Shown here: piece after piece, positions 1 through 64,000 of the stretch
Position numbering within the stretch: position 1 is the stretch's first letter
Layout of the letters: each line of letters starts with the position of its first letter
NCBI GenBank assembly: GCA_040384825.1
Contig: JAZKIO010000060.1
Coordinates: forward strand, 3,559 to 67,558
Direction of reading: 5' to 3'
Origin: Pseudomonadota bacterium
Lineage (GTDB): Bacteria; Pseudomonadota; Gammaproteobacteria; Burkholderiales; Burkholderiaceae_C
Length of the DNA stretch: 64,000 nucleotides
Program-made: the position numbers and the translations under genes
The notes under the pieces: model-generated
Databases searched by the model: none
Seen by the model: only the letters and a program-made list of their open reading frames with translations
What the model was told of the DNA's origin: nothing

Positions 1-888
1 ACGGCGTTCGCCGCGGCCGACCGCGTGACCACCTGGGCCGAGGACCGCTTCTACGCCGACACCGTGCTGTTCAGCGAATCGACGCCGTACCAGCGCGTCG
101 TCGTCACCGCCAGTGCGCAGGGCGTGCGGCTGTTCCTGAACGGCAACCTGCAGTTCCATTCGCGCGACGAGTACCGCTATCACGAGGCGCTGGTGCACCC
201 GGCGATGGCGGCGCACGGGGCGCCGAAACGCGTGCTCGTGCTCGGCGGCGGCGACGGCATGGCCGTGCGCGAGGTGCTGAAGTATCCGAGCGTCGAGCGG
301 GTCACGCTGGTCGAGCTCGATCCGCGCATGACGCAGCTGTTCTCGAGCCAGCCGCTGCTGCGCCGCCTGAGCGGCGATGCGCTGCTCTCGCCGAAGCTGC
401 AGATCGTCAACGCCGATGCCTTCGGCTGGCTCGAGCAGGACGCGGGCGCCTACGATGTGATCGTGGTCGACTTCCCCGACCCGACCAATTTCTCGATCGG
501 CAAGCTCTACACCACGAGCTTCTACCGGCTGATCGATCAACATCTCGCGGCGAGCGGCTACGCCGTCGTGCAGACGACCTCGCCGCTGATTGCGCGCAAG
601 AGCTTCTGGACCGTGGCGACGACGATCGAGGCCGCGGGTCTCGCGACCACGCCGTACCACGCGCACGTGCCGAGCTTCGGCGAGTGGGGATTCATCGTGG
701 CGAGCCGCCGGCCGTTCCGGATGCCGACCGCGCTGCCCGACGGCCTGCGCTTCCTGTCGCCGGCCGACCTGCCGACGTTGTTCAACTTCCCGCGCGACAT
801 GGCGCGCGTGCCGACCGAGGTCAACCGGCTGTCGAACCAGGTGCTGGTGCAGACCTTCGAAGAGGAATGGGGCAAGGTGCACCAGTGA
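1..888 (+). CDS. speE: Polyamine aminopropyltransferase (spermidine synthase family), 5'-truncated by window edge
   Basis: Frame is open from base 1. Motifs LFLNGNLQF, YHEALVHP, VLVLGGGDG, VELDP and DVIVVDFPDP are typical of spermidine synthases. Confidence 0.85.
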   Translation, partial: TAFAAADRVTTWAEDRFYADTVLFSESTPYQRVVVTASAQGVRLFLNGNLQFHSRDEYRYHEALVHPAMAAHGAPKRVLVLGGGDGMAVREVLKYPSVERVTLVELDPRMTQLFSSQPLLRRLSGDALLSPKLQIVNADAFGWLEQDAGAYDVIVVDFPDPTNFSIGKLYTTSFYRLIDQHLAASGYAVVQTTSPLIARKSFWTVATTIEAAGLATTPYHAHVPSFGEWGFIVASRRPFRMPTALPDGLRFLSPADLPTLFNFPRDMARVPTEVNRLSNQVLVQTFEEEWGKVHQ

Positions 889-2534
889 ACTCGCGGGTGA
901 CGATCCGCCGCCGCGCGCTGCTCGTCGGCGCCGCACTCGCGCCGCTGGCCGGCTGCACGCGCGACGGGCCGATCGCCTATGGCGGCGGCTGGGTCGGCGC
1001 GAGCGTGGAGCGCGGGCACCGCGTGCGCGAACGGGACGCGCTGCTGCGCGCGGCGCCGGCCGTGCAGCGCCGCGTCGGCGCGATCGTCGTCGGCGCCGGC
1101 ATCGCGGGCCTGGCTGCGGCGCGCGCGCTGGCCCGCGCCGGCCTGGACGACGTGCACGTGCTCGATCTGGAGGACGCCGCCGGCGGCAACAGCCGCGGCC
1201 ATGCGATCGCCGGCATGGCCTGCCCGCTCGGCGCGCACTACCTGCCGCTGCCCGGGGAGCACGCGGTCGAGGTGATCGAGTTGCTGGAGGCGCTCGGCGT
1301 GCGCCGCACGGAGCAGGGCCGCGCGGTCCACGACGAGCGCATGCTGTGCCACAGCCCGCAGGAGCGGCTGCACATCGACGGCGCGTGGCACGACGGCCTG
1401 CTGCCGCCGATCGACGCGCTGCCCGAGGCGCAGCGCGCCGACACGCTCGCGCAGTACCGCCGCTTCGGCGCCGCCGTCGCGGCCGCGGGCGCCGGCGGTG
1501 CGTTCGCGATGCCGACCGCGCGCAGCACCTGGAGCGCGCGGCTCGACGCGCTCGACGCCGTCACCTTCGCCGCCTGGCTCGACGCGCAAGGCCTGACCGC
1601 GCCGGCCCTGCGCTGGTACCTGGACTACTGCTGTCGCGACGACTACGGCGCCGGCGCCGCGCAGGTCTCGGCCTGGGCCGGGCTGCACTACTTCGCGAGC
1701 CGGCACGGCTTCCACGCGCCCGGCGCCGGCGCCGACGAGCGCGAGGGCGTGCTGACCTGGCCCGAAGGCAACGCCTGGCTCGCGCGGCGCCTTGCGCAGC
1801 CGCTGCAGGATCGCCTGCACACCGGCTGCATCGCGCTGCGGGTCGCCGAGGAACGCGACGCGGTCGCGGTCGATCTGTGGAACGTCGCCGCGCAGCGTGC
1901 CGAGCGCTGGCAGGCCGCGCAGGTCGTGATGGCGGTGCCGCTGTTCGTGGCGCAGCGCCTAATCGAGTCGCCGTCCGCCGCGCTCACCGTGGCCGCGGGC
2001 GCGCCGCACGCGCCCTGGCTCGTCTCCAACCTGCACCTGGCCGCGCCGCTGGACGAGCGCCCCGGCGCGCCGCTGTCGTGGGACAACGTCGTCTACGACC
2101 CGGCGCGCGCGGACCCCACGCTCGGCTACGTCGACGCGATGCACCAGAGCACGCGCAGCCTGCCGGGCCCGACCGTGCTGACGGCCTACTGGGCGCTCGG
2201 CGGCAACACGCCGGCGGCGCTGTCGGCGTCGCGCGCCCGCCTGCTGAACCAGCCGTGGGCGGCCTGGGCCGGCGCGGTCGTCGACGACCTCGCCCGCGTC
2301 CACCCCGACCTGCCGGGCAAGCTGAAGCAGGTCGACCTGATGCGCTACGGCCACGCGATGAGCGTTCCGGTGCCCGGCCTGCGCAGCAGCGCGGCGCTGC
2401 GCGCGCTCGCGGCGCCGCAACGCCGCGTCCACTTCGCGCACGCCGACCTCTCGGGCTACTCGGTGTTCGAGGAGGCGATGTACCAGGGCACGCGCGCGGC
2501 AGCGCAGCTCATGCGGCGCGACGCCGTCGGGTGA
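885..2534 (+). CDS. FAD/NAD(P)-binding oxidoreductase (flavin amine oxidase-like) with twin-Arg/lipobox-like N-terminus
   Basis: GTG at 885 overlaps the upstream stop (GTGA). Has GAGIAGL dinucleotide-binding motif, GAHYLP, and N-terminal RRRALL...LAGC. Confidence 0.8.
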   Translation: MNSRVTIRRRALLVGAALAPLAGCTRDGPIAYGGGWVGASVERGHRVRERDALLRAAPAVQRRVGAIVVGAGIAGLAAARALARAGLDDVHVLDLEDAAGGNSRGHAIAGMACPLGAHYLPLPGEHAVEVIELLEALGVRRTEQGRAVHDERMLCHSPQERLHIDGAWHDGLLPPIDALPEAQRADTLAQYRRFGAAVAAAGAGGAFAMPTARSTWSARLDALDAVTFAAWLDAQGLTAPALRWYLDYCCRDDYGAGAAQVSAWAGLHYFASRHGFHAPGAGADEREGVLTWPEGNAWLARRLAQPLQDRLHTGCIALRVAEERDAVAVDLWNVAAQRAERWQAAQVVMAVPLFVAQRLIESPSAALTVAAGAPHAPWLVSNLHLAAPLDERPGAPLSWDNVVYDPARADPTLGYVDAMHQSTRSLPGPTVLTAYWALGGNTPAALSASRARLLNQPWAAWAGAVVDDLARVHPDLPGKLKQVDLMRYGHAMSVPVPGLRSSAALRALAAPQRRVHFAHADLSGYSVFEEAMYQGTRAAAQLMRRDAVG

Positions 2535-2556
2535 CCGGTCGACGGGGTCGAACGGG

Positions 2557-4020
2557 TCAGTCGGCGAGCGGTGCCGGCCGGGTGCGGCGGTCCATGCCGG
2601 ACTGGGTGTAGAAATCGCGCTTGGCCGCGTACATGCGTTCGTCGGCGCGCGAGACCATCGCTTCCAGCCGCTCGCCGGCGCGTGCGGTGGCGCAGCCCAT
2701 CGCCAGGCTGAGCATCGCGCCGGGGTAGTACTGGTTGTTCAGGTCCACCAGCGACTGGATGCGCTCGATCATCGCGGCGCCGGCGCGCTCGTCCTCACCC
2801 GGCATCAGCAGCACGAACTCGTCGCCGCCGATGCGCGCGGCGCAGGCCGGCTTGTCCGCCACCTTGCCGAGCACCTCGCCGGCGCGGCGCAGCAGCGCGT
2901 CGCCGGCGGCGTGGCCGGCCTCGTCATTGGTGGCCTTCAGGCGGTTCAGGTCGATCGCGACGATCGTCACCGGCCACGGGCCCTTGCGTTCCAGGCGGTG
3001 CAGTTCGTCCTCGAAGTACGCGCGGTTGCGCAACTGCGTCAGCACGTCGTGCTTGCCCAGGTACTCGAGGTAGGCCTCGGCCTTCTTGCGCGCGGTGATG
3101 TCGATCAGCGCGACCTGCACCAGGCCCCAATCGCGCTCGGCGCCGGGCAGCACCGAGAACTGCAGCAGCACGTTGATCAGCTCGCCGTCGAGCCGGTAGT
3201 TGACGACCTCGCGGTGCTGCATCAGCTTGCCGTGCCACAGGTCGATCAGCTGCTCGGCGAACGGCGTGTGCATCTCGTCGCGGAACACCCGGTCGAGGTT
3301 GCGCAGCAGCGTGTCCTTGTCCGGTGCGTGGAACATCTCGAGCGTGCGACGGTTCACGTCGATCACGCGGATCTCCTGCATGCAGCGGGTCACGAACTCC
3401 GGATGCACCTGCGTGAAGACGCGGAAGTCCTCGATGCCGCGCAAGCGCAGGTCGTCGAGCAGGCGCTTGATGGCGCTGAAATCCTCGACCCACAGCGAGA
3501 CCGGCGAGTCCTCGAACAGCCCGCGCGCATAGCGCTCCGATTCCGCGAGCCGGGCCTCGGCGCGCGTGCGCCCGGTGATGTCCTCGATCGCGACCAGCAC
3601 GCGCGACCAGTCCTGCGCGTGGCCGGGCAGCACGCTGCCGTTGACGAGGATGTCCAGCCGCCGGCCATCCAGGCTGTAGTTGACGGTCTGGCTGGCGAAC
3701 GAGAGCTTGCCGTCCCAGAGCGCGACCAGCTCGTCGATGTGCGGCTCCAGCATCGCGTCGCGGAACACGCGCTCCAGGTTGGCGATCAGGTGGTCGGTGT
3801 CGTCGGCGCCGAACAGCGCCAGCGTGCGGCGGTTGACCTTGACGACCTTCAGGCAGCGGCTGCACTCGGCCACGCGGGCGCGGTCGGCATTGAGGTGCGC
3901 GCGCAGGTCGGTCACGCCGACCGCGCGCCAGGTCGCGAACAGCTCGCGCAGCGCGCTGTAGTCCTCGAGCCAGAGCGATACCGGCGCGAGCTCGAACATC
4001 TCCTCATAGTCGGTGTTCAT
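2557..4020 (-). CDS. Diguanylate cyclase with two tandem PAS-like sensor repeats
   Basis: C-terminal HDVLTQLRNR...DLNRLKATND...GD...RIGGDEF. Duplicated N-terminal blocks FELAPVSLWLEDYS and FEDSPVSLWVEDFS. ATG 4020 overlaps the pepP stop. Confidence 0.9.
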   Translation of the reverse strand: MNTDYEEMFELAPVSLWLEDYSALRELFATWRAVGVTDLRAHLNADRARVAECSRCLKVVKVNRRTLALFGADDTDHLIANLERVFRDAMLEPHIDELVALWDGKLSFASQTVNYSLDGRRLDILVNGSVLPGHAQDWSRVLVAIEDITGRTRAEARLAESERYARGLFEDSPVSLWVEDFSAIKRLLDDLRLRGIEDFRVFTQVHPEFVTRCMQEIRVIDVNRRTLEMFHAPDKDTLLRNLDRVFRDEMHTPFAEQLIDLWHGKLMQHREVVNYRLDGELINVLLQFSVLPGAERDWGLVQVALIDITARKKAEAYLEYLGKHDVLTQLRNRAYFEDELHRLERKGPWPVTIVAIDLNRLKATNDEAGHAAGDALLRRAGEVLGKVADKPACAARIGGDEFVLLMPGEDERAGAAMIERIQSLVDLNNQYYPGAMLSLAMGCATARAGERLEAMVSRADERMYAAKRDFYTQSGMDRRTRPAPLAD

Positions 4021-5420
4021 GCCGCGGCCCGCGTGTCGTTCATCAGCGCCTCGATCTCGCCGGCTTCGACCGGCACGCCGCGGCTGATCAGCTCGCAGCC
4101 GGTGTCGGTGACGACCGCGTCGTCCTCGATGCGGATGCCGATGTGCCAGAAGCGCTCCGGCACGCCGACCGCAGGCCGCACGTACAGGCCGGGCTCCAGC
4201 GTCACGACCATGCCCGGCTCGAGCACGCGCGAGGGCTTGGCGTGGATGGTGCGGCCGGCGCCGTCGAGCCGCTCGACCGGTGCCTCGCCGAGCGACAGGT
4301 ACTCGCCCACGTCGTGCACGTCGCGCCCCAGCCAGTGGCCGGTGCCGTGCATGTAGAACTGGCGGTAGGCGGTCGCGGCGATCGCGTCGTCGAGCGTGCC
4401 GACCACGTCGCGGTCCAGCAGCCCCGAATCCAGCATGCCCTGCGTCAGCACGCGCACCGCGGCGTGGTGCGCATCGAGGTGGCGCGCGCCCGGGCGGGTG
4501 ACCGCGGCGGCGGCCTGCTGCGCGGCGAGCACGATGTCGTAGAGCTCGCGTTGCGCCGGCGTGAAGCGGCCGTCGGCGGGGAAGGTGCGCGTGATGTCGC
4601 TGGCGTAGCCGTCGAGCTCGCAGCCGGCGTCGATCAGGCACAGCTCGCCGGCGCGCAGCTCGGCGTCGCTGGCGGCGTAGTGCAGCACGCAGGCGTTGGC
4701 GGCGGCCGCGACGATCGACGGGTACGCCGGGCTCTGCGCGCCGCGGCGCCGGAACTCGTGCAGCAACTCGGCCTCGATCTCGTACTCGCGCACGGTGCCG
4801 TTCGGCGCGGCGCGGAAGCGCGCGGCCGAGAAGCGCATCGCGCGGGCGTGGGCGTCGGCGCTGATCTGTGCGGCGCGGCGCATCGTCGCCAGTTCGGCGG
4901 CGTCCTTGCGCAGCCGCATCTCGGCGAGTAGCGGCGACAGGTCGCGCACCGTGGCCGGTGACTCGACGCCGCTGCGGGCGCGCGAGCGCAGCGTGGCGAG
5001 CCAGCCGTCGACCTGCTGTGCCACGCCGGACCCGGGCTGGAACGGGAACCACACCGCGGGCGCGCCGGCCAGCCCCTCGAGCATGAAGGTGTCGAGCGTC
5101 TCTATGTCGAACGCGGTGTCGACGCCGAGCGCGGCGGGAGCCGCTTCGACGCCGAGCCGCACGCCGTCCCAGATCTCCATCTCCGGGTTCTTCGCGCGGC
5201 AGCCGATCGCGCTCGCGCCGTTCGCGTTCAGCACCAGCCAGCTGCCCGGCTCGTCGAAGCCGGTCAGGTGGTGGAACGAGCTGTCGTGGCGGAACGGGTG
5301 GTCGTTGTCGCTGTTGCGGTTGCGCTCGGGCGCGGTCGGGATGACGGCGACGCCGCCCCCGGCCGCGCGCAGGGCCGCGGCGAGTTGCGCGCGCCGCGCG
5401 GCGAAGACGGAAGAATCCAT
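4017..5420 (-). CDS. pepP: Xaa-Pro aminopeptidase (M24B)
   Basis: AMP_N region FRHDSSFHHLTGF. Metal-ligand motifs IDAGCELDGYASDITRTFP, HGTGHWLGRDVHD, LEPGLY and GIRIEDD. Confidence 0.93.
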   Translation of the reverse strand: MDSSVFAARRAQLAAALRAAGGGVAVIPTAPERNRNSDNDHPFRHDSSFHHLTGFDEPGSWLVLNANGASAIGCRAKNPEMEIWDGVRLGVEAAPAALGVDTAFDIETLDTFMLEGLAGAPAVWFPFQPGSGVAQQVDGWLATLRSRARSGVESPATVRDLSPLLAEMRLRKDAAELATMRRAAQISADAHARAMRFSAARFRAAPNGTVREYEIEAELLHEFRRRGAQSPAYPSIVAAAANACVLHYAASDAELRAGELCLIDAGCELDGYASDITRTFPADGRFTPAQRELYDIVLAAQQAAAAVTRPGARHLDAHHAAVRVLTQGMLDSGLLDRDVVGTLDDAIAATAYRQFYMHGTGHWLGRDVHDVGEYLSLGEAPVERLDGAGRTIHAKPSRVLEPGMVVTLEPGLYVRPAVGVPERFWHIGIRIEDDAVVTDTGCELISRGVPVEAGEIEALMNDTRAAA

Positions 5421-5514
5421 CCGCGAACTGTAGCCGCGGTCGGGTCGCCCGGGTGGCGTCGCGACGCTTCGGCTAACCTCGCCGCTCTGTCGACACGAAC
5501 ACCGGACCACCACC

Positions 5515-6495
5515 ATGCAATACCGACGATTGGGCCGCAGCGGCCTGCAGGTCAGCGAGCTCTCGCTCGGCTCCTGGGTCACGTACCACAACCAGGTCGA
5601 CACGGCCGCCGCGACCGAGATGCTCGCCGCCGCGATGGACGGCGGCATCAACTTCTTCGACAACGCCGAGGTCTACGCCAACGGTGAGAGCGAGCGCGTG
5701 ATGGGCGCCGCGTTCAAGGCGCTGAAGTGGCCGCGCCTGAGCTACGTGGTCTCGACCAAGTTCTTCTGGGGCCTGGCGACCGAGGGCGAGGGCATCAACC
5801 GCAAGAACACGCTGAACCGCAAGTACCTGATGCAGGCGATCGACGGCTCGCTGCAGCGCATGGGGCTGGACCACATCGACCTGGTCTACTGCCACCGCCC
5901 CGACCCGGCCACGCCGATCGAGGAGACCGTGCGCGCCATGAGCGACATGATCACGCAGGGCAAGGCGCTCTACTGGGGCACGAGCGAGTGGAGCGCCGGC
6001 GAGATCCGCGCCGCGTGGGAGACCGCCGACCGCCACCACCTGCACAAGCCGGTGATGGAGCAGCCGCAGTACCACCTGTTCCACCGCCAGCGCGTCGAGA
6101 AGGAATACGCGCGGCTCTACGACGACATCGGCATCGGCCTCACGACCTGGAGCCCCCTGGCCAGCGGCCTGCTGACCGGCAAGTACAAGGACGGCATCCC
6201 GCCCGGCAGCCGCGGCGCGCTCGAGAACATGGGCTACCTCGCGAAGAGCCTGACCGACGCGCGCAAGCTCGCGGCCGTCGAGCAGCTCGCGCCGATCGCG
6301 GCGGAGCTGGGCTGCAGCGTCGCGCAACTGGCGATCGCGTGGGTCGCGAAGAACCCGCGCGTCAGCACGGTGATCACCGGGGCGTCGAAGCTGTCGCAGC
6401 TGCAGGCGAACCTGGGCGCGGTCGACGTGATCGCGAAGCTCACGCCCGAGGTGATGGCGCGGATCGACGCGATCAGCGCGCCGATCGCGCAGTGA
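5515..6495 (+). CDS. Aldo/keto reductase (Kv-beta-like family)
   Basis: [58 protein letters not shown]. Confidence 0.92.
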
Positions 6496-6510
6496 CGGGG
6501 CGCGGCCCGG

Positions 6511-6882
6511 TCAGGGCCGCTTGAACACCCGCCACGCGTACCAGGCGCCGGTGCCGAGCAGCGCGACGACGCCGAGGCGGCGCGCGCTGCGCAGCGTGCG
6601 GCGCAGGCCGAACGCCGGCGCCAGGCCGCCGACCAGCGCGGCCGCGGTGCGGTAGCGCCGCAGCAGCCCCAGGCCCAGCGCCAGCCAGCCGGCCGTGTTG
6701 GCGGGCAGCCGGTTCGCGCCGATCAGCGCCTGCCCGATGCCGCCGGGCAGCGCCGAACGCAGCAGGTGCGTCACGCTCGCGGCCTCGCGCAGGCGGCCGA
6801 CATCGCTGCGCAGCATGCTGCGCTCGAAGGCGATGCGGGTGAGCAGGAGCTGCTTGCGGGCGTCGCGATCGATCGGGCTCAT
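6511..6882 (-). CDS. YqjK-like small membrane protein
   Basis: RKQLLLTRIAFER start, hydrophobic C-terminus, third gene of a DUF883-YqjE-YqjK-like cluster. Confidence 0.65.
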   Translation of the reverse strand: MSPIDRDARKQLLLTRIAFERSMLRSDVGRLREAASVTHLLRSALPGGIGQALIGANRLPANTAGWLALGLGLLRRYRTAAALVGGLAPAFGLRRTLRSARRLGVVALLGTGAWYAWRVFKRP

Positions 6883-6892
6883 GGGGTCGTCC

Positions 6893-7309
6893 TCAAGGTC
6901 GATCCGATGCCGAAGGCAGCGGCCCGGGCGCGGCCTCGCCGCGCATGAACGCGGCGTCGTTGCGCAACTCGGTCAGCGTGTCGGCCAGCAGCGGCGGGTG
7001 GCTGCGCAGCCGCTCGCGCAGCCACAGCAGCACCGCCACGCCGGCCGCGAGGTAGACCAGCGCGATCCAGCCCAGCACCGCGTAGCCGAGCGTGGCCCAC
7101 AGCGCGAGCGCGACCCAGGCCGACAGCGCGAGTGCCGCGCCGGCCAGCAGCAGCGCCGCGGCGAAGGCCGCGACCAGCGTGAACACCAGCCGCGCACGCG
7201 CCTCGCCGAGCTCGATGCTGGCCAGCTCGAGCCGGCTCTGCAGCATCCCGAACAGGCTGCCGCCGAGGCGCGTCAACGCCTCCAGCAGGCCCGGATCCTC
7301 ACGGCTCAT
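6893..7309 (-). CDS. YqjE-like membrane protein (so-called phage holin family)
   Basis: RLELASIELGE followed by two TM helices and TLTELRND; lies downstream of a DUF883 gene. Confidence 0.8.
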   Translation of the reverse strand: MSREDPGLLEALTRLGGSLFGMLQSRLELASIELGEARARLVFTLVAAFAAALLLAGAALALSAWVALALWATLGYAVLGWIALVYLAAGVAVLLWLRERLRSHPPLLADTLTELRNDAAFMRGEAAPGPLPSASDRP

Positions 7310-7331
7310 TCGCGGGACTCGCGGAAGCGGA

Positions 7332-7649
7332 TCAGCGGCGGCCGATCAGCAGGCCGATCACGACGCCGACGCTGGCGGCGGCGACGATCGAGCGCCATGG
7401 GTTCTCGTGCACGTAGTCGTCGGTCGCGGTGGCCGCGGCCTTGCCCTTCTGCACGGCGGCGGACTGGGCGTCGTCGATCTTGCCGCGCAGCGCCTTGAGC
7501 TGCTGCATCGCCTTGGCGCGCAGCTCGGCGGCGCGTTCGCCGGTGCTGTTGGCGGCCTGGGTGAGCATGTCTTCGGCGCCGCTGATGGCGTCGTTGACGG
7601 CGGTGTGGGCGGCGTCCGAGATATCGGCGGCGGTGGCTTTGGCGTTCAT
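7332..7649 (-). CDS. DUF883 / ElaB-YqjD family tail-anchored protein
   Basis: C-terminal TDDYVHENPWRSIVAAASVGVVIGLLIGRR signature. Confidence 0.9.
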   Translation of the reverse strand: MNAKATAADISDAAHTAVNDAISGAEDMLTQAANSTGERAAELRAKAMQQLKALRGKIDDAQSAAVQKGKAAATATDDYVHENPWRSIVAAASVGVVIGLLIGRR

Positions 7650-7811
7650 CGGGGGGTTCCTTCGTTCATGGCGCGAGCATCGACGGTCAGCCACTGCGCT
7701 CGGTGCGGCCGACCCGGGAGAAGGGCCCAACGATCAGCAAACCTCGTGCCGCCCTCTCGTGTGGTCCGGGGCGGCTGCTCCTGCGGCAATCATAGTGCGC
7801 GATTCAGCGAT

Positions 7812-8513
7812 TCAGCGATTCAACGCGTCCAGCTGCGCCGGCGTGCCGACGTTTTCCCACGCCCCGGGGTAGACCTCCGCGGTGATGCGGCGCTGGCGCA
7901 TGCCTTCGAACAGCAGCGGCGCGAGCGCGACCTTCGTGCCGGGTACGACGCCGGCCAGCAGCGCACCCCGCATCAGTGCGAAGTTGGCATAGGTCCAGGT
8001 GCGGCCGTCGGGGCCGGCGCCGTCGGCGAGGCCGTGGCCCTGCGCATCGAGACCGAAATCGCCCTTAGTGTGGAACGGCGGATTCGGCACCAGCCACAGG
8101 TGCGCGTGCGCCGTGCCCGCTGCGAAACGCTCGGCGGCCGCGGGGTCGAAGGCGAAGTCCGGCGCGTGGATGTCGCCGGAGACGACCCAGAACGGCTCGT
8201 CCGCGCGCTCGACCAGCAGCGGCAGCGCGGTGGCGATGCCGCCCGCGGTCTCGAGCGCGCCGCCGAAATTGCGGCCCTCCATCGAATAGCGCAGCGCGAC
8301 GCCGAAGCGCGCGCCGTCACCGAGCGCGGCGACGATCTGCTCCTCCAGCCACGCGGTGTTGACGACGATCTCGCGCACGCCGGCCCGCGCCAGCGCCTCG
8401 ATGTGCCACTCGATCAGCGGCTTGCCGCGCACCGGCAGCAGCGGCTTCGGCGTGTGGTCGGTCAGCGGCCGCATGCGCTGACCGCGGCCCGCCGCCAGGA
8501 TGATCGCTTTCAT
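7812..8513 (-). CDS. murU: Nucleotidyltransferase, N-acetylmuramate-1-phosphate uridylyltransferase-like
   Basis: MKAIILAAGRGQRMRPLTDHTPKPLL, VVNTAWL, ALETAGGI, WENVGTPAQL. Confidence 0.85.
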   Translation of the reverse strand: MKAIILAAGRGQRMRPLTDHTPKPLLPVRGKPLIEWHIEALARAGVREIVVNTAWLEEQIVAALGDGARFGVALRYSMEGRNFGGALETAGGIATALPLLVERADEPFWVVSGDIHAPDFAFDPAAAERFAAGTAHAHLWLVPNPPFHTKGDFGLDAQGHGLADGAGPDGRTWTYANFALMRGALLAGVVPGTKVALAPLLFEGMRQRRITAEVYPGAWENVGTPAQLDALNR

Positions 8514-8905
8514 GAAGTCACCTCGATCCCGCGCTCCAGCGCGTGGCGCTCGACGCGCCCTGGCGCGAACGTGTCGATCAGCGCGCCGAGCAACGCGTGC
8601 GCGCGCGCCGAGTTGTCGCCGCCCAGGTTGCAGACGTACACGTCCAGCGTCACGCCCGCGAGCTCGGGCCAGGTGTGGACGGCGAGGTGCGATTCGGCCA
8701 GCAGCACCACGCCGGTGATGCCGACCGGCGCGTCGGCCGGCGCACCGGGCGCGGGCGCGAAGCGGTGGAAGAGTTCGCCCACCGGCTGCAGGCCCGCCGC
8801 CTGCACCGCGGCGATGCACACGCGGCGCAGCGCGTCGAGGTCGGTCATCGGGGCGCGATCGACCGGGCAATCGCGCAGGTCGGCGGTGAGGTGCAGTCCG
8901 TGCAT
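8510..8905 (-). CDS. speD: S-adenosylmethionine decarboxylase proenzyme
   Basis: MHGLHLTADL start, GITGVVLLAESHLAVHTWPE with the ES autocleavage site, DVYVC. Confidence 0.9.
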   Translation of the reverse strand: MHGLHLTADLRDCPVDRAPMTDLDALRRVCIAAVQAAGLQPVGELFHRFAPAPGAPADAPVGITGVVLLAESHLAVHTWPELAGVTLDVYVCNLGGDNSARAHALLGALIDTFAPGRVERHALERGIEVTS

Positions 8906-9010
8906 CGCGCGGATTATCCCGGGCGCGCCGCCACTGGCGCCGGCGCGCCCGGCGCCGGATTCGGTCGCCCCTAAAATGGCCGGCTTTCCGCCCACCCGCA
9001 CCGGACCCGC

Positions 9011-11068
9011 ATGGCCACCCACACCCCCACCCCCAACGCGACCCTGATGGCCAACTCGATCCGCGCGCTCGCGATGGACGCGGTGCAGCAGGCCAACTCC
9101 GGCCACCCGGGCGCGCCCATGGGCATGGCCGACATGGCCGTCGCGCTGTGGGGCCGCCACCTGCGCCACAACCCCGGCAACCCCCAGTGGGCCAACCGCG
9201 ACCGCTTCGTGCTCAGCAACGGCCACGCGTCGATGATCCTGTACGCGCTGCTGCACCTGACCGGCTACGACCTGGCCGTGAGCGAGCTGCGCAACTTTCG
9301 CCAGCTGCACAGCAAGACGCCGGGCCACCCCGAGCACGGCCTGACGCCGGGTGTCGAGACGACGACCGGCCCGCTCGGCCAGGGCATCGCCAACGCCGTC
9401 GGCATGGCGCTGGCGGAGAAGATGCTCGCCAAGGAATTCAACCGGCCCGGGCACGACATCGTCGACCACCACACCTACGTGTTCCTGGGCGACGGCTGCA
9501 TGATGGAAGGCATCAGCCACGAGGTGGCGGCGCTGGCCGGCGCCTGGAAGCTGGGCAAGCTGATCGCCCTGTACGACGACAACGGCATCTCGATCGACGG
9601 CCAGGTCAAGCCCTGGTTCATCGACAACACGCCCGAGCGCTTCCGCGCCTATGGCTGGAACGTGATCGCCGATGTCGACGGCCACGATGCCGACGCGATC
9701 GACGCGGCGATCCAGCGGGCGATCGCGCAGGGCGGGGCGGCCGACGGCGGCAAGCCGACGCTGATCTGCTGCAAGACCGTCATCGGCCAGGGTTCGCCGA
9801 ACCGCGCCGGCACCGCCAAGGCGCATGGCGAGGCGCTCGGCGCCGACGAGATCAAGCTGACCCGCGCCGCCCTGCTCTGGACCAGCGAGGCCTTCGTGAT
9901 CCCCGAGGACGCCTACACCGCGTGGGACGCGCGCCAGCAGGGCCTGGCCGACGAGACGGCCTGGGTCGACGCGTTCGCGGCCTACGCCAAGGTCCATCCC
10001 GAACTCGCGGTCGAGTTCGCGCGCCGCATGGACAACGAGCTGCCGAAGAACTGGTCGCAGACGGTGGTCGATGCTGCCGTCGCAGCGCAGACGAAAGCCG
10101 AGACCGTCGCCAGCCGCAAGGCCAGCCAGCTCGCGCTCGAGGCGTTCACCAAGGCGCTGCCCGAGCTGATCGGCGGCAGCGCCGACCTGACCGGCTCGAA
10201 CCTCACCAACACCAGCAGCACCGCGCCGTTCCGGCTCGAGGCCGACGGCAGCGCCAACGGCGGCCGCCACGTCAACTACGGCGTGCGCGAGTTCGGCATG
10301 GCCGCGGTGATGAACGGCATCGCGCTGCACGGCGGGCTGATCCCGTACGGCGGCACCTTCCTCACCTTCAGCGACTACAGCCGCAACGCGATCCGCATGG
10401 CCGCGCTGATGAAGCAGCGCGTGATCCACGTCTTCACCCACGACAGCATCGGCCTCGGCGAGGACGGCCCGACGCACCAGTCGATCGAGCACGCCGCGTC
10501 GCTGCGGCTGATCCCGGGGCTGGACGTCTGGCGCCCGTGCGACACCGCCGAAACGGTGATCGCCTGGGCCTGCGCGATCGAGAGCAAGGCGCGCCCGAGC
10601 GCGCTGCTGCTGTCGCGCCAGAACCTGCCGTACGCGCCGAAGAAGACGCTCGACGGCATCTCGAAGGGCGGCTATGTGCTCGCCGAGCCGAGCGAGGTGG
10701 GCCTGAACAAGAAGGCGCAGGCGGTGATCATCGCAACCGGCTCCGAGGTGCAGCTCGCGCTGCACGCGCAACAGGAACTGGCCCGGCGCGAGAACGGCGG
10801 CATCGCCGTCACGGTGGTCTCGATGCCCTCGACCACGGTGTTCGACCGCCAGACCGAGGCCTACAAGACCAGCGTGCTGCCCAAGGGTGTGCCGCGCATC
10901 GCGGTCGAGATGGGCGTGACCGGCGGCTGGTGGAAGTACGGCTGCGCGGCGGTCGTCGGCATCGACACCTACGGCGAATCGGCGCCGGCCCCGGTGCTGT
11001 TCAAGCACTTCGGCTTCACGACCGAGAATGTCGTGGCCACCGTGCGGGCGGCGCTCCGCAAGACCTGA
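9011..11068 (+). CDS. tkt: Transketolase
   Basis: [49 protein letters not shown]. Confidence 0.97.
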
Positions 11069-11148
11069 ACCGCGAATCGGCTCGCGATCGAATTTTCCCC
11101 GACGCACCCGCGTCATTTCCCGAAGAAGACGACTGAGACAACGACCCC

Positions 11149-12781
<1,633 letters not shown>

Positions 12782-12800
12782 GGCGCGTTCGTGCCGTGCG

Positions 12801-12825
12801 AAGGGCGCCCGCGGGCGCCCTTTTT
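12801..12825 (+). terminator. Intrinsic terminator after gap
   Basis: Inverted repeat AAGGGCGCCC-GC-GGGCGCCCTT followed by TTT. Confidence 0.8.
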
Positions 12826-12853
12826 CATGGCCGTGACCGACGCGCGTGCCGGC

Positions 12854-13561
12854 TCAGCGCCGGTACCGCCCGCCGCGCCAGCCGCCGATGTAGCCGATGC
12901 CGAAGCTGATCGACGGCGCCACGTAGTAGGAGGGCGCGGGGTAGTAGTAGACCGGTGGCGGCAGCGGGTCGTGGTAGATCGGCGGGGGCGGCGCTTCGGC
13001 GGTATCGACGGGCGCGTCGTAGCTCGGCACCGGGCTCGACATCAGCGGCGCGGGCACCATGCCGCCGTTCGCGTCGGCGGGTTGCAGGGCGACCGCCAGG
13101 CGCGTGCCCGGATCGCGCGCCAGGCGCGTGCTGTAGCGCTGGCCCGCGACCTCGTACATCACGTCGTAGCCGACAACGCGATCTTCGAGCCGGGTGACGG
13201 TCTGGCAGCGCCGCACCGGCGCCGCGGCGGCGGGCTGGCCGTCGGCCTCGATCTGGTTGCCGATCGCCGAGCCGGCGACCGCGCCGAGGCCGGTGGCCGC
13301 GGCGCGCCCGAAGCCGCCCCCGACCGTGTTGCCGATCAGGCCGCCGGCGATCGCGCCGATCAGCGCGCCGGCGCCGCTCGGCGCCCGCTGCACGACCTGC
13401 TGCTCGTTGCTGCACGCCTGGCGGAGCACCGCCACGGTGGCGTAGACCGGCGTGGACGAGACCACGTCGGCCTGGTCGGCCGCGAAGGCGGCGGGCGCGG
13501 TACCGGCCGCGCCGAGCGCGGCGGCCGCCGTAGCCAGAAAGGGGCGAAGCGCAGGGCGCAT
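12854..13561 (-). CDS. Glycine-zipper 2TM (RcnB/SlyB-like) secreted or membrane protein
   Basis: Signal peptide, GAGALIGAIAGGLIGNTVGGG glycine zipper, GYDVMYEVAGQRYSTR, Pro/Tyr-rich tail. Confidence 0.8.
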   Translation of the reverse strand: MRPALRPFLATAAAALGAAGTAPAAFAADQADVVSSTPVYATVAVLRQACSNEQQVVQRAPSGAGALIGAIAGGLIGNTVGGGFGRAAATGLGAVAGSAIGNQIEADGQPAAAAPVRRCQTVTRLEDRVVGYDVMYEVAGQRYSTRLARDPGTRLAVALQPADANGGMVPAPLMSSPVPSYDAPVDTAEAPPPPIYHDPLPPPVYYYPAPSYYVAPSISFGIGYIGGWRGGRYRR

Positions 13562-13863
13562 GGAAAACTCCTGAAGACGTGACGCGGGCACCCGGTTCCG
13601 ACACCGGCCCGCTGTCGAAAGCATACGCGTCGGCAGCGCGCCCTTGGCGTGCCGATGGTAAAGATGGCGGCGGCCGTGAAGGACGCGCCCATGCGCGCGC
13701 TCAGACCACGAAAACCCCGGCGAATCCGGGTGATTTGCACGGATCGGGCAGCAAACGCAGCCCCTACACTCGGGACGTATTTCCCAGAACCCGCGTGCCG
13801 TGGGCGTGCGGGCGTTGGCGGGTGCCGCTTCGGCGGTGCCCGTGGCTCCCCGGTGACCTGTTC

Positions 13864-15882
13864 ATGAAGACGCTTTCCCGCCGTCGCCCTGCCTGGGCCG
13901 TCTCCCTCCTGGCGCTGGTGTGCGTCTGTGCGTCGGCCGTGCCCGGCGCGGGCAGCGAACGCGCGCCCAAGCAGCGCGCGGCCGCGGTGTCGCGCGTCGC
14001 CGTCGAAGCGCCGGACAGCGAGGCGCGGGTCATCGTCAAGTACCGGCAGGACGCCGCGCTGATGCGCGCCGCGGCCGCCGCGAGCGCCCCGGCGCAACAC
14101 GCGACGGCCCTGTCGGCGCGGCTCGGCGTGAGCCTGACCGACGGCCGCGCGATCGGCGCGCGCGCCCAGGTGCTGCGCGCCCGCGGCCTCGGCTCGAAGG
14201 TGCTGGCCGACCGCCTCGCCGCGCAGGAGGACGTGGAGTACGCGGTCGTCGACGAGCGCAAGCACGCGCTCGCCATCCCGAACGATCCGCTCTACGCGGC
14301 GGGCCAGCCCGGCACGCCGAGCGCGGGCCAGTGGTACCTGCGCCCGCCGAGCAGCGGGACCATCGTCGATGCGACCAGCGTGGTGTCGGCGATCAACGCC
14401 GAAGGGGCCTGGAACATCACCAACGGCAAGCGCCGCGTCGTGATCGCCGTGCTCGACACCGGCGTCCGGCTCGATCACCCCGACCTCGCCCCCAAGTTCC
14501 GGCCCGGCTACGACTTCATCGCCAACGTGCCGACTGCCAACGACGGCAGCGGGCGCGATGCCGATCCGAGCGATCCCGGCGACGGCGTCAGCTCGGCCGA
14601 TGTCGGCGTCGTCAGCGGCTGCACCACCGCCGAGGTCGCGCCCAGCACCTGGCACGGCACCCAGACCGCGGGCCTGATCGGCGCCGCCACCAACAACGGC
14701 ATCGGCATGGCCGGCGCCGGGCGCGACGTGATGATGTTGCCGGTGCGCGTGCTCGGCAAGTGCGGCGGCTTCGACTCCGACATCCAGGCCGCGATGCTGT
14801 GGGCTGCCGGCCTGAGCAACACGCCGAGCGTGAACCCGTACCCCGCCAAGGTCATCAACCTCAGCCTCGGCTCGACCGGCGCCTGCAGCACGGCCTATCG
14901 GGACGTGATCCAGCAGTTGACGGCGGCCGGCGTGGCGGTCGTCGTCGCGGCGGGCAACGAAGGCCTGGGCGTCGGCACCCCGGCGAACTGCCCGGGCGCG
15001 ATCGCGGTCGCCGGCGTGCGCCATGCCGGCACCAAGGTCGGCTATTCCGATCTTGGGCCCGAGGTCGCGATCGCGGCGCCGGCCGGCAACTGCGTGAACT
15101 CGAGCGGCGACTGCCTGTTCCCGCTGCTGACCACGAGCAACAGCGGCGACATCGGCCCGGTTGCAGGTGAGGCCGGCGCCATCTACACCACGGGCGGCAC
15201 CAACGCCTCGCTCGGCACCAGCTTCTCGGCGCCGCTGGTGTCGGGCACCGTCGGGCTCATGCTCTCCGCCAACCCGACGCTGACGCCGGCGCAGTTGCTG
15301 CAAACCCTCAAGGACACGGCGCGGCCGTTCCCGGCCACCGGTGCCGGCGCTGGCGTGACCGCCTGCACCGCGCCGACCAGCGTCGCGCAGGGGAGCGAGT
15401 GCTACTGCACCACCACGACCTGCGGCGCGGGCCTGCTCGATGCCGGCGCGGCCGTCGCCAGCGTGGCGATCCTGAACGCGAACATCGACACCGCGACCAC
15501 CAGCGTCGCGCTCGCGACGCCGATCACCCTCGACGGCGGCAGCTCGAGCGCGGCCGCCGGGCGTGCGGTCTCCACGTACGCCTGGGGCATCGTCTCGGGC
15601 GGGGACGTGGCGGCGCTCACCAGCGCCGCCAATGCGTCGACCGCCACGCTGCAGTTCAGCGCCTACGGCAGCGCGACCGTGCAGCTCACCGTGACCGACA
15701 GCAGCGGTGCCACCGACACGACCCAGGTCGTGCTGACGGCGCCGTCGCCGGTCGCCACGCCGGCACCGGACACCGGCGGTGGCGGGGGTGGGGGCGGAGC
15801 CTTTCAGCTCGGCTGGCTGCTGGCGTGGATGCTGGGCGTGGGCGCCACCGCGCTCGCCCGCCCGCGCCGCACCGGGCGCTGA
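13864..15882 (+). CDS. Secreted S8 subtilisin-like serine protease with PKD-like domain and GlyGly-CTERM-like anchor
   Basis: Catalytic triad VAVLDTG / WHGTQTAG / GTSFSAP. C-terminal GGGGGGG-AFQLGWLLAWMLGVGATALA-RPRR. Confidence 0.92.
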   Translation: MKTLSRRRPAWAVSLLALVCVCASAVPGAGSERAPKQRAAAVSRVAVEAPDSEARVIVKYRQDAALMRAAAAASAPAQHATALSARLGVSLTDGRAIGARAQVLRARGLGSKVLADRLAAQEDVEYAVVDERKHALAIPNDPLYAAGQPGTPSAGQWYLRPPSSGTIVDATSVVSAINAEGAWNITNGKRRVVIAVLDTGVRLDHPDLAPKFRPGYDFIANVPTANDGSGRDADPSDPGDGVSSADVGVVSGCTTAEVAPSTWHGTQTAGLIGAATNNGIGMAGAGRDVMMLPVRVLGKCGGFDSDIQAAMLWAAGLSNTPSVNPYPAKVINLSLGSTGACSTAYRDVIQQLTAAGVAVVVAAGNEGLGVGTPANCPGAIAVAGVRHAGTKVGYSDLGPEVAIAAPAGNCVNSSGDCLFPLLTTSNSGDIGPVAGEAGAIYTTGGTNASLGTSFSAPLVSGTVGLMLSANPTLTPAQLLQTLKDTARPFPATGAGAGVTACTAPTSVAQGSECYCTTTTCGAGLLDAGAAVASVAILNANIDTATTSVALATPITLDGGSSSAAAGRAVSTYAWGIVSGGDVAALTSAANASTATLQFSAYGSATVQLTVTDSSGATDTTQVVLTAPSPVATPAPDTGGGGGGGGAFQLGWLLAWMLGVGATALARPRRTGR

Positions 15883-15897
15883 AGGCGCAGGCGCCGC

Positions 15898-16560
15898 TCA
15901 GGCGCCCGGCGTGCTCGCGCAGGCCGCGAACGACTTGCCGCTCGCGGCCAGCTGCAGCTGGCCTGCCTGCGCGGCGAGCGCCGGGCTGGCGGCGGCGATG
16001 CGCAGCCAGTAGCGGCCGGTCGCCGGGGCGAGCTCGACGACCCGCGCGGTGCGGATCCCCTGCTGGGTGAACTGGTCGAGCGCGCGGGTCGCGTCGGCCG
16101 GGTTGTCGAAGCGGCCGAGCGACAGCCCGGGCACGAGGCCCGTGCCCTCGCGGATCTCCTCGTACGGCAGCTTGCGGCGCTTCAGTTCCTCTTCCTTCTT
16201 CGTCATCGCGTCGCGGCCGGCGTAGCGCCCCATGTAGACCATCCAGCTGCCGGGCAGGTCGGTGCGGACGGTCGCCACGCTGCCGGGCGGCAGGGCCGCC
16301 TGCGCCGCGCTGCGGGCGGCGTCGAGCTCGGCCTCGGCGAACGGGCCGGCCTCGATGCAGGCGGCGGCCGCGCCGACGCTGGCGGCGCTCGCCGCGCCCG
16401 GCGGCAGCACGCGGATCACTTCAGGCCGGATCTGGCGCTGCAGCCGATCCGGCTCGCGCTCGCCGCCCGGTCGCCAGCCGATCGCCTCGAACCAGCCCTG
16501 CGACCAGCCGAAGACGACCAGGTTGGCCAGCAGCAGCAGCCCGACCAGTACGCGCAGCAT
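15898..16560 (-). CDS. SPOR-domain protein
   Basis: N-terminal LLLLANL membrane anchor, CIEAGPF, LSLGRF; lies downstream of birA as usual. Confidence 0.8.
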   Translation of the reverse strand: MLRVLVGLLLLANLVVFGWSQGWFEAIGWRPGGEREPDRLQRQIRPEVIRVLPPGAASAASVGAAAACIEAGPFAEAELDAARSAAQAALPPGSVATVRTDLPGSWMVYMGRYAGRDAMTKKEEELKRRKLPYEEIREGTGLVPGLSLGRFDNPADATRALDQFTQQGIRTARVVELAPATGRYWLRIAAASPALAAQAGQLQLAASGKSFAACASTPGA

Positions 16561-16570
16561 CAGCGGACGC

Positions 16571-17503
16571 TCATCGCGACACCGGCCGCACGCTGACTTC
16601 GCCGCTCGCGACCGGCGCGATCGCGCCGTCCGCGCCTTCGACGCGCAGCGCGCCATCGGCCGCCACGCCGCGGGCGATGCCCTCCGGCACCGTCGGCAGC
16701 GTGGTCGTGACCGGGCGGCCGACCAGGATGTCGCGCGCCGCGAAGCCGGCAGCGAACCCGGCGAAGCCCTCGCGCTCGAACCGCTGCAGCGCGAGCACGA
16801 GCGGGCGGGCCACCGTCGCAAGCACCGCCGGCGCGGTGACGGCCACGTCGAGCTCCTGCAGCGACGCGAAGCCGGTGCTGGTCGCACCCGAGGCGAACGG
16901 CAGCACGTTGAGCCCGATGCCGATGACGGCGCGGCGCGGCCCGCCGGTCGACATGCTCTCGATCAGGATGCCTCCGAGCTTGCGGCCGCTCCTGCGGCCT
17001 GCCTCGCCGTCCCGCACGTTGTCCCGCACGTCGTCCATCAACCACAGGTCGTTGGGCCACTTCAGGCCGATGCGCGGCGCCGCGCCCGGAGCCGGTTCGA
17101 GCGCCTCGCACAGCGCCACGCCGACGGCCAGCGACAGGCCCGACCAGTCCTCGCGCGCCACCGGCAGCGCGAGCGAGAACGTGAGCGACGCGCCCGCGGC
17201 CGATTGCCAGTCGCGGCCCTGGCGCCCGCGCCCGCCGGTCTGCTGCTCGGCCACCAGGAGACACGGCGCCAGGTCGACCGCGCGCCGCGCGAACGCGCCG
17301 CTCTCGACACTGCGGCGCACCTGCACGTCGCCCTCGGTCGCCTCGCGATCGCCGCGCCGCGAGGGCGCGCCGCGACTGCGTTCGAGCAGCAGGCTGTTCG
17401 TTGAGGTGGTGCGCGGCAGCACCTCGACGCTGAGGCCGGGCAGCAGCGGCACGAGCTGTTCCCAGAGGGCCTCGGCGTTCCAGCGGATCGGTGGCTCGGC
17501 CAT
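16571..17503 (-). CDS. birA: Biotin--acetyl-CoA-carboxylase ligase
   Basis: STNSLL, AEQQTGGRGRQGRDW, LKWPNDL, KLGGILIE, GIGLNV, SGEVSVR. Confidence 0.92.
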   Translation of the reverse strand: MAEPPIRWNAEALWEQLVPLLPGLSVEVLPRTTSTNSLLLERSRGAPSRRGDREATEGDVQVRRSVESGAFARRAVDLAPCLLVAEQQTGGRGRQGRDWQSAAGASLTFSLALPVAREDWSGLSLAVGVALCEALEPAPGAAPRIGLKWPNDLWLMDDVRDNVRDGEAGRRSGRKLGGILIESMSTGGPRRAVIGIGLNVLPFASGATSTGFASLQELDVAVTAPAVLATVARPLVLALQRFEREGFAGFAAGFAARDILVGRPVTTTLPTVPEGIARGVAADGALRVEGADGAIAPVASGEVSVRPVSR

Positions 17504-17520
17504 CGCGCGGAAGGGGTCGA

Positions 17521-18024
17521 TCAGCGCTTCTTCGGCGCGAGCATGGTGCCGCGGCAACCCTTGGTGCCGCAGCGGCACTCGAACTGCTTCTTCAGCTTCT
17601 TGGTGTACGGCTCGTCGATGATCAGGCCGTAGTCGTAGAACAGCTCGGTGTCGGGCGCGATCTTCTTCAGCGCCTTGATGAAGATGCGGCCGTCGATCTC
17701 GTCGGCCTCGCAGTTGGGCGTGCACGCGTGGTTGATCCAGCGCGCCGCGTTGCCGCCGTACTTCGCGTCGATCACGTGCTTGTCGTCGACGTGGAAGTAG
17801 AACGTGTGGTCCGGGTCCTTCGGGTCGTGCGGGTGGCGGCGCAGCGCTTCCTTCCAGCTGATGACTTCGCCGACGTACTCGATCAGCACCTCGCCCTTCT
17901 TGAGCGTCGCGGTGCTGAACACGCCCTTGCCGTGCACGCCCGACTTGCGCACCTGAATGCGCTTGCCCGGCTTCTTCGGTGCCGTCGACGAATCGGGGGT
18001 GCTGGCGGCGCTGTCTTGCGTCAT
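17521..18024 (-). CDS. SET-domain lysine methyltransferase
   Basis: SGVHGKGVF, EYVGE, ARWINHACTPNC, ELFYDY, post-SET CRCGTKGCRG. Start could also be at 18051. Confidence 0.92.
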   Translation of the reverse strand: MTQDSAASTPDSSTAPKKPGKRIQVRKSGVHGKGVFSTATLKKGEVLIEYVGEVISWKEALRRHPHDPKDPDHTFYFHVDDKHVIDAKYGGNAARWINHACTPNCEADEIDGRIFIKALKKIAPDTELFYDYGLIIDEPYTKKLKKQFECRCGTKGCRGTMLAPKKR

Positions 18025-18053
18025 CGGATTCTTTATGTACATTGAAATCATGG

Positions 18054-18104
18054 GTGCGCGCGTGTGTGCGTGCACGTGTGCGTACACGTGTGTACATGCG
18101 CGCG
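18054..18104. repeat. Perfect 51-nt alternating purine-pyrimidine tract (Z-DNA-prone)
   Basis: GTGCGCGCGTGTGTGCGTGCACGTGTGCGTACACGTGTGTACATGCGCGCG; every position alternates R/Y. Confidence 0.9.
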
Positions 18105-18125
18105 AGAAGCCCGGATTGTATTGAT

Positions 18126-18145
18126 GCGCAGGGCGAGCCCTGCGC
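18126..18145. repeat. Perfect inverted repeat in topB leader
   Basis: GCGCAGGGC-GA-GCCCTGCGC, ending 17 nt before the topB ATG. Confidence 0.75.
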
Positions 18146-18162
18146 GAACCGAGAAGTAACAC

Positions 18163-20745
18163 ATGACCAAGTCACTGATCATTGCCGAGAAGCCTTCCGT
18201 CGCGCAGGACATCGTGCGCGCGCTCACGCCCACGGCCGGCAAGTTCGACAAGCACGACGAGTACTTCGAGAGCGAGGGCTTCCTCGTCACGTCCGCCGTC
18301 GGCCACCTGCTGGAGATCAAGGCGCCGGAGGAGTTCGACGTGAAGCGCGGCAAGTGGAGCTTCGCGAACCTGCCGGTGATCCCGCCGCACTTCGACCTGA
18401 ACCCGATCGACAAGAGCAAGGGGCGCCTGGGCGCGATCGTCAAGCTCGTCAAGCGCAAGGATGTGAGCGAACTGATCAACGCCTGCGACGCGGGCCGCGA
18501 GGGCGAGCTGATCTTTCGCCTGATCCAGCAGCACAGCAAGAGCAAGCACCCGGTGCGGCGCCTGTGGCTGCAGAGCATGACGCCGGCCGCGATCCGCGAC
18601 GGCTTCGAGCACCTGCGCAGCGACAAGCAGATGCTGCCGCTGGCCGACGCCGCGCGCTGCCGCAGCGAGGCCGACTGGCTCGTGGGCATCAACGGCACGC
18701 GCGCGATGACGGCGTTCAACTCGCGCGACGGCGGCTTCTTCCTGACGACGGTGGGCCGGGTGCAGACGCCGACGCTGTCGATCATGGTCGAGCGCGAGGA
18801 GAAGATCCGCAAGCACGTGGCCCGCGACTACTGGGAGCTGAAGGCGACCTTTGCCGCGCAGGCCGGCGAGTACGACGGCAAGTGGTTCGACCCGAAGTGG
18901 AAGAAAAACCCCGACGACCCGGAGCAGCGCGCCGACCGCCTCTGGAACGAGCGCGACGCCAAGGCCATCGCCGAAGCCGCGCGCGGCCAGCCGGCCAGCG
19001 TGACCGAGGAAGCCAAGCCCAGCACGCAGAGCTCGCCGGGCCTGTACGACCTGACGACGCTGCAGCGCGAGGCCAACTCGCGGCTCGGCTTCTCGGCCAA
19101 GACCACGCTGTCGATCGCGCAGGCGCTGTACGAGAAGCACAAGGTGCTGACCTACCCGCGGACCGACAGCAAGCACCTGCCGGAGGACTATGTCGACGTC
19201 GTCAAGCAGACGATGAAGATGATCTCGACCGAGGACATGCCGGGCCCGCTGCGCGCGCTGGCCGTGCACGCGAAGACGGCGATCAAGGAGGGCTACGTCA
19301 AGCCCAACAAGAAGATCTTCGACAACGCCAAGGTCTCCGACCACTTCGCGATCATCCCGACCCTGCTCGCGCCCAAGAGCCTGAGCGAGATCGAGGCCAA
19401 GCTGTACGACATGGTCGTCAAGCGCTTTATGGCGGTGTTCTTCCCGCCGGCCGAGTTCATGGTGACGACGCGGATCTCGACCGTGAAAGTGCAGGACAAG
19501 GAGCACAAGTTCCAGACCAACGGCAAGGTGATGGTCAAGCCGGGCTGGCTCGCCGTCTACGGCCGCGAGGCGCAGGAGGACGACGCCAACCTCGTGGCGG
19601 TGGCGCCCGGCGAGATCGTGCGCACCGAAGACGTGGCCGTGAACGCGCTGAAGACCAAGCCGCCCGCGCGCTACACCGAGGCCACCCTCCTGAGCGCGAT
19701 GGAAGGCGCCGGCAAGCTGATCGACGACGACGAGCTGCGCGAGGCGATGTCGGAGAAGGGCCTGGGCACGCCGGCCACGCGCGCCGCGATCATCGAAGGG
19801 CTGATCTACGAGAAGTACATCCACCGTGACGGCCGCGATCTGGTGCCCGGCGCCAAGGCCTTCCAGCTGATGACGCTGCTGCGCGGCCTCGGCGTCGAGG
19901 AGCTGACGCAGCCGGAGCTGACCGGCAATTGGGAGTTCAAGCTCGCCGAGATGGAGAAGGGGCGCCTGGAGCGCGAGGCCTTCATGGCCGAGATCGCCGG
20001 CATGGCCGAGCGCATCGTCAAGAAGGCCAAGGAATACGACCGCGACACCATCCCCGGCGACTACGCGACGCTGAAGGCGCCGTGCCCGAACTGCGGCGGC
20101 GTGGTCAAGGAGAACTACCGCCGCTTCGCCTGCACGGGCGTGCCGGGCAAGTCGGAAGGCTGCGGCTTCTCGATCAGCAAGATCCCCGGCAGCCGCGCGT
20201 TCGAGCTCGACGAGGTCGAGAAATTCCTGACCGACAAGAAGATCGGCCCGCTCGAAGGCTTCCGCTCCAAGGCCGGCTGGCCGTTCACCGCCGAGCTGAA
20301 GCTCGCGTTCGACGACGAGATCAAGAACTGGAAGCTGGAGTTCGACTTCGGCGAGGACGCGAAGAAGGACGGCGAATCCGGCGAGCCGATCGACTTCTCC
20401 GCGCAGGAGTCACTCGGCGCCTGCCCGAAGGACCAGGGCAAGGTGTTCGAGCACGGGACGAGCTACGTCTGCGAGCACGCCGTCGGCGCCAACGTGACCT
20501 GCGACTTCAAGAGCGGCAAGATCATCCTGCAGCAGCCGGTCGCGCGCGAGCAGATGAGCAAGCTGCTCGAGACCGGCAAGACCGACCTGCTCGAAGGCTT
20601 CGTGTCGAACAAGACGCGCCGCAAGTTCAAGGCACGCCTGGCCTACGACAAGAAGGAAGGCAAGGTCAGCTTCGAGTTCGAGCCGCGCGCGCCGCGCGTG
20701 CCGGCAGCGGCGAAGAAGGCCGCCGCGAAGAAGACCGCGGCCTGA
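18163..20745 (+). CDS. topB: DNA topoisomerase III (type IA) with C-terminal repeats and Lys/Ala-rich tail
   Basis: Toprim IIAEKPSVA, NACDAGREGELIF, GRVQTPTL, active-site LTYPRTD, GLGTPATRA; ends PAAAKKAAAKKTAA. Confidence 0.95.
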   Translation: MTKSLIIAEKPSVAQDIVRALTPTAGKFDKHDEYFESEGFLVTSAVGHLLEIKAPEEFDVKRGKWSFANLPVIPPHFDLNPIDKSKGRLGAIVKLVKRKDVSELINACDAGREGELIFRLIQQHSKSKHPVRRLWLQSMTPAAIRDGFEHLRSDKQMLPLADAARCRSEADWLVGINGTRAMTAFNSRDGGFFLTTVGRVQTPTLSIMVEREEKIRKHVARDYWELKATFAAQAGEYDGKWFDPKWKKNPDDPEQRADRLWNERDAKAIAEAARGQPASVTEEAKPSTQSSPGLYDLTTLQREANSRLGFSAKTTLSIAQALYEKHKVLTYPRTDSKHLPEDYVDVVKQTMKMISTEDMPGPLRALAVHAKTAIKEGYVKPNKKIFDNAKVSDHFAIIPTLLAPKSLSEIEAKLYDMVVKRFMAVFFPPAEFMVTTRISTVKVQDKEHKFQTNGKVMVKPGWLAVYGREAQEDDANLVAVAPGEIVRTEDVAVNALKTKPPARYTEATLLSAMEGAGKLIDDDELREAMSEKGLGTPATRAAIIEGLIYEKYIHRDGRDLVPGAKAFQLMTLLRGLGVEELTQPELTGNWEFKLAEMEKGRLEREAFMAEIAGMAERIVKKAKEYDRDTIPGDYATLKAPCPNCGGVVKENYRRFACTGVPGKSEGCGFSISKIPGSRAFELDEVEKFLTDKKIGPLEGFRSKAGWPFTAELKLAFDDEIKNWKLEFDFGEDAKKDGESGEPIDFSAQESLGACPKDQGKVFEHGTSYVCEHAVGANVTCDFKSGKIILQQPVAREQMSKLLETGKTDLLEGFVSNKTRRKFKARLAYDKKEGKVSFEFEPRAPRVPAAAKKAAAKKTAA

Positions 20746-20761
20746 CCGGAAGGTCTGCCCG

Positions 20762-21187
20762 TCAGGGCAGGCACATCACCGAGGCGGTGGCCACCAGCTC
20801 GTTGAACAGCGCCATCGAGACCTTGCCCGAGACCGCGTACGGGTCGAGCACGGCGGCCTCGGAGTACTTCAACAGCAGCGCCGGGTTGAGCCGGCTCATG
20901 TTGACCTGGCCCATCGCCCAGCCGGCGAAGCTGCGCTCGTCGATCTCGTCGTAGCTGAGCAGCACCACGTCCTGGTGGCGCGGGTCCTGCGCGATGCGGT
21001 TGTAGAGCCGGCTCACCTGCGTGCGCCCGCCTTCGAGCACCTGCAGGAAGATGTCGCCGGAGAAGCACAGCACGCCGGTCACCCCGACCGCCGGGTTGTT
21101 GTGCGTGGACTTCTTCAGGATCGCGTTCAGCATTTCCGGGCGCACCGTTTCGGTGGCGCGGCTCGCATACATCAGACGGACCAGCAT
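20762..21187 (-). CDS. Stand-alone BLUF blue-light sensor
   Basis: LMYAS (Tyr), HNN...TGVL, FLQVLEG (Gln), DPRH, RSFAGWAM. Confidence 0.92.
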   Translation of the reverse strand: MLVRLMYASRATETVRPEMLNAILKKSTHNNPAVGVTGVLCFSGDIFLQVLEGGRTQVSRLYNRIAQDPRHQDVVLLSYDEIDERSFAGWAMGQVNMSRLNPALLLKYSEAAVLDPYAVSGKVSMALFNELVATASVMCLP

Positions 21188-21196
21188 GGCGTACTC

Positions 21197-21925
21197 CTAG
21201 ACCTTCTTGCTCAGCAGGGAGAGAAACTCGCGCCGCAGGTTGGCGTCCTTCAGGAAGGCGCCGCGCATCACGCTGTTGGTCATCATCGACTCGTCGTCCT
21301 TGACGCCGCGCCAGTGCATGCAGAAGTGATCGGCTTCCATCACGATCGCCAGCCCGTCGGGCTTGACGCGGCTCTGCAATTCGTTGGCCAGCATCGTCAC
21401 CGCCTCTTCCTGGATCTGCGGGCGGCTCATGATCCACTCGCAGATGCGCGCGTATTTGCTCAGGCCGATCAGGTTCGAGTGCTCGTTGGGCAGGATGCCG
21501 ATCCACACCTTGCCCATGATCGGGCACAGGTGGTGCGAGCAGGCGCTGCGCACCTTGATCGGGCCGACGATCATCAGCTCGTTCAGGCGCTCGGCGTTCG
21601 GGAACTCGGTGACCGCGGGCATCGGCACGTAGCGGCCGCGGAACACTTCGGTGAGGAACATCTTCGCGACGCGTTTGGCGGTCTCGTTGGTGTTGTGGTC
21701 GCTCTCGGTGTCGATCACCAGCGCGCGCAGCACCTCCTGCATCTTGGCCTCGACTTCGGTGCGCAGCTCGTCGATCTCGCCTTCCTGGATGTAGGCGGAG
21801 ATGTTGTCGTTGGCGTGGAAACGGCAGTCGGCGCCGACCAGCCGGTACCGGATGCGCTCGGACGCCGCGAGCCGCGCCAGGTCTTCCTCGGTTCTGAAAA
21901 TCGGTGTCGCTTGCTCGCCGCGCAT
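21197..21925 (-). CDS. folE: GTP cyclohydrolase I
   Basis: TAKRVAKM, RSACSHHLCP, GLSKYAR, RPQIQE, HFCMHWRGV. Confidence 0.92.
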   Translation of the reverse strand: MRGEQATPIFRTEEDLARLAASERIRYRLVGADCRFHANDNISAYIQEGEIDELRTEVEAKMQEVLRALVIDTESDHNTNETAKRVAKMFLTEVFRGRYVPMPAVTEFPNAERLNELMIVGPIKVRSACSHHLCPIMGKVWIGILPNEHSNLIGLSKYARICEWIMSRPQIQEEAVTMLANELQSRVKPDGLAIVMEADHFCMHWRGVKDDESMMTNSVMRGAFLKDANLRREFLSLLSKKV

Positions 21926-22016
21926 GAGAGGTGCCTTTTGTCTTGACGTGCGCCGAGCGTACCGCAGAGCGGGTTTCGGGCGGGCCCGCGGCGAGGCTGC
22001 CCGTAGACTGCGCGCG

Positions 22017-23357
22017 GTGAACGCCTCCGCCTCGCCACCCGCTCCGCACACCTCGCTGCCGCTCGCGCAGCTGCTCAACCACACGGCCGACGCGGTCCAG
22101 GCGGTGCGCGCCGGTGCGTCGCTGAACACGGCGCTCGCGGCCACGCCCGGCGCCGCGCGGCCGGGCACGCAGGCGCTGAGCTTCCACGCCCTGCGCTGGC
22201 TCGGCGCGGCCCAGGCGCTGCGCACGCAGCTCGCGCCGAAGACGCCGCCGCCCAAGGTCGACGCGTTGCTGCTGACCGCGCTCGCGCTGCTCTGGCCGGC
22301 GGCCGAGGCGCCGTACGCCGAGCACACGCTGGTCGACCAGGCGGTGGACGCGGCGCGGCAGCGCGCCAAGCCGAGCGCGTCGTTCGTCAACGCGGTGCTG
22401 CGCCGCTTTCTGCGCGAGCGGGAGGCGCTGGTCGCCGCCGCGCTGCGCGACCCGCTGGCGCGCTACAACCACCCGGGCTGGTGGATCGACCGGCTGAAGG
22501 CCGACTGGCCGCAGCAGTGGCAGGCCATCCTCGACGCCGACAACCAGCGCCCGCCGATGACGCTGCGCGTCAACGCGCGCCACGGCAGCGTGATCGACTA
22601 CGTCGCCCGGCTCGCCGCGCAGGGCCTCGATGCCGAGATGCTCGGCGGGCAGGCGGTGCGGCTGGCCCGGCCTTGCGCCGTGACGCAGCTTCCCGGCTTC
22701 GCACAGGGCGACGTCTCGGTGCAGGACGAAGCAGCACAGCGCGCCGCGCCCTTGCTGATCGGGCCTGGTCTGCCGGCGGGCGCCCGCGTGCTCGACGCAT
22801 GCGCGGCGCCCGGCGGCAAGACCGCCCACCTCCTCGAGCTGGCCGATCTCGACGTGCTTGCGCTCGACAGCGACCCCGCGCGCCTGACCCGCGTGCACGA
22901 CACGCTCGCGCGCCTGGGCCTGACGGCGAAGACGGTCGCCGCCGACGCCGGCGCGCCCGCCACCTGGTGGGACGGGCGCCCGTTCGACGCGATCCTGCTC
23001 GACGCGCCCTGCAGCGCCGCCGGCATCGTGCGCCGCCATCCGGACGTGCGCTGGCTGCGCCGCAGCACCGACATCCCGGCGCTGGCCGCCGTGCAGGCGC
23101 GCCTGCTGGACGCGCTGTGGCCGCTGCTGGCGCCGGGCGGCCGGCTGCTGTACTGCACCTGCTCGGTCTTCCAGGCCGAGGGGCAGCACCAGATCGACGC
23201 TTTTTTGCAACGGCAGCCCGGTGCAGCCCTGGCGGCCGACCCGGCATCGCCCGGTCACCTGCTGCCGCTGCCCGACAATCGGGACGAGCGCTCCGTGCAC
23301 GACATCAGTGCGGCCGCGGACGGTTTTTTCTACGCCTTGATCGAGAAGAGCACCTGA
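22017..23357 (+). CDS. rsmB: 16S rRNA m5C967 methyltransferase (start approximate)
   Basis: NusB-like N-terminus FVNAVLRRF, PMTLRVN, VQDEAAQ, DACAAPGGKT, DAPCS, LYCTCS. Confidence 0.92.
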   Translation: MNASASPPAPHTSLPLAQLLNHTADAVQAVRAGASLNTALAATPGAARPGTQALSFHALRWLGAAQALRTQLAPKTPPPKVDALLLTALALLWPAAEAPYAEHTLVDQAVDAARQRAKPSASFVNAVLRRFLREREALVAAALRDPLARYNHPGWWIDRLKADWPQQWQAILDADNQRPPMTLRVNARHGSVIDYVARLAAQGLDAEMLGGQAVRLARPCAVTQLPGFAQGDVSVQDEAAQRAAPLLIGPGLPAGARVLDACAAPGGKTAHLLELADLDVLALDSDPARLTRVHDTLARLGLTAKTVAADAGAPATWWDGRPFDAILLDAPCSAAGIVRRHPDVRWLRRSTDIPALAAVQARLLDALWPLLAPGGRLLYCTCSVFQAEGQHQIDAFLQRQPGAALAADPASPGHLLPLPDNRDERSVHDISAAADGFFYALIEKST

Positions 23358-23373
23358 GGTTCACGACGGCCCC

Positions 23374-23997
23374 ATGCACAGCGCGGCAATCCCCCACGGC
23401 GATCCACAGTCCGGCGCCCCGCGGCGTGCGGGCCGGCCTGCCGTGAGGCGGCTGGCGCTGATGCTGCTGCTGGCGATCGGCATCGTGCTGGCGTTTGGCT
23501 GGCCGGCGGCCCGGGCTGCCGAGCCGGAGCTGACCAATTTCGACCTCGTCCACAACGAGGAGGGACTGTTCCTCAACTACGGCGTCAACCTCGAGCTCTC
23601 GCGCAGCGTGGACGATGCGCTGACCAAGGCGGTGCCGCTGTTCTTCGTCGCCGAGGCCGAGGTCTTCCGCAACCGCTTCTACTGGCGCGACCAGCGCGTC
23701 GGCTACGCGGTGCGGCGCTGGCGCATCGTGTTCCAGCCGCTGACCTCCACCTACCGCGTCACCTTCGACGGCGGCCTGAGCCAGAACTACACCACCCGCG
23801 CCGAGGCCTTCACGGCGATCAGCCGCAGCGTGCGCTGGAAGATCGCCGAGGCCGCGCAGATCGAGGAGGGCAGCCGCCATTACGTCGAGTTCAGCTTCCG
23901 GCTCGACACCTCGCAGCTGCCGCGCCCGATGCAGATCGGCATCGGCGGCCAGGCCGACTGGGCGATGTCCGTGCAGCGCACGCAAAAGATCAACTGA
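23374..23997 (+). CDS. DUF4390 family exported protein
   Basis: Signal peptide, VPLFFV, YWRD, FQPLTSTYRV, LPRPMQI; conserved position between rsmB and the kinase. Confidence 0.85.
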   Translation: MHSAAIPHGDPQSGAPRRAGRPAVRRLALMLLLAIGIVLAFGWPAARAAEPELTNFDLVHNEEGLFLNYGVNLELSRSVDDALTKAVPLFFVAEAEVFRNRFYWRDQRVGYAVRRWRIVFQPLTSTYRVTFDGGLSQNYTTRAEAFTAISRSVRWKIAEAAQIEEGSRHYVEFSFRLDTSQLPRPMQIGIGGQADWAMSVQRTQKIN

Positions 23998-24008
23998 TCT
24001 CTATTGCG

Positions 24009-26333
24009 ATGACCAAAGCACAGCGCTGGGCATGGCTGATCTCCACGGTGGCGGCCACCGGCGCCGGCCTGGTGCTCGCGTTCCTGCTGTCGATCGCGAC
24101 CAACAACCCGGCGCTGTACGAGCGCCACTACGTCTGGCTGCTGTGGGTCAACATCGTCGTCGCCGCCTTGCTGGTGCTGGTGATCGTGATCGCCGGCGTG
24201 CGCCTGCTGCTGCGCGTCAAGCGCGGCAAGTTCGGCAGCCGGCTGCTGCTCAAGCTGGCGGCGATCTTCGCGCTGGTCGGCGTGGTGCCGGGGGTGCTGA
24301 TCTACACGGTGAGCTACCAGTTCGTCTCGCGCAGCATCGAGAGCTGGTTCGACGTCAAGGTCGAGACCGCGCTCGATGCCGGGCTCAAGCTCGGCAAGGG
24401 CACGCTCGACGCGCTCGTCGCCGACGTGGCGGTCAAGACCCGGCTGGCCGCCGAGCGGCTCGGCGAGACGCCCGGCTCGGCGCAGTCCCTGGCACTGGAG
24501 CGGGTGCGCGAGCAGCTCTCGGCGCAGGACATCGCGATCGTGGGCGCGGCCGGCCAGACGGTGCTCAGCACCGGCGGCAGCTCCGCCAACCTGATGCCGG
24601 AGCGCCCGTCGCTCGCGGTGCTGCGCCAGGCGCGCAACCAGCGCGTCGTCAGCGAACTGATCGGCCTGGACGAGGAGCCGACCGCCGGCGTCTCCAGCGC
24701 GGGCAACGCGCGCGTGCGGGCGATCGCGTTCATCCCGTCCACCACCTTCGCGCTCGGCACCGAGGACCGCTTCCTGCTCGTCAACCAGCCTTTGCCGCGC
24801 GCGCTCGCGACCAACGCGCTCGCGGTGCAGGCCGCGTACCGCGAGTACCAGCAGCGCGCGCTGGCGCGCGGCGGGCTGCGCAAGATGTACATCGGCACGC
24901 TGACGCTGGCGCTGGTGCTCGCGGTGTTCGGCGCGCTGCTGCTGGCCGTCACGCTGAGCAACCAGCTGGCCCGGCCGCTGCTGCTGCTGGCCGAAGGCAT
25001 GCGCCAGGTGGCCGGCGGCGACCTGAGCAGCAAGCCGGTGTTCGCCTCGCGCGACGAGCTCGGCGGGCTGACCCGCTCGTTCGCCGACATGACCAGCCAG
25101 CTCGCCGAGGCGCGCGAGCTCGTGCAGCGCAGCGTCGTGCAGGTGGAAGGCGCGCGCGCCAACCTGCAGACCATCCTCGACAACCTGACCGCCGGCGTGA
25201 TCGTGTTCGACCGCCAGGGCAACATCGACACCGTCAACCCCGGCGCGACGCGGATCATGCGGCTGCCGCTGTCGGCCTACCGCGGCCAGCCGCTCGCCAA
25301 CGTGCCGGGCCTCGAGACCTTCGCGCAGGCGGTGGGCAACCGCTTTGAGCTGCACAGCACCAGCCCGGAGGCCGGCGAGCGCGACCACTGGCAGGACTCG
25401 TTCGAGCTGCAGACGCCGGCCCAGCCCGGCCGCGACAAGGACTCGATCACGCTGCTGGTGCGCGGCGCCTCCATGCCGCAGGGCGCCACGCTGATGGTGT
25501 TCGACGACATCACCGAGCTGGTCTCGGCCCAGCGCAGCGAGGCCTGGAGCGAGGTGGCGCGCCGGCTCGCGCACGAGATCAAGAACCCGCTGACGCCGAT
25601 CCAGCTCTCCGCCGAGCGGCTGCAGCACAAGCTCGGCCCCAAGCTGGAAGGCGCCGACCAGGCGATGCTCGGCCGCTCCGTCGACACCATCGTCAACCAG
25701 GTCCAGGCGATGAAGACGCTGGTCAACGAGTTCCGCGACTACGCGCGGCTGCCGGCCGCGCACCTGATCCCGATCGACCTGAACGCGCTGGTGGCCGAGG
25801 TGCTCGGGCTGTACGGCGCGGCGCAGGAGTCGGGCCGGCTGCATGCCGACCTGGCGCCGGCGCTGCCGGCGATCGTGGGCGACAGCACCCAGCTGCGCCA
25901 GGTGATCCACAACCTCGTGCAGAACGCGCTCGACGCCGTCGCCGAGCAGCCCGACGGCCGGGTCCGCATCTGCACCGAGATCGCCCGCACCGAGCAGGGC
26001 GAGCTGCGGGCCGTGCGGCTGCAGGTGATCGACAACGGGCCCGGCTTCTCCGACAAGGTGCTCAAGCGCGCTTTCGAGCCCTACGTGACGACCAAGTCCA
26101 AGGGGACCGGCCTGGGCCTGGCCGTCGTCAAGAAGATTGCCGACGAGCACGGCGCGCGCGTGCGGATCGCCAACCTCGGCACGGGGGTGGAGGGCGATGC
26201 GGCCGGCGGGATACCGCGCGGGGCACAAGTCTCGCTATCATTCGCGAAATTCGCGCCCGGAGCCGGCGCTCCCCCCTTTTCTGCAGCATCTCTCTCTTCT
26301 CCCGGCACCCCAGCCGCTTCCGGCGCGCACTGA
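24009..26333 (+). CDS. ntrY: NtrY-like membrane sensor histidine kinase (HAMP-PAS-HisKA-HATPase)
   Basis: AWSEVARRLAHEIKNPLTPIQL, NLVQNA, DNGPG, EPYVTTKSKGTGLGL. Confidence 0.9.
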   Translation: MTKAQRWAWLISTVAATGAGLVLAFLLSIATNNPALYERHYVWLLWVNIVVAALLVLVIVIAGVRLLLRVKRGKFGSRLLLKLAAIFALVGVVPGVLIYTVSYQFVSRSIESWFDVKVETALDAGLKLGKGTLDALVADVAVKTRLAAERLGETPGSAQSLALERVREQLSAQDIAIVGAAGQTVLSTGGSSANLMPERPSLAVLRQARNQRVVSELIGLDEEPTAGVSSAGNARVRAIAFIPSTTFALGTEDRFLLVNQPLPRALATNALAVQAAYREYQQRALARGGLRKMYIGTLTLALVLAVFGALLLAVTLSNQLARPLLLLAEGMRQVAGGDLSSKPVFASRDELGGLTRSFADMTSQLAEARELVQRSVVQVEGARANLQTILDNLTAGVIVFDRQGNIDTVNPGATRIMRLPLSAYRGQPLANVPGLETFAQAVGNRFELHSTSPEAGERDHWQDSFELQTPAQPGRDKDSITLLVRGASMPQGATLMVFDDITELVSAQRSEAWSEVARRLAHEIKNPLTPIQLSAERLQHKLGPKLEGADQAMLGRSVDTIVNQVQAMKTLVNEFRDYARLPAAHLIPIDLNALVAEVLGLYGAAQESGRLHADLAPALPAIVGDSTQLRQVIHNLVQNALDAVAEQPDGRVRICTEIARTEQGELRAVRLQVIDNGPGFSDKVLKRAFEPYVTTKSKGTGLGLAVVKKIADEHGARVRIANLGTGVEGDAAGGIPRGAQVSLSFAKFAPGAGAPPFSAASLSSPGTPAASGAH

Positions 26334-26339
26334 TCACCC

Positions 26340-27035
26340 ATGGCCACGATTCTTGTTGTTGACGACGAACTGGGCATCCGCGCCCTGCTTTCCGAGATCC
26401 TTGCCGACGAAGGCCACACGATCGAACTGGCCGAGAACGCTGCGCAGGCGCGCGCCTGCCGTGATCGCCTGCGGCCCGATCTGGTGCTGCTGGACATCTG
26501 GATGCCCGACGTCGACGGCATCACGCTGCTGAAGGAGTGGGGCGCCACCTCCATGCTCACGATGCCGGTCATCATGATGAGCGGCCACGGCACGATCGAC
26601 ACCGCCGTCGAGGCCACCAAGTTCGGTGCCATGGCCTTTCTGGAAAAGCCGATCACGCTGCAGAAGCTGCTCCGCGCCGTCGAACAGGGCCTGGCCAAGC
26701 CCGCCTCGCGCGCCGCCACGCAGCCCAATTCGCCACTGCATACGTCCGCCGAGAACGGCCTGACCGTCGAGGCCGCGATGACCGGCGGCGTGATGCTGCC
26801 CACTACCCCGCTGATGCTCGGCCCGCAGGCCGAGCAGAGCTTCGACCTCGACCGCCCGCTGCGCGAGGCGCGTGACGCGTTCGAGAAGAGCTACTTCGAG
26901 TTCCACCTCGCGCAGGAGAACGGCAGCATGACCCGCGTCGCCGAGAAGACTGGCCTGGAGCGCACCCACCTGTACCGCAAGCTCAAGCAGCTCGGCGTCG
27001 ACCTGTCGCGCAACAAGCGCGGCGGGGGGATGTGA
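26340..27035 (+). CDS. ntrX: NtrX-like response regulator (REC plus Fis-type HTH, no AAA+ domain)
   Basis: ILVVDDE, LLDIWMPD, MMSGHG, FLEKP; C-terminal AEKTGLERTHLYRKLKQLG. Confidence 0.9.
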   Translation: MATILVVDDELGIRALLSEILADEGHTIELAENAAQARACRDRLRPDLVLLDIWMPDVDGITLLKEWGATSMLTMPVIMMSGHGTIDTAVEATKFGAMAFLEKPITLQKLLRAVEQGLAKPASRAATQPNSPLHTSAENGLTVEAAMTGGVMLPTTPLMLGPQAEQSFDLDRPLREARDAFEKSYFEFHLAQENGSMTRVAEKTGLERTHLYRKLKQLGVDLSRNKRGGGM

Positions 27036-27059
27036 AGCGGCGGGGCGCGAAGCCTCGGC

Positions 27060-27065
27060 TATAAT
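27060..27065 (+). promoter_or_regulatory. Sigma70 -10 box for tRNA-Phe
   Basis: Consensus TATAAT ending 11 nt upstream of the tRNA. Confidence 0.6.
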
Positions 27066-27076
27066 CGTCGGCTCAC

Positions 27077-27152
27077 GGCCTGGTAGCTCAGTTGGTAGAG
27101 CAGCGGATTGAAAATCCGCGTGTCGGTGGTTCGATTCCGCCCCAGGCCACCA
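27077..27152 (+). tRNA. tRNA-Phe(GAA)
   Basis: 76-nt cloverleaf GGCCTGGTAGCTCAGTTGGTAGAGCAGCGGATTGAAAATCCGCGTGTCGGTGGTTCGATTCCGCCCCAGGCCACCA; anticodon GAA, encoded CCA. Confidence 0.98.
27108..27152 (+). repeat. attL core (45 bp, tRNA 3' half)
   Basis: TTGAAAATCCGCGTGTCGGTGGTTCGATTCCGCCCCAGGCCACCA, identical to 63066-63110. Confidence 0.95.
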
Positions 27153-27198
27153 GACAAAGTTCAACGCTATCAAGTACTTAGCGATGGACTGAAGAAGG

Positions 27199-27224
27199 AA
27201 GGCCGCTACAAGCGGTCTTTTTTT
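27199..27224 (+). terminator. Intrinsic terminator after tRNA-Phe
   Basis: AAGGCCGCT-ACA-AGCGGTCTT hairpin followed by a T run. Confidence 0.8.
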
Positions 27225-27433
27225 ATGGGTTTCTGACAGTTGCTCTGACACTTGAGTGGCAGAACAACTGTGTAGGAACTGCGCATCATGACGCTTCACT
27301 GCGTTCAACTGCGCAGCTGACCCACTGGCAGCCGAGGACGGACTCGCGCCTTCCGGGCCCTCGCGGCCGCGGCTGTTACACGGATTTAAAGTCCGATTCA
27401 TTTACGCAACTCCACCAACCAGGAGTTGTTCCA

Positions 27434-27571
27434 GTGATTCAGTACTACCCCCAAGCCACCGTCATCCCGACGGTTTTCTTCGCGGCCCATCCGCGGATTG
27501 CAGCCCGCTTTGCGCATCCGGCGACTGGCCGTTTCACCTTCACCGTCGGTGCGGAGGTGAACCATGGCTAA
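27434..27571 (+). CDS. Putative 45-aa leader ORF overlapping the integrase start
   Basis: AGGAG 8 nt before GTG 27434. Reads MIQYYPQATVIPTVFFAAHPRIAARFAHPATGRFTFTVGAEVNHG*; TAA overlaps the integrase ATG region by 8 nt. Confidence 0.5.
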   Translation: MIQYYPQATVIPTVFFAAHPRIAARFAHPATGRFTFTVGAEVNHG

Positions 27572-28931
27572 GGCCTACCAAGAGGGCAGCAACGGCTGGT
27601 CCGTGCGTCCACAAATTGGCGGCGAACGCCTCTATCTCAGTGGCTTCGCGACCAAGACAGAAGCTCAAGAGGAGGCCAAGCGCCTCGCGAACGAGGCCGC
27701 TAAGGCAGGCAGCCCGAAGCACCAGGGCCCGCACCGGACGTCGGTGGCGAAGGCCCTTCTGCAGTGCGCGCTCGAACGTCTGCCTTACCTTAAGAGCGCG
27801 CCGCAGGAGGCACGACGCATCAACCGCTTCCTGCGGGCCGGCGGCTTGCCAGAACTGCAACTGACGCCCCTGACGAAGGCAGACACCCCGGCTGTGCGCA
27901 CGGGACAGCTCTTCGACGTGAAGGTCGACCGCGCAGCCGCCCCAGGGGTCATCCCGAAAGGCCTACACGAACACCGAGCGCGCGTCGCGTCCAAGACGGC
28001 TGACAGCGACATGCGACGAGCCCGGCTCGCTCACCGCAAAGTTGCCTATGTGACGCGCCACGAGATGCAGGAATTCATCAACGCGTTGCGCTCCGACGGG
28101 CTGTCGGCCTCCACCATCGCGCTCGAACAGGCGGTGCTGCGGTCCTTGTTCAATTACACGCACAACTGCTGGCACTGGACGTCTCCGCCCGAGAACCCGG
28201 CGACGGGCCTGAAAATGCCCCAAATCGACAACGGGCGCGACCGCGTCATGTCCGAGGAGGAACAAGCGCGGCTTGACGCGGCGTTGGCCGAATGCAGGAA
28301 CGGAATGGTCGCGCCGATGTTGACGCTCCTGCGCGAGACCGCCATGCGGTCGTCCGAACCCCTCGAGCGCGCCTGCTGGAGCGACGTGGATTGGGCGCGC
28401 AATGTGCTGTCGTTGCGTGACGCCAAGGGCGGCAAGCGCGACGTTCCGCTGTCGCCGGACGCTATCGCTGCGTTGCAGTCCTTGCTCGACCACCAGGCAA
28501 CCTCCTTGCCGAAAGTGTCCGAAGCGATGCGTCGAGCGGCGGTCGCGCCCAATGCGCCCATCGTGCAGATGACTTACGAGGCGCTCAAAGCCGCTTGGAA
28601 GCGTGCGTGCGAGCGGGCCGGCGTGGAGGACCTCCGTCTGCACGACCTGCGGCACACCAGCGCGACCCGAATGGCGTTGAAGACGGGCAACGTGTTCCTC
28701 GTGAAAGCGCTCACCGGTCACAAGACCATGTCGCAGGTGCAGCGCTACGTGAACGTGAAGGCCGATGACGTCGTGAAGGTGATGCACGCGGGACAGGACC
28801 GGGTGAAGCCCGAAATCAATGACGTGGTGGACGACGAGCCGAGTCCGTCGTGCATCGAGTTGGCGTTGACCCCATCGCCCCATAGCAACGTCGTGCATGT
28901 GCGCTTCGGTGGCGCGGGGAGAGCCGCATGA
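27564..28931 (+). CDS. Tyrosine recombinase / island integrase
   Basis: Catalytic set ETAMRSSE (R), DAKGG (K), LHDLRH (HxxR), GHKTMSQVQRY (H,Y); adjacent to attL. Confidence 0.95.
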   Translation: MAKAYQEGSNGWSVRPQIGGERLYLSGFATKTEAQEEAKRLANEAAKAGSPKHQGPHRTSVAKALLQCALERLPYLKSAPQEARRINRFLRAGGLPELQLTPLTKADTPAVRTGQLFDVKVDRAAAPGVIPKGLHEHRARVASKTADSDMRRARLAHRKVAYVTRHEMQEFINALRSDGLSASTIALEQAVLRSLFNYTHNCWHWTSPPENPATGLKMPQIDNGRDRVMSEEEQARLDAALAECRNGMVAPMLTLLRETAMRSSEPLERACWSDVDWARNVLSLRDAKGGKRDVPLSPDAIAALQSLLDHQATSLPKVSEAMRRAAVAPNAPIVQMTYEALKAAWKRACERAGVEDLRLHDLRHTSATRMALKTGNVFLVKALTGHKTMSQVQRYVNVKADDVVKVMHAGQDRVKPEINDVVDDEPSPSCIELALTPSPHSNVVHVRFGGAGRAA

Positions 28932-29383
28932 GCGCCGGCACGCCGCGGGTTCTGCAACAGCTGTTTGCGCTGATGCCGCCACTCGAGTGGGAATGGCGTC
29001 CGCTGCCGGTCGAAGACGGTCCGGCGTTTGAGTTGGTGCAGCAGGGCGGGTCGCCGACGAACGTGTTTGTCCTTGGCGCGACGCTGTCGCGGCAGGCCCG
29101 TTGGGTCGAGGCTATGAGTCCCGTCTTCCTTCTGGAAATTGCGGAAGCCTGCGAAGGTCAGCAGCAGGCCATCGAGCGGCTGCAGCAACTGTCCGAGCGG
29201 CTCACGCGACATCTGCGGCGCTGTTACCGGCTGCGGCACCAGGAGCACTACGAGGACCTGCGGCTGATGGCGCAAGACGTCCAAGCCGTCCTGCAAGACT
29301 TGGAGGCACCCGAGCGGACGGCGCAACTGTTGATGAAGGCGCTTGATGAGGTCCACGTCATCACCAAGAACCCGGAGAAGTAG
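28928..29383 (+). CDS. Hypothetical protein, weak resemblance to phage Ead/Ea22-like proteins
   Basis: ATGA overlap with the integrase. QARWVEAMSPVFLLEIAE followed by a coiled-coil resembles the Ea22-like pattern (recognised by eye only). Confidence 0.55.
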   Translation: MSAGTPRVLQQLFALMPPLEWEWRPLPVEDGPAFELVQQGGSPTNVFVLGATLSRQARWVEAMSPVFLLEIAEACEGQQQAIERLQQLSERLTRHLRRCYRLRHQEHYEDLRLMAQDVQAVLQDLEAPERTAQLLMKALDEVHVITKNPEK

Positions 29384-29405
29384 GCCTGCGTCGACCGGAC
29401 AAGAG

Positions 29406-29431
29406 AACGGGGCCCAGCGGGCCCCGTTTTT
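29406..29431 (+). terminator. Intrinsic terminator between convergent genes
   Basis: AACGGGGCCC-AGC-GGGCCCCGTT followed by TTT. Confidence 0.8.
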
Positions 29432-29490
29432 ACTTGTGTTCAACGTGGTGTGAAGGCGGTAGGCACTTCGACGCCACCTTCTTTTGCAGC

Positions 29491-29736
29491 CTAGAAGCCT
29501 CCACGCCAGGCGTCTTGTTCGCGAAACTGCTCGCGGATGAAGTTCTCCACGGACTTGCGGCTCCAATAGACGCGCTTGCCTACACGTACGGCGGGTGGGA
29601 ACTCGTTGCGGCGGACGGCCATCTCGAGAGCGCGGGGCGACATCTGCAGGAAATCGCAGACCTGCTGCTTGGTCAGGATGCTTTGCGGGTCGGCAGCGAA
29701 GGAGGTTGCGGCGACGGGGGAAGAGGAGGGGGCCAT
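29491..29736 (-). CDS. AlpA/Xis-like winged-HTH (putative excisionase)
   Basis: ILTKQQVCDFLQMSPRALEMAVRRNEFPPAVRVGKRVYWSRKSVENFI matches the AlpA/excisionase pattern. Confidence 0.85.
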   Translation of the reverse strand: MAPSSSPVAATSFAADPQSILTKQQVCDFLQMSPRALEMAVRRNEFPPAVRVGKRVYWSRKSVENFIREQFREQDAWRGGF

Positions 29737-30200
29737 GAAATGCTCGGCGTAGTGGTGGTGCCTCGTGTAGTCATGGGTTTTAGTCAGGCGGTCGACACCG
29801 ATGGGAGGCTGGGCCTCGCGAACCTGCCATAGACCGCGCGCCGCCTTGGTCGCGGCCGGCGGGGACCCCAAAACCGCGTGTTCAAGGTCCGTCCTTACGT
29901 ATGGGTGATGGCGCAGCCGGCGGACCGGGATGCGCAGTAGACGCGGAAATCGTCCGCAGTCCTTCACCAGAAAAAGACAGAGAGACCAGAGGGTCGGGTC
30001 GCGAGGGGACGCGGTACTGCAGGGAAGGGCCGTCGCTAGCCGGCGGACCGCCAAATGGCTGGATTGCCGGGTGCGCAAACGCACAGTGGTGCATACGCTC
30101 CTGGCCTACGCGACCGAGGTGCCGCCTCTCGTATAGGTCTTCGAGTCTTCGAGACAAGCTCGGCTAAACCGCTCGACTACACGTCAGGTATGGGTCGCAT

Positions 30201-31700
30201 GTGGCGACCCTGAGACCAGGGCGCCAGCAAACAGAACTTTGGGTCTGCCGGCCGCCCGGCGGATGGACACGGTTCACCGCATCGCGGAGTTTTGCGGTGG
30301 CTACTTCTGCGCAGATTGCGCTTCCCTTTGAGTGTCATGAGCCCTTCCTGTACCACGACGTAGAGCGAGCCGGCTTTGTCTCGTTGCTGAGCAAGGGGCC
30401 GGACGGTCTGGTGCGACAGACGTCGCACAAGCTGGCGGTGTTGCCCGAGGCGGTGGCTGCGATGCGAGGTCGGACCGATGTGTGGATATCGCAGGGCGAG
30501 TTCCGCAAGCCGAATCGTCGGGTGGTCAACTTGTGGCGGCTGCCGGTGGCGTTCGCTGACCTCGATGTTTACAAGGTTCCGAGGCTGGCTGCGATGTCCA
30601 CCGAAGCGCAGGTGGATGCGCTGCTCATGGCCTGCGATGACGGTGGAATACCGCCACCGAGCGTGGTGCTGTTCTCGGGTCGGGGTTTGCAGGTGAAATG
30701 GCTGTTCTCAGTGCCGGTGCCAGCAGCAGCCGTTCCGCGCTGGCACGCGGTGCAACGGCAATTGAACGCGCAGCTTGCTGCGTTCGGTGCCGACCCACTG
30801 GCGATGGACGCCTCGCGCGTCTTGCGCCTTGACGGCACCAGCAGTTCGAAGTCCGACAGTCTTGTTCGGGTTGTGCATAGCGCCACGACGCCGACCGACG
30901 GAGGGCAACTTCTGCCTTGCGGCGTCGTAGGGTACGACTTCGACGTCTTCGCAAGCGAGTTGCTGCCGGTGGGTCGTGAGGAAATCGCTGCTCAACGGGA
31001 GCGGCGGGATATCGAGAAGGCGCAGGACGCCGCTCAGAAGTCGGCGAGGGAAGCAGTCAGGCGCAATTTGGTGGTCATACGGGGTGGCCCGGTTCGCTCT
31101 GGGTCGCCGTTGATTCCGAGCCAACTGGCTTGGGACCGCCTCGGCGACCTGCGTCGACTCGCCGAAATGCGGGGATTCGAGCGAGGCCTGCCGCCCGGCC
31201 AGCGCGACCTGTTTGTGTTTCTTGGAGCCTGCTTCTTGGCGCAGGCGTGTCTTGTGCGGAACTTGAAAAGGGAGGTGCTTGAGTTGGCGGCGGAGTTCTC
31301 GCCGGGATGGTCGGACGCCGAGGTGATGTCGTGCGTCTCGACCGCATTGACGAAAGCTCAGGCCGCCGCAAGGGGTGAGAAGGTATTGTTCGCGGGCAAC
31401 GATGTGGACCCTCGATATCGTTGGTCCAATGACGCCCTCATCGGGACTCTGGCTATCACCGCAGCGGAGCAATCGGCCTTGAAGACCATTATTGGAACGG
31501 ACGAGAGGCGACAACGCGACAAGGTTAGAAAGCGTCACGTTCGACGGCTCGGTGGGTCCGTTCCTCGAGACGAGTGGCTCACCAACGTAGAGCGGACTCG
31601 CGTCGCCGTGAAAGTGTTGCGCGCGTCGGGGTGGACATTGCGGGCAATAGGGGAAAAGCTGGGCATCTCCGCATCTACAGCTTGCGCGCATGGGAAGTGA
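30201..31700 (+). CDS. Replication protein with AEP/primase-like domain and C-terminal HTH (start uncertain)
   Basis: FADLD (DxD), FSGRGLQVKW, DASRVLRLDGT..SK resemble RepB/AEP primase motifs; C-terminal GWTLRAIGEKLGIS HTH. Confidence 0.75.
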   Translation: MATLRPGRQQTELWVCRPPGGWTRFTASRSFAVATSAQIALPFECHEPFLYHDVERAGFVSLLSKGPDGLVRQTSHKLAVLPEAVAAMRGRTDVWISQGEFRKPNRRVVNLWRLPVAFADLDVYKVPRLAAMSTEAQVDALLMACDDGGIPPPSVVLFSGRGLQVKWLFSVPVPAAAVPRWHAVQRQLNAQLAAFGADPLAMDASRVLRLDGTSSSKSDSLVRVVHSATTPTDGGQLLPCGVVGYDFDVFASELLPVGREEIAAQRERRDIEKAQDAAQKSAREAVRRNLVVIRGGPVRSGSPLIPSQLAWDRLGDLRRLAEMRGFERGLPPGQRDLFVFLGACFLAQACLVRNLKREVLELAAEFSPGWSDAEVMSCVSTALTKAQAAARGEKVLFAGNDVDPRYRWSNDALIGTLAITAAEQSALKTIIGTDERRQRDKVRKRHVRRLGGSVPRDEWLTNVERTRVAVKVLRASGWTLRAIGEKLGISASTACAHGK

Positions 31701-32114
31701 GCTGAGCGCAAAAGAGCCCACGCTTGCTGCCAAGAGTTCGTCCTCAGGTGCAAGCCCGCGTGAATACGGGAAAGCTAAATGGCCACAATGAGTTAGCCAA
31801 TCAACACTGCGTGTACAGCAGGGCTGACCGGCGTGCGGGCTGCCGGAGGACGGCCGTATCAAAGCTGGTGTCTGGTGCCAGGACGGCTACCCGCGAGCGA
31901 ACGACGAGCGCGAAAGCGCTTGGACAAGGTGGGATGCCTATCGGGGGTTCGTCGGCCTCCCACAAGCGGCTTGCGAGCGCAGGCGATGAGCGCGACGCAT
32001 GCTGGTGCAACGATAGAACTGTGCAATACCCCCGGTTTCGAGGGTCCGAACAAGGGGCATCCCTATTGTTTCGTTGTGTAACCGAACGTATGGTCATCCT
32101 CTATACAAAGCAAC

Positions 32115-32357
32115 ATGAAAGCAGAACGAACCATCTCCATGAGCCTCCGGGTGACGCCGAAATTTCGGCGTTTGCTCGAGACCGCAGCTGAGCGTGAAAA
32201 CCGCAGCCTGACGAACATGCTCGAAACGTTGCTTCTGGAGTTCTGCGCCACACACGGCATCGAAGAGTCGAAACAGCCGTCTGCTATGGAGAGCTCGGCG
32301 CTTGCGGGGGAGCACGGCAGCGCAGTCTCCCGGCCAAAGGCTAAGCGACGGTCCTAA
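32115..32357 (+). CDS. Small ribbon-helix-helix (Arc/CopG-like) DNA-binding protein
   Basis: TISMSLRVTPKFRRLLETAAERENRSLTNMLETLL is a beta-alpha-alpha RHH pattern. Confidence 0.8.
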   Translation: MKAERTISMSLRVTPKFRRLLETAAERENRSLTNMLETLLLEFCATHGIEESKQPSAMESSALAGEHGSAVSRPKAKRRS

Positions 32358-32388
32358 AAAGAACACCAAGACGAAGCCGACCTCCAAT

Positions 32389-34131
32389 ATGCCATTGCCG
32401 CCGAAATCCCTCTTTTCTCGAAAAGTGCGCCTCCTCGCAACAGCGGTTCGCCAAAGCGGCGCGGACGCCACGACGATGGTCGGTACCTTGCTTGCGTCGC
32501 TTTGCGAGCGCGCGTATCCGGGCCTGCCGGCCAGCGACCTCAAGGTCTCGCGTCGACTGGCGGCGCTTCCCGAGGTGAAAAGCTTTGTCGAGATGCTTGC
32601 AGCGGCGCCGTTCCTTGACGCGGCCTATTGGCTGAGCAGTGCGTACGCCATCTGCACTGGTGATGCGCATCGCAAGTCGCTGGCAATGTTCTTCACGCCG
32701 CCGTCCCTGACAAGTCGACTACTTGATGACCTTGCGGCCAAAGGAGTGAGATTCGACGAAGGAAAGTTCTGCGACCCGGCATGCGGTGGTGCCGCATTTT
32801 TGGCTCCCATCGCGTTGCGGATGAAAGAGCAGTTGGGTGCCAATGGTCTGCGTCCTCGGAAGGTTCTGGAGCATGTAGCAAGCCACATCTTCGGCACCGA
32901 CCTCGACCCGACTTTGTGTGCGCTGTCGAAGCACTTCCTGTTGATGGCGCTCCGAGAAGAAGTGCTCGCGGCAAAGGGCTGGACACCAGAGTTCCAAGTA
33001 AAGCCCGGTGACTCGCTAATCGACCTTTCGAGAAGCTATGGCTCATTCGATGTCATCGCATGCAACTCACCCTTCAGGAAGATGACCGCCGCTGAGGTTG
33101 AGCGGTATAGGCCTGGATTCGATGACGTCATCGAAGGGCAGCCAAATCTGTACGGCCTTTTCATGGCATTGAGTGTGCGGTTGTTGAAGGACCAAGGGGT
33201 TGCCGCGCTGGTAACGCCTACCAGCTTCTTGTCTGGCCAATACTTCCGAAAGGTACGCACTTTTTTGATGAGCAACGTTGACGTGCTCAACATCGGAATG
33301 GTGAGCGACCGCCTAGGCGTGTTCATCGACGTTGAGCAAGAGACGGCGCTCACTCTAGTCCGCCGACGGCAGCAGACGGCGGCGGCAGCGGCGACGGCGA
33401 GCGTTTCAGTCGTCGCGACTGACGGGCAATACGCAAACGTAGGCAAGTGCAACCTCCCAAATTCGGGCGCAGCGTGGCCAATTCCGCGCACGGAAGGTGA
33501 CGTGACGCTGCTTGGCGCTGCAGATTTGGGCCACGCGACCCTCAAAGACTACGGCTACAAGGTCCGCATCGGCAACTTCGTATGGAACCGGGATGCTCGA
33601 CCTGTATACCGAAACCGCACTGAGGTACTGAAAAGCAAAAGTAAGACCGCGATTCCACTTTTGTGGTCGAGTGATATTGGCGCCGATGGCTCCCTGGATA
33701 TCAGCGCCGACCCCAAGGACCGTGACGAACATAGGTTCGTTGACTTTGGCGATGAGTGCCACCCCTCTGTCGTCAGGCGTCCAAGCGTCCTGATGCAGCG
33801 TGTGACTTCCAACGACCAGCCGCGACGACTTGTCGCCGCAGCTGTGCCAGCCGCACTATTGGCAACCTACGGCGGGTATGTCGGCGAGAACCACACCGTG
33901 ATTGTTGAGCAGGTCTCCGACAAGCCGGTTCTCTCGGCGCGAAAGCTTGCCAAGCTGCTCTCCTCTCCAACGGTCGACAGATATTTTCGTTGCATCTCTG
34001 GTGCGACGAATGTCTCCGCCTTCGAACTGGGGCAGCTGGCATTGCCGGACCCCGAGACACTCAAGGCGCTGCTTCGCGAAGGGCTAAGCATGAACGACGC
34101 TGTTAACAAAGCGTTCTTCAAGGGCGCCTGA
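32389..34131 (+). CDS. Amino (N6-adenine-type, gamma-class) DNA methyltransferase with C-terminal TRD
   Basis: MFFTPP (motif X), CDPACGGAAFL (motif I), IFGTDLD, DVIACNSPF (motif IV variant), NLYGLF, LVTPTSFLSG; TaqI/Eco57I-like C-terminal region. Confidence 0.88.
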   Translation: MPLPPKSLFSRKVRLLATAVRQSGADATTMVGTLLASLCERAYPGLPASDLKVSRRLAALPEVKSFVEMLAAAPFLDAAYWLSSAYAICTGDAHRKSLAMFFTPPSLTSRLLDDLAAKGVRFDEGKFCDPACGGAAFLAPIALRMKEQLGANGLRPRKVLEHVASHIFGTDLDPTLCALSKHFLLMALREEVLAAKGWTPEFQVKPGDSLIDLSRSYGSFDVIACNSPFRKMTAAEVERYRPGFDDVIEGQPNLYGLFMALSVRLLKDQGVAALVTPTSFLSGQYFRKVRTFLMSNVDVLNIGMVSDRLGVFIDVEQETALTLVRRRQQTAAAAATASVSVVATDGQYANVGKCNLPNSGAAWPIPRTEGDVTLLGAADLGHATLKDYGYKVRIGNFVWNRDARPVYRNRTEVLKSKSKTAIPLLWSSDIGADGSLDISADPKDRDEHRFVDFGDECHPSVVRRPSVLMQRVTSNDQPRRLVAAAVPAALLATYGGYVGENHTVIVEQVSDKPVLSARKLAKLLSSPTVDRYFRCISGATNVSAFELGQLALPDPETLKALLREGLSMNDAVNKAFFKGA

Positions 34132-34173
34132 CGGCGCGCTATACGAGACAAGTTCGCAAACAATAACAAGAAC

Positions 34174-36927
34174 ATGCCGCCTCCCATTTCCCTTGGAAAG
34201 CGCAACCAAGCTCGCGAAAAAGCGCTAACCGCTCAACACGAGCGTATTCAACAGATTCGAGCCCGTCAGCAGGCGAAGGCTCCCACCGCACCAGGCGTGG
34301 ACGCAGTCCCAGGCGGCGACGACCGGCCGTCTGCACCAACCGCCCCGCCTCTACCTTCCCAACCGTGGAAATCGGTCAAAGCAGGGTCGGCAGGTCTGGC
34401 CTTCGCTTCACGCGCGCAACCTGACGTGCCAGTGTTGGTTCAACCGTGGGCGTCAGCTCTCACTGATGATGTACTGGTGGCTGCAAAGTCTGGCGGCGTC
34501 GTGTTGGCCCTTGTTTGGCCAGCACGGATTGACAGCCTCGTCCCGCTTCACGCCTTGGCGAATCTCGAGCGAAACATGGCCGCGGACCTGTGCGGGCTTC
34601 GAACGCTTCTCTACCCGGGGACCCACACGTCGGCGGGTCCACTTCAAAGCTTCCTGGTCAATCGTGGTGCGCTGACGGACATGTACCGTCGTCTTTGGGT
34701 CGAAGTCGAGGGGAAAACCGTTCGGCGCGCCGCGACGGAATCAGACTCCTTCACAGCGGTCCTCGCAGCGCTGAATGACATCCGAAACCACGCGTCTGAG
34801 GTTGCTCACCCCGCAGCAGCTGAGACGGTTCCCACGTTCGTCTTCTCTGGCGAAGCTTGGCGAACGACTGTCAGCCAGCCGCTGGAACGCTCCCTTCGTA
34901 AGGTCAGCCGGCTCGCTCATCGCCGCCAGATTCGCGACGGTATCAACTCAAACTGGAGCAACTACAAGACCGCACCGGGAGCGCTGCTGGTAGTCCATGG
35001 CGGCCTAGGTCGTCCAGGCTGGAAGGCCGCCTTTGGCGCGCTCAACCAGTCAGGTGTTCTCCCGCCCGAGGTCATGCTGATTGATGCAACGTGGGCTTGT
35101 CAGCGGAATCACCAGAAGGCCTTCGCTCGAATCCCTGAGTTCCTTGCTTACGCGCGCGACCAAGGCACCAGCAAGGCCGGTGCGGTCATCGTCACTGATG
35201 ACCCAAAGACGTTCTTTGTCCTGAGAAAGCGCCTGGCGGACAGCAACTTTCGTGTCGAAGCAAGGGCATACGCGGCGGAGGCGGAACATGTTTTGCTGTC
35301 GCCCGACCCGCGCACACCGGGTTGGAAGCCGGAGACGAAAAGCAACGCCAACTTCACCGTCGGCATCGTCGACCGTGACGCTGCTTCAGTCGCGGTTACC
35401 TTTCACCGCCTTGCTCATGAGGTCGGGGACGACGATGGAGCCGGTCACCATGCTTTGATGGAGGCCTGCCTCTACGTATTGCGCGTCTCGAACATGCCTG
35501 CAGGCTTTACCGACCTCACAGAGTCCGCTGCGGCCGGAGAAATCGACGTCTACTCGATGGAACGAAATTCGTGGCCGTCGGTGCAACTGCGTATCCATGC
35601 CGCTCTCGATGCCGGCGCGATGGGTGACCAGCGCAAGCAGGTCGAAGACGCGCTCGCCAGGGCGCGGTCGCTGATTGCCGCATGGACCGATGCGACACCT
35701 ATGGCTGCTCGACTCCTTAGCATCATCGAGCGACACGCCGCGCACCCCAAGGGTCACCTGTGCCTGGTTTTGCCGAATCAGCGCTACATCCGACTCGCGT
35801 CGCGATACCTGCTGAGGAAGTTGGGTTCGAAATGGGCTGACATAGAACCCGGCTTGGAATGGCACACGCTGGCATCTGCAGGCAAGAACTTGTCACAAGA
35901 AGGTCTGGAGCGCAAGTTTGTCTTCGTCGGAGCAAACATTGATGTGTTGCGCATCTTGCTCGCGCATCCCGACATCCCGCACGGCACAACAGTTCTCATT
36001 GCCTATCGACAAGCGGAATCGCTCGCAGTCACGTTGCGGTCTATGAAGGAGCTCGACGCTCTTAAGCCCTACCGTGGCCGAATCGGGCTTCTTTTGCAAG
36101 AACTGGAGCGGCGACTTAGCGATGTGACGCACCCAGTGCCGAATTTGAGCCGCCTCGGCGACATGTCCTTCACCATGAAGTTTGAAGAGCCGTCCGGTAT
36201 GGACCCGTCCACCGACCAGCATTACTACCGCTTCGACCTCGAAGGCGGTCGCCATGCCTACAGCTCCGGTTGGGTGTATCGCTACGAGCCGCATGAGGAC
36301 CCGTTCTTTCGTCGGACAACAGTGACGCAAATCGAAGTTGGCACGCTGGTGTTCGACATGACTGATGAGCTGCGACGCAAGGTTGAAGAGGCGCTGCATG
36401 TCAACGGCGGCACTCTCGGTTCCGTGGTCCACCCTGAGCGCGCCTTTCTCAAGCTGTACCACGAGGATGTGCAGCGACGTTGCGCAGCAAAGTTTCCCTC
36501 CAGCACTCGCACCGCGCTGGCTGCGGCCATTCACAAGCGGATGCTGGAACTGGACCCCAGCGTTTCTGATTGCCCGGTGGAGCGGTTGACGTATTGGCTC
36601 ACGCTGACAGAGGCCGACACTCGTCCACACGCGCCAAAGCACTCGAAATACTTCAAGGTGTTTTGCAGCGCGCTGGACATCAGCGAATCGGACACGCTGA
36701 CCTACTGGAATTTCATACGAAACGCTCGTCGCCTCAACCAGAACCTTGGTCGGGTCCTGGCCGCGCAGTACGCCGAAATTCTCTTTCAACCTGAGAGCGC
36801 CGTGGCCTACCGAAAAATCCCACTTGAGATGGTCGAGCAGCTTCAGCAGGAAGCGATTCGTTGCGTGTTCCGCGTTGAAGCTGTCCACGCGCCGAAGCCC
36901 GCCCCTGCACCCCGGAAGGCATCCTGA
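34174..36927 (+). CDS. 917-aa protein of unknown function, possibly DrmE-like / degenerate helicase fold
   Basis: Long ORF coupled to the helicase (TGATG overlap). Repeated beta-alpha units but no intact Walker A or SNF2 motifs. The DrmE link is inferred from position and C-terminal pattern. Confidence 0.7.
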   Translation: MPPPISLGKRNQAREKALTAQHERIQQIRARQQAKAPTAPGVDAVPGGDDRPSAPTAPPLPSQPWKSVKAGSAGLAFASRAQPDVPVLVQPWASALTDDVLVAAKSGGVVLALVWPARIDSLVPLHALANLERNMAADLCGLRTLLYPGTHTSAGPLQSFLVNRGALTDMYRRLWVEVEGKTVRRAATESDSFTAVLAALNDIRNHASEVAHPAAAETVPTFVFSGEAWRTTVSQPLERSLRKVSRLAHRRQIRDGINSNWSNYKTAPGALLVVHGGLGRPGWKAAFGALNQSGVLPPEVMLIDATWACQRNHQKAFARIPEFLAYARDQGTSKAGAVIVTDDPKTFFVLRKRLADSNFRVEARAYAAEAEHVLLSPDPRTPGWKPETKSNANFTVGIVDRDAASVAVTFHRLAHEVGDDDGAGHHALMEACLYVLRVSNMPAGFTDLTESAAAGEIDVYSMERNSWPSVQLRIHAALDAGAMGDQRKQVEDALARARSLIAAWTDATPMAARLLSIIERHAAHPKGHLCLVLPNQRYIRLASRYLLRKLGSKWADIEPGLEWHTLASAGKNLSQEGLERKFVFVGANIDVLRILLAHPDIPHGTTVLIAYRQAESLAVTLRSMKELDALKPYRGRIGLLLQELERRLSDVTHPVPNLSRLGDMSFTMKFEEPSGMDPSTDQHYYRFDLEGGRHAYSSGWVYRYEPHEDPFFRRTTVTQIEVGTLVFDMTDELRRKVEEALHVNGGTLGSVVHPERAFLKLYHEDVQRRCAAKFPSSTRTALAAAIHKRMLELDPSVSDCPVERLTYWLTLTEADTRPHAPKHSKYFKVFCSALDISESDTLTYWNFIRNARRLNQNLGRVLAAQYAEILFQPESAVAYRKIPLEMVEQLQQEAIRCVFRVEAVHAPKPAPAPRKAS

Positions 36928-39900
36928 TGACAGTGCTGAGCAAGAGCCCGAAAGCCATCCACGACGCATGCAAAGAAGCGGTCGTCGACAGTCTTTTGAA
37001 CAATCTTTCCGCGCGCTTGGCGGGGCGCGAGGAGTTCTACAAAATCATCTACAAGGGCAAGCCGAGCTCGGTGCTGATGTCCGAATTCATCCTCCCCATG
37101 CCGCCGGATGAGCGCGCAGGCGACGAGGAGGCAAACCCTATTCAAATCAGTGCCCACGGTTTGGACTTCCAAATCCTTCGGTCCGGTGCCTCGGAACGCA
37201 TGAAGGTTTCAGTTCGCGGTGCCGTGTACGTCCGCATCCTCCCGACCGAGGACGAAGTCAAGCCAGGCGGTCCGCTCTACCCGACGTTTCCGCTGACCAG
37301 GGAGGCTGCGCGGGAGCTCCGTTCGCGCATCAAAGACGCATTGGCAGCGCTGCGAACGGAACTTGGCATCACGAAGACAGTGCGCTTGCATCCGGACTGG
37401 CCTGCAAAGAGCGAGGAAGCTCGACGCAAAGCGCATGAGTCGCTTGGCATCCCTTTTGACAACAAGTTGGACCGCTCTCCAGTTGATGATTCTGGCGGAG
37501 ACGACGCACCGCCGGCTCCGTTGGAGGAAGACGACGGTTCCGGCATGCCGAGCGAGGCGCCGCCAGAGCGCGAGGCTCCGGCCGGCGCGACGCTGCCGGA
37601 CGCTCTTGCGCAAGCGATTGATGCACCCCCGAAATGGCTACGTCTCGATTTGGACCTGCCGCCATTTGAGTTCTCTCCTTCGACCTGCGCCGAGGACAGC
37701 GCCAACGCGTCACGCGCGCTGAACGAGGCAATTGCGCTCCAACTCGACCGTTGGGCGACGTCCGAGGAAGAGCCCTACGGCGGCAAGCTGTGGGGATTCA
37801 GGCACGCGGCGCCAATCCGTCCTTCAAGTATCCGCGACTGGAAGGCCTATCTGGCGTCGGTGCGCACCTCGAAGCTCCAGGTTGTTGTTCCCGTAATTGA
37901 ACTTCGCTGGGACATCGAGGCGCTTCCCGACCCTCGCGACCCTGAGCTGATGACCGTCCATGTGGCGTTGGAAAACTGGAGTGCTCCGCCGACGTCGCTC
38001 AACCATAAGGAAGTCGAGCCTTCCCTGTTTCAGCTGCAGGTCAGTTTGTCGCTGAATGTTGACGTGCATCGTCCTTTGCATCTTGACCGCGTGAAGCCGT
38101 CCTACAGGTACAACGAATATTTGCGATACCCGGCCTTGGGCTTCAACGGCGGGGTCACAGCCCACGACGAAGGCTCGACCCGTATCTTGCGAACCACGTG
38201 GACGCCACGTTACGTCCTGCCGCGCATTGTTCCCACCGACTGCGGCGCTGTTCGAAATATCAAAGCTCTTTCCGACCCGGCATCCCTTGCTGGACTCGCA
38301 CCCCTTGTCACAGCGTACTCGGCGTGGCTCGACGAGGTGAAGGACCGTCCTGTTGGCGCCGGCATCGAAGGACCGGATGCAGCGGAGCAACTCGGCCGCG
38401 AGCAGGAAAAGCTACAGCTCGATTTGAACGGTTGGCGAGAGGAGCTTGCCGCAATCCGCTGCGGCCTTGCGATTCTCGAGAAGTCCAAGGCTCACTGGAG
38501 CGGCCCCGGCGAGCAGAAGTCGCCGCTCGGAATCCCGTTTGAAGCTTGGTTGTCGATGAATGCGGCGATGGCGGGTGTCGCGGCGACGAAGGGCTACGAC
38601 GATTGGCGTCTGTTCCAGCTCGCCTTCATCCTCGCGTCTATTCCGACGTTTGCGACCCGAATTCCCGAATTTCACGACTTCTACGACCCCGTTGTATCCA
38701 AGCATGCGAACGCAGTCACCTTGCTCTACTTCGCAACGGGTGGCGGCAAGTCGGAAGCTTTCCTCGGTTTGCTGCTGTTCGTGCTGTTCATCGACAGGCT
38801 CCGGGGAAAACAGCACGGCGTGAGCGCGCTCATGCGTTATCCGCTACGCCTTCTGACCTTGCAGCAGGCGCGCCGAACGTTCGCCGTGATGGGCGCGGGC
38901 GAAGCCGTACGACACGCCCGCCAGCATCGCGGGGAACCGTTTTCACTCGGCTTCTGGGTTGGCGGAGCAAACACCCCAAACTGGCACAAGGAAGAAGGCT
39001 ACTCGGACATTCCGACGGAGCAAGCGGTGCCTCCGTCGCAGGAGCCGTCGTTCCAGAAGACTCAGCCGTACAAGACCTATAAGGAGCGCTGGCAGAAGCT
39101 CGAGGTCTGTCCGTTTTGCAACACGAGAGGCGGCCTGGCCCTTCGTAGAGCATCGGGCGCGGGCGGCAACGCACTGGGCCACTACTGCACCTCTGCGAAA
39201 GAGAAATGCTCTTGGAACGCCCGGCACGACGATATCAAGCCGCTTCCGTTCTACGTGGTGGACGAGGACATCTATGACCTTGCTCCATCGGTGCTGCTGG
39301 GCACGGTAGACAAGCTGTCGGCCCTCGGCCAGTCACAGGGAACCATCCGGAAGTTCTTTGGGATGTTCGGTTTCGCCCCGTTCATTGAGAAGAGCACGGA
39401 ACGACTCTTCATTCCCAGCGTGGCTAAAGACTGGGACGGAGAGCCCGGAGGGACCACCCATGGGCTGTTCCCAACGTTTGCCGACGGCAGGAAGCGGTTT
39501 TTCGACCCGTTTCCATCGTTGCTTATCCAGGACGAGGCCCATCTGCTGGACGAATCGCTTGGCACCTTCGCAGGTTTGTTCGAGTCCGCCCTTGAGGCCT
39601 CATTTAATCGACTGGGGTCGCTATTGCCTGGTCAGCTTTCCTACGAGCCAGGCTCGCAGGTCCGTCGAAAAATCAAAGTCATTGCCGCCTCCGCCACGGT
39701 AAGCGAGCCGCAGCGCCAGATGCGAAACCTGTACCAGCGGGGCAGCACCGTTCAGTTCCCGTACCCGGGTCCGAGCCTTTACACCTCGTTCTACGCGGCA
39801 CCCAGCGGACCAGACGACCGGCCGGAAGACGCCGACAGAAAAGCTCTGGTCACGGACGACATAGAACTGCGCAGCCACTGGGCTCGTGTTTACGCATCGG

Positions 39901-41156
39901 TTCTGACAAACGGACACCGCCATACCGTTGCGATGGCGTCTGTACTCGGGCACTACCATCTCGTAATCACCGGGCTCTACGAGCGACTGCGAAGCGGTGA
40001 CGCGAACGCTCAAGCCCTGGCCCGCGCAGAGCTCATTCGATGGGTGTCGGCAGGTCCGCTCTCTGGGCAACATGTTCGGGTCATCGAAACGTCAGACGCG
40101 GCGACGCTTTTGACGCTGGTCGACCTTCACCGCATTGCCTTGACCTATGTCACAAACAAGAAGGGCGGCGACCAGGTCATCGACACAGAAAAAGTGCAGT
40201 TCGAAAAGCTTCACGGGGCCAACGGCTACACGTCGGCGGTCCTGACTTCAGAGCTTCTGTCGGGCGCAGTATCGGCAGCCGGCATCCAGGACATCGTCCG
40301 CAGGGCGGAGAAGAGGGTCGCTGTCAATGCAGAGTTCCCAGACCCGAACGAGACCCTTCGCTCTGTCATCGCCACGTCTGCGATTTCCCACGGAGTAGAC
40401 GTCGAAGAGTTCAACGCGATGTTCTTCGCTGGTATGCCATCGGACATCGCTGAGTACATCCAAGCGTCTTCACGCGTGGGACGAACTCACGTCGGGTTCT
40501 CATTGCTCGTTCCGGTTCCTCAGAGGCCTCGCGACAGGTTCGTCTTGGAAGTGTTCGACATCTTCCACCGGTTCCTTGAACGGATGATTCTTCCAGCAGC
40601 GGTGGACCGATGGGCCGAGAAGGCACAGGTTCGAGTCATGCCAAGCTTCTTCCAGGAGTACGTATGCGGTGTCCACGCCATCCAGCTGCTTTGCGCTGCG
40701 GAGCCCGACAAGAAGCGTGCGTCGCCGAACTACGCGTACGCCACAGACGTGCGCGACTTCCTGGCGAACACGAAAGCCTTCACCGAAACGGAGCGCTTTA
40801 TGGTCGAGGCGCTTGGCCTTACTTCGCTGCCACCGCCTGAAGGACAGGCGTACTACAGAGCCCGACTGAAGAACGAAATCGGCAACTACCAGAGCGACCT
40901 CGGTGTTCCGATGCACGTGAACGGTACGCGACTGAACAAGTTCTTCGAGAGCCGGGCGAAGAATCTCCGACCAATGACATCCCTGCGCGACGTCGATGAG
41001 CCGGGGGTCATCTTCGAGTCGAAGCACGATGCCTCGTACAAGGAGGCGCCGGCCGATGCCACCGCAAGAGCGATGCTGTTTATTCGGCGCGGCTCTGGCG
41101 CAGATATCGACGATACCGAACCGAGAATCGAGGCTAAGGAGGGCGACTCGAAATGA
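36927..41156 (+). CDS. drmA: DISARM DrmA-like SF2 helicase
   Basis: Q motif WRLFQLAF, Walker A FATGGGKSEAF, YPLRLLTLQQ, GTVDK, QDEAH, ASATV, ATSAISHGVD, YIQASSRVGR. Confidence 0.88.
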   Translation: MTVLSKSPKAIHDACKEAVVDSLLNNLSARLAGREEFYKIIYKGKPSSVLMSEFILPMPPDERAGDEEANPIQISAHGLDFQILRSGASERMKVSVRGAVYVRILPTEDEVKPGGPLYPTFPLTREAARELRSRIKDALAALRTELGITKTVRLHPDWPAKSEEARRKAHESLGIPFDNKLDRSPVDDSGGDDAPPAPLEEDDGSGMPSEAPPEREAPAGATLPDALAQAIDAPPKWLRLDLDLPPFEFSPSTCAEDSANASRALNEAIALQLDRWATSEEEPYGGKLWGFRHAAPIRPSSIRDWKAYLASVRTSKLQVVVPVIELRWDIEALPDPRDPELMTVHVALENWSAPPTSLNHKEVEPSLFQLQVSLSLNVDVHRPLHLDRVKPSYRYNEYLRYPALGFNGGVTAHDEGSTRILRTTWTPRYVLPRIVPTDCGAVRNIKALSDPASLAGLAPLVTAYSAWLDEVKDRPVGAGIEGPDAAEQLGREQEKLQLDLNGWREELAAIRCGLAILEKSKAHWSGPGEQKSPLGIPFEAWLSMNAAMAGVAATKGYDDWRLFQLAFILASIPTFATRIPEFHDFYDPVVSKHANAVTLLYFATGGGKSEAFLGLLLFVLFIDRLRGKQHGVSALMRYPLRLLTLQQARRTFAVMGAGEAVRHARQHRGEPFSLGFWVGGANTPNWHKEEGYSDIPTEQAVPPSQEPSFQKTQPYKTYKERWQKLEVCPFCNTRGGLALRRASGAGGNALGHYCTSAKEKCSWNARHDDIKPLPFYVVDEDIYDLAPSVLLGTVDKLSALGQSQGTIRKFFGMFGFAPFIEKSTERLFIPSVAKDWDGEPGGTTHGLFPTFADGRKRFFDPFPSLLIQDEAHLLDESLGTFAGLFESALEASFNRLGSLLPGQLSYEPGSQVRRKIKVIAASATVSEPQRQMRNLYQRGSTVQFPYPGPSLYTSFYAAPSGPDDRPEDADRKALVTDDIELRSHWARVYASVLTNGHRHTVAMASVLGHYHLVITGLYERLRSGDANAQALARAELIRWVSAGPLSGQHVRVIETSDAATLLTLVDLHRIALTYVTNKKGGDQVIDTEKVQFEKLHGANGYTSAVLTSELLSGAVSAAGIQDIVRRAEKRVAVNAEFPDPNETLRSVIATSAISHGVDVEEFNAMFFAGMPSDIAEYIQASSRVGRTHVGFSLLVPVPQRPRDRFVLEVFDIFHRFLERMILPAAVDRWAEKAQVRVMPSFFQEYVCGVHAIQLLCAAEPDKKRASPNYAYATDVRDFLANTKAFTETERFMVEALGLTSLPPPEGQAYYRARLKNEIGNYQSDLGVPMHVNGTRLNKFFESRAKNLRPMTSLRDVDEPGVIFESKHDASYKEAPADATARAMLFIRRGSGADIDDTEPRIEAKEGDSK

Positions 41157-43354
41157 GCAAAGCAAAAACGATGAGCCGCTCGCGAAATCAAATCGCGAAC
41201 TCCTACGCTCCCGAGAGCTTTTTCACGTTTGAAGGAGGCAGCGGCGCGTGCATTGCCCACTCCGTACCGACGGAGTCCATCGAATTGGTGGATGCGACGA
41301 AGGAGCAGATTTTTGAGCGCATCAATGAGTTGGGTCGGGCATGGTTCGACGCCGCCATGGGCTGTCGAGATGCGGACGCTACTCAACCTCGTGTCTCCGC
41401 TCCTCAATGCGTGGACCCAAAGATGCTGGACAACACGAGGTCTGACTTCCAGGCTCCTGGTATAGAGCGTGTCCACCTGTGCCGTCCCTCCAGTATGGGC
41501 TACACGCCTGCGCCTCTTTCGTTCGTATGCCGGGCCTGTGGCTTGTTTCGCGATTTCACCACGTTGCGAGAGCTTGATGCGGCGATTTCGGCACTGAGCA
41601 CTACCAAGTGCCGAAAGCACGATGGTCCTTGTGATTGGGAACAGCTGGATGTCATCTTTGTTCATTGGTCCGGCAATTGGACCCAGCCGTTTCCCGGACA
41701 GTACCAGTGGAGCGACGTCGACGCCAAGGTCGTGAAGCGCAGGGACAAGTGCATCTGTGGTCATGAGGACTTCCGGCTCAATCGCCGGGCCGCTGGCATC
41801 GGCGACTGGTTCTTTGAATGTGCCAAGTGCGACAAGCCTCTCTCGCCGAAGTGGCGCCAAAACGATGAAGCCAGCCTACGCTTCATCGGGCCCGCTTTCA
41901 CGGAAGCCAGGCGGACTGAGGTGAGCATGCAGGCGGCGCCTTATCGCGCGTCCAGCGTCTACTACGTCAAGTCTGACCTCTTCATCGACTTCAAGGACGG
42001 CGGCCGCGACCTGCTGACGCGCCTGCGTCCGGGGCGCGAAGACGCGCTTAAGGATTTCGTGGCCAAGCAGTATGGCTTCGGCATATCCGAAGTGACCGAC
42101 GAGGAGGTGGAAGCAGCGTGCGCGGGCCGTCCTGACTGCGAGAAGGAATGGCTCGAGTTTCAGAGCAGCTCAGGTGCGATTAAGACCGGTGAAGCAATGG
42201 CCGCGACCGTGTCGGAGCCGATTCGAAGCGGCATTCTGACAATGTTGGCGACGGCGTACGAAGGTAAGAAGCGCATCATCGACGACCTGAGGCGTCGCGC
42301 CATTCTCCTTCCAAAGATTAGTCTTCCTGTGCCCTTGCTGGAGCGAATTCGACATCGACAGGTTTTATTTGCGTCCAAATTCGACCCCTTCCGGCTGGCA
42401 GTCGAGCACGCAACGTTGGACGCTACGAGACTTGCGGTGGAGAGTCGTGTGAACGGAAAGAAGCCGTATGTATCTTTCACTCGCCTCGATGAAGACCTCG
42501 CTCCCGAGACGGAAGTCGAGCGAGATGCTCTCCAGGCGGAGACTCAAGTAGCACTGACGAGGCTGGGCCTGGCGGATATGGGGCTCATTCGTGAATTCGA
42601 CCTCTGTCGGTTCTCGTTTGGCTATTCGCGCATGGAAGGGGGCCCCGTGCTGCACGACAAGCGTGGCATGAACATGCCGGTTCGCCTGAACATGTTCCCG
42701 CCGGTGATGCACAACTCGTCGTCTAAGAACCCAATCTATGTGGTCCAGCAAGGCAACGAGGCAATCTACGTCAAGCTCAAGCCTGAGCTAGTGCGGGCCT
42801 GGCTCTCCGACTTGGGCTGCCCGGACATGTTCAGCCTCAGTGGGGACGAAAAAATTGGCGCGGGAATTCTGGCTTGCTCTCAGCAGATGTCACCGTTCCT
42901 CGACAAGTTGCCCGAAAGCGATACCCCGCCGACCTACTTCTACCTGTATACGCTCCTGCATAGCTATTCACATCTCTTGATGAAGCACATGTCGGAATAC
43001 TCCGGCCTCGATATGGGGTCCTTGGGCGAGTACATTTTCCCGGCAGACTTGGCTTTCGTCGTCTATCGAAGCGGCACGACGATGGACCTGGGCAACCTCT
43101 CTGCCATGTGGCGGAACTCTGGGACGGCGATGCTGAACGCCATGCTCTCCCTGAAGGCGACGCAGTGCGGCACCGGTTCACTGTGCTCTCATCGCGGGGG
43201 TGCGTGCCCGGACTGCATCATGGTTCCGGAAACGTCTTGCGTCGCTAGCAACAAACTGCTGTCACGCTCGGTTCTTCGGGGCACTGGAAAGCGGCCGAAA
43301 TTCGATACCCGCCCCGAAGGCATCCGCGGCTTCTTCGAATACACGGGCGGGTGA
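41153..43354 (+). CDS. drmB: DISARM DrmB-like DUF1998 protein
   Basis: LLHSYSHLLMK, YIFP, GNLS and C-terminal C..C...GACPDC..VPETSC...N..LSR Zn motif; ATGA overlap with the helicase. Confidence 0.88.
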   Translation: MSKAKTMSRSRNQIANSYAPESFFTFEGGSGACIAHSVPTESIELVDATKEQIFERINELGRAWFDAAMGCRDADATQPRVSAPQCVDPKMLDNTRSDFQAPGIERVHLCRPSSMGYTPAPLSFVCRACGLFRDFTTLRELDAAISALSTTKCRKHDGPCDWEQLDVIFVHWSGNWTQPFPGQYQWSDVDAKVVKRRDKCICGHEDFRLNRRAAGIGDWFFECAKCDKPLSPKWRQNDEASLRFIGPAFTEARRTEVSMQAAPYRASSVYYVKSDLFIDFKDGGRDLLTRLRPGREDALKDFVAKQYGFGISEVTDEEVEAACAGRPDCEKEWLEFQSSSGAIKTGEAMAATVSEPIRSGILTMLATAYEGKKRIIDDLRRRAILLPKISLPVPLLERIRHRQVLFASKFDPFRLAVEHATLDATRLAVESRVNGKKPYVSFTRLDEDLAPETEVERDALQAETQVALTRLGLADMGLIREFDLCRFSFGYSRMEGGPVLHDKRGMNMPVRLNMFPPVMHNSSSKNPIYVVQQGNEAIYVKLKPELVRAWLSDLGCPDMFSLSGDEKIGAGILACSQQMSPFLDKLPESDTPPTYFYLYTLLHSYSHLLMKHMSEYSGLDMGSLGEYIFPADLAFVVYRSGTTMDLGNLSAMWRNSGTAMLNAMLSLKATQCGTGSLCSHRGGACPDCIMVPETSCVASNKLLSRSVLRGTGKRPKFDTRPEGIRGFFEYTGG

Positions 43355-44229
43355 TGTCGGCGCAGCTGAGTGCCTTCGAGAAGAACGTAGTGCGGCTGCT
43401 GGCTCCCCGAGCGGGCGTCGCTGCGAAAATTCTGGATGCCTGGGCTCGCGTTCCGACATCAACCGAACAGTCAGCGCGAATGCTCACAGGACTGGCTCAG
43501 TTGGGGCTGACTGAGGAGCGTGCGGCTCAGGAGGTGCTGGTATTAGCTTCTGCCGCCGGCCTTCTCGTTCAAGGAACTGGCGGCTTCAGTCCTGGTCCAA
43601 TTCCGGCCGGGACGTTCCAACGCCTAGCCCTCGCCCTCTTCGCGGTCGAGCACTACAAAGCTGCTGTTCACGAGGACGCCACCACGGCAAGGGTGGTGCT
43701 GACGAAGCCACCTCGACCTTGTGTCCTCGAAACCAAGCTTGCCGAGTTAGGCTGGCGAACGTTTGACCTTGAGCCGACCGAGCACGCGTTCAAGCGGATG
43801 GTGTACGAAGCCCAGTCTAGGGTCGTAGTGATGACGCCGTTTTTCGACGTGACCGGTGCACTTTGGCTAAAGGAGCTCTTCGAGGGCGTGTCTGAGCAAG
43901 TGACAAAAGTCTTGGTATTGCGGAGCCTCGAAGAGCCAACGCGGCAGGACTATCCGAAGGGCTTTGATGCGATTGCGTCGTGGCTGTCGGCGGAGAAGGT
44001 CGAGGTTTACAACTACTCGATTCCCCGTGCCCCGGGACCCGGCCGGGAGACCTTCCATGCCAAAGTTGTGCTCTGTGACAGTGATGTTGCCTACGTCGGG
44101 TCGTCCAACGTGAATGCAGCATCGTTGGAACACTCGATGGAGATGGGCGTCGCGATGCGCGGACGGGCCGCTCGAGACGTGGCCACAATTGTCTCGGCTG
44201 TACTCGTGTCCGCCAGCCGCATGTTCTGA
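43351..44229 (+). CDS. drmC: DISARM DrmC-like phospholipase D family nuclease
   Basis: Single HKD motif FHAKVVLCD...YVGSSN...SMEMG; overlaps the drmB stop. Confidence 0.88.
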   Translation: MMSAQLSAFEKNVVRLLAPRAGVAAKILDAWARVPTSTEQSARMLTGLAQLGLTEERAAQEVLVLASAAGLLVQGTGGFSPGPIPAGTFQRLALALFAVEHYKAAVHEDATTARVVLTKPPRPCVLETKLAELGWRTFDLEPTEHAFKRMVYEAQSRVVVMTPFFDVTGALWLKELFEGVSEQVTKVLVLRSLEEPTRQDYPKGFDAIASWLSAEKVEVYNYSIPRAPGPGRETFHAKVVLCDSDVAYVGSSNVNAASLEHSMEMGVAMRGRAARDVATIVSAVLVSASRMF

Positions 44230-44504
44230 AGCGAGCGCCTTTCATCCGGCTTCAGGTGCGTGGAGGCGCCAACGGTCAGCGCCCTTAGCTCGCGCATTCG
44301 TTGGCAGGCATCGCGCAGCATCTGGCAGGCCAGGCACGTTCCAACAGGCCGAACCGCCCTTCCTAGCGCTTCCCCCGGAAGGGAGGATAAAAAAGCTCGC
44401 TAGACGCTGGGCGAAGCGTTTTCGCCCGACATCCCTTGATATTGAGAACCTATATTGACTACCTGCATAGCGGCCACCCTTCAATCAAAAGGGTGGCAAC
44501 AAAA

Positions 44505-46493
44505 ATGCAGGAAAAGTCAATGAATTCAGTAAGTTATGAAATTCGCAGGTCTTTCAACCCGTCGCCTATACCTGCTTCGCAGGCGACAAAAATAGGAGGT
44601 CGGGCACGGAGAAGACACGTGGCTCAGCCGCTTACCTATCAAGACCTGCTCAACGGACAAGACAAACGGGTGCTCATGGGCACCGTCCACCCCCAGACCG
44701 CTGCGAATCGCGCTACAGCGCTACGCGTGTTCATGGGCTTTCTTAAACTTTCTGCTGAAGACCCGGTGGGGCAGGAATTTCGCGCCATGTTTCTGGCGCG
44801 CTGTCATGAACTCAGTGACCACCTCCGTACAGCCGGAAAAACGCCGCGGAACGTTGGCAACACGCTGTCGGCCTTGAAGTCGTGGCGACCAGTGGTCGTT
44901 GCCATCGACACCGACCATGCCATATCTGGCGACAAGCTCACACCCTTCGCTCAGGCCTTCCGTGCGTTGCTGAATGGAACGCCAGTGAAGCTGTTGGCAC
45001 GAACTATCGACGCGGCTCCCGGCATGCTCTACGGCTGGCAGGCGGGAAAGAATCCGCGACTGAGTAATTCCAAGTACCTGACCCGGGTGGAGCGCTACTT
45101 TGGGCTGCCCGATGGTGAGCTATCGACATTGGCGGGCTTTCGTCACGGTTCGTACGAACCGAAATCTGTTGGCGAGCCGCTCAAGATTGCGTACCGAGAC
45201 GGCCTCAAGGCAAAGAGCCACTACGTCTTCAAGCCCGCATTGGACTCTCCACTGCGAAAGCAGTGGCACGAACTGCTGGTCTACAAGACGGCTCGGGTGC
45301 CGACTCTCATTCGCAGCAACAAAGGCGTTTGGCGCCTATCCCCGCACGACATCGAGACCGAAAGGGAAGGGAACTGGTACCGGTTCCTGAATGGCTCTGA
45401 AGTGCCCACTGCCCATCCAAGGTGGAATCAGCTTGCGTCCTTCCTCGGATGGCTCGCGATGCCTGTACCGGCAGGAGGCATGGGTGTTCCTGAATCGGAA
45501 CTTCACACTTTGGCCTGGTTGACTCACTCAGCGTACGCTGAGAAGTATGTCGACTGGCTAATCGCGCGTGCCGGGAACCTCGTGAACGGCTCGGTAATCG
45601 AGTTTCTTGCGTTCATCAAGTCCATGACGCGTCCAGTCACCGGGTACTTGTGGCAGTTGCCCTCGTTTGCGAAAACGCTTCCGCTCGAGTTGCCTACCGA
45701 AAATTGGCAAGAGCACGCGGAGACGGCATGGCGTACGGCAAATGCGTCGGCTGTGGCGCTTCGGCCCTTGCTGGTACAAACTCGGGACCCCTCGGAACCA
45801 ATGAAGCACATCCTGGATACGGATAGCCCGCTGGAGTTCGTAGCGGACATGGTGCAGCGAATGCGGGCCGACCGTCCGTTGGGGCGCGCTCCATACACTG
45901 AGGCTAGGTGGGCGCGCAACGTCGCTCTTATCAAGTTCCTCGTCTCAAATCCTCTGCGCGTGCGCAACGTCTGCACGTTGACTTGGCGCGATGACAACTC
46001 TGGCCTTCTCTACCAGCGTCCGGACCGTTCGTGGTGGGTCCGCGTCCCAAAAGTGCACTTCAAGAACTTCAAGGGTGCAGCGTCAGACAACGAGTACGAC
46101 ATGCCGGTCCAGGAAACGGTTTGGCAAGACTTGGAGCGCTACTTGACGCTGCGGCCAAGATTGTTGAACGGTCCAAGTGACTACCTCTTCATTGGCGCCG
46201 GGCGCGGTCCTAGAGCTACTCTGTCGAAGCAGCCCTGGGAAGATTTGTCGCGCACGGTCGAGGACCTTACTCGAAAGTACTTGTGGCGCTGCCCTGGAAT
46301 CGGAACGCACGCGTTTCGTCACTTGGTCGCCACCGCCATCATCAAGGCGTCCAAGAATTCGGACTACAAGACCGCGGCCTTGGTGCTCAACGACCGCCTG
46401 TCCACAGTCGAGCGAAACTATGCGCACTTGAAATCGTCAGATGGGGCCAAGCGCATGGATGAACTGCTTGGGGACGTTCTGCGTCGCATGTAG
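44505..46493 (+). CDS. Large second tyrosine recombinase with internal XRE-like HTH (start uncertain, 44436-44520)
   Basis: NPLRVRN (R), FKNFK (K), THAFRH (HxxR), LNDRLSTVERNY (Y). Central VKLLARTIDAAPGMLYGWQAGKNP..SKYLTRVERYFGL HTH. Confidence 0.8.
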   Translation: MQEKSMNSVSYEIRRSFNPSPIPASQATKIGGRARRRHVAQPLTYQDLLNGQDKRVLMGTVHPQTAANRATALRVFMGFLKLSAEDPVGQEFRAMFLARCHELSDHLRTAGKTPRNVGNTLSALKSWRPVVVAIDTDHAISGDKLTPFAQAFRALLNGTPVKLLARTIDAAPGMLYGWQAGKNPRLSNSKYLTRVERYFGLPDGELSTLAGFRHGSYEPKSVGEPLKIAYRDGLKAKSHYVFKPALDSPLRKQWHELLVYKTARVPTLIRSNKGVWRLSPHDIETEREGNWYRFLNGSEVPTAHPRWNQLASFLGWLAMPVPAGGMGVPESELHTLAWLTHSAYAEKYVDWLIARAGNLVNGSVIEFLAFIKSMTRPVTGYLWQLPSFAKTLPLELPTENWQEHAETAWRTANASAVALRPLLVQTRDPSEPMKHILDTDSPLEFVADMVQRMRADRPLGRAPYTEARWARNVALIKFLVSNPLRVRNVCTLTWRDDNSGLLYQRPDRSWWVRVPKVHFKNFKGAASDNEYDMPVQETVWQDLERYLTLRPRLLNGPSDYLFIGAGRGPRATLSKQPWEDLSRTVEDLTRKYLWRCPGIGTHAFRHLVATAIIKASKNSDYKTAALVLNDRLSTVERNYAHLKSSDGAKRMDELLGDVLRRM

Positions 46494-46582
46494 CACTGTT
46501 GCAAGGCGTCGCTTGGGAGACCCGAGGTCGCTTTTCTGCAGTTCGAGGGGCTTGGCGGTAGAGAGGCAATTCGAAAGGCATA

Positions 46583-46617
46583 AGAAAAGCCCGCGACCAG
46601 AATCTGGTGGCGGGCTC
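46583..46617 (-). terminator. Probable intrinsic terminator for the minus-strand GGDEF fusion gene
   Basis: GCCCGC-GACCAGA-A-TCTGGT-G-GCGGGC hairpin preceded by AAGAAAA on +, i.e. followed by a U-rich tract on -. Confidence 0.55.
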
Positions 46618-46841
46618 GGCTTCCGGACACCGAGGCCCTGCGGGCGGACGATGACGGGTTCTCTCGAAGCACTGGGTAACGGGTTCCCTGTGGCGTTTAA
46701 CGCTACGCCGCCCAATCGTGCGGTCGGTTGCGTGCTCCGGAGACTAGAGTATATCCCATGTTGTGAAACGACGTATGAGCCGGCGGCACAGCTGGCCGAG
46801 CCCGTTCTGCGAGAGGTATCAAATGTGTGTCGCGCATGGAG

Positions 46842-49757
46842 CTAGGGACCCGCAGAATCGGCGCCACCGTGGACCGCGAGCCGCCAGTGCCACAGCGGCT
46901 GTTGCGCGTTGCCGCCACGGTACTCCCGAACCTCGATTTCGACTGCTTCCAAGAATGCGAGCGCTTCGCTCCTGAGGCCAAACAACCTCAGTGAAGCCAG
47001 AATTCTCGAGATAAACAAATCGTGGTGCGACGGCGTCACGACCCACGTTGCAAAGCCGTTTTGCCAGCTCGGTGACCGGTGGACCTTGCCTGCGCGCCAC
47101 TCGAAACCATAGAACCCGAGCATGCGGAGGTAGGCCTCGTGCACTTTGCTACGAACGCGTTCATCACCCGCCAGAAATTCGAAGTCCGCCCGCGACGGCA
47201 TCGGCGCGTCGGGATTCATTTTGCTGACGGTGGTGAGCGGGAAAATCCAGGGAATCGTGCCGAGGTGACGTTCGATTTCCCAATCTTTCCATGTCATGGC
47301 CTGCTCGAACGAGAAGCCGAAGTTGTCAGTCCTCTGGCCGGTGAGGAAGCACAGTACGTCGAAGCAGTCGTCGGTGAGTTCGGCCTCCGCCGCCTCGCCC
47401 CTGGCGGCGGACTGCAGCGCTTGTCCGAGTTGCGCAAGCGCGCTCTCGAGTGGCGCGTCAATCACCACGTCGGCCGCTGACCTGCGAGTGCGCTCGCCGG
47501 TGCCCAACATGACAATTCGGCCCCCGCGGGAACGGGCCTTCTCCAACATGCCGGCGCCGGGGTAGGTGGTCACATCACTGTCAACCACCAGCACCACGTC
47601 GGCTCGCTTGAACTGCATCTCAACCCCGGCCGACTCGAGGTAGTTGTACTCGGCGCCCAGCAGTGCGATGTCGGGACGCATGGCCACGGCGGGGGCGTTG
47701 CAGGACAGGCAGTTGCTTGTTGAGTGAATCTGGAAGTTTCCGCAGACATCGCATCGGTCGAAATGAGCGTTTCCGTAGAGTTCCACGACGTTGTCCGCGC
47801 CTGCGCGCTGGAGGATTCCGTCCACCCGCTCGGTGACGACCGTGACTTGGGTGAGTTGACGTGAAAGTGCCACGAGCGCCGTGTGGAGTGGGCGGGGGTC
47901 GCTCTGGCCATGCGTGGCGCGCCACTCCGCCCAAAAACGGCGAAACGCCGTTGGATTTCCTCGGAAGCCGTGCACGTGTCCGAATGCCAATCGGTCCGTC
48001 GCGCTCCAGGCGCCCAGGTTGCCGGTCTCGATTGCGTTGACGCCCTCACCGGTGCCTGAGCCGACAAAGATAACTACCCGCTTGGCCGAATGAAGCCAAG
48101 ACGCGACTTTGCGGAGCACGGTGGGTTGGACGAGACCGTCTAGCGATTCGCGTCTGCGTGCGAGCTTTTGCTCATACATCGTCAGCTCGCTACGGGCGAT
48201 AAGCGCGTTCTTGTCGTCGCCGGGTTGTGCCGCCGTGACGCCTACCGATATGCTGACCTTCAAGCCCGGTGCGACGGTGGACCAATCCCGCTTGAGCACC
48301 GCCTCTTGTATGCGCACCGCGATTTGCAGCGCGGCGTCAAGGTCGATGTCCCTGAACAGGATGGCGAATTCATCGCCTCCCCACCGCGCCGGAAGGTCCG
48401 AGGGTCGGACGTGTGCCACCATTTCTTGCGCGATTCCGCGCAGCGCCTCGTTGCCGATTTCGTACGAGAAATTGTTGTTGATGTCACGGAACCGGTCGAC
48501 ATCAATCAACGCGACGCAAAGCGTCCTGTCAGTGTTCGCCGCGATGATGGACCACTCGTTCAGGCACTGGTTGAATCGTCTGAGATTCGGGATGCCTGTC
48601 AGTGTGTCTTCGTGCGCCCATTTCTCGAACTTGATGGACTTGGCGGCCAAGTCCTCGATGTGAAGCGCGCCTTGACGGGCGGAGATTAGTTGTTTCACCA
48701 GGTCTGCGCGCCCTTCCAAATGAAGAGCTTGCATCGTTCCTTCGCAGGCAAGTTGCCGGCGCAGCTCCATCACAGCCAAGTCTGCACGACCCTGGTGTTC
48801 GTAGATGGCGCATGCGATGCGGTGGCCCAAAGCAGTCAATGGAAGGTTCTCCACCTCCCTAGCCCAAGTGGTCATGCGACTGGCGTGCATCCCCGCGGCG
48901 ACAAAGTCACCGTCACGGTAGGCGAGTTCGGTTGCAACCCAAGATTGCGCGGCCAACAGCCATCCTGCGGTGCTCGGAGCGTTCAGGTCGGTGGCGGCCC
49001 GAACCGGAATCCGACGTGCAGCTTCCCCCCTCCCTTCCCACAACGACATGAGTGCCCACACGGTTCGGACGAAGTCGGGGAGACTCGAGACGGCGCCGGG
49101 TGTCAGCGACTCAGTGACGGAGGGAGGGTCGAGCGCAATCATGGACAGCATGCCCTCATGCGGGAGCTCGGTCGATGCGCCAACGTCTTCGCGTTCAATG
49201 GCCCAGCGCAAAATCTGCACCCACGCGCGTTCGGCATGGAGTTCGAGTTGCACCCCCGCGGTGCCAAGCCGAGCAGCGACCGCGAAGGCGGCGTCGAAGG
49301 CTGCCATCGAATGCACGAACGACTGCGCCCAACCGTGTGCAATGGCAAGGCTCAGGTGAGCTCGCACGGTCCAAGGTCCCTCGGGAAGGTCGCGGACCAA
49401 TTGTGTGGCCAGTAGCGCTGTTTCCACCGCTTCGACGCTGCGTCCCAGAACGCTCGCGGCCCGCGCCCACAAAGCCAGCGCCTCGACCTCATCCGTGTGC
49501 GCGGATGCCTCGCGAAAAAGCACTGCCGCACGGCGGGCCCCGCGCCGGGCTCGTTCAACCTTCGACAGCGCCAAGTCGCAGTACCCGAGCCGCAGCAAGG
49601 CTCCTGCCTCTACCGTGCCGTCGTTGACCTGACCTCTGACCACCGCTTCTGCCAAGCGTTGTGCAGTCTCTATCGCGCCAGACGCTAAGGCCGCATCAAT
49701 CTCGTCGAATGACCATGACGGCGTTGACGGCGGTACCCATTCGGTGCGTTGGTTCAT
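46842..49757 (-). CDS. Multidomain protein: TPR-like helical region, GGDEF, degenerate CobB-like sirtuin, OGFr-like domain
   Basis: HEDTLTGIPN..RPSDLPARWGGDEF; VVIFVGSG..VVTERVDGILQRAG..ELYG..CDVC..CLSC..RPDI; HLGTIPWIFP..SKMNPDAP..RMLGFYG..HHDLFISRILASLRLFG. Confidence 0.85.
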   Translation of the reverse strand: MNQRTEWVPPSTPSWSFDEIDAALASGAIETAQRLAEAVVRGQVNDGTVEAGALLRLGYCDLALSKVERARRGARRAAVLFREASAHTDEVEALALWARAASVLGRSVEAVETALLATQLVRDLPEGPWTVRAHLSLAIAHGWAQSFVHSMAAFDAAFAVAARLGTAGVQLELHAERAWVQILRWAIEREDVGASTELPHEGMLSMIALDPPSVTESLTPGAVSSLPDFVRTVWALMSLWEGRGEAARRIPVRAATDLNAPSTAGWLLAAQSWVATELAYRDGDFVAAGMHASRMTTWAREVENLPLTALGHRIACAIYEHQGRADLAVMELRRQLACEGTMQALHLEGRADLVKQLISARQGALHIEDLAAKSIKFEKWAHEDTLTGIPNLRRFNQCLNEWSIIAANTDRTLCVALIDVDRFRDINNNFSYEIGNEALRGIAQEMVAHVRPSDLPARWGGDEFAILFRDIDLDAALQIAVRIQEAVLKRDWSTVAPGLKVSISVGVTAAQPGDDKNALIARSELTMYEQKLARRRESLDGLVQPTVLRKVASWLHSAKRVVIFVGSGTGEGVNAIETGNLGAWSATDRLAFGHVHGFRGNPTAFRRFWAEWRATHGQSDPRPLHTALVALSRQLTQVTVVTERVDGILQRAGADNVVELYGNAHFDRCDVCGNFQIHSTSNCLSCNAPAVAMRPDIALLGAEYNYLESAGVEMQFKRADVVLVVDSDVTTYPGAGMLEKARSRGGRIVMLGTGERTRRSAADVVIDAPLESALAQLGQALQSAARGEAAEAELTDDCFDVLCFLTGQRTDNFGFSFEQAMTWKDWEIERHLGTIPWIFPLTTVSKMNPDAPMPSRADFEFLAGDERVRSKVHEAYLRMLGFYGFEWRAGKVHRSPSWQNGFATWVVTPSHHDLFISRILASLRLFGLRSEALAFLEAVEIEVREYRGGNAQQPLWHWRLAVHGGADSAGP

Positions 49758-50290
49758 CGCATGCCTCCACGCACGCATGCGGCCTTGGACCGGGCGAGAC
49801 AACGACGGGGGAAGGGAAGATGAACCGGGTTCAGACGTGTCACTGTGCGCTCCTGAGCGAGGGCAGTCGCAACACAAAACGGTTCCGCGTGACAACGATG
49901 TCACTTACACCGCCTCACGTGCAGTCCGCACGTGAGGTTGGTGGCAGCCCCGCTGCCATCCCTGTCGGGCTGGTCGGTGGCTTTGCGGCCCCGGCTTTCG
50001 CGCGGGTGTGCCCTGAATATGTCCAGTCTACAACTTGTTGCGCTGCAAGCGGGGCCAAATCGCTCAGCGTCATGCTCCGTATCAAGCAAAGGACAGTCAG
50101 CCGCGTGACGGCCCGACGTCAAGCTCGGACGACGCCTTTCGGAACGGGCAGTTGCAGTGCCGCTGCGACAGCACAGCAGGTCTGAAGGTCCAGACATGGG
50201 GGAGTGACGGGTGGGGCATGAGCGGTAAGAATCTGCCCGCAGTGGCCCCGCACGACAGAGCGCGCGAGTACAGCACAAGGAGACGGTTCA

Positions 50291-51139
50291 ATGGTGGCAG
50301 CGGGTCTGGAGCAACATGAGGTTCAACGGCAGCTGGGCCGCTGTCTCATGCGGCTGCAACAGTACGAGCAGCTGATGAAGCGCATCTTGGCTGTGCACGT
50401 CGTTGGCGGCACAGCGTCCGACGTCCAGTCGGCGTATGCGCAGCGGACCGCGGAGATTGCAAAGAGCAATCTCGGTGACCTGGCCCAGCGGTTGTTCAAA
50501 AACTTCATCGTTCCCGATGACGCAGTCGACGACGTCAACTCGACGCCCACACTCGTCTCGCCGACGGAAATCACCATCACGACGACGGTTCGAATCGAGA
50601 TGGAACGCGAGCGCTACGACATCACCAAGCAAGCGGTCAAGGACCTTGTCGACCTGCGAAATACCCTGGTTCATCATTTCCTGGAGCTGTTCGACGTCTG
50701 GACCGTTGAAGGATGCGCCAATGCGACCGAGTATTTGGCCCACACGTTCAAACGAGTCGACGAGCAATTTGCAGAACTCCTGCAATGGTCGGAGACCGTT
50801 GACCTGGCGAGATTGCAGATGGCCGAGCACTTGCAGACGCCCGGGTTCGCCGCCTTGCTCGTAGAAAGTCTTGGGCAATCGGAACCGGGTCGGCCAAATG
50901 AAGGGATGGTGTCTTCCTTGCGAGCTGCGACGGCAGAATGCGCTATCGACGGTTGGACCCCGCTTCGAGACGCGATTGCGTTTGTCGCGAGAGGCGAACC
51001 GGACCAGACGCCCGAGCGATACGGCTGCCGCTCGTGGCCGCAACTGCTACACGAGTCGAAAGTGTTCGAGTTGCGTTACACACGAGAACCCGATGCAGGA
51101 AAGGTCGCGTGGTACCGCGAGCGACCAAAAAGACGCTGA
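50291..51139 (+). CDS. HEPN-like domain plus OST-HTH/LOTUS domain protein
   Basis: AAGGAG RBS. RNTLVH matches Rx4H. C-terminal DGWTPL....PDQTPERYGCRSWPQLLHESKVFELR is the LOTUS signature. Confidence 0.75.
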   Translation: MVAAGLEQHEVQRQLGRCLMRLQQYEQLMKRILAVHVVGGTASDVQSAYAQRTAEIAKSNLGDLAQRLFKNFIVPDDAVDDVNSTPTLVSPTEITITTTVRIEMERERYDITKQAVKDLVDLRNTLVHHFLELFDVWTVEGCANATEYLAHTFKRVDEQFAELLQWSETVDLARLQMAEHLQTPGFAALLVESLGQSEPGRPNEGMVSSLRAATAECAIDGWTPLRDAIAFVARGEPDQTPERYGCRSWPQLLHESKVFELRYTREPDAGKVAWYRERPKRR

Positions 51140-51176
51140 ACTCGACGTTGCGACGCAGACCAGGGAGAAATTTTCA

Positions 51177-51890
51177 ATGAAAAGAATCTTTGTACCGACT
51201 CAGGGTGGCGGCGATTGGCAGCGTCTGCTCGCGAAGCCCGGACTGCATTGGAAGAAGGGTGCATCCGCAATGACGGCGGCTGCCGCTTGGGAGGCGGCGG
51301 CGGGCAATCTGCCTGCCGAGATTGCGGGGCTCTTGGCGTCGACGAACGAGCCGGGTCTGCTGAGCCTTCGTCTATTGGCCGCCATTCCCGAGTGGGAGGT
51401 CGCACTCGAGGGCGGTGAAACCGCGTCGAACACCGACGTTTTGGCTATTTGCCGGAATGACGAGGGCCTGTGCGTGGTAGCGGTCGAGGCGAAAGTGCTT
51501 GAGGATTTCGGGCCGCGACTTCAGGAGAAACGGCACAACGCGTCGTCCGGACAGGTTCGTCGTCTGGAGTTCTTGCACCGGTTGCTCGGTGTAGACCATT
51601 TCGAGGACAGCATTCGGTACCAGCTGCTCCATCGCACCGCATCGGCATTGCTGACCGCGCGGGAGTTTCATGCGCAAGTTGCCGTGATGCTGGTTCACGC
51701 GTTCGGAACTCCCGTTCAACGCAAGTCGGACTTCGTCGAGTTCTGTACCGCGATGGGGGCGACAGTCGTCGTGCCCGGTGTCTGGAAGGGGCCCGCGTCA
51801 GGACGTGCGCTGTATTTGGCGTGGTGCGACGGTCAGGCCAAGTTCTTGGAGGCGCAGTTGCCTTCGATGGCTGTGGGCGCGCCGGCGTAG
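51177..51890 (+). CDS. PD-(D/E)xK-like nuclease, DUF6946-like
   Basis: WQRLLAKP.LHWKKG.SA, PEWEV...SNTDVL...VEAKV, RYQLLHRTASA. Confidence 0.7.
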   Translation: MKRIFVPTQGGGDWQRLLAKPGLHWKKGASAMTAAAAWEAAAGNLPAEIAGLLASTNEPGLLSLRLLAAIPEWEVALEGGETASNTDVLAICRNDEGLCVVAVEAKVLEDFGPRLQEKRHNASSGQVRRLEFLHRLLGVDHFEDSIRYQLLHRTASALLTAREFHAQVAVMLVHAFGTPVQRKSDFVEFCTAMGATVVVPGVWKGPASGRALYLAWCDGQAKFLEAQLPSMAVGAPA

Positions 51891-51893
51891 TCG

Positions 51894-52346
51894 ATGGACC
51901 AGGCGCGCTTCCCGCAGCTCCTTCGCGCCATCTACGATGCTGTGGACGAACTCGAAGGCATGTTCCCCGGTCGTCATTTCACGCCGGACGGTCACTTGGT
52001 CGGCAGTCTCGGCGAAGCCCTCGCGTCCTTCCACTACGGTGTCGAGCTGTCCGCAGCTTCGGCTCGTTGTCACGACGGCGTTTGTGGCGCGCGCAATGTG
52101 CAGGTGAAAGCTACACAGGGTGACCGCATTGCTTTGTCGAGCGAACCTGAGCACCTGCTTGTCATTCGCCTCAAACGCGATGGCACGTTCACCGAGGAGT
52201 ACAACGGGCCGGGTGCGCTCGTATGGGGCCTCGTCAGTCCCAAGACTCGGCCCAAGAACGGACAGTATCAAGTGGCGCTGTCGACGCTGCGCCGGTTAAT
52301 GAACGCAGTGGGAGCTGCGCATCGGCTCCCGCGCTTGGAACGGTGA
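51894..52346 (+). CDS. PD-(D/E)xK-like nuclease, DUF6998-like
   Basis: FTPDGHLVGSLGE, HDG...VQVKATQ, YNGPG. Confidence 0.7.
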   Translation: MDQARFPQLLRAIYDAVDELEGMFPGRHFTPDGHLVGSLGEALASFHYGVELSAASARCHDGVCGARNVQVKATQGDRIALSSEPEHLLVIRLKRDGTFTEEYNGPGALVWGLVSPKTRPKNGQYQVALSTLRRLMNAVGAAHRLPRLER

Positions 52347-52444
52347 CACGAGCGTAGAGGCGGCTATTTGGGCGGCTATAACGACTTACGAAAAGTCCGT
52401 CCCACGGTCGCATCCGGAGACTTTGTATCGCGCGTAGCCGCGTG

Positions 52445-52473
52445 AAAAGGTGGGCCGGGTGTACCGGCCCACC
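52445..52473. terminator. Strong hairpin / probable terminator
   Basis: AAAA-GGTGGGCCGG-GTGTA-CCGGCCCACC. Confidence 0.55.
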
Positions 52474-53070
52474 TGAATCGCGTCAATGACAAGCGTCTGT
52501 TGTCGGGTGCTTGGACTCCGCCTCGCCTCCGAGGCTTTTGACACACTTGAGGTTCTCGTCGGTGCCGGCAACTAGCATGGCCACCACGTCGCTCACCACC
52601 TTCCCAAGCAGCATGGAGGGCACTGCGTCGGTCGTCCGCGATTCAATGCGTCTCGCAGATGGCCTGAACGCCCGCGTGGGCAGAGTGAGGGGTCCGCCTA
52701 AAGGACAAGATGACATCTTCGCGCGCACTGAAGCGCAACGAGGATTTCGCTTTTACGAGGACGTGCTCGACGATTTCGAGTCCGTTGGAGTGAAGTCTTC
52801 GACCAGATTCAGAACCGTGTCGACGCGCGGAGACACGAACTCCTCGGCAGGCTGTAAAGGAAAATCCGCCGCCTTCTAGCGCCTCACTACCCTCGTCGTA
52901 AGAGGAGACGTTGGTCGCATGCGGGCCACTTGAAACAAGGACCGCGAGCACCTTTTGGACAGTCGGTCCCTCCGTGTGGACAGCAACGCCGAACGGCGAG
53001 TAGCGTGTGACTTGCTTGACATGTAAGACTCTCTATACTTGGCACGTCAACCAGCGAACCCTGCATACCT

Positions 53071-53792
53071 GTGACTCGTTCAGAACGTCTCCCGCCAACC
53101 CTGTCGCCCACGGCTGATTTCTTTTCGAAAGTTCAGACGTTGGCCGACACGACTTCGCCTGCGTCACCGACATTCAACGCGAAGTCCAAGAGCCTGGCGC
53201 GCGACCTGCACACGCGCGTGACACAGGCGCAATTTGATGCGGTCCTGAGGGTGTTGAATGAGCTGGCTCGGCAGTTGGATATCGCCATTGCAGAGGCGGA
53301 AGAGGCGTTGCGTGCCAGGAAGGGCAAGTCACGCGCACTCGACCAAGCAGGCGATAGGCGCACTGCAAGGGGCCGACACGCTGGTCCCAGCTCAATCGCC
53401 GGTGAGCCAGCGTCTCCCACGTCTGCGCCTGACCGGTCGAGCGAAAGCATGGCCGCTGCAATCTCAACCGAAGGCTTCATGAGCTCCGCGGAAATGCAGC
53501 AGCGGCTGGGTGTGAAGCGCCAAGCGCTCAGCGTGGCGGTCAAGTCTGGTCGGCTGTTCGCCATCGTGGGCCCGTCCGGCGACAACTTTTATCCGTCGTA
53601 CTACGCGGACCCGTCGCTGGACCGAGGGTTCTTGAGAAGGTGTCAAAGGCACTGGGGACGCTGCCCGCAGCCGCCAAGCATCGCTTCTTCACGACGGATT
53701 CCTCGGCGCTTCGCGGCAGCGCGTTGCAAGCGCTGCGTAACGGTCGGGTCGCCGATGTCATGGCTGCTGCGCAGACGGTTGTGCCGCGCTGA
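53071..53792 (+). pseudogene. Frameshifted HTH / Xre-MbcA-like antitoxin-type gene
   Basis: HTH SSAEMQQRLGVKRQALSVAVKSGRLF..FYPSYYADP. After ~53628 the plausible protein continues one base back (LEKVSKALGTLPAAAKHRFFTT..ALQALRNG) to TGA 53790-53792. Confidence 0.6.
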
Positions 53793-53843
53793 CGTTGACG
53801 AGCCTCGCTTTGGCGCCACGCATCACCGCGAGAGTTGAATTGT

Positions 53844-54431
53844 TTACGGGCGCGTGCGCAGATAGTCTGTCTTCCGCTCAAAGACCCACGGGCCGTCGCC
53901 CTTTGCGGACTCAGCCACTGCGCTCACGCGGCCGTCTGCAGCATCTTGGAGCGTGAGCCGCTCACGGACTCGTTCAGCACCGGCGCCACTTTCGGATTCA
54001 AATTGAAAGCCTCCGGGAACGGGACGGCCGTTCTCCACGGAAAATTTGCCATTCGCCTGGAAAACATGTGAATGGTATACGCCCTTTAATTCGTCGAAGC
54101 TGAAGACGGTGAGTCCTTCCGCGGTGCCTTTGGCAGTCTCCCAACGAGGCTTGCAGACTATGTGGCGTCGCCCCTCGGGCAGCCACGTACAGACTTCGCG
54201 CCAGCCACTTCTTCCAGATGCTGACCACGTCCCCTCGAAGAATACGAGGGCCTCGTGTGGCTCTGAACGCTCCGCTGCACGAAACCATTCGGCAGGTTGT
54301 GATTGCACGTTCCAACCCGCTAACGAAAGCATGCACGCTAGCGCGAAGCGCTTGGTCAGGCCGTTGCGAGCACGTCTTCTTTCCGCCTTTGCTTTACTCG
54401 CCATCAAACGCAGTTCAGTCATCTTCATCAT
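53844..54431 (-). CDS. Exported beta-barrel protein, DUF1579-like
   Basis: AGGAG RBS, signal-like segment, LVFFEGTW, CTWL..GRHIVC, FSFDE..GVY. Confidence 0.6.
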   Translation of the reverse strand: MMKMTELRLMASKAKAERRRARNGLTKRFALACMLSLAGWNVQSQPAEWFRAAERSEPHEALVFFEGTWSASGRSGWREVCTWLPEGRRHIVCKPRWETAKGTAEGLTVFSFDELKGVYHSHVFQANGKFSVENGRPVPGGFQFESESGAGAERVRERLTLQDAADGRVSAVAESAKGDGPWVFERKTDYLRTRP

Positions 54432-54717
54432 GGCTCCTTCGCGTCTACCGCCAGCCAGCTCAGTGCAGCAGGCCCCGTCGGCGCCGAATCCAGGCTCTCT
54501 CATTGGCCCCAGTAGACCTCAGCTAACGCCTGTCTTCTCGTTGGCTCATGCGGAGCCGCGTTCGGCTCATCCGAAATACACATCGAGCGTGGGATTCGTC
54601 GAACGATGGCTGTCCTTGCCGGTTGCTGTGCAGGCGGTTAAGACAAAGGCAGCAGCAGCCACTCTTGTAGTCGCCCTTGGTTGAACGATTTTGAGTGATT
54701 CGGCTATGCCGAAGCCA

Positions 54718-55536
54718 CTAGACTTGAACTGCGTTGCGTCTCCGAACTGCCAGCCCTAAGAGGCCAAGTCCGCCTAGCATGAGCGCATAAGTTTCCGGCT
54801 CCGGAATGGCCGCCATCTGAACTGTGCCGACCATGATGCCGTCATAGGCGAACCCGTCTAGGAACGGACCATCAAGACCCGATGTGCCGTTGATGAGAAT
54901 AATGTTCGAGAACGGATTTGCGGAGTCAATCAGACCGACGAACATGCCTGAGCTGTCTCCCGCAGGAAAGCTGCCGGCGTCAAACAGAACCTCAAATTGC
55001 CCCGGAGCTCTTTCCGTGACGATGCGGAAGATTCCGTCAACGCTGTCGAATGGCCTCTCATTGATTTGCGCCTGGGTCAACAACTGACCGTTAACCGTGA
55101 CGGTGGCTGGATTGTTGTTGTTCTCGTTGGCGTCAATGACGAACAACCCGAACGCGGCGACCGGAGCGCTGAACGTTATGCGTCTGTTTCCGTCGGTCTC
55201 GTAGTAGTTCGTGCCATCAGCAGCAAACCGGGCGTTGAACGGCACGTTGCGGATAAGTCCTCCGCTGATGACTGCGGTAGTCGAGGAGCCAGTAAAGGTA
55301 AGACCAGCACCGACCGGTAGGACTTGCCCTCCGGCAAAGGTTTCGAACGACTCAGTTCCATATCCGGCAAGTGCACTAACGAATGAGCTACGAGCCTGCA
55401 CTGAGTTAGTTAGGGCCGCCGCTGAGCCGGCAGTCAGGTCTTCTCCAAAGTAGACGTCGGCGGCCAGGGCCGGTGAAGCAGTTAAGGCCGAGACAAGCGT
55501 AGCCAGCCCGAGCAAGGAGAGACCATTGGTTTTCAT
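54718..55536 (-). CDS. PEP-CTERM surface protein
   Basis: Signal peptide (ASPALA); C-terminal IPEPETYALMLGGLGLLGLAVRRR. Confidence 0.92.
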   Translation of the reverse strand: MKTNGLSLLGLATLVSALTASPALAADVYFGEDLTAGSAAALTNSVQARSSFVSALAGYGTESFETFAGGQVLPVGAGLTFTGSSTTAVISGGLIRNVPFNARFAADGTNYYETDGNRRITFSAPVAAFGLFVIDANENNNNPATVTVNGQLLTQAQINERPFDSVDGIFRIVTERAPGQFEVLFDAGSFPAGDSSGMFVGLIDSANPFSNIILINGTSGLDGPFLDGFAYDGIMVGTVQMAAIPEPETYALMLGGLGLLGLAVRRRNAVQV

Positions 55537-55784
55537 CAGGGGTTCCTTTGAGTACGGCCATGGCAGAAGACATCTGCGCTCGGATGCTGGGTCTCTCGGG
55601 CTGAAGTTGCTACCCCTATATCGAATAGACGCCAGCCGCGGGATTCTCCCGGGAAGATTGCCACCGCCGCACCGCAAAGCGGCTACGTCAAGTTCACGGC
55701 GTAACCATGAAAAAACTCGACTGCCCCGCTTCCCAAGCGTAGCCAATCCGATAGAGTGGTGCTCGAACGTTCAAGGGGGCCCAG

Positions 55785-57038
55785 GTGAACAAAACCGAGG
55801 TTGACATCGCCCTGGACGTGGCCGCGATTGCGCGCATCGTCTGCATTCCTGAGTTGCTGGGGGTCGCGTGCAAGACTACGCATATGGGCTTTGCAGGCGT
55901 GGCCAGGGTTACTGGCGACTCGTGGACCGCCTGCGCGGTCGAGGACAACATCGGTCTAGGGCTGTTGCCCGGCGGGCAACTCGACATCCACACGACACTC
56001 TGCCTAGAAGCGCGCAATGTGCGCGCGCCGGTCGTCATTGACCATGCCAGCATCGACCCCGTCTACGCCACTCATCACACGCCGCGCATCTACGGCATCG
56101 AGAGCTACATTTCCGTTCCCATCATCTTGGCCGATGGAGAGTATTTCGGAAACCTGTTCGCGATAGACCGGTTTCCTGCGCACCCCTCGCGTCCAGAAGT
56201 CGTGTCCATGTTCAAGCTGTTTGCCAGTTTGATTGCAATGCACTTGAACGAGGAGCGAGCCAGGCATGCCCACGCTCAGGAGCTGCTCGACGAAGTTGCC
56301 ACGGGTGAGCTGAGGGACCAGTTCATCGCGGTGCTAGGTCATGACTTGCGCACGCCGCTTTCAGCGGTGTCAGCGACAGCGCAGGTGTTGTGTCGAACAA
56401 CTAGCGATGCAAAGGTTGCCAGGCTTGCGGAGCGAATCAAGTCAAGCTGCTCCCGGATGGCGACCCTCGTCGACGATGTGCTCGATTTGGCCAGGGGGAG
56501 GCTCGGCGGGGGGATAAGCATCCACGCGGCGGATGTCGAAGATTTGGGACAGGCCCTGCGAGACGTAGTCTCGGAGGTTCGATGCACGAATCCCGAGAGG
56601 CAAATCGAAGCCGATATCCGCATTCAGAACGGAGTCCGCTGCGACCGCAGCCGGATTCAGCAGCTTGCCGCTAACCTGCTTTCCAACGCTGTCACATACG
56701 GTTCAGCCGGAGAGCCGGTGGTTCTTTCCGCGGAGTCGACAGACGGTGAGCTGGTTCTTGCCGTGACCAATCAGGGCGAACCGATTTCTGCAGAGGACCA
56801 AGCAAGAATATTTCTCGCGTTCTGGCGTGGCAGCACATCGTCGAGCCGAGGGGGCTTAGGCCTGGGATTGTTCATCTGCTCAGAAATCGTCAAGGCGCAC
56901 GGGGGGTCGCTCGAAGTAATCTCCTCGGCGAAGACGGGAACCACGTTCGCGGCGAAGATGCCCGCTGTCTCCGCGAAGAATGCAGGCGCACGCACGCCTC
57001 AACTTACGTCGCCTCGTGCAGACGCCGGCCTGACTTAG
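55785..57038 (+). CDS. Cytoplasmic GAF-sensor histidine kinase
   Basis: GAF (GFAGVARVT..TTLC..YGIESYISVPI); H-box LGHDLRTPL, NLLSNA, GLGLGL. Confidence 0.9.
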   Translation: MNKTEVDIALDVAAIARIVCIPELLGVACKTTHMGFAGVARVTGDSWTACAVEDNIGLGLLPGGQLDIHTTLCLEARNVRAPVVIDHASIDPVYATHHTPRIYGIESYISVPIILADGEYFGNLFAIDRFPAHPSRPEVVSMFKLFASLIAMHLNEERARHAHAQELLDEVATGELRDQFIAVLGHDLRTPLSAVSATAQVLCRTTSDAKVARLAERIKSSCSRMATLVDDVLDLARGRLGGGISIHAADVEDLGQALRDVVSEVRCTNPERQIEADIRIQNGVRCDRSRIQQLAANLLSNAVTYGSAGEPVVLSAESTDGELVLAVTNQGEPISAEDQARIFLAFWRGSTSSSRGGLGLGLFICSEIVKAHGGSLEVISSAKTGTTFAAKMPAVSAKNAGARTPQLTSPRADAGLT

Positions 57039-57601
57039 AGCGTGCTGAGGGGCGCCGGCTGCGTGAGCGTCGCATGGCGTGTGACATTCGACACTGACAG
57101 ACTGAGCTTGGCGCTGGCCAGTCGGAGGGCGCTGAGTTCCGATGCGGTCCATCGGCGGATGTCGCCAAGCTGCGTGCACGCGAGCGTCCCGAACGTCTCT
57201 CCGTTCACCGAAAGCGGAACTCCCAAAAGGCTTTTCACCGAGCTTGCTCGCTGTAGAAAGAGTGCCGACGTAATTGGATTGGCTTGTACGTCTTCGGCCA
57301 CGATATGTCCCGAGAGTTTCAGAGAGCGGAAGTAGTCCGTCACCGCGCCGCCGACTTCGTCCGGCACACGAACGGATTCACCACGACCGCGGTCGTGCAT
57401 GGCGATGCATCGCAGTCGACGTCCGTGCGCTGACTCCTCGAACACCCACAGTGCTGCGCGAGAGCAGGGTATGTGGTCCGTGGTGAGGCGAACGATTGAA
57501 AGCAAGAACGGGGGGAGTGGCATGTCCCCGCGTTCGAGACGGGCGCACAGGTCCCCTATTGCGTGAACGAAGGTCATCAAGAAACTGTAGGGCCAAACCA
57601 T
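57035..57601 (-). CDS. Stand-alone GAF-domain protein (start may be 57577)
   Basis: CSRAALW, DYFRSL..IVAEDV, VKSLLGVPL..GTLACTQ..RRWT. Confidence 0.75.
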   Translation of the reverse strand: MVWPYSFLMTFVHAIGDLCARLERGDMPLPPFLLSIVRLTTDHIPCSRAALWVFEESAHGRRLRCIAMHDRGRGESVRVPDEVGGAVTDYFRSLKLSGHIVAEDVQANPITSALFLQRASSVKSLLGVPLSVNGETFGTLACTQLGDIRRWTASELSALRLASAKLSLSVSNVTRHATLTQPAPLSTL

Positions 57602-57762
57602 ATGACCGAAGGGTCGAGTAGAGCGCGAATCCCCGGCTGTTCCTCGGATTGATGCCTCCAGCTAGGACGCAGACATTTGTCTGCTTGGCACGTCGATGTG
57701 GGACTGCGCCTGCAGCCGTGCGAGGAGCTCTCCTTCGCGGTCCAGCCCCCTTCGATAGCACG

Positions 57763-57978
57763 ATGGACTCTCCAAACAGTCATCGCTGCACCCGCATGGA
57801 CCATCGCACTAGCATTGAAACCTCGCACCAGCGAGAACGGGTTGACCTCGACGAACCACGCGACCTAGAGAAGTGGTCGCAGGCTTTCGGAGTCTCCGTG
57901 CCAGAACTGATATCAGCGATTTCGGCGGTTGGCGACCGCGCAAGCCGCGTGCAGTCGTATCTGCAGGCACTCAGGTAA
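57763..57978 (+). CDS. DUF3606 family small protein
   Basis: RVDLDEPRDLEKWSQAFGVSVPELISAISAVG...V pattern. Confidence 0.75.
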   Translation: MDSPNSHRCTRMDHRTSIETSHQRERVDLDEPRDLEKWSQAFGVSVPELISAISAVGDRASRVQSYLQALR

Positions 57979-58088
57979 CGAGGCGGGCCGGGGATTTGTC
58001 GTGTGCCCAGACATCCCGAAGGCACCAGCGCTCTGGTCCACATGTCGCGTCGCGCGAGCGACTGTCTTTGGTCGCAGACCAGCGAAGG

Positions 58089-58499
58089 TCAGCGACCCAG
58101 ACGCCCGCTCAGCGGGTCGACTCCGAATACGAACTTCTGTTCTGCCACGAAGGTGAGACCGCCGGCGCACGTGTACTGCTTCATTGCGTCAATCACCGGC
58201 TGCCGGTAGGCCACTGGACCCGACAAGATTTTGACAGAGCGAATCTCGCCGTCGACGAAGTGAGCTCGCGCCCTTACCGTCGCCGGCTTGCCCGGGCGCA
58301 TCAAATCTGGATTCAGGTCAGGCGAGACCATCTCACATGTCTTGCCCTTGAAGCCAGGGGCTGCGTGAATCGGGCGACGGTCACCAGGGGATGACGAGGT
58401 GGCGCAGGCGGATAGCAAGAGCAGCGCGGCCAAACTCGTGGAAGCCTTCCGAGCCGGCAGTGCGCACATTGCCTTCTTCAAGTTGAAAAGAAAGGCCAT
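58089..58499 (-). CDS. Small lipoprotein, TonB-C-like
   Basis: Lipobox LSAC; V.IL.GP..YRQPVIDAMKQY.C...EQKFVF. Confidence 0.55.
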   Translation of the reverse strand: MAFLFNLKKAMCALPARKASTSLAALLLLSACATSSSPGDRRPIHAAPGFKGKTCEMVSPDLNPDLMRPGKPATVRARAHFVDGEIRSVKILSGPVAYRQPVIDAMKQYTCAGGLTFVAEQKFVFGVDPLSGRLGR

Positions 58500-58524
58500 C
58501 GTCGTTGCCCCGGGCGAACTCCGC

Positions 58525-59610
58525 TTACTTCAGCGCGGCTTTCAAGCTCTTGCCAGCCAGCGCCTGCGCTTGCTTTGCCTCGGGAACTACTGCCGCCATC
58601 CCGAAGAACTCGTGAGTGGTGCCGGCGTACACCTTGTGCTCTACCTTCACGCCAGCCTTCTTCAATGCGGCCTCCAACAAATCCGAGTCGCTGCGAAGGG
58701 GGTCAATCTGTGCGTTGATGAGTGTCACGGGCGGCAGACCCTTAAGGTCGGCATTCACCAAGTCAATGCGCGGGTCCTTCTTGTCGGCGTCGCTGCGCAG
58801 GGCATGCTTTGCGAACCACTCCATCATCGGCTTGTTCAGGGGTTTGGCGGTGGCACTGTCGACGTATGACGGCGTCGAGAGGTCGGTGGCTTGAGCAATG
58901 GGATACACCGAGACGATGTGCATTGGCTTCGTTAGGTTCTGGTCCCGCGCGGCCATGGCCGTTGCGATAGCCAGGTTGCCGCCCGCGCTTTCGCCAGCAA
59001 GTGCCATGCGCTTCGGGTCGCCATTAAAGCTTGCCGCGTTTTGTGCGGCCCATTTATACGTAGCCAGCGCGTCATCGTGCTGCGCGGGGAATTTGGCTTC
59101 GGGCGCAAGTCGATAGTCAACTGAGACAACGATGGCGTTGGACTGCTTGGCGAGACCGCGCGCGCCTCCGTCGTAGACGTCTTTGTCGGCAATCACCCAG
59201 CCTCCGCCGTGGTAATAGACCACGATGGGGAACGGGCCGGTGCCCTGGGGGGTGTAGATGCGAACTGGAAGCTGTCCGGCCGGACCTGCAATCTCAATGT
59301 CTTTGCTGGTCACACCGGGCACGAGCGCGGTGGGGCTGGAGTCTATGCCGCGCTTCTTCAATACGGCCATCACGGCATCAGTCGGCGTCGGCTGCTTGCG
59401 CGCATCAGCGGGCTCCAACGTTTCGATGGGCTTTCCGTTCAGGGCGCCCAGGGTGTCGAGCACTTCCTGCATGTCGCGGCCGGCTTTGTACTTGGTACCG
59501 GTCGCCGTCTTAGCGTTATCGGCGGCTTGCACACGTGAAACGAGGGCTGAAGCTGCAAGCGCCACTGCGCCAAGGAGAAACAAGGAACGGAGAGCGCGTG
59601 CAACGGACAT
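58525..59610 (-). CDS. Exported HSL-family alpha/beta hydrolase (esterase/lipase)
   Basis: Signal peptide, YYHGGGW, GESAGG, IDPL, THEFF. Confidence 0.92.
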   Translation of the reverse strand: MSVARALRSLFLLGAVALAASALVSRVQAADNAKTATGTKYKAGRDMQEVLDTLGALNGKPIETLEPADARKQPTPTDAVMAVLKKRGIDSSPTALVPGVTSKDIEIAGPAGQLPVRIYTPQGTGPFPIVVYYHGGGWVIADKDVYDGGARGLAKQSNAIVVSVDYRLAPEAKFPAQHDDALATYKWAAQNAASFNGDPKRMALAGESAGGNLAIATAMAARDQNLTKPMHIVSVYPIAQATDLSTPSYVDSATAKPLNKPMMEWFAKHALRSDADKKDPRIDLVNADLKGLPPVTLINAQIDPLRSDSDLLEAALKKAGVKVEHKVYAGTTHEFFGMAAVVPEAKQAQALAGKSLKAALK

Positions 59611-59743
59611 GTTGAGACCCTAGCTATTGAAAGTGGGTCCAGCATGGGCGCATGTTCTGCACGCACCGACAGGAGAGGGTGTCGCATGTGCGTCGGACAG
59701 AGGCGCGCGAATGCCAATCAGCCTTTAGCACGAGGAGAACCCT

Positions 59744-59965
59744 TCAGTGGGCCTCTGGTGTGGCAGGCCAGCTGAGCTCGCCCCTTATGGTCGACTCGAC
59801 GGCCGCGAAAGGTTCACCTGCACCAAGTCGCTCGAATGCGACAGCGGCCGCTTTCCGTGCATGCGCCGAATCGCACCGCGTTTCGAACTTGAACAAGCTA
59901 GCGAAGAGCGTGCACCACACCAGCTTTCGCTGGTCCGGCGCCGATGAGGTCGTGGCCGAGTTCAT
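59744..59965 (-). CDS. Possible small hypothetical protein
   Basis: 73-aa ORF in an otherwise empty intergenic gap; no recognisable motif. Confidence 0.3.
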   Translation of the reverse strand: MNSATTSSAPDQRKLVWCTLFASLFKFETRCDSAHARKAAAVAFERLGAGEPFAAVESTIRGELSWPATPEAH

Positions 59966-60165
59966 GGGAATAATTTACCAAATCGAACGGTGGGCGACAC
60001 GAGTTATGGCCCGCATTCCTACGTAAGAGGATTCCTACAGGGGCCGGCCGAGATTGGGGTCTACCGCGGCAGCGCAGCGAGAGGAAGCCTTAGGCACTCG
60101 ATAGCAGCCGGAGACCGATTCCGGCGAGATTCGAGGTCCTGCAATAAGATGCGCACCGGGCATCA

Positions 60166-62700
60166 TTGCCTGGACAACGCTGGACCCTGATGACGGTTGG
60201 TCGACGGTTGTCACAATCCATCTTGTACGGTCTTTTGACCGGCTCCGCAGCGGTGCTTGCGAGGGCATCGTTACAGTCCCTGCTCGGCGACCAGATGCCG
60301 TTCATGGTTGCCTTCCCGGCGACTGTTCTGGCTTCGGTTCTTTGGGGCACTTCGGCAGGCCTCATCACGGCGTCTATGTGCGCCGTCGCAGTGGCGATGC
60401 CTGGCGTCCCACCTGATTTGCCACTGCTCAGCGTCCCGCTTCAAGTCGGCGGCTTCCTAGTTGGGAGTGTTGTCATTGCGGTCCTGTGCGGACAACTGAG
60501 TCGCCAACGAAGCTTCGAGTTCGCAGATGGTGCGGGACGATTGGAGAGCCCCCTGACCAATTGGCTCCGAGCGGTTCTGTGGGGCGCGTTCCTGATACCC
60601 CTGACTCTGTTTGTGCTGCTGTCGTGGTGGGGGTACCAACGGGCGGAGAGGGAAGCGTTTGCGACCGTAAATAACGCCAGCGAGCTGGCGCTGGCTCACG
60701 CCAAGCGGACCTTCGACATCACTCTCGACATCGCCAAGCGAGCAGACGTTATTACAGCGGGCGACGATGAATCAGTGAAAGCACGCGAGGCCGAGATTCA
60801 TCAGCGATTCGCAGACATGACCGCCGGCCTTCCGTCCGTGGTCAACCTGAACGTCTGGGATGCCAACGGTCAGCCGCTAGCACGCAGTGACATCTTTCCA
60901 GTCAATTCGGCCAACAACGTATCCGACAGGGCCTACTTCCAGGAGCAGCGCGGGGGTTACAAGGGAATGGGAATCAGCGAAGTCATCACCGGACGGCAAA
61001 CCGGTCTGGAGTTGACCAATGCCACGCTTGCACGCACGTCACCCGACGCCAGCTTTCGCGGCGTGGTCGCAGTCTCGATTGCGCCCCAATACTTCAGGGA
61101 TTACTACCAGTCCTTGGCAAAGGAGCAGCCCAACCTTGCCGCTTTTTCGCTGATTAGGAGTGATGGCGAGCTCATCGCTCGTTGGCCGTTATTGGCCGAC
61201 GGCCAAAGGCGGGTGCGCTCCAGCGGCGTCATCTTGAGCGCCGTGGCAGCTAACGAGAAGAGTGGTGTCGTAGAGCTCCCGGCCACCGCTAAAGAGGAGG
61301 CTCGGCTCATCAGTTACAGGCGCGTCGAGGGCTACCCTCTGTACGTCGTTTCAGGCGTCAGCCGTGATGCCGTTTTTGCTAACTGGGGACGCTTCGTTGC
61401 ATTGCTTGCGGGCATTCTTGTCCCGACGAGTGCCGGGCTGGTGTTCGTGTCTTGGGTCGCTCTCAAGCGCACGCAGCGCGAGGCCGCCATTGCCATCGAA
61501 CTTCGCGAAGAAGTCAGACGTCGGGGAGAAGCGGAACAAGCCGCCTTGCACTCGCAAAAGAACGAGACCCTTGCAGCGGTCACAGGCGGCGTCGCCCACG
61601 ACTTCAACAACTTGCTTGCCATCATCAGCACGAGCTTGCACCTTCTGAAGCGGAAGCATCCGGAACTGCAGTCGGGAAAGCAACTCGAAGCGATGAGCCG
61701 TGCGGTGCAAACTGGAATGCGGCTCACGCGTCAGCTGTTGTCGTTCACAAGAAAGCAGGCCCTTAGACCTGAGCCAATTGAACTTCAAACCTGGCTTCCG
61801 TCGGCCGAAGGACTCATCCGCGCGACGCTCGGCGACGCAATCTCGTGGACCGTCAAGGTCGAGCCCGATACAGCGAGCATTCATGTCGACACGGGAGAAC
61901 TGGAACTTGCGCTTATTAACCTGGTGGTCAATGCTCGGCACGCCATGCCTGACGGCGGGTCCGTGCACATCCTTGCTTCGAATGAGTCGCTGGGTGGCAA
62001 ATCGCAGATGGTCGCGATTCGCGTCCGGGACAGCGGCGTAGGCATCGCTCCAGAACTGCTGCCCAAGGTTTTCGAGCCATTCTTCTCAACGCGGGCTAAG
62101 GGCATAGGTTCGGGCTTAGGGCTCAGCCAAGTGCAGGGGTTTTGTGCCCAGGCAGGTGGCGGCGTCGAAATCGAGAGTGTGGTCGGAGAGGGCACCACGG
62201 TATGCATGTATCTGCCTGCCAGGGCAACACCGAACGGGGTTTCAGTTGCGGACCGTACCCAGTTCGAAAGCTCATCCGAGCCCAGCGGCAAATCGGAGGT
62301 CGAGGAAGTCTCATCGGCCATCCCAGCCGGTCAAGCGCTGCTGCTTGTGGAAGACAACGAAGACCTGGCAACGACTACAGAGATGATGCTCAAAGCAAAT
62401 GGTTTTGAGGTGGTGCGGAAGGCGAACGCAGACGAGGCGCTTTATCACTTGAAAGGAGATGCCGCACTTCCAGAGGCGGTAATCAGCGACATCGCCATGC
62501 CCGGCTCGATGGACGGCATCAGGCTCGCGTTCACCTTGCAGGACAAGTACCCCGGGCTGCCGGTGCTCTTGACGACTGGATTTGCCGAGCATCTCAACGA
62601 GGCCGTATTGGGAGGCCTGAAGGTGCTGGCGAAGCCCGTCGAACCTGAAATCTTGCTCAGCGAACTCGGCAAGGCGATTGCTGCCAGGAGGCCGTCTTAA
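60166..62700 (+). CDS. Hybrid membrane sensor kinase (DUF4118-like TM, Cache, HisKA, HATPase, REC)
   Basis: PFMVAFPAT TM bundle, VSDRAYF Cache, VAHDFNNLL, NLVVNA, GSGLGL, VISDIAMPG. Confidence 0.9.
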   Translation: MPGQRWTLMTVGRRLSQSILYGLLTGSAAVLARASLQSLLGDQMPFMVAFPATVLASVLWGTSAGLITASMCAVAVAMPGVPPDLPLLSVPLQVGGFLVGSVVIAVLCGQLSRQRSFEFADGAGRLESPLTNWLRAVLWGAFLIPLTLFVLLSWWGYQRAEREAFATVNNASELALAHAKRTFDITLDIAKRADVITAGDDESVKAREAEIHQRFADMTAGLPSVVNLNVWDANGQPLARSDIFPVNSANNVSDRAYFQEQRGGYKGMGISEVITGRQTGLELTNATLARTSPDASFRGVVAVSIAPQYFRDYYQSLAKEQPNLAAFSLIRSDGELIARWPLLADGQRRVRSSGVILSAVAANEKSGVVELPATAKEEARLISYRRVEGYPLYVVSGVSRDAVFANWGRFVALLAGILVPTSAGLVFVSWVALKRTQREAAIAIELREEVRRRGEAEQAALHSQKNETLAAVTGGVAHDFNNLLAIISTSLHLLKRKHPELQSGKQLEAMSRAVQTGMRLTRQLLSFTRKQALRPEPIELQTWLPSAEGLIRATLGDAISWTVKVEPDTASIHVDTGELELALINLVVNARHAMPDGGSVHILASNESLGGKSQMVAIRVRDSGVGIAPELLPKVFEPFFSTRAKGIGSGLGLSQVQGFCAQAGGGVEIESVVGEGTTVCMYLPARATPNGVSVADRTQFESSSEPSGKSEVEEVSSAIPAGQALLLVEDNEDLATTTEMMLKANGFEVVRKANADEALYHLKGDAALPEAVISDIAMPGSMDGIRLAFTLQDKYPGLPVLLTTGFAEHLNEAVLGGLKVLAKPVEPEILLSELGKAIAARRPS

Positions 62701-63065
62701 TCGAAGTGCGGTCTGACCGGGAGCCGCACTCATAGGGTGGCTCTTTCTTCGCGAGGAAATCGCTTTGCGGTTACTCGACTGCGCTGGACGCGCGACGGGC
62801 CGGCGGTTCCAACGAGAACCTGTTCTTGCGATGACCGCCCGGTCCGGGGATGGCGATTACCGGGGCGATTGCTACACTGAGAGTGCGCGTGTCTTGACGG
62901 TGTACGGAGACTCTGGTTCTCTGACACTTTTCTGGCACGTGCGACGGGAATCGAGTGCGAATCGCTGCGTTTGACTGCGCGCAAGTGCGGAAGACGGAGC
63001 GCTAAGTGCTTGATTTTGTTAGTTGTTGCGTGAGGAATACGTAACGCTGCGCACGCGGATGACCC

Positions 63066-63110
63066 TTGAAAATCCGCGTGTCGGTGGTTCGATTCCGCCC
63101 CAGGCCACCA
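63066..63110 (+). repeat. attR core (duplicated tRNA-Phe 3' half)
   Basis: Exact 45-bp copy of 27108-27152. Confidence 0.95.
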
Positions 63111-63185
63111 CTTGCTTATGCGGTGGCGCCCAACTCTCACATGAAGCCCGCCTCCCTCTGGACGCGGACTTTGTCTTTTGCGGCA

Positions 63186-63257
63186 TACAGCCTCGAGACT
63201 GTTTGTTGAATTTACAGCCCCTGATGCGTAGAATGTGAAAACATATCAGAGACTGTA
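63186..63257 (+). promoter_or_regulatory. hipBA promoter with three TACAG-N8-CTGTA-like operators
   Basis: Boxes start at 63186, 63213 and 63240 (27-bp period). -35 TTGAAT at 63206-63211 and -10 TAGAAT at 63229-63234 with a 17-bp spacer. Confidence 0.65.
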
Positions 63258-63277
63258 TTCTCAACTCGGGCCACCGC

Positions 63278-63559
63278 ATGTCTGACTTCGCCGTCCGAAC
63301 TGCCGATCAGCTGCCGCCGCTGCTTCAGGCTTTCCGAAAGCAAGCCGGCTTCACACAGAGCGAGGTCGCATCGCGTCTGGGCGTCTCGCAACAGACCTAC
63401 TCCGCGATGGAGCGGAACGCTGACAAGGTGGGCGCCGCGCGATTGTTGAAGCTGCTCAACATCCTGGGCGTAGAGCTCACCCTCGGAGTGCGCTCGCCAG
63501 AGCCCACGCCGAAAGCCGGCTCATCTGGCCATCCTTCCACCGACAAGCCCGTCTGGTAA
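63278..63559 (+). CDS. hipB: HipB-like XRE antitoxin
   Basis: LQAFRKQAGFTQSEVASRLGVSQQTYSAME HTH, directly upstream of a HipA-like gene. Confidence 0.85.
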   Translation: MSDFAVRTADQLPPLLQAFRKQAGFTQSEVASRLGVSQQTYSAMERNADKVGAARLLKLLNILGVELTLGVRSPEPTPKAGSSGHPSTDKPVW

Positions 63560-63562
63560 GCC

Positions 63563-64000
63563 ATGGGGCGCCAGTCTCACGCTCGCACGCTGGGTCTCTG
63601 GATGAACGGGGACCGCGTCGGCACCTGGAGCCGGGCGCCGAACGCCCCGGAATCTCTCCAGTACGACCAGGCTTGGACCCAATCCGCTCAAGGCCGGGCG
63701 CTGTCCCTTTCCTTGCCCTTCACGCCCGGCAACCCGCCGCATCGCGGGGACAAGGTCCGCGCGTACTTCGAAAACCTGCTGCCGGACAGCAAGGACATTC
63801 GCGCCCGTCTGGCGCGGCGCTTCAGTACTGGGTCGACCGGCGCGTTCGAGTTGCTTGCCGAAATCGGGAGGGACTGTGTCGGCGCACTGGAGATACTCCC
63901 CGAGGACGCGACCTCTGCCGGCACCCCACGGCTGCAGTTCGAGCCCGTGAGCGAAGCGCAGGTCGCGCAGATCCTGCGCGGCACGACGAGCCCGACCGCC
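63563..64000 (+). CDS. hipA: HipA-like toxin kinase, N-terminal part (3'-truncated by window)
   Basis: ATG 63563 reads LGLWMNGDRVG..LQYDQAW..LSLSLP..FENLLPDS..FELLAEIGRDCVGA. Not listed in the ORF track because it lacks a stop. Confidence 0.88.
   Translation, partial: MGRQSHARTLGLWMNGDRVGTWSRAPNAPESLQYDQAWTQSAQGRALSLSLPFTPGNPPHRGDKVRAYFENLLPDSKDIRARLARRFSTGSTGAFELLAEIGRDCVGALEILPEDATSAGTPRLQFEPVSEAQVAQILRGTTSPTA

What the first reader, a model, noticed from the sequence alone, without database searches (positions are those of the whole stretch)
32115..44229. Hybrid DISARM-like defence operon: amino-MTase + 917-aa unknown + DrmA/DrmB/DrmC-like core
The last four genes overlap stop-to-start, and the helicase, DUF1998 and PLD genes are in DISARM core order. 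Described class I DISARM adds an SNF2 helicase (DrmD) and an N6-adenine MTase. Class II adds DrmE and a 5mC MTase. This locus has an adenine-type MTase with its own TRD, no SNF2 gene, no 5mC MTase, and a large motif-less protein in the accessory slot. It fits neither class and may be a new DISARM subtype or a related helicase-DUF1998-PLD system. This is the strongest candidate for an undescribed system in the window.
Basis: partly seen in the sequence, partly recalled or inferred. Interest (0 to 1): 0.9.

Follow-up and report, generated by a model that had tools for sequence, protein, structure and literature searches.

The report
Unnamed DISARM variant with dead-helicase partner
This is a real, horizontally transferred five-gene relative of the DISARM anti-phage system. 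In place of the usual accessory genes it has a small adenine methylase and a conserved 917-residue protein that is predicted to fold like a helicase but has no ATP-binding motifs. The same layout recurs in many bacteria and I found no description of it in the literature.

Summary
Coordinate 32115 starts a separate 80-aa RHH-like gene, and the methylase starts at 32389.

- **The operon.** It reads N6-adenine MTase (580 aa), P917 (917 aa), DrmA (1409 aa), DrmB (733 aa), DrmC (292 aa). The last four genes overlap by 1, 4 and 4 nt.
- **DISARM core.** DrmA, DrmB and DrmC match DISARM models, and in the PDB they match only the solved DrmA and DrmB (7S9V). All NCBIfam scores are far below the curated cut-offs. 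On an 11-sequence tree these DrmA proteins form a separate deep clade.
- **P917.** It matches no Pfam, PADLOC or NCBIfam model, including DrmD and DrmE. Its AlphaFold model (pLDDT 81) resembles RIG-I/Hef-type SF2 helicase cores. The family has no Walker A or DExH motif, and the C-terminal domain has no PDB match.
- **Recurrence.** The order MTase–P917–DrmA–DrmB, with or without DrmC, recurs in every complete related locus examined. This includes very distant P917 relatives and a Polaromonas plasmid.
- **Setting.** The operon is cargo on a 36-kb tRNA-Phe island in a Rhizobacter-like genome.

Verdict: a new variant of a known kind, effectively an unnamed third DISARM architecture. Its function is inferred and has not been tested.

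The parts
32115..32357 (+). Small RHH-like (CopG/antitoxin-type) protein of 80 aa. It is a probable transcriptional controller of the operon in this sub-lineage.
   Evidence: It is a separate ORF. It gives weak sub-threshold Pfam hits to TacA1 and HicB. Homologues sit just upstream of the MTase in L053 (66%), L054 (63%) and L027 (50%). It is absent from most other loci.
32389..34131 (+). N6-adenine DNA methyltransferase of the gamma-class Eco57I/N6_Mtase type, with a C-terminal target-recognition region (580 aa). It is inferred to be the self-marking enzyme.
   Evidence: Pfam Eco57I 5.8e-11 and N6_Mtase 3.5e-10. PADLOC MTase_II PDLC03338 6.7e-168 over nearly the full length. The start at the 32389 ATG aligns with homologues. 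Motif I is DPACGGAAF. Motif IV is NSPF here and in L053 and L054, against NPPY in 37 of 38 other loci.
34174..36927 (+). P917, the family-defining accessory protein. It is predicted to have two RecA-like lobes with a helical insertion (SF2 helicase fold) without ATPase motifs. A small beta-barrel and a helical C-terminal domain of unknown fold follow.
   Evidence: No Pfam, PADLOC or NCBIfam hit. AF2 model pLDDT 80.8. Foldseek PDB top hits are RIG-I, Hef, FANCM, Dicer-2 and CHD helicase cores, E 4e-7 to 1e-4. 33 of 34 family members lack Walker A and none has DExH. The C-terminal 263 aa have no PDB match. 252 clusters at 50% identity reach E<=1e-3.
36927..41156 (+). DrmA-type SF2 (YprA-family) helicase of 1409 aa with intact GGGKS and DEAH motifs. 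It is the motor of the system.
   Evidence: PADLOC DrmA 1.4e-88. NCBIfam DrmAS 6.5e-102, but 342 bits against a cut-off of 950. The only PDB hit is DrmA 7S9V_A at 2.8e-49. Motifs are conserved in 39 of 40 loci. It belongs to a separate clade with 100/100 support.
41153..43354 (+). DrmB-type partner of 733 aa, with a DUF1998-like C-terminal four-Cys zinc cluster and N-terminal Cys-rich modules.
   Evidence: PADLOC DrmB 2.3e-15 (residues 522-712). NCBIfam DrmB_fam 41 bits against a cut-off of 240. The only PDB hit is DrmB 7S9V_B at 5.6e-4. The CGTGSLC..RGGACPDC cluster is conserved in all 36 loci.
43351..44229 (+). DrmC-type single-HKD phospholipase-D-family nuclease of 292 aa. It is an optional component of this architecture.
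   Evidence: Pfam PLDc_2 2.3e-10. PADLOC DrmC 8e-11. NCBIfam DrmC_I 5.9e-16, at 58.7 bits against a cut-off of 133. The HKD motif HAKVVLCDSDVAYVGSSN is intact. The gene is absent downstream of DrmB in about one third of complete loci.
27077..27152 (+). tRNA-Phe. Its 3' 45 nt (27108-27152) form attL of the island that carries the operon.
   Evidence: ARAGORN. A perfect 45-nt direct repeat lies at 63066-63110.
63066..63110 (+). attR, a perfect 45-nt copy of the tRNA-Phe 3' end. It bounds a roughly 36-kb integrated element.
   Evidence: GC falls from about 0.72 to about 0.60 across the island.
27564..28931 (+). Tyrosine integrase of the island (context).
   Evidence: Pfam Phage_integrase 3.2e-23.
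44436..46493 (+). Second, large (685 aa) tyrosine-recombinase-like protein directly downstream of DrmC. Homologues also lie next to the closest relatives of the cassette.
   Evidence: Pfam Phage_integrase 4.1e-6. tblastn hits of 43% in L053 and 31% in L054, next to the cassette.

Best explanation
The locus is a functional-looking member of an unnamed, widespread third architecture of the DISARM restriction-like anti-phage and anti-plasmid system. It is carried as cargo on a 36-kb tRNA-Phe integrative island in a Rhizobacter-like betaproteobacterium.

**Shown here**
- The DrmA helicase, the DrmB zinc-cluster partner and the DrmC PLD nuclease are present with intact catalytic motifs.
- They are co-inherited in strict order with a compact N6-adenine methyltransferase and with P917.
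- P917 is predicted to have an SF2 helicase fold without ATPase motifs.

**Inferred mechanism**
- The methyltransferase marks a host motif with m6A.
- DrmA and DrmB form the autoinhibited translocase complex described for class 1 DISARM. That complex is activated by invading DNA, specifically 5'-overhang or unmethylated substrates.
- P917 sits in the slot directly upstream of drmA that other classes fill with their own accessory proteins. It would act as a non-catalytic DNA-binding or adaptor subunit that couples methylation status or DNA ends to DrmAB activation.
- DrmC is a dispensable accessory nuclease.
- The RHH-like gene is a lineage-specific transcriptional controller.
For: **Core identity**
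- The core genes match DISARM models.
- In the PDB they match only DrmA and DrmB of 7S9V.
- The catalytic and structural motifs are conserved across 36-40 loci.

**Co-inheritance**
- The order MTase-P917-DrmA-DrmB, with or without DrmC, is kept in loci L001-L041 from beta- and gammaproteobacteria and a few other phyla.
- It is also kept at very distant P917 relatives, L042 and L043, which score only E 1e-15 to 1e-26 against the profile.
- It is kept on Polaromonas plasmid pPNAP03.

**Separate lineage**
- DrmA is 35-45% identical within this type and 22-30% identical to class 1 or class-2-like DrmA. The type forms a clade with 100/100 support.

**P917**
- The fold is helicase-like: Foldseek hits to RIG-I, Hef and FANCM at E 4e-7 to 1e-5 and probability 1.0.
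- The family has no Walker A or DExH motif.

**Defence context**
- Related loci have defence-type neighbours: SIR2, Cap4, HipA, type I R-M, BrxR, patatin and integrases.
- The window's own copy lies on an att-flanked island.

**Literature**
- DrmAB autoinhibition and activation are from PMC9142583.
- drmC is dispensable and methylation acts as an off-switch, from 10.1101/2021.12.28.474362.
- The loss of DrmC in about one third of loci here fits that dispensability.
Against:
- All NCBIfam scores are far below the curated cut-offs: DrmA 342 against 950, DrmB 41 against 240, DrmC 59 against 133. RefSeq records accordingly name these genes only 'DEAD/DEAH box helicase' or 'hypothetical protein'.
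- Pfam DUF1998 itself was not detected in DrmB at E<=0.01.
- The P917 fold assignment rests on a predicted model with low global TM-scores of 0.15-0.38. Its role is pure inference.
- MTase motif IV is NSPF in this lineage instead of NPPY, so its activity is uncertain.
- The MTase shows no hypervariable recognition domain. This is unlike many self/non-self marking enzymes.
Confidence: 0.68

Rival explanations
1. This is class 2 DISARM in disguise. P917 would be an extremely diverged DrmE, and the 5mC methylase would simply have been exchanged for an N6-adenine methylase. On this reading the system is a methylase-swapped member of a described class.
For: - P917 sits where drmE sits in class 2, directly upstream of drmA.
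- The order MTase-X-DrmA-DrmB is also seen in a Lactiplantibacillus plasmid carrying a bona fide DrmMII (PADLOC 2.6e-138) and an 801-aa unknown protein.
- The hhalign comparison of the two 'slot' families gives a co-linear but non-significant C-terminal alignment (E 0.087).
- The Rhizobium pRL10 variant has the class-2-like order X-DrmA-DrmB-PLD-MTase, and its X is homologous to the P917 C-terminal two thirds (hhalign 96%).
Against: - No PADLOC DrmE model hits P917 at E<=10, nor ten distant family members at E<=0.01.
- The DrmE HMM PDLC02635 finds nothing in a six-frame search of the window's own genome.
- DrmA belongs to a clade separate from the class-2-like DrmA.
- DrmC's best NCBIfam match is the class-1 model DrmC_I.
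Confidence: 0.17
2. The copy in this genome is a decaying or silenced remnant. The MTase catalytic motif is damaged (NPPY to NSPF), so the operon no longer works as a methylation-dependent system.
For: - 37 of 38 homologues have NPPY and one has NPPF. The window has NSPF.
- One close relative, L054, has a fragmented MTase, DrmA and DrmB.
Against: - All five ORFs are intact and full-length here, with conserved motifs.
- NSPF is shared by relatives at 94% and 82% identity (L053 and L054). It is therefore an inherited lineage trait kept in otherwise intact MTases, not a fresh lesion.
- The L054 fragmentation may be an assembly or sequencing artefact of that metagenome contig.
- Class 1 DISARM tolerates loss of its methylases without autoimmunity (10.1101/2021.12.28.474362).
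Confidence: 0.08
3. This is not an immune system. It would be a YprA/MrfA-type DNA-repair or mobile-element maintenance module that happens to ride on islands and plasmids.
For: - The YprA family includes the repair helicases MrfA/MrfB (10.1101/2025.09.15.676423).
- The cassette is always found on mobile DNA.
Against: - The helicase matches DrmA rather than MrfA. DrmA is its only PDB hit.
- The split helicase and DUF1998 genes are the hallmark of the DISARM branch.
- The cassette is strictly linked to a DNA methyltransferase and often to a PLD nuclease.
- It is sporadic, present in 3 of 401 species genomes in the order. This patchiness is typical of defence genes, not of housekeeping repair.
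Confidence: 0.05

Closest known systems
DISARM class 1 (DrmD SNF2 helicase, DrmMI N6-adenine MTase, DrmA, DrmB, DrmC; Serratia sp. SCBI system, Ofir 2018 as summarised in 10.1101/2021.12.28.474362 and PMC9142583)
   Same: - It has a DrmA-DrmB-DrmC core in the same order with overlapping genes.
- It uses an adenine-type methylase.
- The best NCBIfam matches are DrmAS and DrmC_I.
- DrmC is dispensable or optional.
- The only PDB relatives are the class 1 DrmA and DrmB of 7S9V.
   Different: - There is no SNF2 DrmD.
- The MTase is a 580-aa Eco57I-type enzyme, not the roughly 1350-aa MmeI/PglX-like DrmMI.
- The additional 917-aa ATPase-dead helicase-fold protein is absent from class 1.
- DrmA (1409 aa) and DrmB (733 aa) are longer and only 22-30% identical to class 1 proteins, and they form a separate clade.
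DISARM class 2 (DrmE, DrmA, DrmB, DrmC, DrmMII 5mC MTase; Bacillus paralicheniformis)
   Same: - A large protein of unknown function is encoded directly upstream of drmA.
- It is a five-gene system with one methylase.
   Different: - The methylase is an N6-adenine type, not 5mC.
- P917 is not recognised by DrmE models.
- The DrmA clade is different.
[quoted passage not shown]
   Same: It is a YprA-family helicase system related to DISARM and linked to an adenine MTase.
   Different: - ARMADA helicases carry a fused OB-CON-DUF1998 module and a BrxA-like insert. They pair with an active BrxHII/RapA helicase and a PglX-like MTase.
- Here the helicase and DUF1998 are split as in DISARM, there is no BrxHII, and a PLD nuclease is present.
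RIG-I-like and Hef/FANCM SF2 helicases (fold of P917 only)
   Same: The predicted architecture is two RecA-like lobes with a helical insertion domain.
   Different: P917 has 8-12% sequence identity to these proteins, no Walker A, no DExH and low global TM-scores. It also carries an extra C-terminal module with no PDB match.

Membership tests
DISARM (core definition) | DrmA: SF2 helicase of the DISARM branch | tested here: met
   PADLOC DrmA 1.4e-88. The only PDB hit is 7S9V_A at 2.8e-49. GGGKS and DEAH are intact. It scores below the NCBIfam equivalog cut-off, at 342 against 950 bits.
DISARM (core definition) | DrmB: DUF1998 protein encoded by a separate gene next to drmA | tested here: met
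   It is a separate gene overlapping drmA by 4 nt. PADLOC DrmB 2.3e-15. PDB 7S9V_B 5.6e-4. The four-Cys cluster is conserved in 36 of 36 loci. The match is weak: Pfam DUF1998 was not detected, and NCBIfam gives 41 bits against a cut-off of 240.
DISARM (core definition) | DrmC: PLD-family nuclease after drmB | tested here: met
   PLDc_2 2.3e-10, DrmC_I 5.9e-16, and an intact HKD motif. It is missing in about one third of related loci.
DISARM (core definition) | An associated DNA methyltransferase | tested here: met
   An Eco57I/N6_Mtase-type MTase is always adjacent. Motif IV is atypical (NSPF) in this copy.
DISARM (core definition) | Demonstrated anti-phage or anti-plasmid activity | not testable with these tools
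   This needs cloning and challenge assays.
DISARM class 1 | SNF2-like helicase DrmD | tested here: not met
   No DrmD or SNF2 hit for any operon or island protein. NF038318 DrmD_b gives only 19-23-bit hits elsewhere in the genome. The positive control, L050 DrmD, scores E=0.
DISARM class 1 | DrmMI: large MmeI/PglX-like N6-adenine MTase (pfam13659) | tested here: not met
   The window's MTase is 580 aa. Its best match is a type II MTase model, and no DrmMI model appears among the 25 best of its 45 PADLOC hits. The control, L050 DrmMI (1354 aa), scores E=0.
DISARM class 2 | 5mC methyltransferase DrmMII | tested here: not met
   No C5-MTase in the operon or among the island ORFs scanned. The control, L051 DrmMII, scores 2.6e-138.
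DISARM class 2 | DrmE | tested here: not met
   No DrmE model matches P917 at E<=10 or ten distant relatives at E<=0.01. PDLC02635 gives no match in the window's own genome. No positive control was obtained, because the model matched nothing anywhere. A fold-level relationship remains untested.
ARMADA | YprA helicase with fused OB-CON-DUF1998, plus a BrxHII-like helicase and a PglX-like MTase | tested here: not met
   The helicase and DUF1998 are split. There is no BrxHII hit. PglX models hit the MTase only marginally, at 5.7e-6.
Druantia / Dpd | DruE or DpdJ-type helicase with their partner genes | tested here: not met
   DruE and DpdF models give only marginal local hits of 2e-6 and 1e-3 to the helicase C-domain. 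No partner genes are present.

The most novel reading that the evidence does not exclude
The P917 family defines a third class of DISARM. In it, an ATPase-dead, RIG-I/Hef-like helicase shell with a structurally new C-terminal module would be the self/non-self discriminator. It would bind DNA ends or read the m6A state of the motif written by the compact Eco57I-type methylase, and it would gate release of the DrmA trigger loop. The active SNF2 motor DrmD of class 1 would thus be replaced by a passive sensor.
Probability: 0.2. Interest if true: 0.75.

Novelty: new variant of a known kind. Interest (0 to 1): 0.55.

Why it matters
How DISARM distinguishes foreign from self DNA is still unresolved, and so is what its accessory proteins (DrmD, DrmE) do. 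This architecture is compact and strongly conserved. It has a single small adenine methylase and a non-catalytic helicase-fold partner, which makes it a simpler setting for asking how methylation status reaches the DrmAB motor. It also shows that standard annotation (PGAP/NCBIfam cut-offs and the class 1 and class 2 definitions in PADLOC) does not name these loci. DISARM-type immunity is therefore under-counted in Burkholderiales, including Achromobacter and Burkholderia multivorans genomes.

Tried and rejected
- **Actinobacterial host.** I first assumed this from the 72% GC. It is wrong: TopB in the window is 98% identical to Rhizobacter spp.. The island is foreign by GC but lies within the usual host range of the cassette.
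- **Obtaining a genuine DrmE for comparison.** The PADLOC DrmE model found nothing in 301 same-phylum genomes or in six plasmid records. A genome centre outside the phylum could not be set. The 801-aa 'slot' protein of a DrmMII-bearing Lactiplantibacillus plasmid is itself not recognised as DrmE. Its family profile does not align significantly with P917 (E 0.087).
- **PDB by sequence for P917.** Only a spurious MukF hit at E 0.07.
- **Fold of the P917 C-terminal 263 aa.** No significant match. The best is E 0.2, a 53-residue Hint-like barrel fragment.
- **Co-variation between the MTase recognition domain and P917, DrmA or DrmB segments.** I abandoned this test. The MTase has no hypervariable region (identity 0.58-0.75 along its whole length), so there is no signal to correlate.
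- **Promoter and terminator scan.** Nothing above the shuffled expectation.
- **Literature.** Searches for 'class 3', 'class III' or 'type III' DISARM, and for DISARM-like systems, found no description of this architecture. The Ofir 2018 paper is not held.


Full report
**Observation.** The ORF map shows five co-directional genes.
- The MTase frame is open from 32302, and its real start is most likely the ATG at 32389; it ends at 34131.
- The other four genes are 34174-36927 (917 aa, called P917 here), 36927-41156 (1409 aa), 41153-43354 (733 aa) and 43351-44229 (292 aa).
- The last four genes overlap by 1, 4 and 4 nt. The first junction is a 42-nt gap.
This ORF runs into stops in the MTase frame and gives weak RHH-type hits to TacA1 and HicB.
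- The MTase aligns with its homologues from the methionine at 32389.

**Gene identities.**
- *MTase.* It carries Pfam Eco57I and N6_Mtase domains and matches a PADLOC type II MTase model over nearly its full length at 6.7e-168.
- *Helicase.* It hits PADLOC DrmA at 1.4e-88 and NCBIfam DrmAS at 6.5e-102. Its only relative by sequence in the PDB is DrmA of 7S9V, at 2.8e-49. It has GGGKS and DEAH motifs.
- *733-aa protein.* It hits DrmB models through its C-terminal 190 residues at 2.3e-15. Its only PDB relative is DrmB of 7S9V. It has the CGTGSLC..RGGACPDC zinc cluster.
- *292-aa protein.* It is a PLDc_2/DrmC_I protein with an intact HKD motif.
- *Cut-offs.* All NCBIfam scores are far below the curated cut-offs. 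RefSeq records of related loci accordingly name these genes only 'DEAD/DEAH box helicase', 'hypothetical protein' and 'phospholipase D-like'.
- *P917.* It matches nothing in Pfam, PADLOC (even at E<=10) or NCBIfam.

**Recurrence.**
- P917 has a well-conserved family. A word-indexed search gave 177 hits, most around 50% identical and all unnamed. An exhaustive profile search found 252 clusters at 50% identity with E<=1e-3.
- In every fetched locus long enough to judge, P917 is preceded by the same MTase family and followed by the same DrmA and DrmB. The one exception is L041, where no homologue of this MTase was detected. DrmC follows in about two thirds of loci.
- Hosts are mainly Burkholderiales and gammaproteobacteria. 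They include Achromobacter, Burkholderia multivorans, Limnohabitans, Cupriavidus, Ralstonia, Pandoraea, Pseudomonas indica, Stutzerimonas, Dyella and Rhodanobacter. There are scattered MAGs labelled Synechococcus and Trueperaceae.
- The order holds even for P917 relatives so distant that they score only 1e-15 to 1e-26 against the profile (L042, L043).
- It also holds on Polaromonas plasmid pPNAP03, where P917 is 25% identical and DrmA 45%.
- A Rhizobium pRL10 variant has a shorter 662-aa protein homologous to the C-terminal two thirds of P917 (hhalign probability 96%). DrmA, DrmB, PLD and the same MTase family follow it.
- Among 401 species-representative genomes of the host's order, 3 carry the family. 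It is rare and patchy, as defence genes usually are.

**A separate lineage, not a mosaic.**
- DrmA proteins of this architecture are 35-45% identical across its deepest members.
- They are only 22-30% identical to DrmA from a canonical class 1 locus (Nocardia plasmid, L050), a DrmMII-bearing class-2-like locus (Lactiplantibacillus plasmid, L051) and two Bacillus loci.
- In a maximum-likelihood tree they form their own clade with 100/100 support. The tree has only 11 sequences and long branches.
- Within the family, the MTase and P917 evolve faster than DrmA and DrmB. Median pairwise identities are 68% and 65% against 79% and 82%.
- The MTase has no hypervariable recognition segment.

**P917.**
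- An AlphaFold2 model built on 34 homologues has mean pLDDT 80.8.
- Foldseek against the PDB returns SF2 helicase cores: RIG-I, LGP2, MDA5, Hef, FANCM, Dicer-2, and lower down Chd1 and CHD4. E-values run from 4e-7 to 1e-4 at probability about 1.0. Sequence identity is 8-12% and global TM-scores are low, at 0.15-0.38.
- The secondary-structure layout agrees with this. Alpha/beta lobes lie at about residues 86-400 and about 526-650, and a helical domain of about 400-525 sits between them.
- The ATPase motifs are absent. 33 of 34 members lack a Walker A motif, and the single match is probably incidental. None has DExH or DExD. The loop in the P-loop position reads WPA(K/R)x(D/T)S.
- The most conserved part is the C-terminal roughly 260 residues, a small beta-barrel followed by helices. 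Modelled alone (pLDDT 74), it has no significant PDB match.
- P917 is therefore best described as an ATPase-dead helicase-fold protein with an uncharacterised C-terminal module.
I treat it as a lead that I re-tested here, not as independent support.

**Relation to DrmD and DrmE.**
- Positive controls worked for DrmD, DrmMI and DrmMII, and none of those models hits this operon.
- No DrmE model matches P917, ten of its distant relatives or the six-frame-translated genome.
- The 801-aa protein in the equivalent slot of the Lactiplantibacillus DrmMII locus is also unrecognised by DrmE models.
- Its family profile aligns with the P917 C-terminus only at E 0.087.
- A fold-level kinship among the proteins encoded upstream of drmA therefore remains possible but unproven.

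**Context.**
- TopB in the window is 98% identical to Rhizobacter spp., so the host is a high-GC betaproteobacterium.
- The operon lies in a segment of about 60% GC within a genome of about 72% GC.
- That segment is bounded by tRNA-Phe (27077-27152) and a perfect 45-nt repeat of its 3' end at 63066-63110.
- The segment carries an integrase at 27564-28931. It is therefore a 36-kb integrative island.
- Related cassettes sit beside integrases, HipA toxins, SIR2, Cap4, type I R-M, BrxR and patatin genes.

**An oddity.** The MTase catalytic motif IV is NSPF in the window and in its two closest relatives (94% and 82% identical). L055, at 69% identity, has NPPF. Of the 38 more distant loci, 37 have NPPY and one has NPPF. 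Because it is inherited within otherwise intact genes, I read it as a tolerated lineage variant. Its effect on activity is unknown.

**Mechanism (inferred).** The reasoning is by analogy with class 1 DISARM.
- There, DrmAB is autoinhibited by a trigger loop and is activated by 5'-overhang DNA (PMC9142583).
- Methylation acts as an off-switch and drmC is dispensable (10.1101/2021.12.28.474362).
- I propose that the compact MTase marks self DNA and that DrmAB is the motor acting on invading DNA.
- P917 would be a non-catalytic DNA-binding adaptor or sensor in place of DrmD or DrmE, and DrmC an optional nuclease.

**Novelty.**
- Full-text searches found no paper naming a third DISARM class or describing this gene set.
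- Bell et al. [quoted passage not shown] This family is plausibly one of them.
- PADLOC's published definitions of types I and II require DrmD with DrmMI, or DrmE with DrmMII, so this locus fits neither.
- I rate it a new variant of a known kind. It is interesting mainly as a simpler DISARM and for the dead-helicase partner, and it is not categorically new.

**Limits.** The Ofir 2018 primary paper is not held, so the class definitions come from later papers.

Noticed in passing
window 27108-27152 and 63066-63110: A perfect 45-nt direct repeat, made of the 3' end of tRNA-Phe and its copy, bounds a roughly 36-kb island of about 60% GC in a host of about 72% GC. The whole right half of the window is a single integrative element.
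   Followed up: partly
window 33064-33075 (MTase residues 226-229): The MTase catalytic motif IV is NSPF in this copy and in its two closest relatives, L053 and L054. It is NPPY in 37 of 38 more distant homologues. The functional consequence is unknown.
   Followed up: partly
window 46842-49904 (- strand): A 1020-aa fusion protein with GGDEF (8e-30), SIR2 (5.5e-13) and OGFr_N (5.5e-11) domains lies directly after the second recombinase. This is an unusual combination in a defence-island setting.
   Followed up: no
window 50291-52346: Three adjacent small genes: one with a weak OST-HTH/LOTUS hit, one DUF6946 (6e-65) and one DUF6998 (5e-46). Their function is unknown and they may be further island cargo.
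   Followed up: no
window 44436-46493: A large (685 aa) tyrosine-recombinase-like protein lies directly after DrmC. Homologues (43% and 31% identical) also lie next to the cassette in its closest metagenomic relatives, L053 and L054. The recombinase may travel with this sub-lineage of the cassette.
   Followed up: partly
L051:5649-8054 (Lactiplantibacillus plantarum plasmid pMK02): In a DrmMII-X-DrmA-DrmB locus, the 801-aa protein X upstream of drmA is not recognised by any PADLOC model, including DrmE. It has only eight cluster-level relatives. It is another unnamed occupant of the 'DrmE slot'.
   Followed up: partly
L048 (Rhizobium johnstonii 3841 plasmid pRL10): This is a rearranged relative of the system. 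A 662-aa homologue of the P917 C-terminal two thirds, apparently lacking the first RecA-like lobe, is followed by DrmA, DrmB, PLD and the MTase at the end.
   Followed up: partly
L054 (metagenome contig, 83% P917 identity): The MTase, DrmA and DrmB of this close relative are split into several ORFs, while P917 and DrmC are intact. This is either a decaying copy or frameshift errors in a long-read assembly.
   Followed up: no
window 54718-62700: The distal part of the island carries a PEP-CTERM protein, two histidine kinases (one a hybrid with a receiver domain), a GAF protein and an alpha/beta hydrolase. This is non-defence cargo on the same element.
   Followed up: no
MTase family alignment (36 loci): Unlike type I, type IIG or BREX methylases, this MTase family shows no hypervariable target-recognition segment. 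Windowed identity is 0.58-0.75 over nearly the whole length, dropping to about 0.5 only in the N-terminal 80 residues. Most members may therefore recognise the same or similar motifs.
   Followed up: partly

What the first reader, a model, noticed from the sequence alone, without database searches (positions are those of the whole stretch)
44505..46493. Second, oversized tyrosine recombinase with an embedded XRE-like HTH in mid-island
At ~660 aa it has a SAM-like N-terminus, a central HTH and a catalytic domain with R, K, HxxR and Y, but N-D where the second His usually sits. It is not next to either att and directly follows the defence operon. It may mobilise or invert a sub-module, resolve circle dimers, or double as a regulator. 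It also marks the junction between the backbone/defence half and the cargo half.
Basis: partly seen in the sequence, partly recalled or inferred. Interest (0 to 1): 0.6.

Follow-up and report, generated by a model that had tools for sequence, protein, structure and literature searches.

The report
Accessory recombinase-like enzyme of defence islands
The gene is real and encodes an unusually large, apparently active tyrosine-recombinase-type enzyme that recurs in the middle of mobile defence islands that already have their own integrase, so it is probably a DNA-nicking or resolving helper for the excised island rather than a second integrase.

Summary
Bases 44505-46493 (+) encode a 662-aa protein with five parts: a disordered tip, a SAM-like helical domain, an XRE-type HTH, a Cre-like core-binding domain and a catalytic domain. 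R485, K520, H602, R605 and Y639 are essentially invariant in 223 relatives. The "second His" position (629) is N in 104 and H in 97.

It is not peculiar to this island. It belongs to a large uncharacterised family (294 clusters at E<=1e-30). Where context could be read, members mostly sit mid-island in tRNA-inserted islands. Those islands carry a separate canonical integrase of varying family and target (tRNA-Phe, Asn, Lys, His). Different defence systems lie on either side of the gene.

The 36-kb island has no internal partner repeats, so inversion or sub-module excision is unsupported. The only conserved DNA outside the gene is a ~110-nt structured leader just upstream.

My best guess (about 0.4) is a strand-specific nickase of the excised circle, working like the recombinase-related MOB_M relaxases. 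A res-type multimer resolvase is nearly as likely (about 0.3). Membership in MOB_M is not shown.

Other agents of this scan read second recombinases on other DNA as MpsA-type relaxases. None of that DNA resembles this gene.

The parts
44505..46493 (+). Gene for the 662-aa tyrosine-recombinase-fold protein ('REC'). An alternative GTG start at 44619 gives 624 aa.
   Evidence: ORF and translation. 100 full-length relatives. 294 clusters at 50% identity with E<=1e-30. AF2 model with mean pLDDT 79.6.
44634..44927 (+). Residues 44-141: extra N-terminal SAM-like (core-binding-like) helical domain.
   Evidence: Domain model with pLDDT 87. Best structural matches are the N-terminal domains of VchIntIA, a Haloarcula integrase, XerD, XerA and Brujita Int, at Z 7.7-9.1. 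These are middling Z values for a helical bundle.
44943..45131 (+). Residues 147-209: XRE/Cro-type helix-turn-helix.
   Evidence: VIA Z 7-8 at rmsd 2.0-2.6 to HigA, CapH, DdrO, P22 c2 and the 434 repressor. Profile hit to 2kpj (E 0.025). HTH_3 or HTH_26 hits in 2 of 21 relatives.
45237..45869 (+). Residues 245-455: canonical core-binding domain.
   Evidence: Model residues 247-641 align to Cre residues 20-327 at Z 18.2. Foldseek matches Cre, Tre and XerH at E 7e-6 to 1e-4.
45891..46490 (+). Residues 463-662: catalytic domain with R485, K520, H602, R605, N629 and Y639, plus a C-terminal helix (648-661).
   Evidence: Pfam PF00589 at 27.2 bits, cut-off 27.1. Residue counts over 223 relatives.
44400..44551 (+). 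Conserved leader. In order: CTAGAC box 44400-44405; hairpin 1 44409-44427; 8-mer TACCTGCA 44460-44467, invariant in the 16 aligned leaders; hairpin 2 44473-44497 (9-nt arms, 7-nt loop, holds the SD); ATG 44505; GCAGGT 44545-44550 (complement of ACCTGC).
   Evidence: Sequence. The same layout appears upstream of relatives that are only 40-55% identical as proteins. All 9 pairs of hairpin 2 show changes on both sides; 79.5% of cells are paired against <=45% when the partner is slid. No Rfam family matches there.
46512..46536 (+). Terminator-like stem-loop after the stop codon. The gene is monocistronic here.
   Evidence: No downstream DNA conservation among relatives.
27077..27152 (+). tRNA-Phe. 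Its last 45 nt (27108-27152) form attL.
63066..63110 (+). attR, an exact 45-nt repeat of the tRNA-Phe 3' end. The island is about 36 kb.
   Evidence: G+C falls from 72% to 60% inside the island.
27564..28931 (+). Canonical integrase (455 aa) next to the tRNA.
   Evidence: PF00589 at 82.8 bits, plus a SAM_1 hit. Orthologues at 50-54% identity lie next to tRNA-Phe in L013, L017 and L027.
29491..30084 (-). HTH_17 (AlpA/excisionase-type) protein, part of the island backbone.
   Evidence: Relatives occur in L013, L017, L018 and L054.
32302..44229 (+). DISARM-like operon directly upstream: methylase, 917-aa unknown, DrmA, DrmB, DrmC.

Best explanation
SHOWN. REC is an intact member of a large, uncharacterised family of tyrosine-recombinase-fold enzymes. 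Its layout is an extra SAM-like domain, an XRE HTH, a Cre-like core-binding domain and a catalytic domain. It is a backbone gene of tRNA-inserted islands that carry defence systems. Those islands use a different, canonical integrase for chromosomal insertion. REC has one conserved cis region, the structured ~110-nt leader in front of its own gene, and no partner site elsewhere in the island.

INFERRED. After the integrase and excisionase release the island as a circle, REC binds the leader region through its HTH and core-binding domains. Y639 then cuts one DNA strand at or beside the invariant TACCTGCA, which lies next to hairpin 2. The enzyme would thus act as a relaxase-like nickase that starts single-strand transfer through a helper's conjugation pore, or rolling-circle copying. 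This is how the recombinase-related MOB_M relaxases TcpM, MobK and MpsA/MpsB work. The leader would double as a tight translational control of the enzyme.

I claim 'works like', not membership of MOB_M.
For: Chemistry is retained: R485 223/223, K520 223/223, H602 207/223 (the rest Q), R605 222/223, Y639 221/221.

REC is not the integrase. Where it could be checked (10 loci and genomes), a separate integrase adjoins the tRNA. The families and targets differ: Phe, Asn, Lys and His. REC lies 1-25 kb away, and mid-island in the two islands whose ends were found (window 36 kb; Achromobacter G402 28.7 kb).

I saw no relaxase among the island genes scanned.

The literature fits. Recombinase-related MOB_M relaxases are missed by standard profiles, are annotated as integrases, and 96% lie near an integrase (bioRxiv 10.64898/2026.01.13.699239). 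Only 5 of 21 REC relatives reach PF00589 at E<=0.01.

The cis pattern resembles an oriT: inverted-repeat arms that covary, next to an invariant 8-mer, directly upstream of the gene.

Distant relatives (23-27% identity) on 9-21-kb plasmids sit in an operon with a Toprim/P-loop primase-helicase, as nickases often do.

Position 629 is free to be N, H, Y or G, which suggests chemistry less demanding than full four-strand exchange.
Against: The three characterised MOB_M relaxases lack a core-binding domain (PMC8152469). REC has a complete Cre-like two-domain body plus a C-terminal helix, which is what a true recombinase needs.

No similarity to TcpM was detected (hhalign probability 0.5%). MpsA and MobK could not be tested.

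No VirB4 or VirD4/TraG profile match was found in the 97%-complete host genome, so no helper is in sight.

The leader pattern is equally compatible with a res-type site or with a purely RNA-level control. One compensatory change and some G-U-compatible changes in the long-range pairing point to RNA.

None of the loci examined places REC next to transfer genes.
Confidence: 0.4

Rival explanations
1. REC is a true site-specific recombinase that resolves multimers of the excised, replicating island (res-type system). The leader would be its recombination site: hairpin 2 as a 9-7-9 core, with the upstream boxes as accessory sites bound by the extra SAM-like and HTH domains. Binding there would also auto-repress the gene, as in Tn3 res/tnpR, Tn4430 IRS/tnpI and P1 loxP/cre (arrangements recalled from established knowledge).
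For: REC has a complete Cre-like core-binding plus catalytic body with a C-terminal helix (Z 18.2). There is one conserved site per island, directly upstream of the gene. Hairpin 2 has the geometry of a recombinase core site, and its arms covary as expected for a dimer site. The islands carry replication genes: a putative Rep at 30201-31700, TrfA in L023 and L031, and primase-helicases in the distant clade. The plasmid relatives sit beside ParA and the replication gene.
Against: The position that is His or Trp in working recombinases is N, H, Y, G or F across the family. At 660-760 aa the protein is far larger than known resolvases. The loop of hairpin 2 is more conserved than its arms, and the SD lies in one arm, which fits an RNA or single-strand hairpin at least as well. 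The island's own integrase could resolve attP dimers.
Confidence: 0.3
2. REC reassorts cargo. Recombination between the single mid-island sites of two related islands, one resident and one incoming, would swap the halves on either side of the gene and so shuffle defence modules.
For: Unrelated defence systems flank the gene on both sides in different relatives: DISARM, Zorya, type I R-M, Wadjet, Hachiman, Druantia DruA, and a GmrSD/RT/HEPN-RES cluster. The same operon lies upstream in L005 and L006 but downstream and inverted in L007. Family F12 lies upstream in L012 and L017 and downstream in L013.
Against: Homologous recombination between conserved backbone genes gives the same pattern without any special enzyme. 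No site relics were found at cargo borders, and DNA downstream of the gene is not conserved.
Confidence: 0.1
3. REC is the integrase of a separate element nested in, or accreted to, the tRNA-Phe island.
For: In the distant clade the layout small wHTH, then REC-like gene, then replication gene resembles the xis-int-rep operons of integrative plasmids.
Against: There is no third att copy and no repeat pair flanking the gene. There is no G+C step at the gene. In the two islands whose ends were found the gene lies mid-island; in the other loci it lies 1-25 kb from the tRNA-adjacent integrase.
Confidence: 0.07
4. REC is mainly a DNA-binding regulator, like the recombinase-fold phage repressors YopR and SroF.
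For: It has an XRE HTH. YopR and SroF appear among the structural matches (Z 10-12). The conserved leader overlaps the gene's own ribosome-binding site.
Against: The catalytic R, K, R and Y residues are 99-100% conserved (H602 in 207 of 223) over a family that has diverged to 25-30% identity.
Confidence: 0.07

Closest known systems
MOB_M relaxases related to tyrosine recombinases: TcpM (pCW3), MobK (pIGRK), MpsA with MpsB (SGI1)
   Same: They share the recombinase-fold catalytic domain with a tyrosine nucleophile. They are annotated as integrases and missed by standard profiles. They lie near a real integrase in islands without another relaxase. A conserved hairpin-rich region lies just upstream of the gene. 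MpsB supplies a core-binding-like domain, which REC carries in the same chain.
   Different: Of the known members checked here, TcpM is 266 aa; all three are described as lacking core-binding and arm-binding domains (PMC8152469). REC is 662 aa with two core-binding-type domains and an HTH. No sequence similarity to TcpM was detected. No transfer genes or helper were seen. Activity is untested.
Cre/loxP, XerCD/dif-cer and Tn4430 TnpI/IRS: simple tyrosine recombinases that resolve multimers
   Same: REC gives its best structural match to Cre over both domains (Z 18.2). There is a single site close to the gene, and hairpin 2 has a 9-7-9 inverted-repeat geometry.
   Different: REC is twice the size, with about 240 extra N-terminal residues. 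The His/Trp-III position is not conserved. Sequence similarity to XerD is only E 0.016.
Lambda-type integrases with an arm-binding domain
   Same: REC has an additional N-terminal DNA-binding module in front of the core-binding and catalytic domains.
   Different: The extra module is a SAM-like domain plus an XRE HTH, not an arm-binding fold. The gene is not beside an att site, and another integrase does that job.

Membership tests
Tyrosine recombinase superfamily (PF00589 fold) | Catalytic-domain fold | tested here: met
   Cre Z 18.2; XerH Z 16.4; integron integrase Z 15.3. PF00589 at 27.2 bits against a cut-off of 27.1.
Tyrosine recombinase superfamily (PF00589 fold) | R-K-H-R-(H/W)-Y active-site residues | tested here: inconclusive
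   R485, K520, H602, R605 and Y639 are present and 93-100% conserved. The fifth position is N629 here, and N104/H97/Y7/G6/F2 across the family.
Tyrosine recombinase superfamily (PF00589 fold) | Core-binding domain in front of the catalytic domain | tested here: met
   Model residues 247-455 align to the Cre N-terminal domain.
MOB_M (recombinase-like relaxases) | Sequence relationship to TcpM, MobK or MpsA, or a score over the MOB_M profile cut-off | tested here: inconclusive
   hhalign of the family profile against TcpM gave probability 0.5%. MobK, MpsA and the published profile were not available in these tools. The known members are themselves not detectably similar to each other (PMC8152469).
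MOB_M (recombinase-like relaxases) | Catalytic domain only, without core-binding or arm-binding domains (as described for the three studied members) | tested here: not met
   REC has a Cre-like core-binding domain plus an extra SAM-like domain and an HTH.
MOB_M (recombinase-like relaxases) | Lies near an integrase in an island or plasmid, with a cognate oriT beside the gene | tested here: inconclusive
   An integrase in the same island is shown in 10 loci and genomes. A conserved hairpin plus invariant 8-mer lies upstream, but oriT function is unproven.
MOB_M (recombinase-like relaxases) | Tyr-dependent, strand-specific nicking and mobilisation | not testable with these tools
   Needs biochemistry and mating assays.
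Multimer-resolution recombinases (Cre/Xer/TnpI type) | Single recombination site per replicon, next to the gene, with inverted arms around a 6-8-bp spacer | tested here: inconclusive
   Hairpin 2 (44473-44497) has 9-nt arms and a 7-nt spacer, and is unique in the island. The same element holds the SD and may act as RNA.
Island or prophage integrase | Gene adjacent to an att site that bounds the element | tested here: not met
   The gene is 17.3 kb from attL and 16.6 kb from attR. Another integrase adjoins the tRNA.

The most novel reading that the evidence does not exclude
REC defines a new class of island enzyme: a full-length, double core-binding, HTH-bearing tyrosine recombinase that works at one site in its own leader. 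It would either start DNA transfer as a new architectural class of recombinase-type relaxase, or swap the defence modules on either side of it between related islands. In the second case it would act as a dedicated 'module exchanger' for defence islands.
Probability: 0.3. Interest if true: 0.75.

Novelty: new variant of a known kind. Interest (0 to 1): 0.55.

Why it matters
How defence islands without transfer genes move and reshuffle their cargo is largely unknown. This family is large: 873 cluster representatives at E<=0.001. Pfam barely detects it, and the literature searches run here found no study of it. It sits in the middle of islands that carry DISARM, Zorya, Wadjet, Hachiman, Druantia and R-M systems.

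If it is a relaxase, many 'immobile' defence islands become mobilisable elements, and recombinase-type relaxases gain a new architecture. If it is a resolvase or exchanger, it explains both island maintenance and the two variable slots beside it. In either case the gene and its leader are a practical marker for finding defence hotspots in Betaproteobacteria-type genomes.

Tried and rejected
Contexts came from the search for related loci, the genome search and the fetch from genomes instead.
- A single-protein scan of genome contigs found nothing. The alignment-based scan worked.
- REC was not found in 400 sampled genomes of the class. The first integrase was found in only 1 of 400. I could therefore not measure how often that integrase type occurs without REC.
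- A search for partner sites gave only chance-level repeats in the island, and TACCTGCA occurs once.
- Rfam found nothing in the leader.
- The sigma-70 scan found no promoter.
- The 134-aa ORF at 46441-46845 has no family and spans the terminators, so I treated it as spurious.
- Comparison with TcpM, and with the large ORF that follows REC in L014, gave nothing.
- F12, often next to REC, has no Pfam or PDB relative and is not like the window's 499-aa protein.
- I considered telomere resolvases because of their size. I rejected them because the catalytic Tyr is 23 residues from the C-terminus and the best folds are Cre and Xer.
- I planned a PADLOC tally over all neighbours but dropped it. The set exceeded the size limit, and per-family counts would not give a usable fraction.
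Full report
1. THE OBJECT

An open frame runs 44436-46493 on the + strand. The ATG at 44505 gives 662 residues. The database's copy of the protein the window encodes begins at GTG 44619 and gives 624 aa. I keep the ATG for two reasons. An SD-like AAGGGTGG lies 7 nt upstream. Residues 1-38, although predicted disordered (pLDDT 30-40), carry a motif (SYExRRYFxPSxxxASQ) that relatives conserve with synonymous codon changes.

Pfam sees only a borderline Phage_integrase match (27.2 bits against a cut-off of 27.1, residues 469-642). NCBIfam and PADLOC give nothing useful. Only 5 of 21 relatives reach PF00589 at E<=0.01.

2. ARCHITECTURE

An AF2 model built on 21 sequences has mean pLDDT 79.6.
- Residues 245-645 superpose on the whole of Cre, both domains (VIA Z 18.2, 287 residues, rmsd 4.4). 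XerH, integron integrase, Tn1549 Int and lambda Int follow (Foldseek).
- A separate model of residues 40-250 has pLDDT 87.
- In it, residues 44-136 match best the SAM-like N-terminal domains of recombinases (VchIntIA Z 9.1, a Haloarcula integrase domain Z 8.5, XerD, XerA, Brujita). These Z values are middling for a helical bundle.
- Residues 144-216 match XRE-type HTHs at Z 7-8 and rmsd about 2-2.6.

The protein therefore reads: disordered tip, SAM-like domain, XRE HTH, linker, core-binding domain, catalytic domain with a C-terminal helix. Two corrections apply: the HTH is in the N-terminal third, and a second, canonical core-binding domain was overlooked.

3. ACTIVE SITE

I aligned 223 full-length relatives, diverged down to roughly 28% identity to the query. 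The counts are:
- R485: 223/223
- K520: 223/223
- H602: 207 (Q in 16)
- R605: 222/223
- Y639: 221/221

Position 629 aligns with XerD His270 through the shared L-S-T motif. It is N in 104 relatives, H in 97, Y in 7, G in 6 and F in 2. D630 is nearly invariant. The cleavage chemistry is therefore under strong selection. The residue that is His or Trp in working recombinases is not.

4. FAMILY SIZE AND RANGE

The exhaustive search gave 873 cluster representatives at E<=0.001 and 294 at E<=1e-30. Most are 620-690 aa and align end to end. Named members come from Achromobacter, Crenobacter, Pandoraea, Rhodoferax, Paraburkholderia, Azonexus, Rubrivivax and Vogesella. The gene is sparse: none of 400 sampled genomes of the class has it.

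5. THE ISLAND

The window's left flank is 72% G+C. From about 27 kb onward G+C is about 60%. tRNA-Phe lies at 27077-27152. Its last 45 nt are repeated exactly at 63066-63110, which defines a 36-kb island.

The island contains, in order:
- a canonical integrase (27564-28931; PF00589 at 82.8 bits)
- a 151-aa ORF
- an HTH_17 excisionase-type gene
- a 499-aa protein with a C-terminal HTH
- a DISARM-like operon (32302-44229)
- REC
- a convergent GGDEF-SIR2-OGFr_N gene
- further cargo

REC lies 17.3 kb from attL and 16.6 kb from attR. There is no third att copy, no repeat pair around REC and no G+C step at REC.

6. CONTEXT OF RELATIVES

I fetched 85 loci and clustered their ORFs.

The same plan (tRNA, then integrase, then variable genes, then REC) recurs widely.
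- tRNA-Phe, with orthologues of the window's integrase at 50-54% identity: L013, L017, L027.
- tRNA-Phe in Rhodoferax G404, with REC about 25 kb from the integrase.
- tRNA-Asn, with a 27-33% identical integrase: L018, L046, L079.
- tRNA-Lys in Achromobacter kerstersii G402. This island spans 19135-47909 with a repeat of at least 40 nt, and REC lies at 34074-36053.
- tRNA-His in G405, with an integrase that the first family's profile does not match.

In L018 the backbone shrinks to tRNA, integrase, excisionase, a small ORF and REC. REC thus travels with integrases of different families and targets. It is not the chromosomal integrase. It is also not a specific partner subunit of the first integrase.

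7. FLANKS ARE DEFENCE SLOTS

Different defence systems lie next to REC in different relatives:
- DISARM (window)
- Zorya type I (L004)
- an Eco57I-type methylase with RT, GmrSD, HEPN/RES and HNH genes (L005-L007)
- type I R-M (L008, L020, L052)
- Wadjet JetCD (L008)
- a NERD-kinase-helicase and a UvrD/PD-(D/E)XK-M78 protein (L009)
- Hachiman (L027)
- Druantia DruA (L017)
- a DEAD/MZB giant helicase and an SNF2-NOV_C protein (L012, L013, L079)

Some cargo changes sides. The L005/L006 operon is upstream there but downstream and inverted in L007. Family F12 is upstream in L012 and L017 and downstream in L013.

8. THE ONLY CONSERVED CIS DNA

Downstream of the stop codon nothing is conserved among 54%-identical relatives. 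A terminator-like hairpin follows at 46512-46526.

Upstream, about 110 nt are conserved. The elements are, in order:
- a CTAYAC box (44400-44405)
- hairpin 1 (44409-44427)
- a variable spacer
- TACCTGCA (44460-44467), invariant in 16 loci whose proteins are only 40-55% identical, with variants TACYTGYR further out
- hairpin 2 (44473-44497; 9-nt arms, 7-nt loop) whose right arm is the SD
- the ATG
- GCAGGT(A) in codons 14-16 (44545-44550), the complement of ACCTGC

These are documented.

On the 16-sequence alignment all 9 pairs of hairpin 2 show changes on both sides. Overall, 79.5% of cells pair against <=45% when the partner is slid, and no shuffle of 500 reaches the observed covariation. The long-range TACCTGC/GCAGGTA pairing is almost invariant, so it cannot be judged by covariation. 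One relative (L005) has a compensatory change, and others have G-U-compatible changes.

Rfam has no match. TACCTGCA occurs once in the window.

Three readings fit this pattern: an oriT (covarying hairpin beside an invariant nick region), a res-type recombination site, or an RNA leader that buries the ribosome-binding site.

9. DISTANT RELATIVES

At 23-29% identity, REC-like genes of 675-760 aa form a fixed operon. A LexA-type winged-helix protein comes first, then the REC-like gene, then an 800-890-aa Toprim plus P-loop primase-helicase. This operon occurs in Acidobacteria contigs and on small plasmids:
- Acinetobacter pYUSHP14-3 (9.8 kb)
- Acinetobacter p3_060092 (12.2 kb)
- Acinetobacter pANC7892.1 (8.9 kb)
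- Deinococcus pDrdII (21.5 kb)

On these plasmids it sits beside ParA. The three Acinetobacter plasmids are typed non-mobilisable with no replicon type given; pDrdII is typed non-mobilisable but carries a replicon type (rep_cluster_2427). This ties the wider family to the processing of circular replicons, not to chromosomal insertion.

10. WHAT IT MOST LIKELY DOES

The literature describes MOB_M relaxases (TcpM, MobK, MpsA with MpsB). They are enzymes of the recombinase fold that nick oriT with their tyrosine. Standard profiles miss them. They are often annotated as integrases, and 96% lie near a real integrase (bioRxiv 10.64898/2026.01.13.699239; PMC8152469; PMC6414798).

REC fits that ecological niche, and I saw no relaxase among the island genes scanned. 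Its relaxed position 629 and the primase-helicase linkage of distant relatives also fit a nickase. I therefore rank a relaxase-like nickase first, at about 0.4.

Several points count against it. The studied MOB_M proteins lack a core-binding domain, whereas REC has a complete Cre-like body. TcpM shows no similarity. The host genome shows no VirB4 or VirD4 match.

A res-type multimer resolvase of the excised, replicating island is nearly as good, at about 0.3. It explains the full recombinase body and the single site in front of the gene. Cargo exchange between islands (0.1), a nested-element integrase (0.07) and a pure regulator (0.07) are less likely, for the reasons given under the rival explanations.

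11. NOVELTY

My literature searches returned no paper on this family or architecture. It is a new, well-populated variant within the tyrosine-recombinase superfamily, with a distinctive context.

Other agents of this scan reached 'MpsA-type relaxase' readings for second recombinases on other DNA. Those notes are not evidence here. A word-based look-up with REC found only one barely similar stretch in another genome (3 of 180 words), not among those notes.

Noticed in passing
window 44400-44551: A conserved structured leader lies upstream of REC: CTAYAC box, hairpin 1, TACCTGCA (invariant in the 16 aligned leaders), an SD-sequestering hairpin 2, and a complementary GCAGGT in codons 14-16. It has no Rfam match and is conserved in relatives whose proteins are only 40-55% identical.
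   Followed up: partly
window 28928-29383 and L027:2233-3828: The 151-aa ORF that overlaps the stop of the first integrase is 39% identical over 103 residues to the N-terminus of the REC homologue in L027 and L028. There it is fused in frame to REC residues 205-662. This is either a deletion that joined the two genes or a domain swap hinting at a functional link.
   Followed up: partly
L096 (pYUSHP14-3), L098, L099, L097 (pDrdII): Small plasmids carry a core operon of a LexA-type wHTH, a REC-like 675-757-aa recombinase and a Toprim/P-loop protein of about 890 aa, next to ParA. The three Acinetobacter plasmids have no replicon type given; pDrdII is typed rep_cluster_2427. This may be an undescribed plasmid replication, maintenance or mobilisation module.
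   Followed up: partly
L014:5981-10549 and L002:2370-5675: In two 54%-identical relatives REC is followed, with overlapping stop and start, by a very long ORF (over 1100 aa) that has a weak Phage_integrase match (26 bits). A tRNA-Ser is predicted on the opposite strand inside the L014 ORF, so its true extent is unclear.
   Followed up: no
window 49939-50021 (-): A c-di-GMP-I-GGC riboswitch-like match (47 bits, below the gathering score of 59; E 6.6e-9) lies in front of the GGDEF-SIR2-OGFr_N gene that converges on REC.
   Followed up: no
L005:227-9211, L006:52-9568, L007:1874-11410: A recurring cluster lies next to REC: an Eco57I-type methylase, a 660-aa unknown, a 1270-1290-aa protein with a weak RVT_1 match (L006 and L007 only), GmrSD, and HNH (HEPN/RES in L005 only). 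It may be an undescribed composite defence system.
   Followed up: no
G000 whole genome: No match to VirB4 (PF03135) or VirD4/TraG (PF02534) profiles in the 97%-complete assembly. No conjugative helper is evident with these two queries.
   Followed up: partly

What the first reader, a model, noticed from the sequence alone, without database searches (positions are those of the whole stretch)
46842..49757. Unusual TPR-like / GGDEF / pseudo-sirtuin / OGFr-like fusion protein
The GGDEF motif (48366-48380) and RxxD I-site are intact, but the substrate-binding segment is altered (RDINNNFSYEIGN versus KxxNDxxGHxxGD). Next is a CobB-like sirtuin with its Zn ribbon (CDVC..CLSC) but eroded catalysis: GSGTG for GAGxS, TERVD for TQNID, and ELYG for the catalytic-His ELHG. 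Last is an OGFr-like domain whose HDYIQWLFP signature reads HLGTIPWIFP. Two degenerate domains on a c-di-GMP module, at least one NAD-related, suggest repurposed sensors linking NAD+, ADP-ribose or acyl-lysine status to c-di-GMP. Beside defence genes this could report phage-induced NAD+ depletion (inference). I know of no described protein with this architecture.
Basis: partly seen in the sequence, partly recalled or inferred. Interest (0 to 1): 0.85.

Follow-up and report, generated by a model that had tools for sequence, protein, structure and literature searches.

The report
Riboswitch-controlled cyclase with two pseudo-enzyme domains
A mobile genomic island carries a signalling enzyme (a cyclic-dinucleotide cyclase) fused to a catalytically dead sirtuin-like domain and a degenerate "opioid growth factor receptor"-type domain. 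A c-di-GMP-sensing RNA switch sits in front of the gene. The whole arrangement recurs in relatives and does not appear to have been described before.

Summary
The minus-strand gene at 46842-49757 encodes a 971-aa protein with a helical-repeat N-terminus, a long stalk helix, a GGDEF domain, a SIR2-like domain and an OGFr_N-like domain. All three Pfam calls pass their curated cut-offs. About 40 full-length relatives exist, so this is not an assembly artefact.

New facts:
1. A complete c-di-GMP-I (GEMM-I) riboswitch lies in the gene's 5' leader. It recurs upstream of five homologs and one shorter paralog, and these are the only two such riboswitches in the genome.
2. The gene is cargo of a 36-kb island in tRNA-Phe with perfect 45-nt att repeats. 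The island also carries a DISARM system.
3. The altered GGDEF segment falls on the two known base-reading positions (Leu for Arg, Asn for Asp), unlike the 23 other GGDEF domains scored in this genome.
4. A rare protein with an intact sirtuin and an intact OGFr_N exists, so both halves degenerated together in this family. Both remain under purifying selection.

NAD sensing is unsupported, because most NAD-contact motifs are replaced. A defence role rests only on neighbouring genes. Most likely this is a riboswitch-gated cyclase with a repurposed, non-catalytic C-terminal module. It is a new variant of a known kind.

The parts
49940..50022 (-). c-di-GMP-I (GEMM-I) riboswitch aptamer in the 5' leader of the gene, with canonical ligand-contact nucleotides (G20 context CAGGGC, A47 in CGCAAAGCC, C92 in CUGCC)
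   Evidence: Rfam RF01051: 54.3 bits against a gathering score of 35, E 7.7e-8, full model 1-87. Alignment and structure line. Homologous aptamers lie upstream of five homologs and one paralog. There are only 2 in the whole genome. The helices fit all 7 copies, with 89.7% of cells paired against 24-48% when slid.
49758..49939 (-). Leader between aptamer and start codon (expression platform). It has a 10-bp hairpin CCUCACGUGC/GCACGUGAGG directly after the aptamer, with flanking CCAC/GGUG pairing that competes for the aptamer's 3' end. The Shine-Dalgarno GGAGG (49764-49768) sits inside a GCAUGC...GCAUGC hairpin.
   Evidence: Sequence; MFE folds; no canonical intrinsic terminator on this strand. 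ON or OFF logic is not determined.
46842..49757 (-). Coding sequence of the 971-aa fusion protein (stop codon included)
   Evidence: (P0002, 100% identity, 971 aa).
48795..49706 (-). N-terminal helical-hairpin (TPR-like) solenoid, residues 18-321; presumed sensor or interaction domain
   Evidence: AF2 secondary structure and pLDDT. Two paralogs in the same genome share this domain plus GGDEF only. No Pfam TPR hit.
48612..48785 (-). Long stalk helix (residues 325-382) leading into the GGDEF domain
   Evidence: AF2 helix H325-382. Foldseek match to the stalk-bearing cyclase SiaD, 7e6g. Best NCBIfam hit is SiaD.
48153..48617 (-). GGDEF domain (residues 381-535). GGDEF motif 48366-48380; I-site RxxD 48396-48407; metal and sugar contacts D419, N427. 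Non-canonical base-reading positions: Leu392 (48582-48584) and Asn436 (48450-48452).
   Evidence: Pfam E 8e-30. Family conservation. Genome baseline: 23 of 24 GGDEF domains have Arg/Asp and only this one has Leu/Asn. Roles of the positions from PMC6456294.
47403..48125 (-). Class-III-sirtuin-derived pseudo-sirtuin (residues 545-785): GSGTG 48048-48062, TERVD 47820-47834, ELYGN 47769-47783 (Tyr661 replaces the catalytic His), Zn-ribbon Cys669/672/683/686 47700-47753, DSD 47574-47582 (replaces GTS)
   Evidence: Pfam and NCBIfam. Residue alignment to Sir2Af2/Af1 and to the canonical P0132. Foldseek target TM-score 0.72-0.79 to sirtuins.
46869..47375 (-). OGFr_N-like domain (residues 795-963) lacking the family's HD..Q signature (HLGTIPWIFP), and with HHDLFISR in place of NHNxLRITR
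   Evidence: Pfam E 5.5e-11. Profile search finds 3190 relatives. Alignment with stand-alone homologs. Domain model pLDDT 95. No PDB fold match. Matches a Marseillevirus 'opioid growth factor receptor' model at TM 0.75.
27077..27152 (+). tRNA-Phe gene, integration site of the island; its 3' 45 nt (27108-27152) form attL
   Evidence: ARAGORN, Rfam, repeat.
63066..63110 (+). attR: a perfect 45-nt direct repeat of the tRNA-Phe 3' end. The island is 27108-63110 (about 36 kb, ~60% GC against ~72% outside).
   Evidence: the repeat finder; composition profile; integrase at 27564-28931.

Best explanation
The gene encodes a cytoplasmic cyclic-dinucleotide cyclase of the stalk-helix GGDEF type. It is carried as cargo on a 36-kb island integrated in tRNA-Phe.

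Shown here:
- The catalytic core (metal-binding Asp, sugar-face Asn, GGDEF with the general-base Glu) and the RxxD inhibitory site are invariant across the family.
- A canonical c-di-GMP-I riboswitch sits in the leader and recurs in relatives.
- The two C-terminal domains are a sirtuin fold without the catalytic His or most NAD-contact motifs, and an OGFr_N fold without its HD..Q signature. Both are under purifying selection.

Inferred mechanism:
- Cellular c-di-GMP binds the leader aptamer and sets how much enzyme is made (direction unknown).
- The TPR-like solenoid and stalk control productive dimerisation of the GGDEF domains.
- Product binding at the I-site caps output.
- The pseudo-sirtuin/OGFr_N tandem descends from a once-active sirtuin-OGFr_N module. 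It now acts as a non-catalytic ligand- or protein-binding regulatory or scaffolding module, using the retained Zn-ribbon cleft and a re-lined pocket (conserved Glu643, Arg644, Asp646, Tyr661, Asn663, Asp726, Asp728, Arg613).
- In the window's clade the base-reading pocket is remodelled (Leu392, Asn428, Tyr432, Asn436), so the product may not be purely c-di-GMP.
For: Domains and motifs. Family of about 40 clusters with the same architecture. Riboswitch: Rfam 54.3 bits against GA 35; same-strand aptamers 76-212 nt upstream of homologs in L003, L004, L005, L007 and of paralog L010, plus L001 with my own model (39.8 bits, E 1e-10); only two GEMM-I in the 4.9-Mb genome, both in front of this cyclase lineage; G20/A47/C92 canonical. 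Stalk-type cyclase: AF2 helix 325-382, SiaD as best NCBIfam and Foldseek cyclase hit. Pseudo-sirtuin: with P0030 retaining His. Intact ancestor-like module P0132. Purifying selection on both degenerate domains. Pocket remodelling is clade-fixed (11-member clade, support 100/99, plus one independent origin) and unique among 24 GGDEF domains in the genome. Island.
Against: No biochemical data exist for any member. The direction of riboswitch control is unknown, and no canonical terminator was found. Two family loci (L006, L024) lack a detectable aptamer. Covariation support for the aptamer within this set is weak, with only 2 compensatory pairs. Inter-domain geometry is uncertain (pTM 0.51), so a regulatory contact between the C-terminal module and GGDEF is inferred, not seen. 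Conserved charged residues in the former NAD pocket could equally mean a new catalytic activity rather than binding.
Confidence: 0.6

Rival explanations
1. Altered product. In the window's clade the GGDEF domain makes a dinucleotide other than, or in addition to, c-di-GMP (for example 3',3'-cGAMP or c-di-AMP), because both known base-reading positions are non-canonical. The c-di-GMP riboswitch would then make the protein a signal converter. This rival concerns the product only and is compatible with the main explanation.
For: The Watson-Crick-face residue is Asn436 instead of Asp, and the cross-dimer residue is Leu392 instead of the Arg conserved in 94% of cyclases. In Hypr GGDEFs, Ser/Thr at the first position and Tyr/Ser/Ala/Gln at the second give cGAMP (PMC6456294). 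The central motif residue is Asp (GGDEF), as that paper's 'Goldilocks' model requires for non-Asp variants. Co-varying changes line the same helix (K->R, D->N, H->Y, D->N). The state is fixed in an 11-member clade and arose twice. It is unique in the genome.
Against: Asn has not been tested at this position in anything I could find, and it could simply bind guanine as Asp does. Twenty of 32 family members keep Asp. The window's riboswitch has G20, the c-di-GMP type, not A20. The one A20 aptamer (L004) belongs to a protein with Asp, so there is no correlation.
Confidence: 0.2
2. Neo-functionalised enzyme. The sirtuin-like and/or OGFr_N domain is still catalytic but with new chemistry, using the newly conserved acidic and basic residues (E643, R644, D646, Y661, N663, DxD 726-728). 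The protein would then be bifunctional.
For: Near-invariant polar residues sit exactly where NAD-contact motifs used to be. A DxD at the end of a Rossmann beta-strand resembles metal-nucleotide sites (my own knowledge; a resemblance only). The Zn-ribbon and fold are intact. The domains are as conserved as enzymes usually are.
Against: The cofactor-binding loop is variable within the family. The OGFr_N signature HD..Q, the best candidate for an active site in that family, is lost and variable. No precedent was found.
Confidence: 0.13
3. Anti-phage defence or conflict sensor. The module senses NAD+ depletion, ADP-ribose or another infection signal and converts it into a cyclic-dinucleotide alarm.
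For: The gene lies in a mobile island between a DISARM system (PADLOC DrmA 1e-88, DrmB, DrmC) and OST-HTH/DUF6946/DUF6998 genes. Homologs sit next to a TIR-WD40 protein (L001), CYTH + Metallophos + SLOG + methylase (L003), a STAND NTPase with an Mrr nuclease domain (L007), or on a plasmid-like contig (L005). Defence SIR2 proteins are a known theme.
Against: No PADLOC hit. No conserved partner or effector. Other homologs are among housekeeping genes. Defence SIR2 NADases need the Asn and His that are missing here (family knowledge). NAD-contact motifs are largely gone. No phage protein has the OGFr_N fold in BFVD. A c-di-GMP riboswitch points to lifestyle signalling rather than infection sensing.
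Confidence: 0.1
4. Decaying relic or assembly artefact. The C-terminal domains are non-functional remnants, or the fusion is a mis-assembly.
For: Signature catalytic residues are missing in both domains.
Against: The same uninterrupted architecture appears on many independent contigs and in about 40 clusters down to 35% identity. The domains are better conserved than the N-terminal sensor and far better than the linker. New residues are near-invariant.
Confidence: 0.02

Closest known systems
Stalk-helix GGDEF diguanylate cyclases with an I-site (SiaD, PleD, WspR type)
   Same: GGDEF fold and motif, metal-binding Asp, sugar-face Asn, RxxD five residues before GGDEF, and a long N-terminal helix. 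SiaD is the best NCBIfam hit (E 7e-34, below its equivalog cut-off) and the best cyclase fold hit, 7e6g.
   Different: The sensor is an uncharacterised TPR-like solenoid. The cross-dimer Arg is Leu and the guanine-specifying Asp is Asn. A 430-residue pseudo-sirtuin/OGFr_N module follows the GGDEF domain, where other proteins have EAL or HD-GYP domains or nothing.
Hypr GGDEF enzymes (GacA of Geobacter, Bd0367 of Bdellovibrio)
   Same: Non-Asp residue at the Watson-Crick-face position, non-Arg at the cross-dimer position, GGDEF (not GGEEF) motif, intact I-site. They are also linked to GEMM-I-class riboswitches in their organisms (PMC6456294).
   Different: The residue is Asn, not Ser/Thr, and Leu, not Tyr/Ser/Ala/Gln. 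The activity is untested. There is no receiver domain. The riboswitch here regulates the cyclase gene itself and is the G20 (c-di-GMP) type.
Class III/U sirtuins (CobB, Sir2Af1/Af2, SIRT5) and the engineered Sir2Tm H116Y mutant
   Same: Rossmann plus Zn-ribbon fold (target TM-score 0.72-0.79). The four Zn cysteines and the class-III Arg (R613) are retained. The natural His->Tyr change is the one used in PDB 2h4h, titled 'Sir2 H116Y mutant-p53 peptide-NAD'.
   Different: In addition to His->Tyr: GAGxS -> GxGxx, cofactor loop GIPxFR lost, TQN -> TER, GTS -> DxD, adenine-ribose Asn -> Gly. It should not be filed as an NAD-dependent deacylase.
Bacterial OGFr_N (PF04664) proteins, and the singleton sirtuin-OGFr_N protein P0132
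   Same: Same fold and scaffold residues (W.FP, S, P, G, R, W). P0132 shows that sirtuin plus OGFr_N exists as an intact two-domain protein, and it is the nearest OGFr_N relative outside the family.
   Different: Most relatives among the 150 best hits are stand-alone proteins of about 175 aa with the signature LE..HDYIQWLFP ... NHN.LRITRIL. The fusion family has lost H, D and Q and changed the second motif. No function is known for any member, and no solved structure exists.
GEMM-I (c-di-GMP-I) riboswitches such as Vc2, and the cGAMP-sensing GEMM-Ib
   Same: Full-length match over Rfam's gathering score, GNRA-loop hairpin, G20/A47/C92 contacts, location in a 5' leader.
   Different: It controls a c-di-GMP metabolic gene, which the review PMC6366702 calls rare. 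It is tied to one cyclase lineage and travels with it on mobile DNA. One homolog (L004) has A20, the cGAMP/bispecific signature.
Defence-associated SIR2 proteins (ThsA, DSR1/2, SIR2-HerA, SPARSA)
   Same: A sirtuin-fold domain in a multi-domain protein located in a defence island.
   Different: Those are active NADases with the catalytic Asn and His. This domain derives from CobB-type deacylases, lacks both residues, and matches no PADLOC model.
Diguanylate cyclases carried by integrative elements (e.g. DgcK/DgcL of SXT/R391 ICEs; recalled from memory, not checked here)
   Same: A mobile element brings its own cyclase into the host's c-di-GMP network.
   Different: Different architecture. No riboswitch or pseudo-enzyme module is reported for those.

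Membership tests
GGDEF diguanylate cyclase (PF00990) | Domain model match over the curated cut-off | tested here: met
   104.1 bits against 23.8; TIGR00254 110 bits against 37.4.
GGDEF diguanylate cyclase (PF00990) | Catalytic core: GG[DE]EF with the general-base Glu, metal-binding Asp (PleD D327), sugar-face Asn (PleD N335) | tested here: met
   G460-G461-D462-E463-F464, D419 and N427 are invariant in 32/32.
GGDEF diguanylate cyclase (PF00990) | Guanine-specifying Asp (PleD D344) and cross-dimer Arg (PleD R300) | tested here: not met
   Asn436 and Leu392. 23 of 24 GGDEF domains in the same genome have Asp and Arg. So 'cyclase' is supported, but 'strictly diguanylate' is not established.
GGDEF diguanylate cyclase (PF00990) | RxxD inhibitory site five residues before the motif | tested here: met
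   R451-P-S-D454 is invariant, with the same spacing as PleD.
GGDEF diguanylate cyclase (PF00990) | Synthesis of c-di-GMP from GTP | not testable with these tools
   Needs an enzyme assay or LC-MS.
Sirtuin / NAD-dependent deacylase (PF02146, CobB) | Fold: Rossmann domain plus Cys4 Zn-ribbon | tested here: met
   Pfam 49.7 bits against 24. Foldseek target TM-score 0.72-0.79. C669, C672, C683 and C686 are conserved.
Sirtuin / NAD-dependent deacylase (PF02146, CobB) | Catalytic His (Sir2Tm H116) | tested here: not met
   Tyr661 in about 90% of the family. Only P0030 keeps His.
Sirtuin / NAD-dependent deacylase (PF02146, CobB) | NAD-contact motifs GAGxS, GIPxFR, TQNID, GTS and the adenine-ribose Asn | tested here: not met
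   GSGTG; loop variable; TERVD; DSD; Gly. NCBIfam CobB models score 94-101 bits against cut-offs of 243-320.
OGFr_N (PF04664) | Domain model match over the curated cut-off, and the same fold | tested here: met
   42.8 bits against 22. Profile search returns OGFr_N proteins. Model matches a Marseillevirus OGFr model at TM 0.75, E 1.4e-7.
OGFr_N (PF04664) | Conserved polar signature HDYIQWLFP ... NHNxLRITR | tested here: not met
   HLGTIPWIFP and HHDLFISR. H, D and Q are lost and variable across the fusion family.
c-di-GMP-I riboswitch (RF01051) | Covariance-model score over the gathering score, full length, on the gene's strand in the 5' leader | tested here: met
   54.3 bits against 35, model 1-87 of 87, 182 nt before the ATG.
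c-di-GMP-I riboswitch (RF01051) | Ligand-contact nucleotides G20, A47, C92 | tested here: met
   Read from the Rfam structure line and the alignment. Rule taken from PMC6140456. My mapping of the Vc2 numbering is partly from memory.
c-di-GMP-I riboswitch (RF01051) | Binds c-di-GMP and changes expression | not testable with these tools
   Needs in-line probing or ITC, and reporter assays.
TPR repeat proteins | Match to TPR sequence models | tested here: not met
   No TPR family at E <= 1. PDB profile hits to Pins/LGN are at E 0.2-1. Only the predicted helical-hairpin architecture is TPR-like.
Known anti-phage defence systems (PADLOC-DB) | Match to any defence-protein model | tested here: not met
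   0 families at E <= 1. The neighbours do match DISARM.

The most novel reading that the evidence does not exclude
A mobile-island-borne signal converter. Host c-di-GMP opens a riboswitch that lets the cell make a GGDEF enzyme whose base-reading pocket has been rebuilt (Leu/Asn). The enzyme would synthesise a different cyclic dinucleotide. The pseudo-sirtuin/OGFr_N tandem would be a new kind of small-molecule or protein sensor, for example for an NAD-derived or infection-derived ligand, that gates this synthesis. Together this would form a previously unknown single-protein node linking lifestyle signalling, metabolic state and conflict with phages.
Probability: 0.1. Interest if true: 0.9.

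Novelty: new variant of a known kind. Interest (0 to 1): 0.66.

Why it matters
If the reading holds, it matters in four ways.

1. **First handle on the OGFr_N domain.** The domain has thousands of bacterial members, a giant-virus member and the animal opioid growth factor receptor. It has no solved structure and no known biochemistry. Its fusion to an intact sirtuin (P0132) and to a pseudo-sirtuin (this family) gives concrete proteins to assay.
2. **A natural pseudo-sirtuin.** It would be a natural example of a sirtuin fold turned into a pseudo-enzyme inside a second-messenger enzyme.
3. **A riboswitch controlling a cyclase.** This is a c-di-GMP riboswitch in front of a cyclase lineage, which a review calls rare. 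It offers a compact feedback or feed-forward circuit that travels on mobile DNA.
4. **A testable specificity variant.** Asn at the GGDEF specificity position, together with Leu at the cross-dimer position, is a clade-fixed natural variant. It could extend the known set of GGDEF enzymes that do not make c-di-GMP alone.

Tried and rejected
- **Assembly artefact or decaying relic:** rejected.
- **Known defence protein:** no PADLOC match.
- **Conserved operon partner:** none found. Seven homolog contexts all differ.
- **cobB next to stand-alone OGFr_N genes as an independent functional link:** not found. The window's genome has no other OGFr_N gene. The neighbours of ten order-level stand-alone copies are unrelated (MoaA, H+-PPase, hydrolase, VWA). 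No sirtuin ORF lies within 277 kb around 25 stand-alone loci.
- **More intact sirtuin-OGFr_N proteins:** a search with P0132 returned only plain CobB proteins. Among the top 150 OGFr_N relatives, only P0132 and the fusion family have a sirtuin half.
- **L039's 1024-aa frame:** only a C-terminal OGFr_N domain, probably a chance open frame in GC-rich DNA.
- **'c-di-GMP-I-GGC' variant reading of the aptamer:** rejected for the window, which scores below that family's cut-off and has A, not G, at the A47 position.
- **RNAalifold consensus of the six aptamers:** did not recover the GEMM-I fold. I used the Rfam-derived structure instead.
- **Terminator-based mechanism:** no canonical terminator found.
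- **Literature:** nothing on OGFr_N in prokaryotes or with sirtuins. Hallberg et al. 2016 was not in the searchable library.
- **Earlier scan notes by sequence:** none.

Full report
**1. The observation**

The stated interval holds one long ORF on the minus strand. The longest frame is 46842-49904 (1020 aa). The database copy (P0002, 971 aa, 100% identical) and all homologs start at the Met encoded at 49757. That ATG is preceded by GGAGG with a 6-nt spacer.

Pfam finds GGDEF (E 8e-30), SIR2 (E 5.5e-13) and OGFr_N (E 5.5e-11), all above their gathering scores. NCBIfam CobB-type models align over the whole sirtuin domain but far below their equivalog cut-offs. All quoted motifs are at the quoted places. 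PADLOC has no match.

**2. A real, conserved family**

A search of 5.8 billion proteins returned about 33 full-length relatives (roughly 890-1020 aa, 35-63% identity) with the same three Pfam domains. Nearly all come from metagenomes, and the only names given are 'diguanylate cyclase'. The exhaustive profile search added six more representatives.

Among 185,579 species genomes, only an Aquincola MAG and a Rubrivivax MAG carry a family copy. Among 201 genomes of the same order, only the window's genome does. The family is rare and, as far as named records go, restricted to the Rubrivivax/Aquincola group of Burkholderiales.

**3. Anatomy**

The AlphaFold2 model (mean pLDDT 84.4) shows these parts:
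- a solenoid of about 14 paired helices (residues 18-321);
- one very long helix (325-382);
- the GGDEF domain;
- a Rossmann plus Zn-ribbon domain;
- a mostly helical C-terminal domain.

'TPR-like' is a fair description of the first part, but no TPR sequence model matches. The window's genome has two shorter paralogs (621- and 636-aa ORFs) that match only the solenoid plus GGDEF at 33-34% identity. It also has a separate ordinary CobB. The fusion is therefore an existing sensor-cyclase with a C-terminal add-on.

**4. The GGDEF domain**

The catalytic core (D419, N427, G460-G-D-E-F464) and the RxxD I-site (R451, D454) are invariant in 32 of 32 members.

- **The Watson-Crick-face residue.** It is Asp in diguanylate cyclases and Ser/Thr in cGAMP-making Hypr enzymes. 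Here it is Asn436, in 12 of 32 members.
- **The cross-dimer Arg.** It is conserved in 94% of cyclases and is Tyr/Ser/Ala/Gln in cGAMP makers. Here it is Leu392, in 27 of 32 members.

My mapping uses the constant spacing to the invariant Asn and to the GGDEF motif. The PleD numbering is from memory.

In the window's own genome, 23 of 24 GGDEF domains found by a motif pattern have Arg and Asp, and only this protein has Leu and Asn. On a maximum-likelihood tree the Asn state defines a well-supported clade of 11 (100/99) and arose once more independently. It co-varies with K->R, D->N and H->Y on the same helix.

The domain is therefore very probably an active cyclase with product inhibition. Its nucleotide specificity in this clade is an open question.

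**5. The sirtuin-like domain**

Residue-level alignment to Sir2Af2/Af1 and to a canonical sirtuin gives these replacements:

| Canonical element | In the query |
|---|---|
| GAGxS | GSGTG |
| Cofactor loop GIPxFR | VNAIET, and variable across the family |
| TQNID | TERVD |
| ELHG | ELYG |
| GTS | DSD |
| Adenine-ribose Asn | Gly |

The four Zn cysteines and the class-III Arg (R613) are kept. Tyr661, Glu643, Arg644, Asp646, Asn663, Asp726 and Asp728 are invariant or nearly so. One member (P0030) still has His.

The fold matches sirtuins at a target TM-score of 0.72-0.79. One of the hits is the engineered 'Sir2 H116Y mutant-p53 peptide-NAD' complex.

I conclude that this is a pseudo-sirtuin derived from CobB/SIRT5-type enzymes. 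Deacylase or NADase activity and canonical NAD binding are unlikely. The re-lined pocket is under selection for something else.

**6. The OGFr_N-like domain**

A profile of the family's C-terminal domain finds 3190 cluster representatives (1327 at E <= 1e-10). Most of the 150 best hits listed are stand-alone proteins of about 175 aa. These share a strong polar signature, LE..HDYIQWLFP..S..N..AP ... NHN.LRITRIL. The fusion family keeps the scaffold (W, F, P, S, P, G, R, W) but has lost H, D and Q, and reads HHDLFISR in the second motif.

The isolated domain models at pLDDT 95. It has no sequence or fold relative in the PDB. It does match the predicted structure of a Marseillevirus protein annotated as opioid growth factor receptor (TM 0.75).

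Neighbours of stand-alone copies are unrelated housekeeping genes, and none is a sirtuin. The domain's biochemistry remains unknown.

**7. The sirtuin-OGFr_N link**

The closest OGFr_N relative outside the family is P0132 (436 aa). It is a fully canonical CobB (GAGLS, GIPTYR, TQNID, ELHGN, GTS, LNAEP) fused to an OGFr_N with the intact HHDFIQWLFPL signature. It is a single ORF on its contig, but apparently a singleton.

The simplest history, which is an inference, has two steps. First, a CobB and an OGFr_N protein fused. Then this module was appended to a solenoid-GGDEF cyclase and both halves lost their signatures together.

Within the family both domains are better conserved (45% and 54% mean pairwise identity) than the N-terminal sensor (39%), and far better than the linker (24%). 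That argues for a retained, non-ancestral function.

Other OGFr_N fusions carry an N-terminal domain with DEDDh-exonuclease-like motifs (P0137, P0143). I read those motifs by eye, and Pfam does not support them.

**8.

Rfam finds a complete c-di-GMP-I aptamer at 49940-50022 on the coding strand, 182 nt before the ATG (54.3 bits against a gathering score of 35). Supporting evidence:
- Aptamers of the same class lie 76-212 nt upstream of the homologs in L003, L004, L005 and L007, and upstream of the paralog on contig C19.
- A model built from these finds a more divergent one before the L001 homolog (E 1e-10).
- L006 and L024 have none, and L023 is cut off by the contig end.
- The whole 4.9-Mb genome has only two GEMM-I elements, both in front of this cyclase lineage.
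- The GEMM-I helices fit all seven copies (89.7% of cells paired against 24-48% when slid). Variation is too low for strong covariation, with only two compensatory pairs.

Using the Rfam structure line and the rule that G20 reads G-alpha while A20 gives cGAMP or bispecific binding (PMC6140456), the window's aptamer has G20, A47 and C92, the c-di-GMP type. The L004 aptamer has A20.

The leader has a strong hairpin that can extend into the aptamer's 3' end, and a hairpin around the Shine-Dalgarno sequence. It has no canonical terminator. I cannot say whether ligand binding turns expression on or off.

**9. Genomic setting**

GC content falls from about 72% to about 60% at 26-27 kb. A tRNA-Phe gene (27077-27152) is followed by a tyrosine integrase (27564-28931). 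The last 45 nt of the tRNA are repeated perfectly at 63066-63110. The gene is thus cargo of a 36-kb integrative island.

The island also carries:
- a DISARM system: an N6-methylase, a 917-aa unknown protein, DrmA, DrmB and DrmC;
- a second, 685-aa recombinase-like gene;
- OST-HTH, DUF6946 and DUF6998 genes;
- sensor kinases.

First-reader notes on the same genome describe the same features, and I verified the parts cited above.

Homolog contexts vary. They include a TIR-WD40 protein, CYTH/Metallophos/SLOG/methylase genes, a STAND-Mrr protein, a plasmid-like contig, or plain housekeeping genes. No partner is conserved.

The family is a stand-alone cargo gene that often, but not always, sits in variable, defence-rich DNA.

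**10. Interpretation**

Most likely (0.6), this is a c-di-GMP-riboswitch-gated, product-inhibited cyclic-dinucleotide cyclase. Its TPR-like solenoid and stalk control dimerisation. Its pseudo-sirtuin/OGFr_N tandem is a repurposed, non-catalytic binding or regulatory module.

The product may differ from c-di-GMP in the window's clade (0.2; compatible with the main reading). A new enzymatic activity of the module (0.13) and a defence-sensor role (0.1) are not excluded. Decay or artefact is effectively excluded.

NAD+ sensing as proposed is not supported by the residues that remain.

**11. Limits**

No predicted-error map or multimer model was available, so inter-domain contacts are unknown (pTM 0.51). 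All functional statements about the C-terminal module and the riboswitch's direction are inferences.

Noticed in passing
window 27077-63110: A 36-kb genomic island integrated in tRNA-Phe. It has perfect 45-nt att repeats (27108-27152 and 63066-63110), a tyrosine integrase at 27564-28931, and ~60% GC against ~72% outside.
   Followed up: yes
window 32302-44229: DISARM-type operon: an N6-adenine methylase (PADLOC MTase_II 7e-168), a 917-aa protein with no Pfam or PADLOC match (34174-36927), DrmA (1e-88), DrmB (2e-15) and a PLD-type DrmC (8e-11). The 917-aa gene takes the place of DrmD/DrmE.
   Followed up: partly
window 44436-46493: A second, unusually long (685 aa) tyrosine-recombinase-like gene in mid-island, right after DISARM and convergent with the fusion gene. 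Only the C-terminal 170 residues match Phage_integrase, exactly at the cut-off.
   Followed up: no
window 50291-52346: Three co-oriented genes transcribed divergently from the fusion gene: an OST-HTH/LOTUS-containing protein (Pfam E 3e-4, below the curated cut-off), DUF6946 (E 6e-65) and DUF6998 (E 5e-46). None matches PADLOC.
   Followed up: partly
G000 contig C19:101220-103101 (L010, L040) and C27:55887-57440 (L009): Two paralogs with the same solenoid plus GGDEF but no C-terminal module. Both read AGDEF and keep canonical Arg/Asp. The C19 copy has its own GEMM-I riboswitch (55.5 bits). The C27 copy has none.
   Followed up: partly
L011:1331-2641 (protein P0132): A singleton 436-aa protein with a fully canonical CobB sirtuin fused to an OGFr_N domain with the intact HHDFIQWLFPL signature. 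It lies between a PEP-mutase gene and hipBA, near a type I-C CRISPR-Cas locus. It is a good experimental entry point to OGFr_N function.
   Followed up: partly
proteins P0137 and P0143: OGFr_N fused to an N-terminal domain of about 170 aa with DEDDh 3'-5' exonuclease-like motifs (FxDTEFT ... HHALxDA). Pfam gives no hit for that part.
   Followed up: no
L004:9706-9789: The aptamer upstream of homolog P0015 has A at the G20 position (AGAGC), the signature of cGAMP-sensing or bispecific GEMM-Ib riboswitches. Its protein has the canonical Asp at the GGDEF specificity position. An EAL gene and a small GGDEF gene lie downstream.
   Followed up: partly
L005:1225-1311 and L007:6796-6880: These two aptamers score just over the gathering score of the 'c-di-GMP-I-GGC' variant model (59.6 and 59.8 against 59). 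They nevertheless carry A, not G, at the A47 position, so the variant call looks like a clan-competition effect.
   Followed up: partly
L001:13244-16012 and L003:9104-9598, 12990-13835: Neighbours of homologs include a 922-aa TIR_2-WD40 protein (convergent) in L001. In L003 they include a CYTH protein (upstream, opposite strand) and a Metallophos phosphoesterase that starts 17 nt after the homolog's stop, which may be co-transcribed.
   Followed up: no
OGFr_N family in general: OGFr_N is widespread but patchy in bacteria (3190 cluster representatives; 11 of 201 genomes of this order; 0 of 14 model genomes). It has no solved structure or fold relative in the PDB, and it has a giant-virus homolog.
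   Followed up: partly
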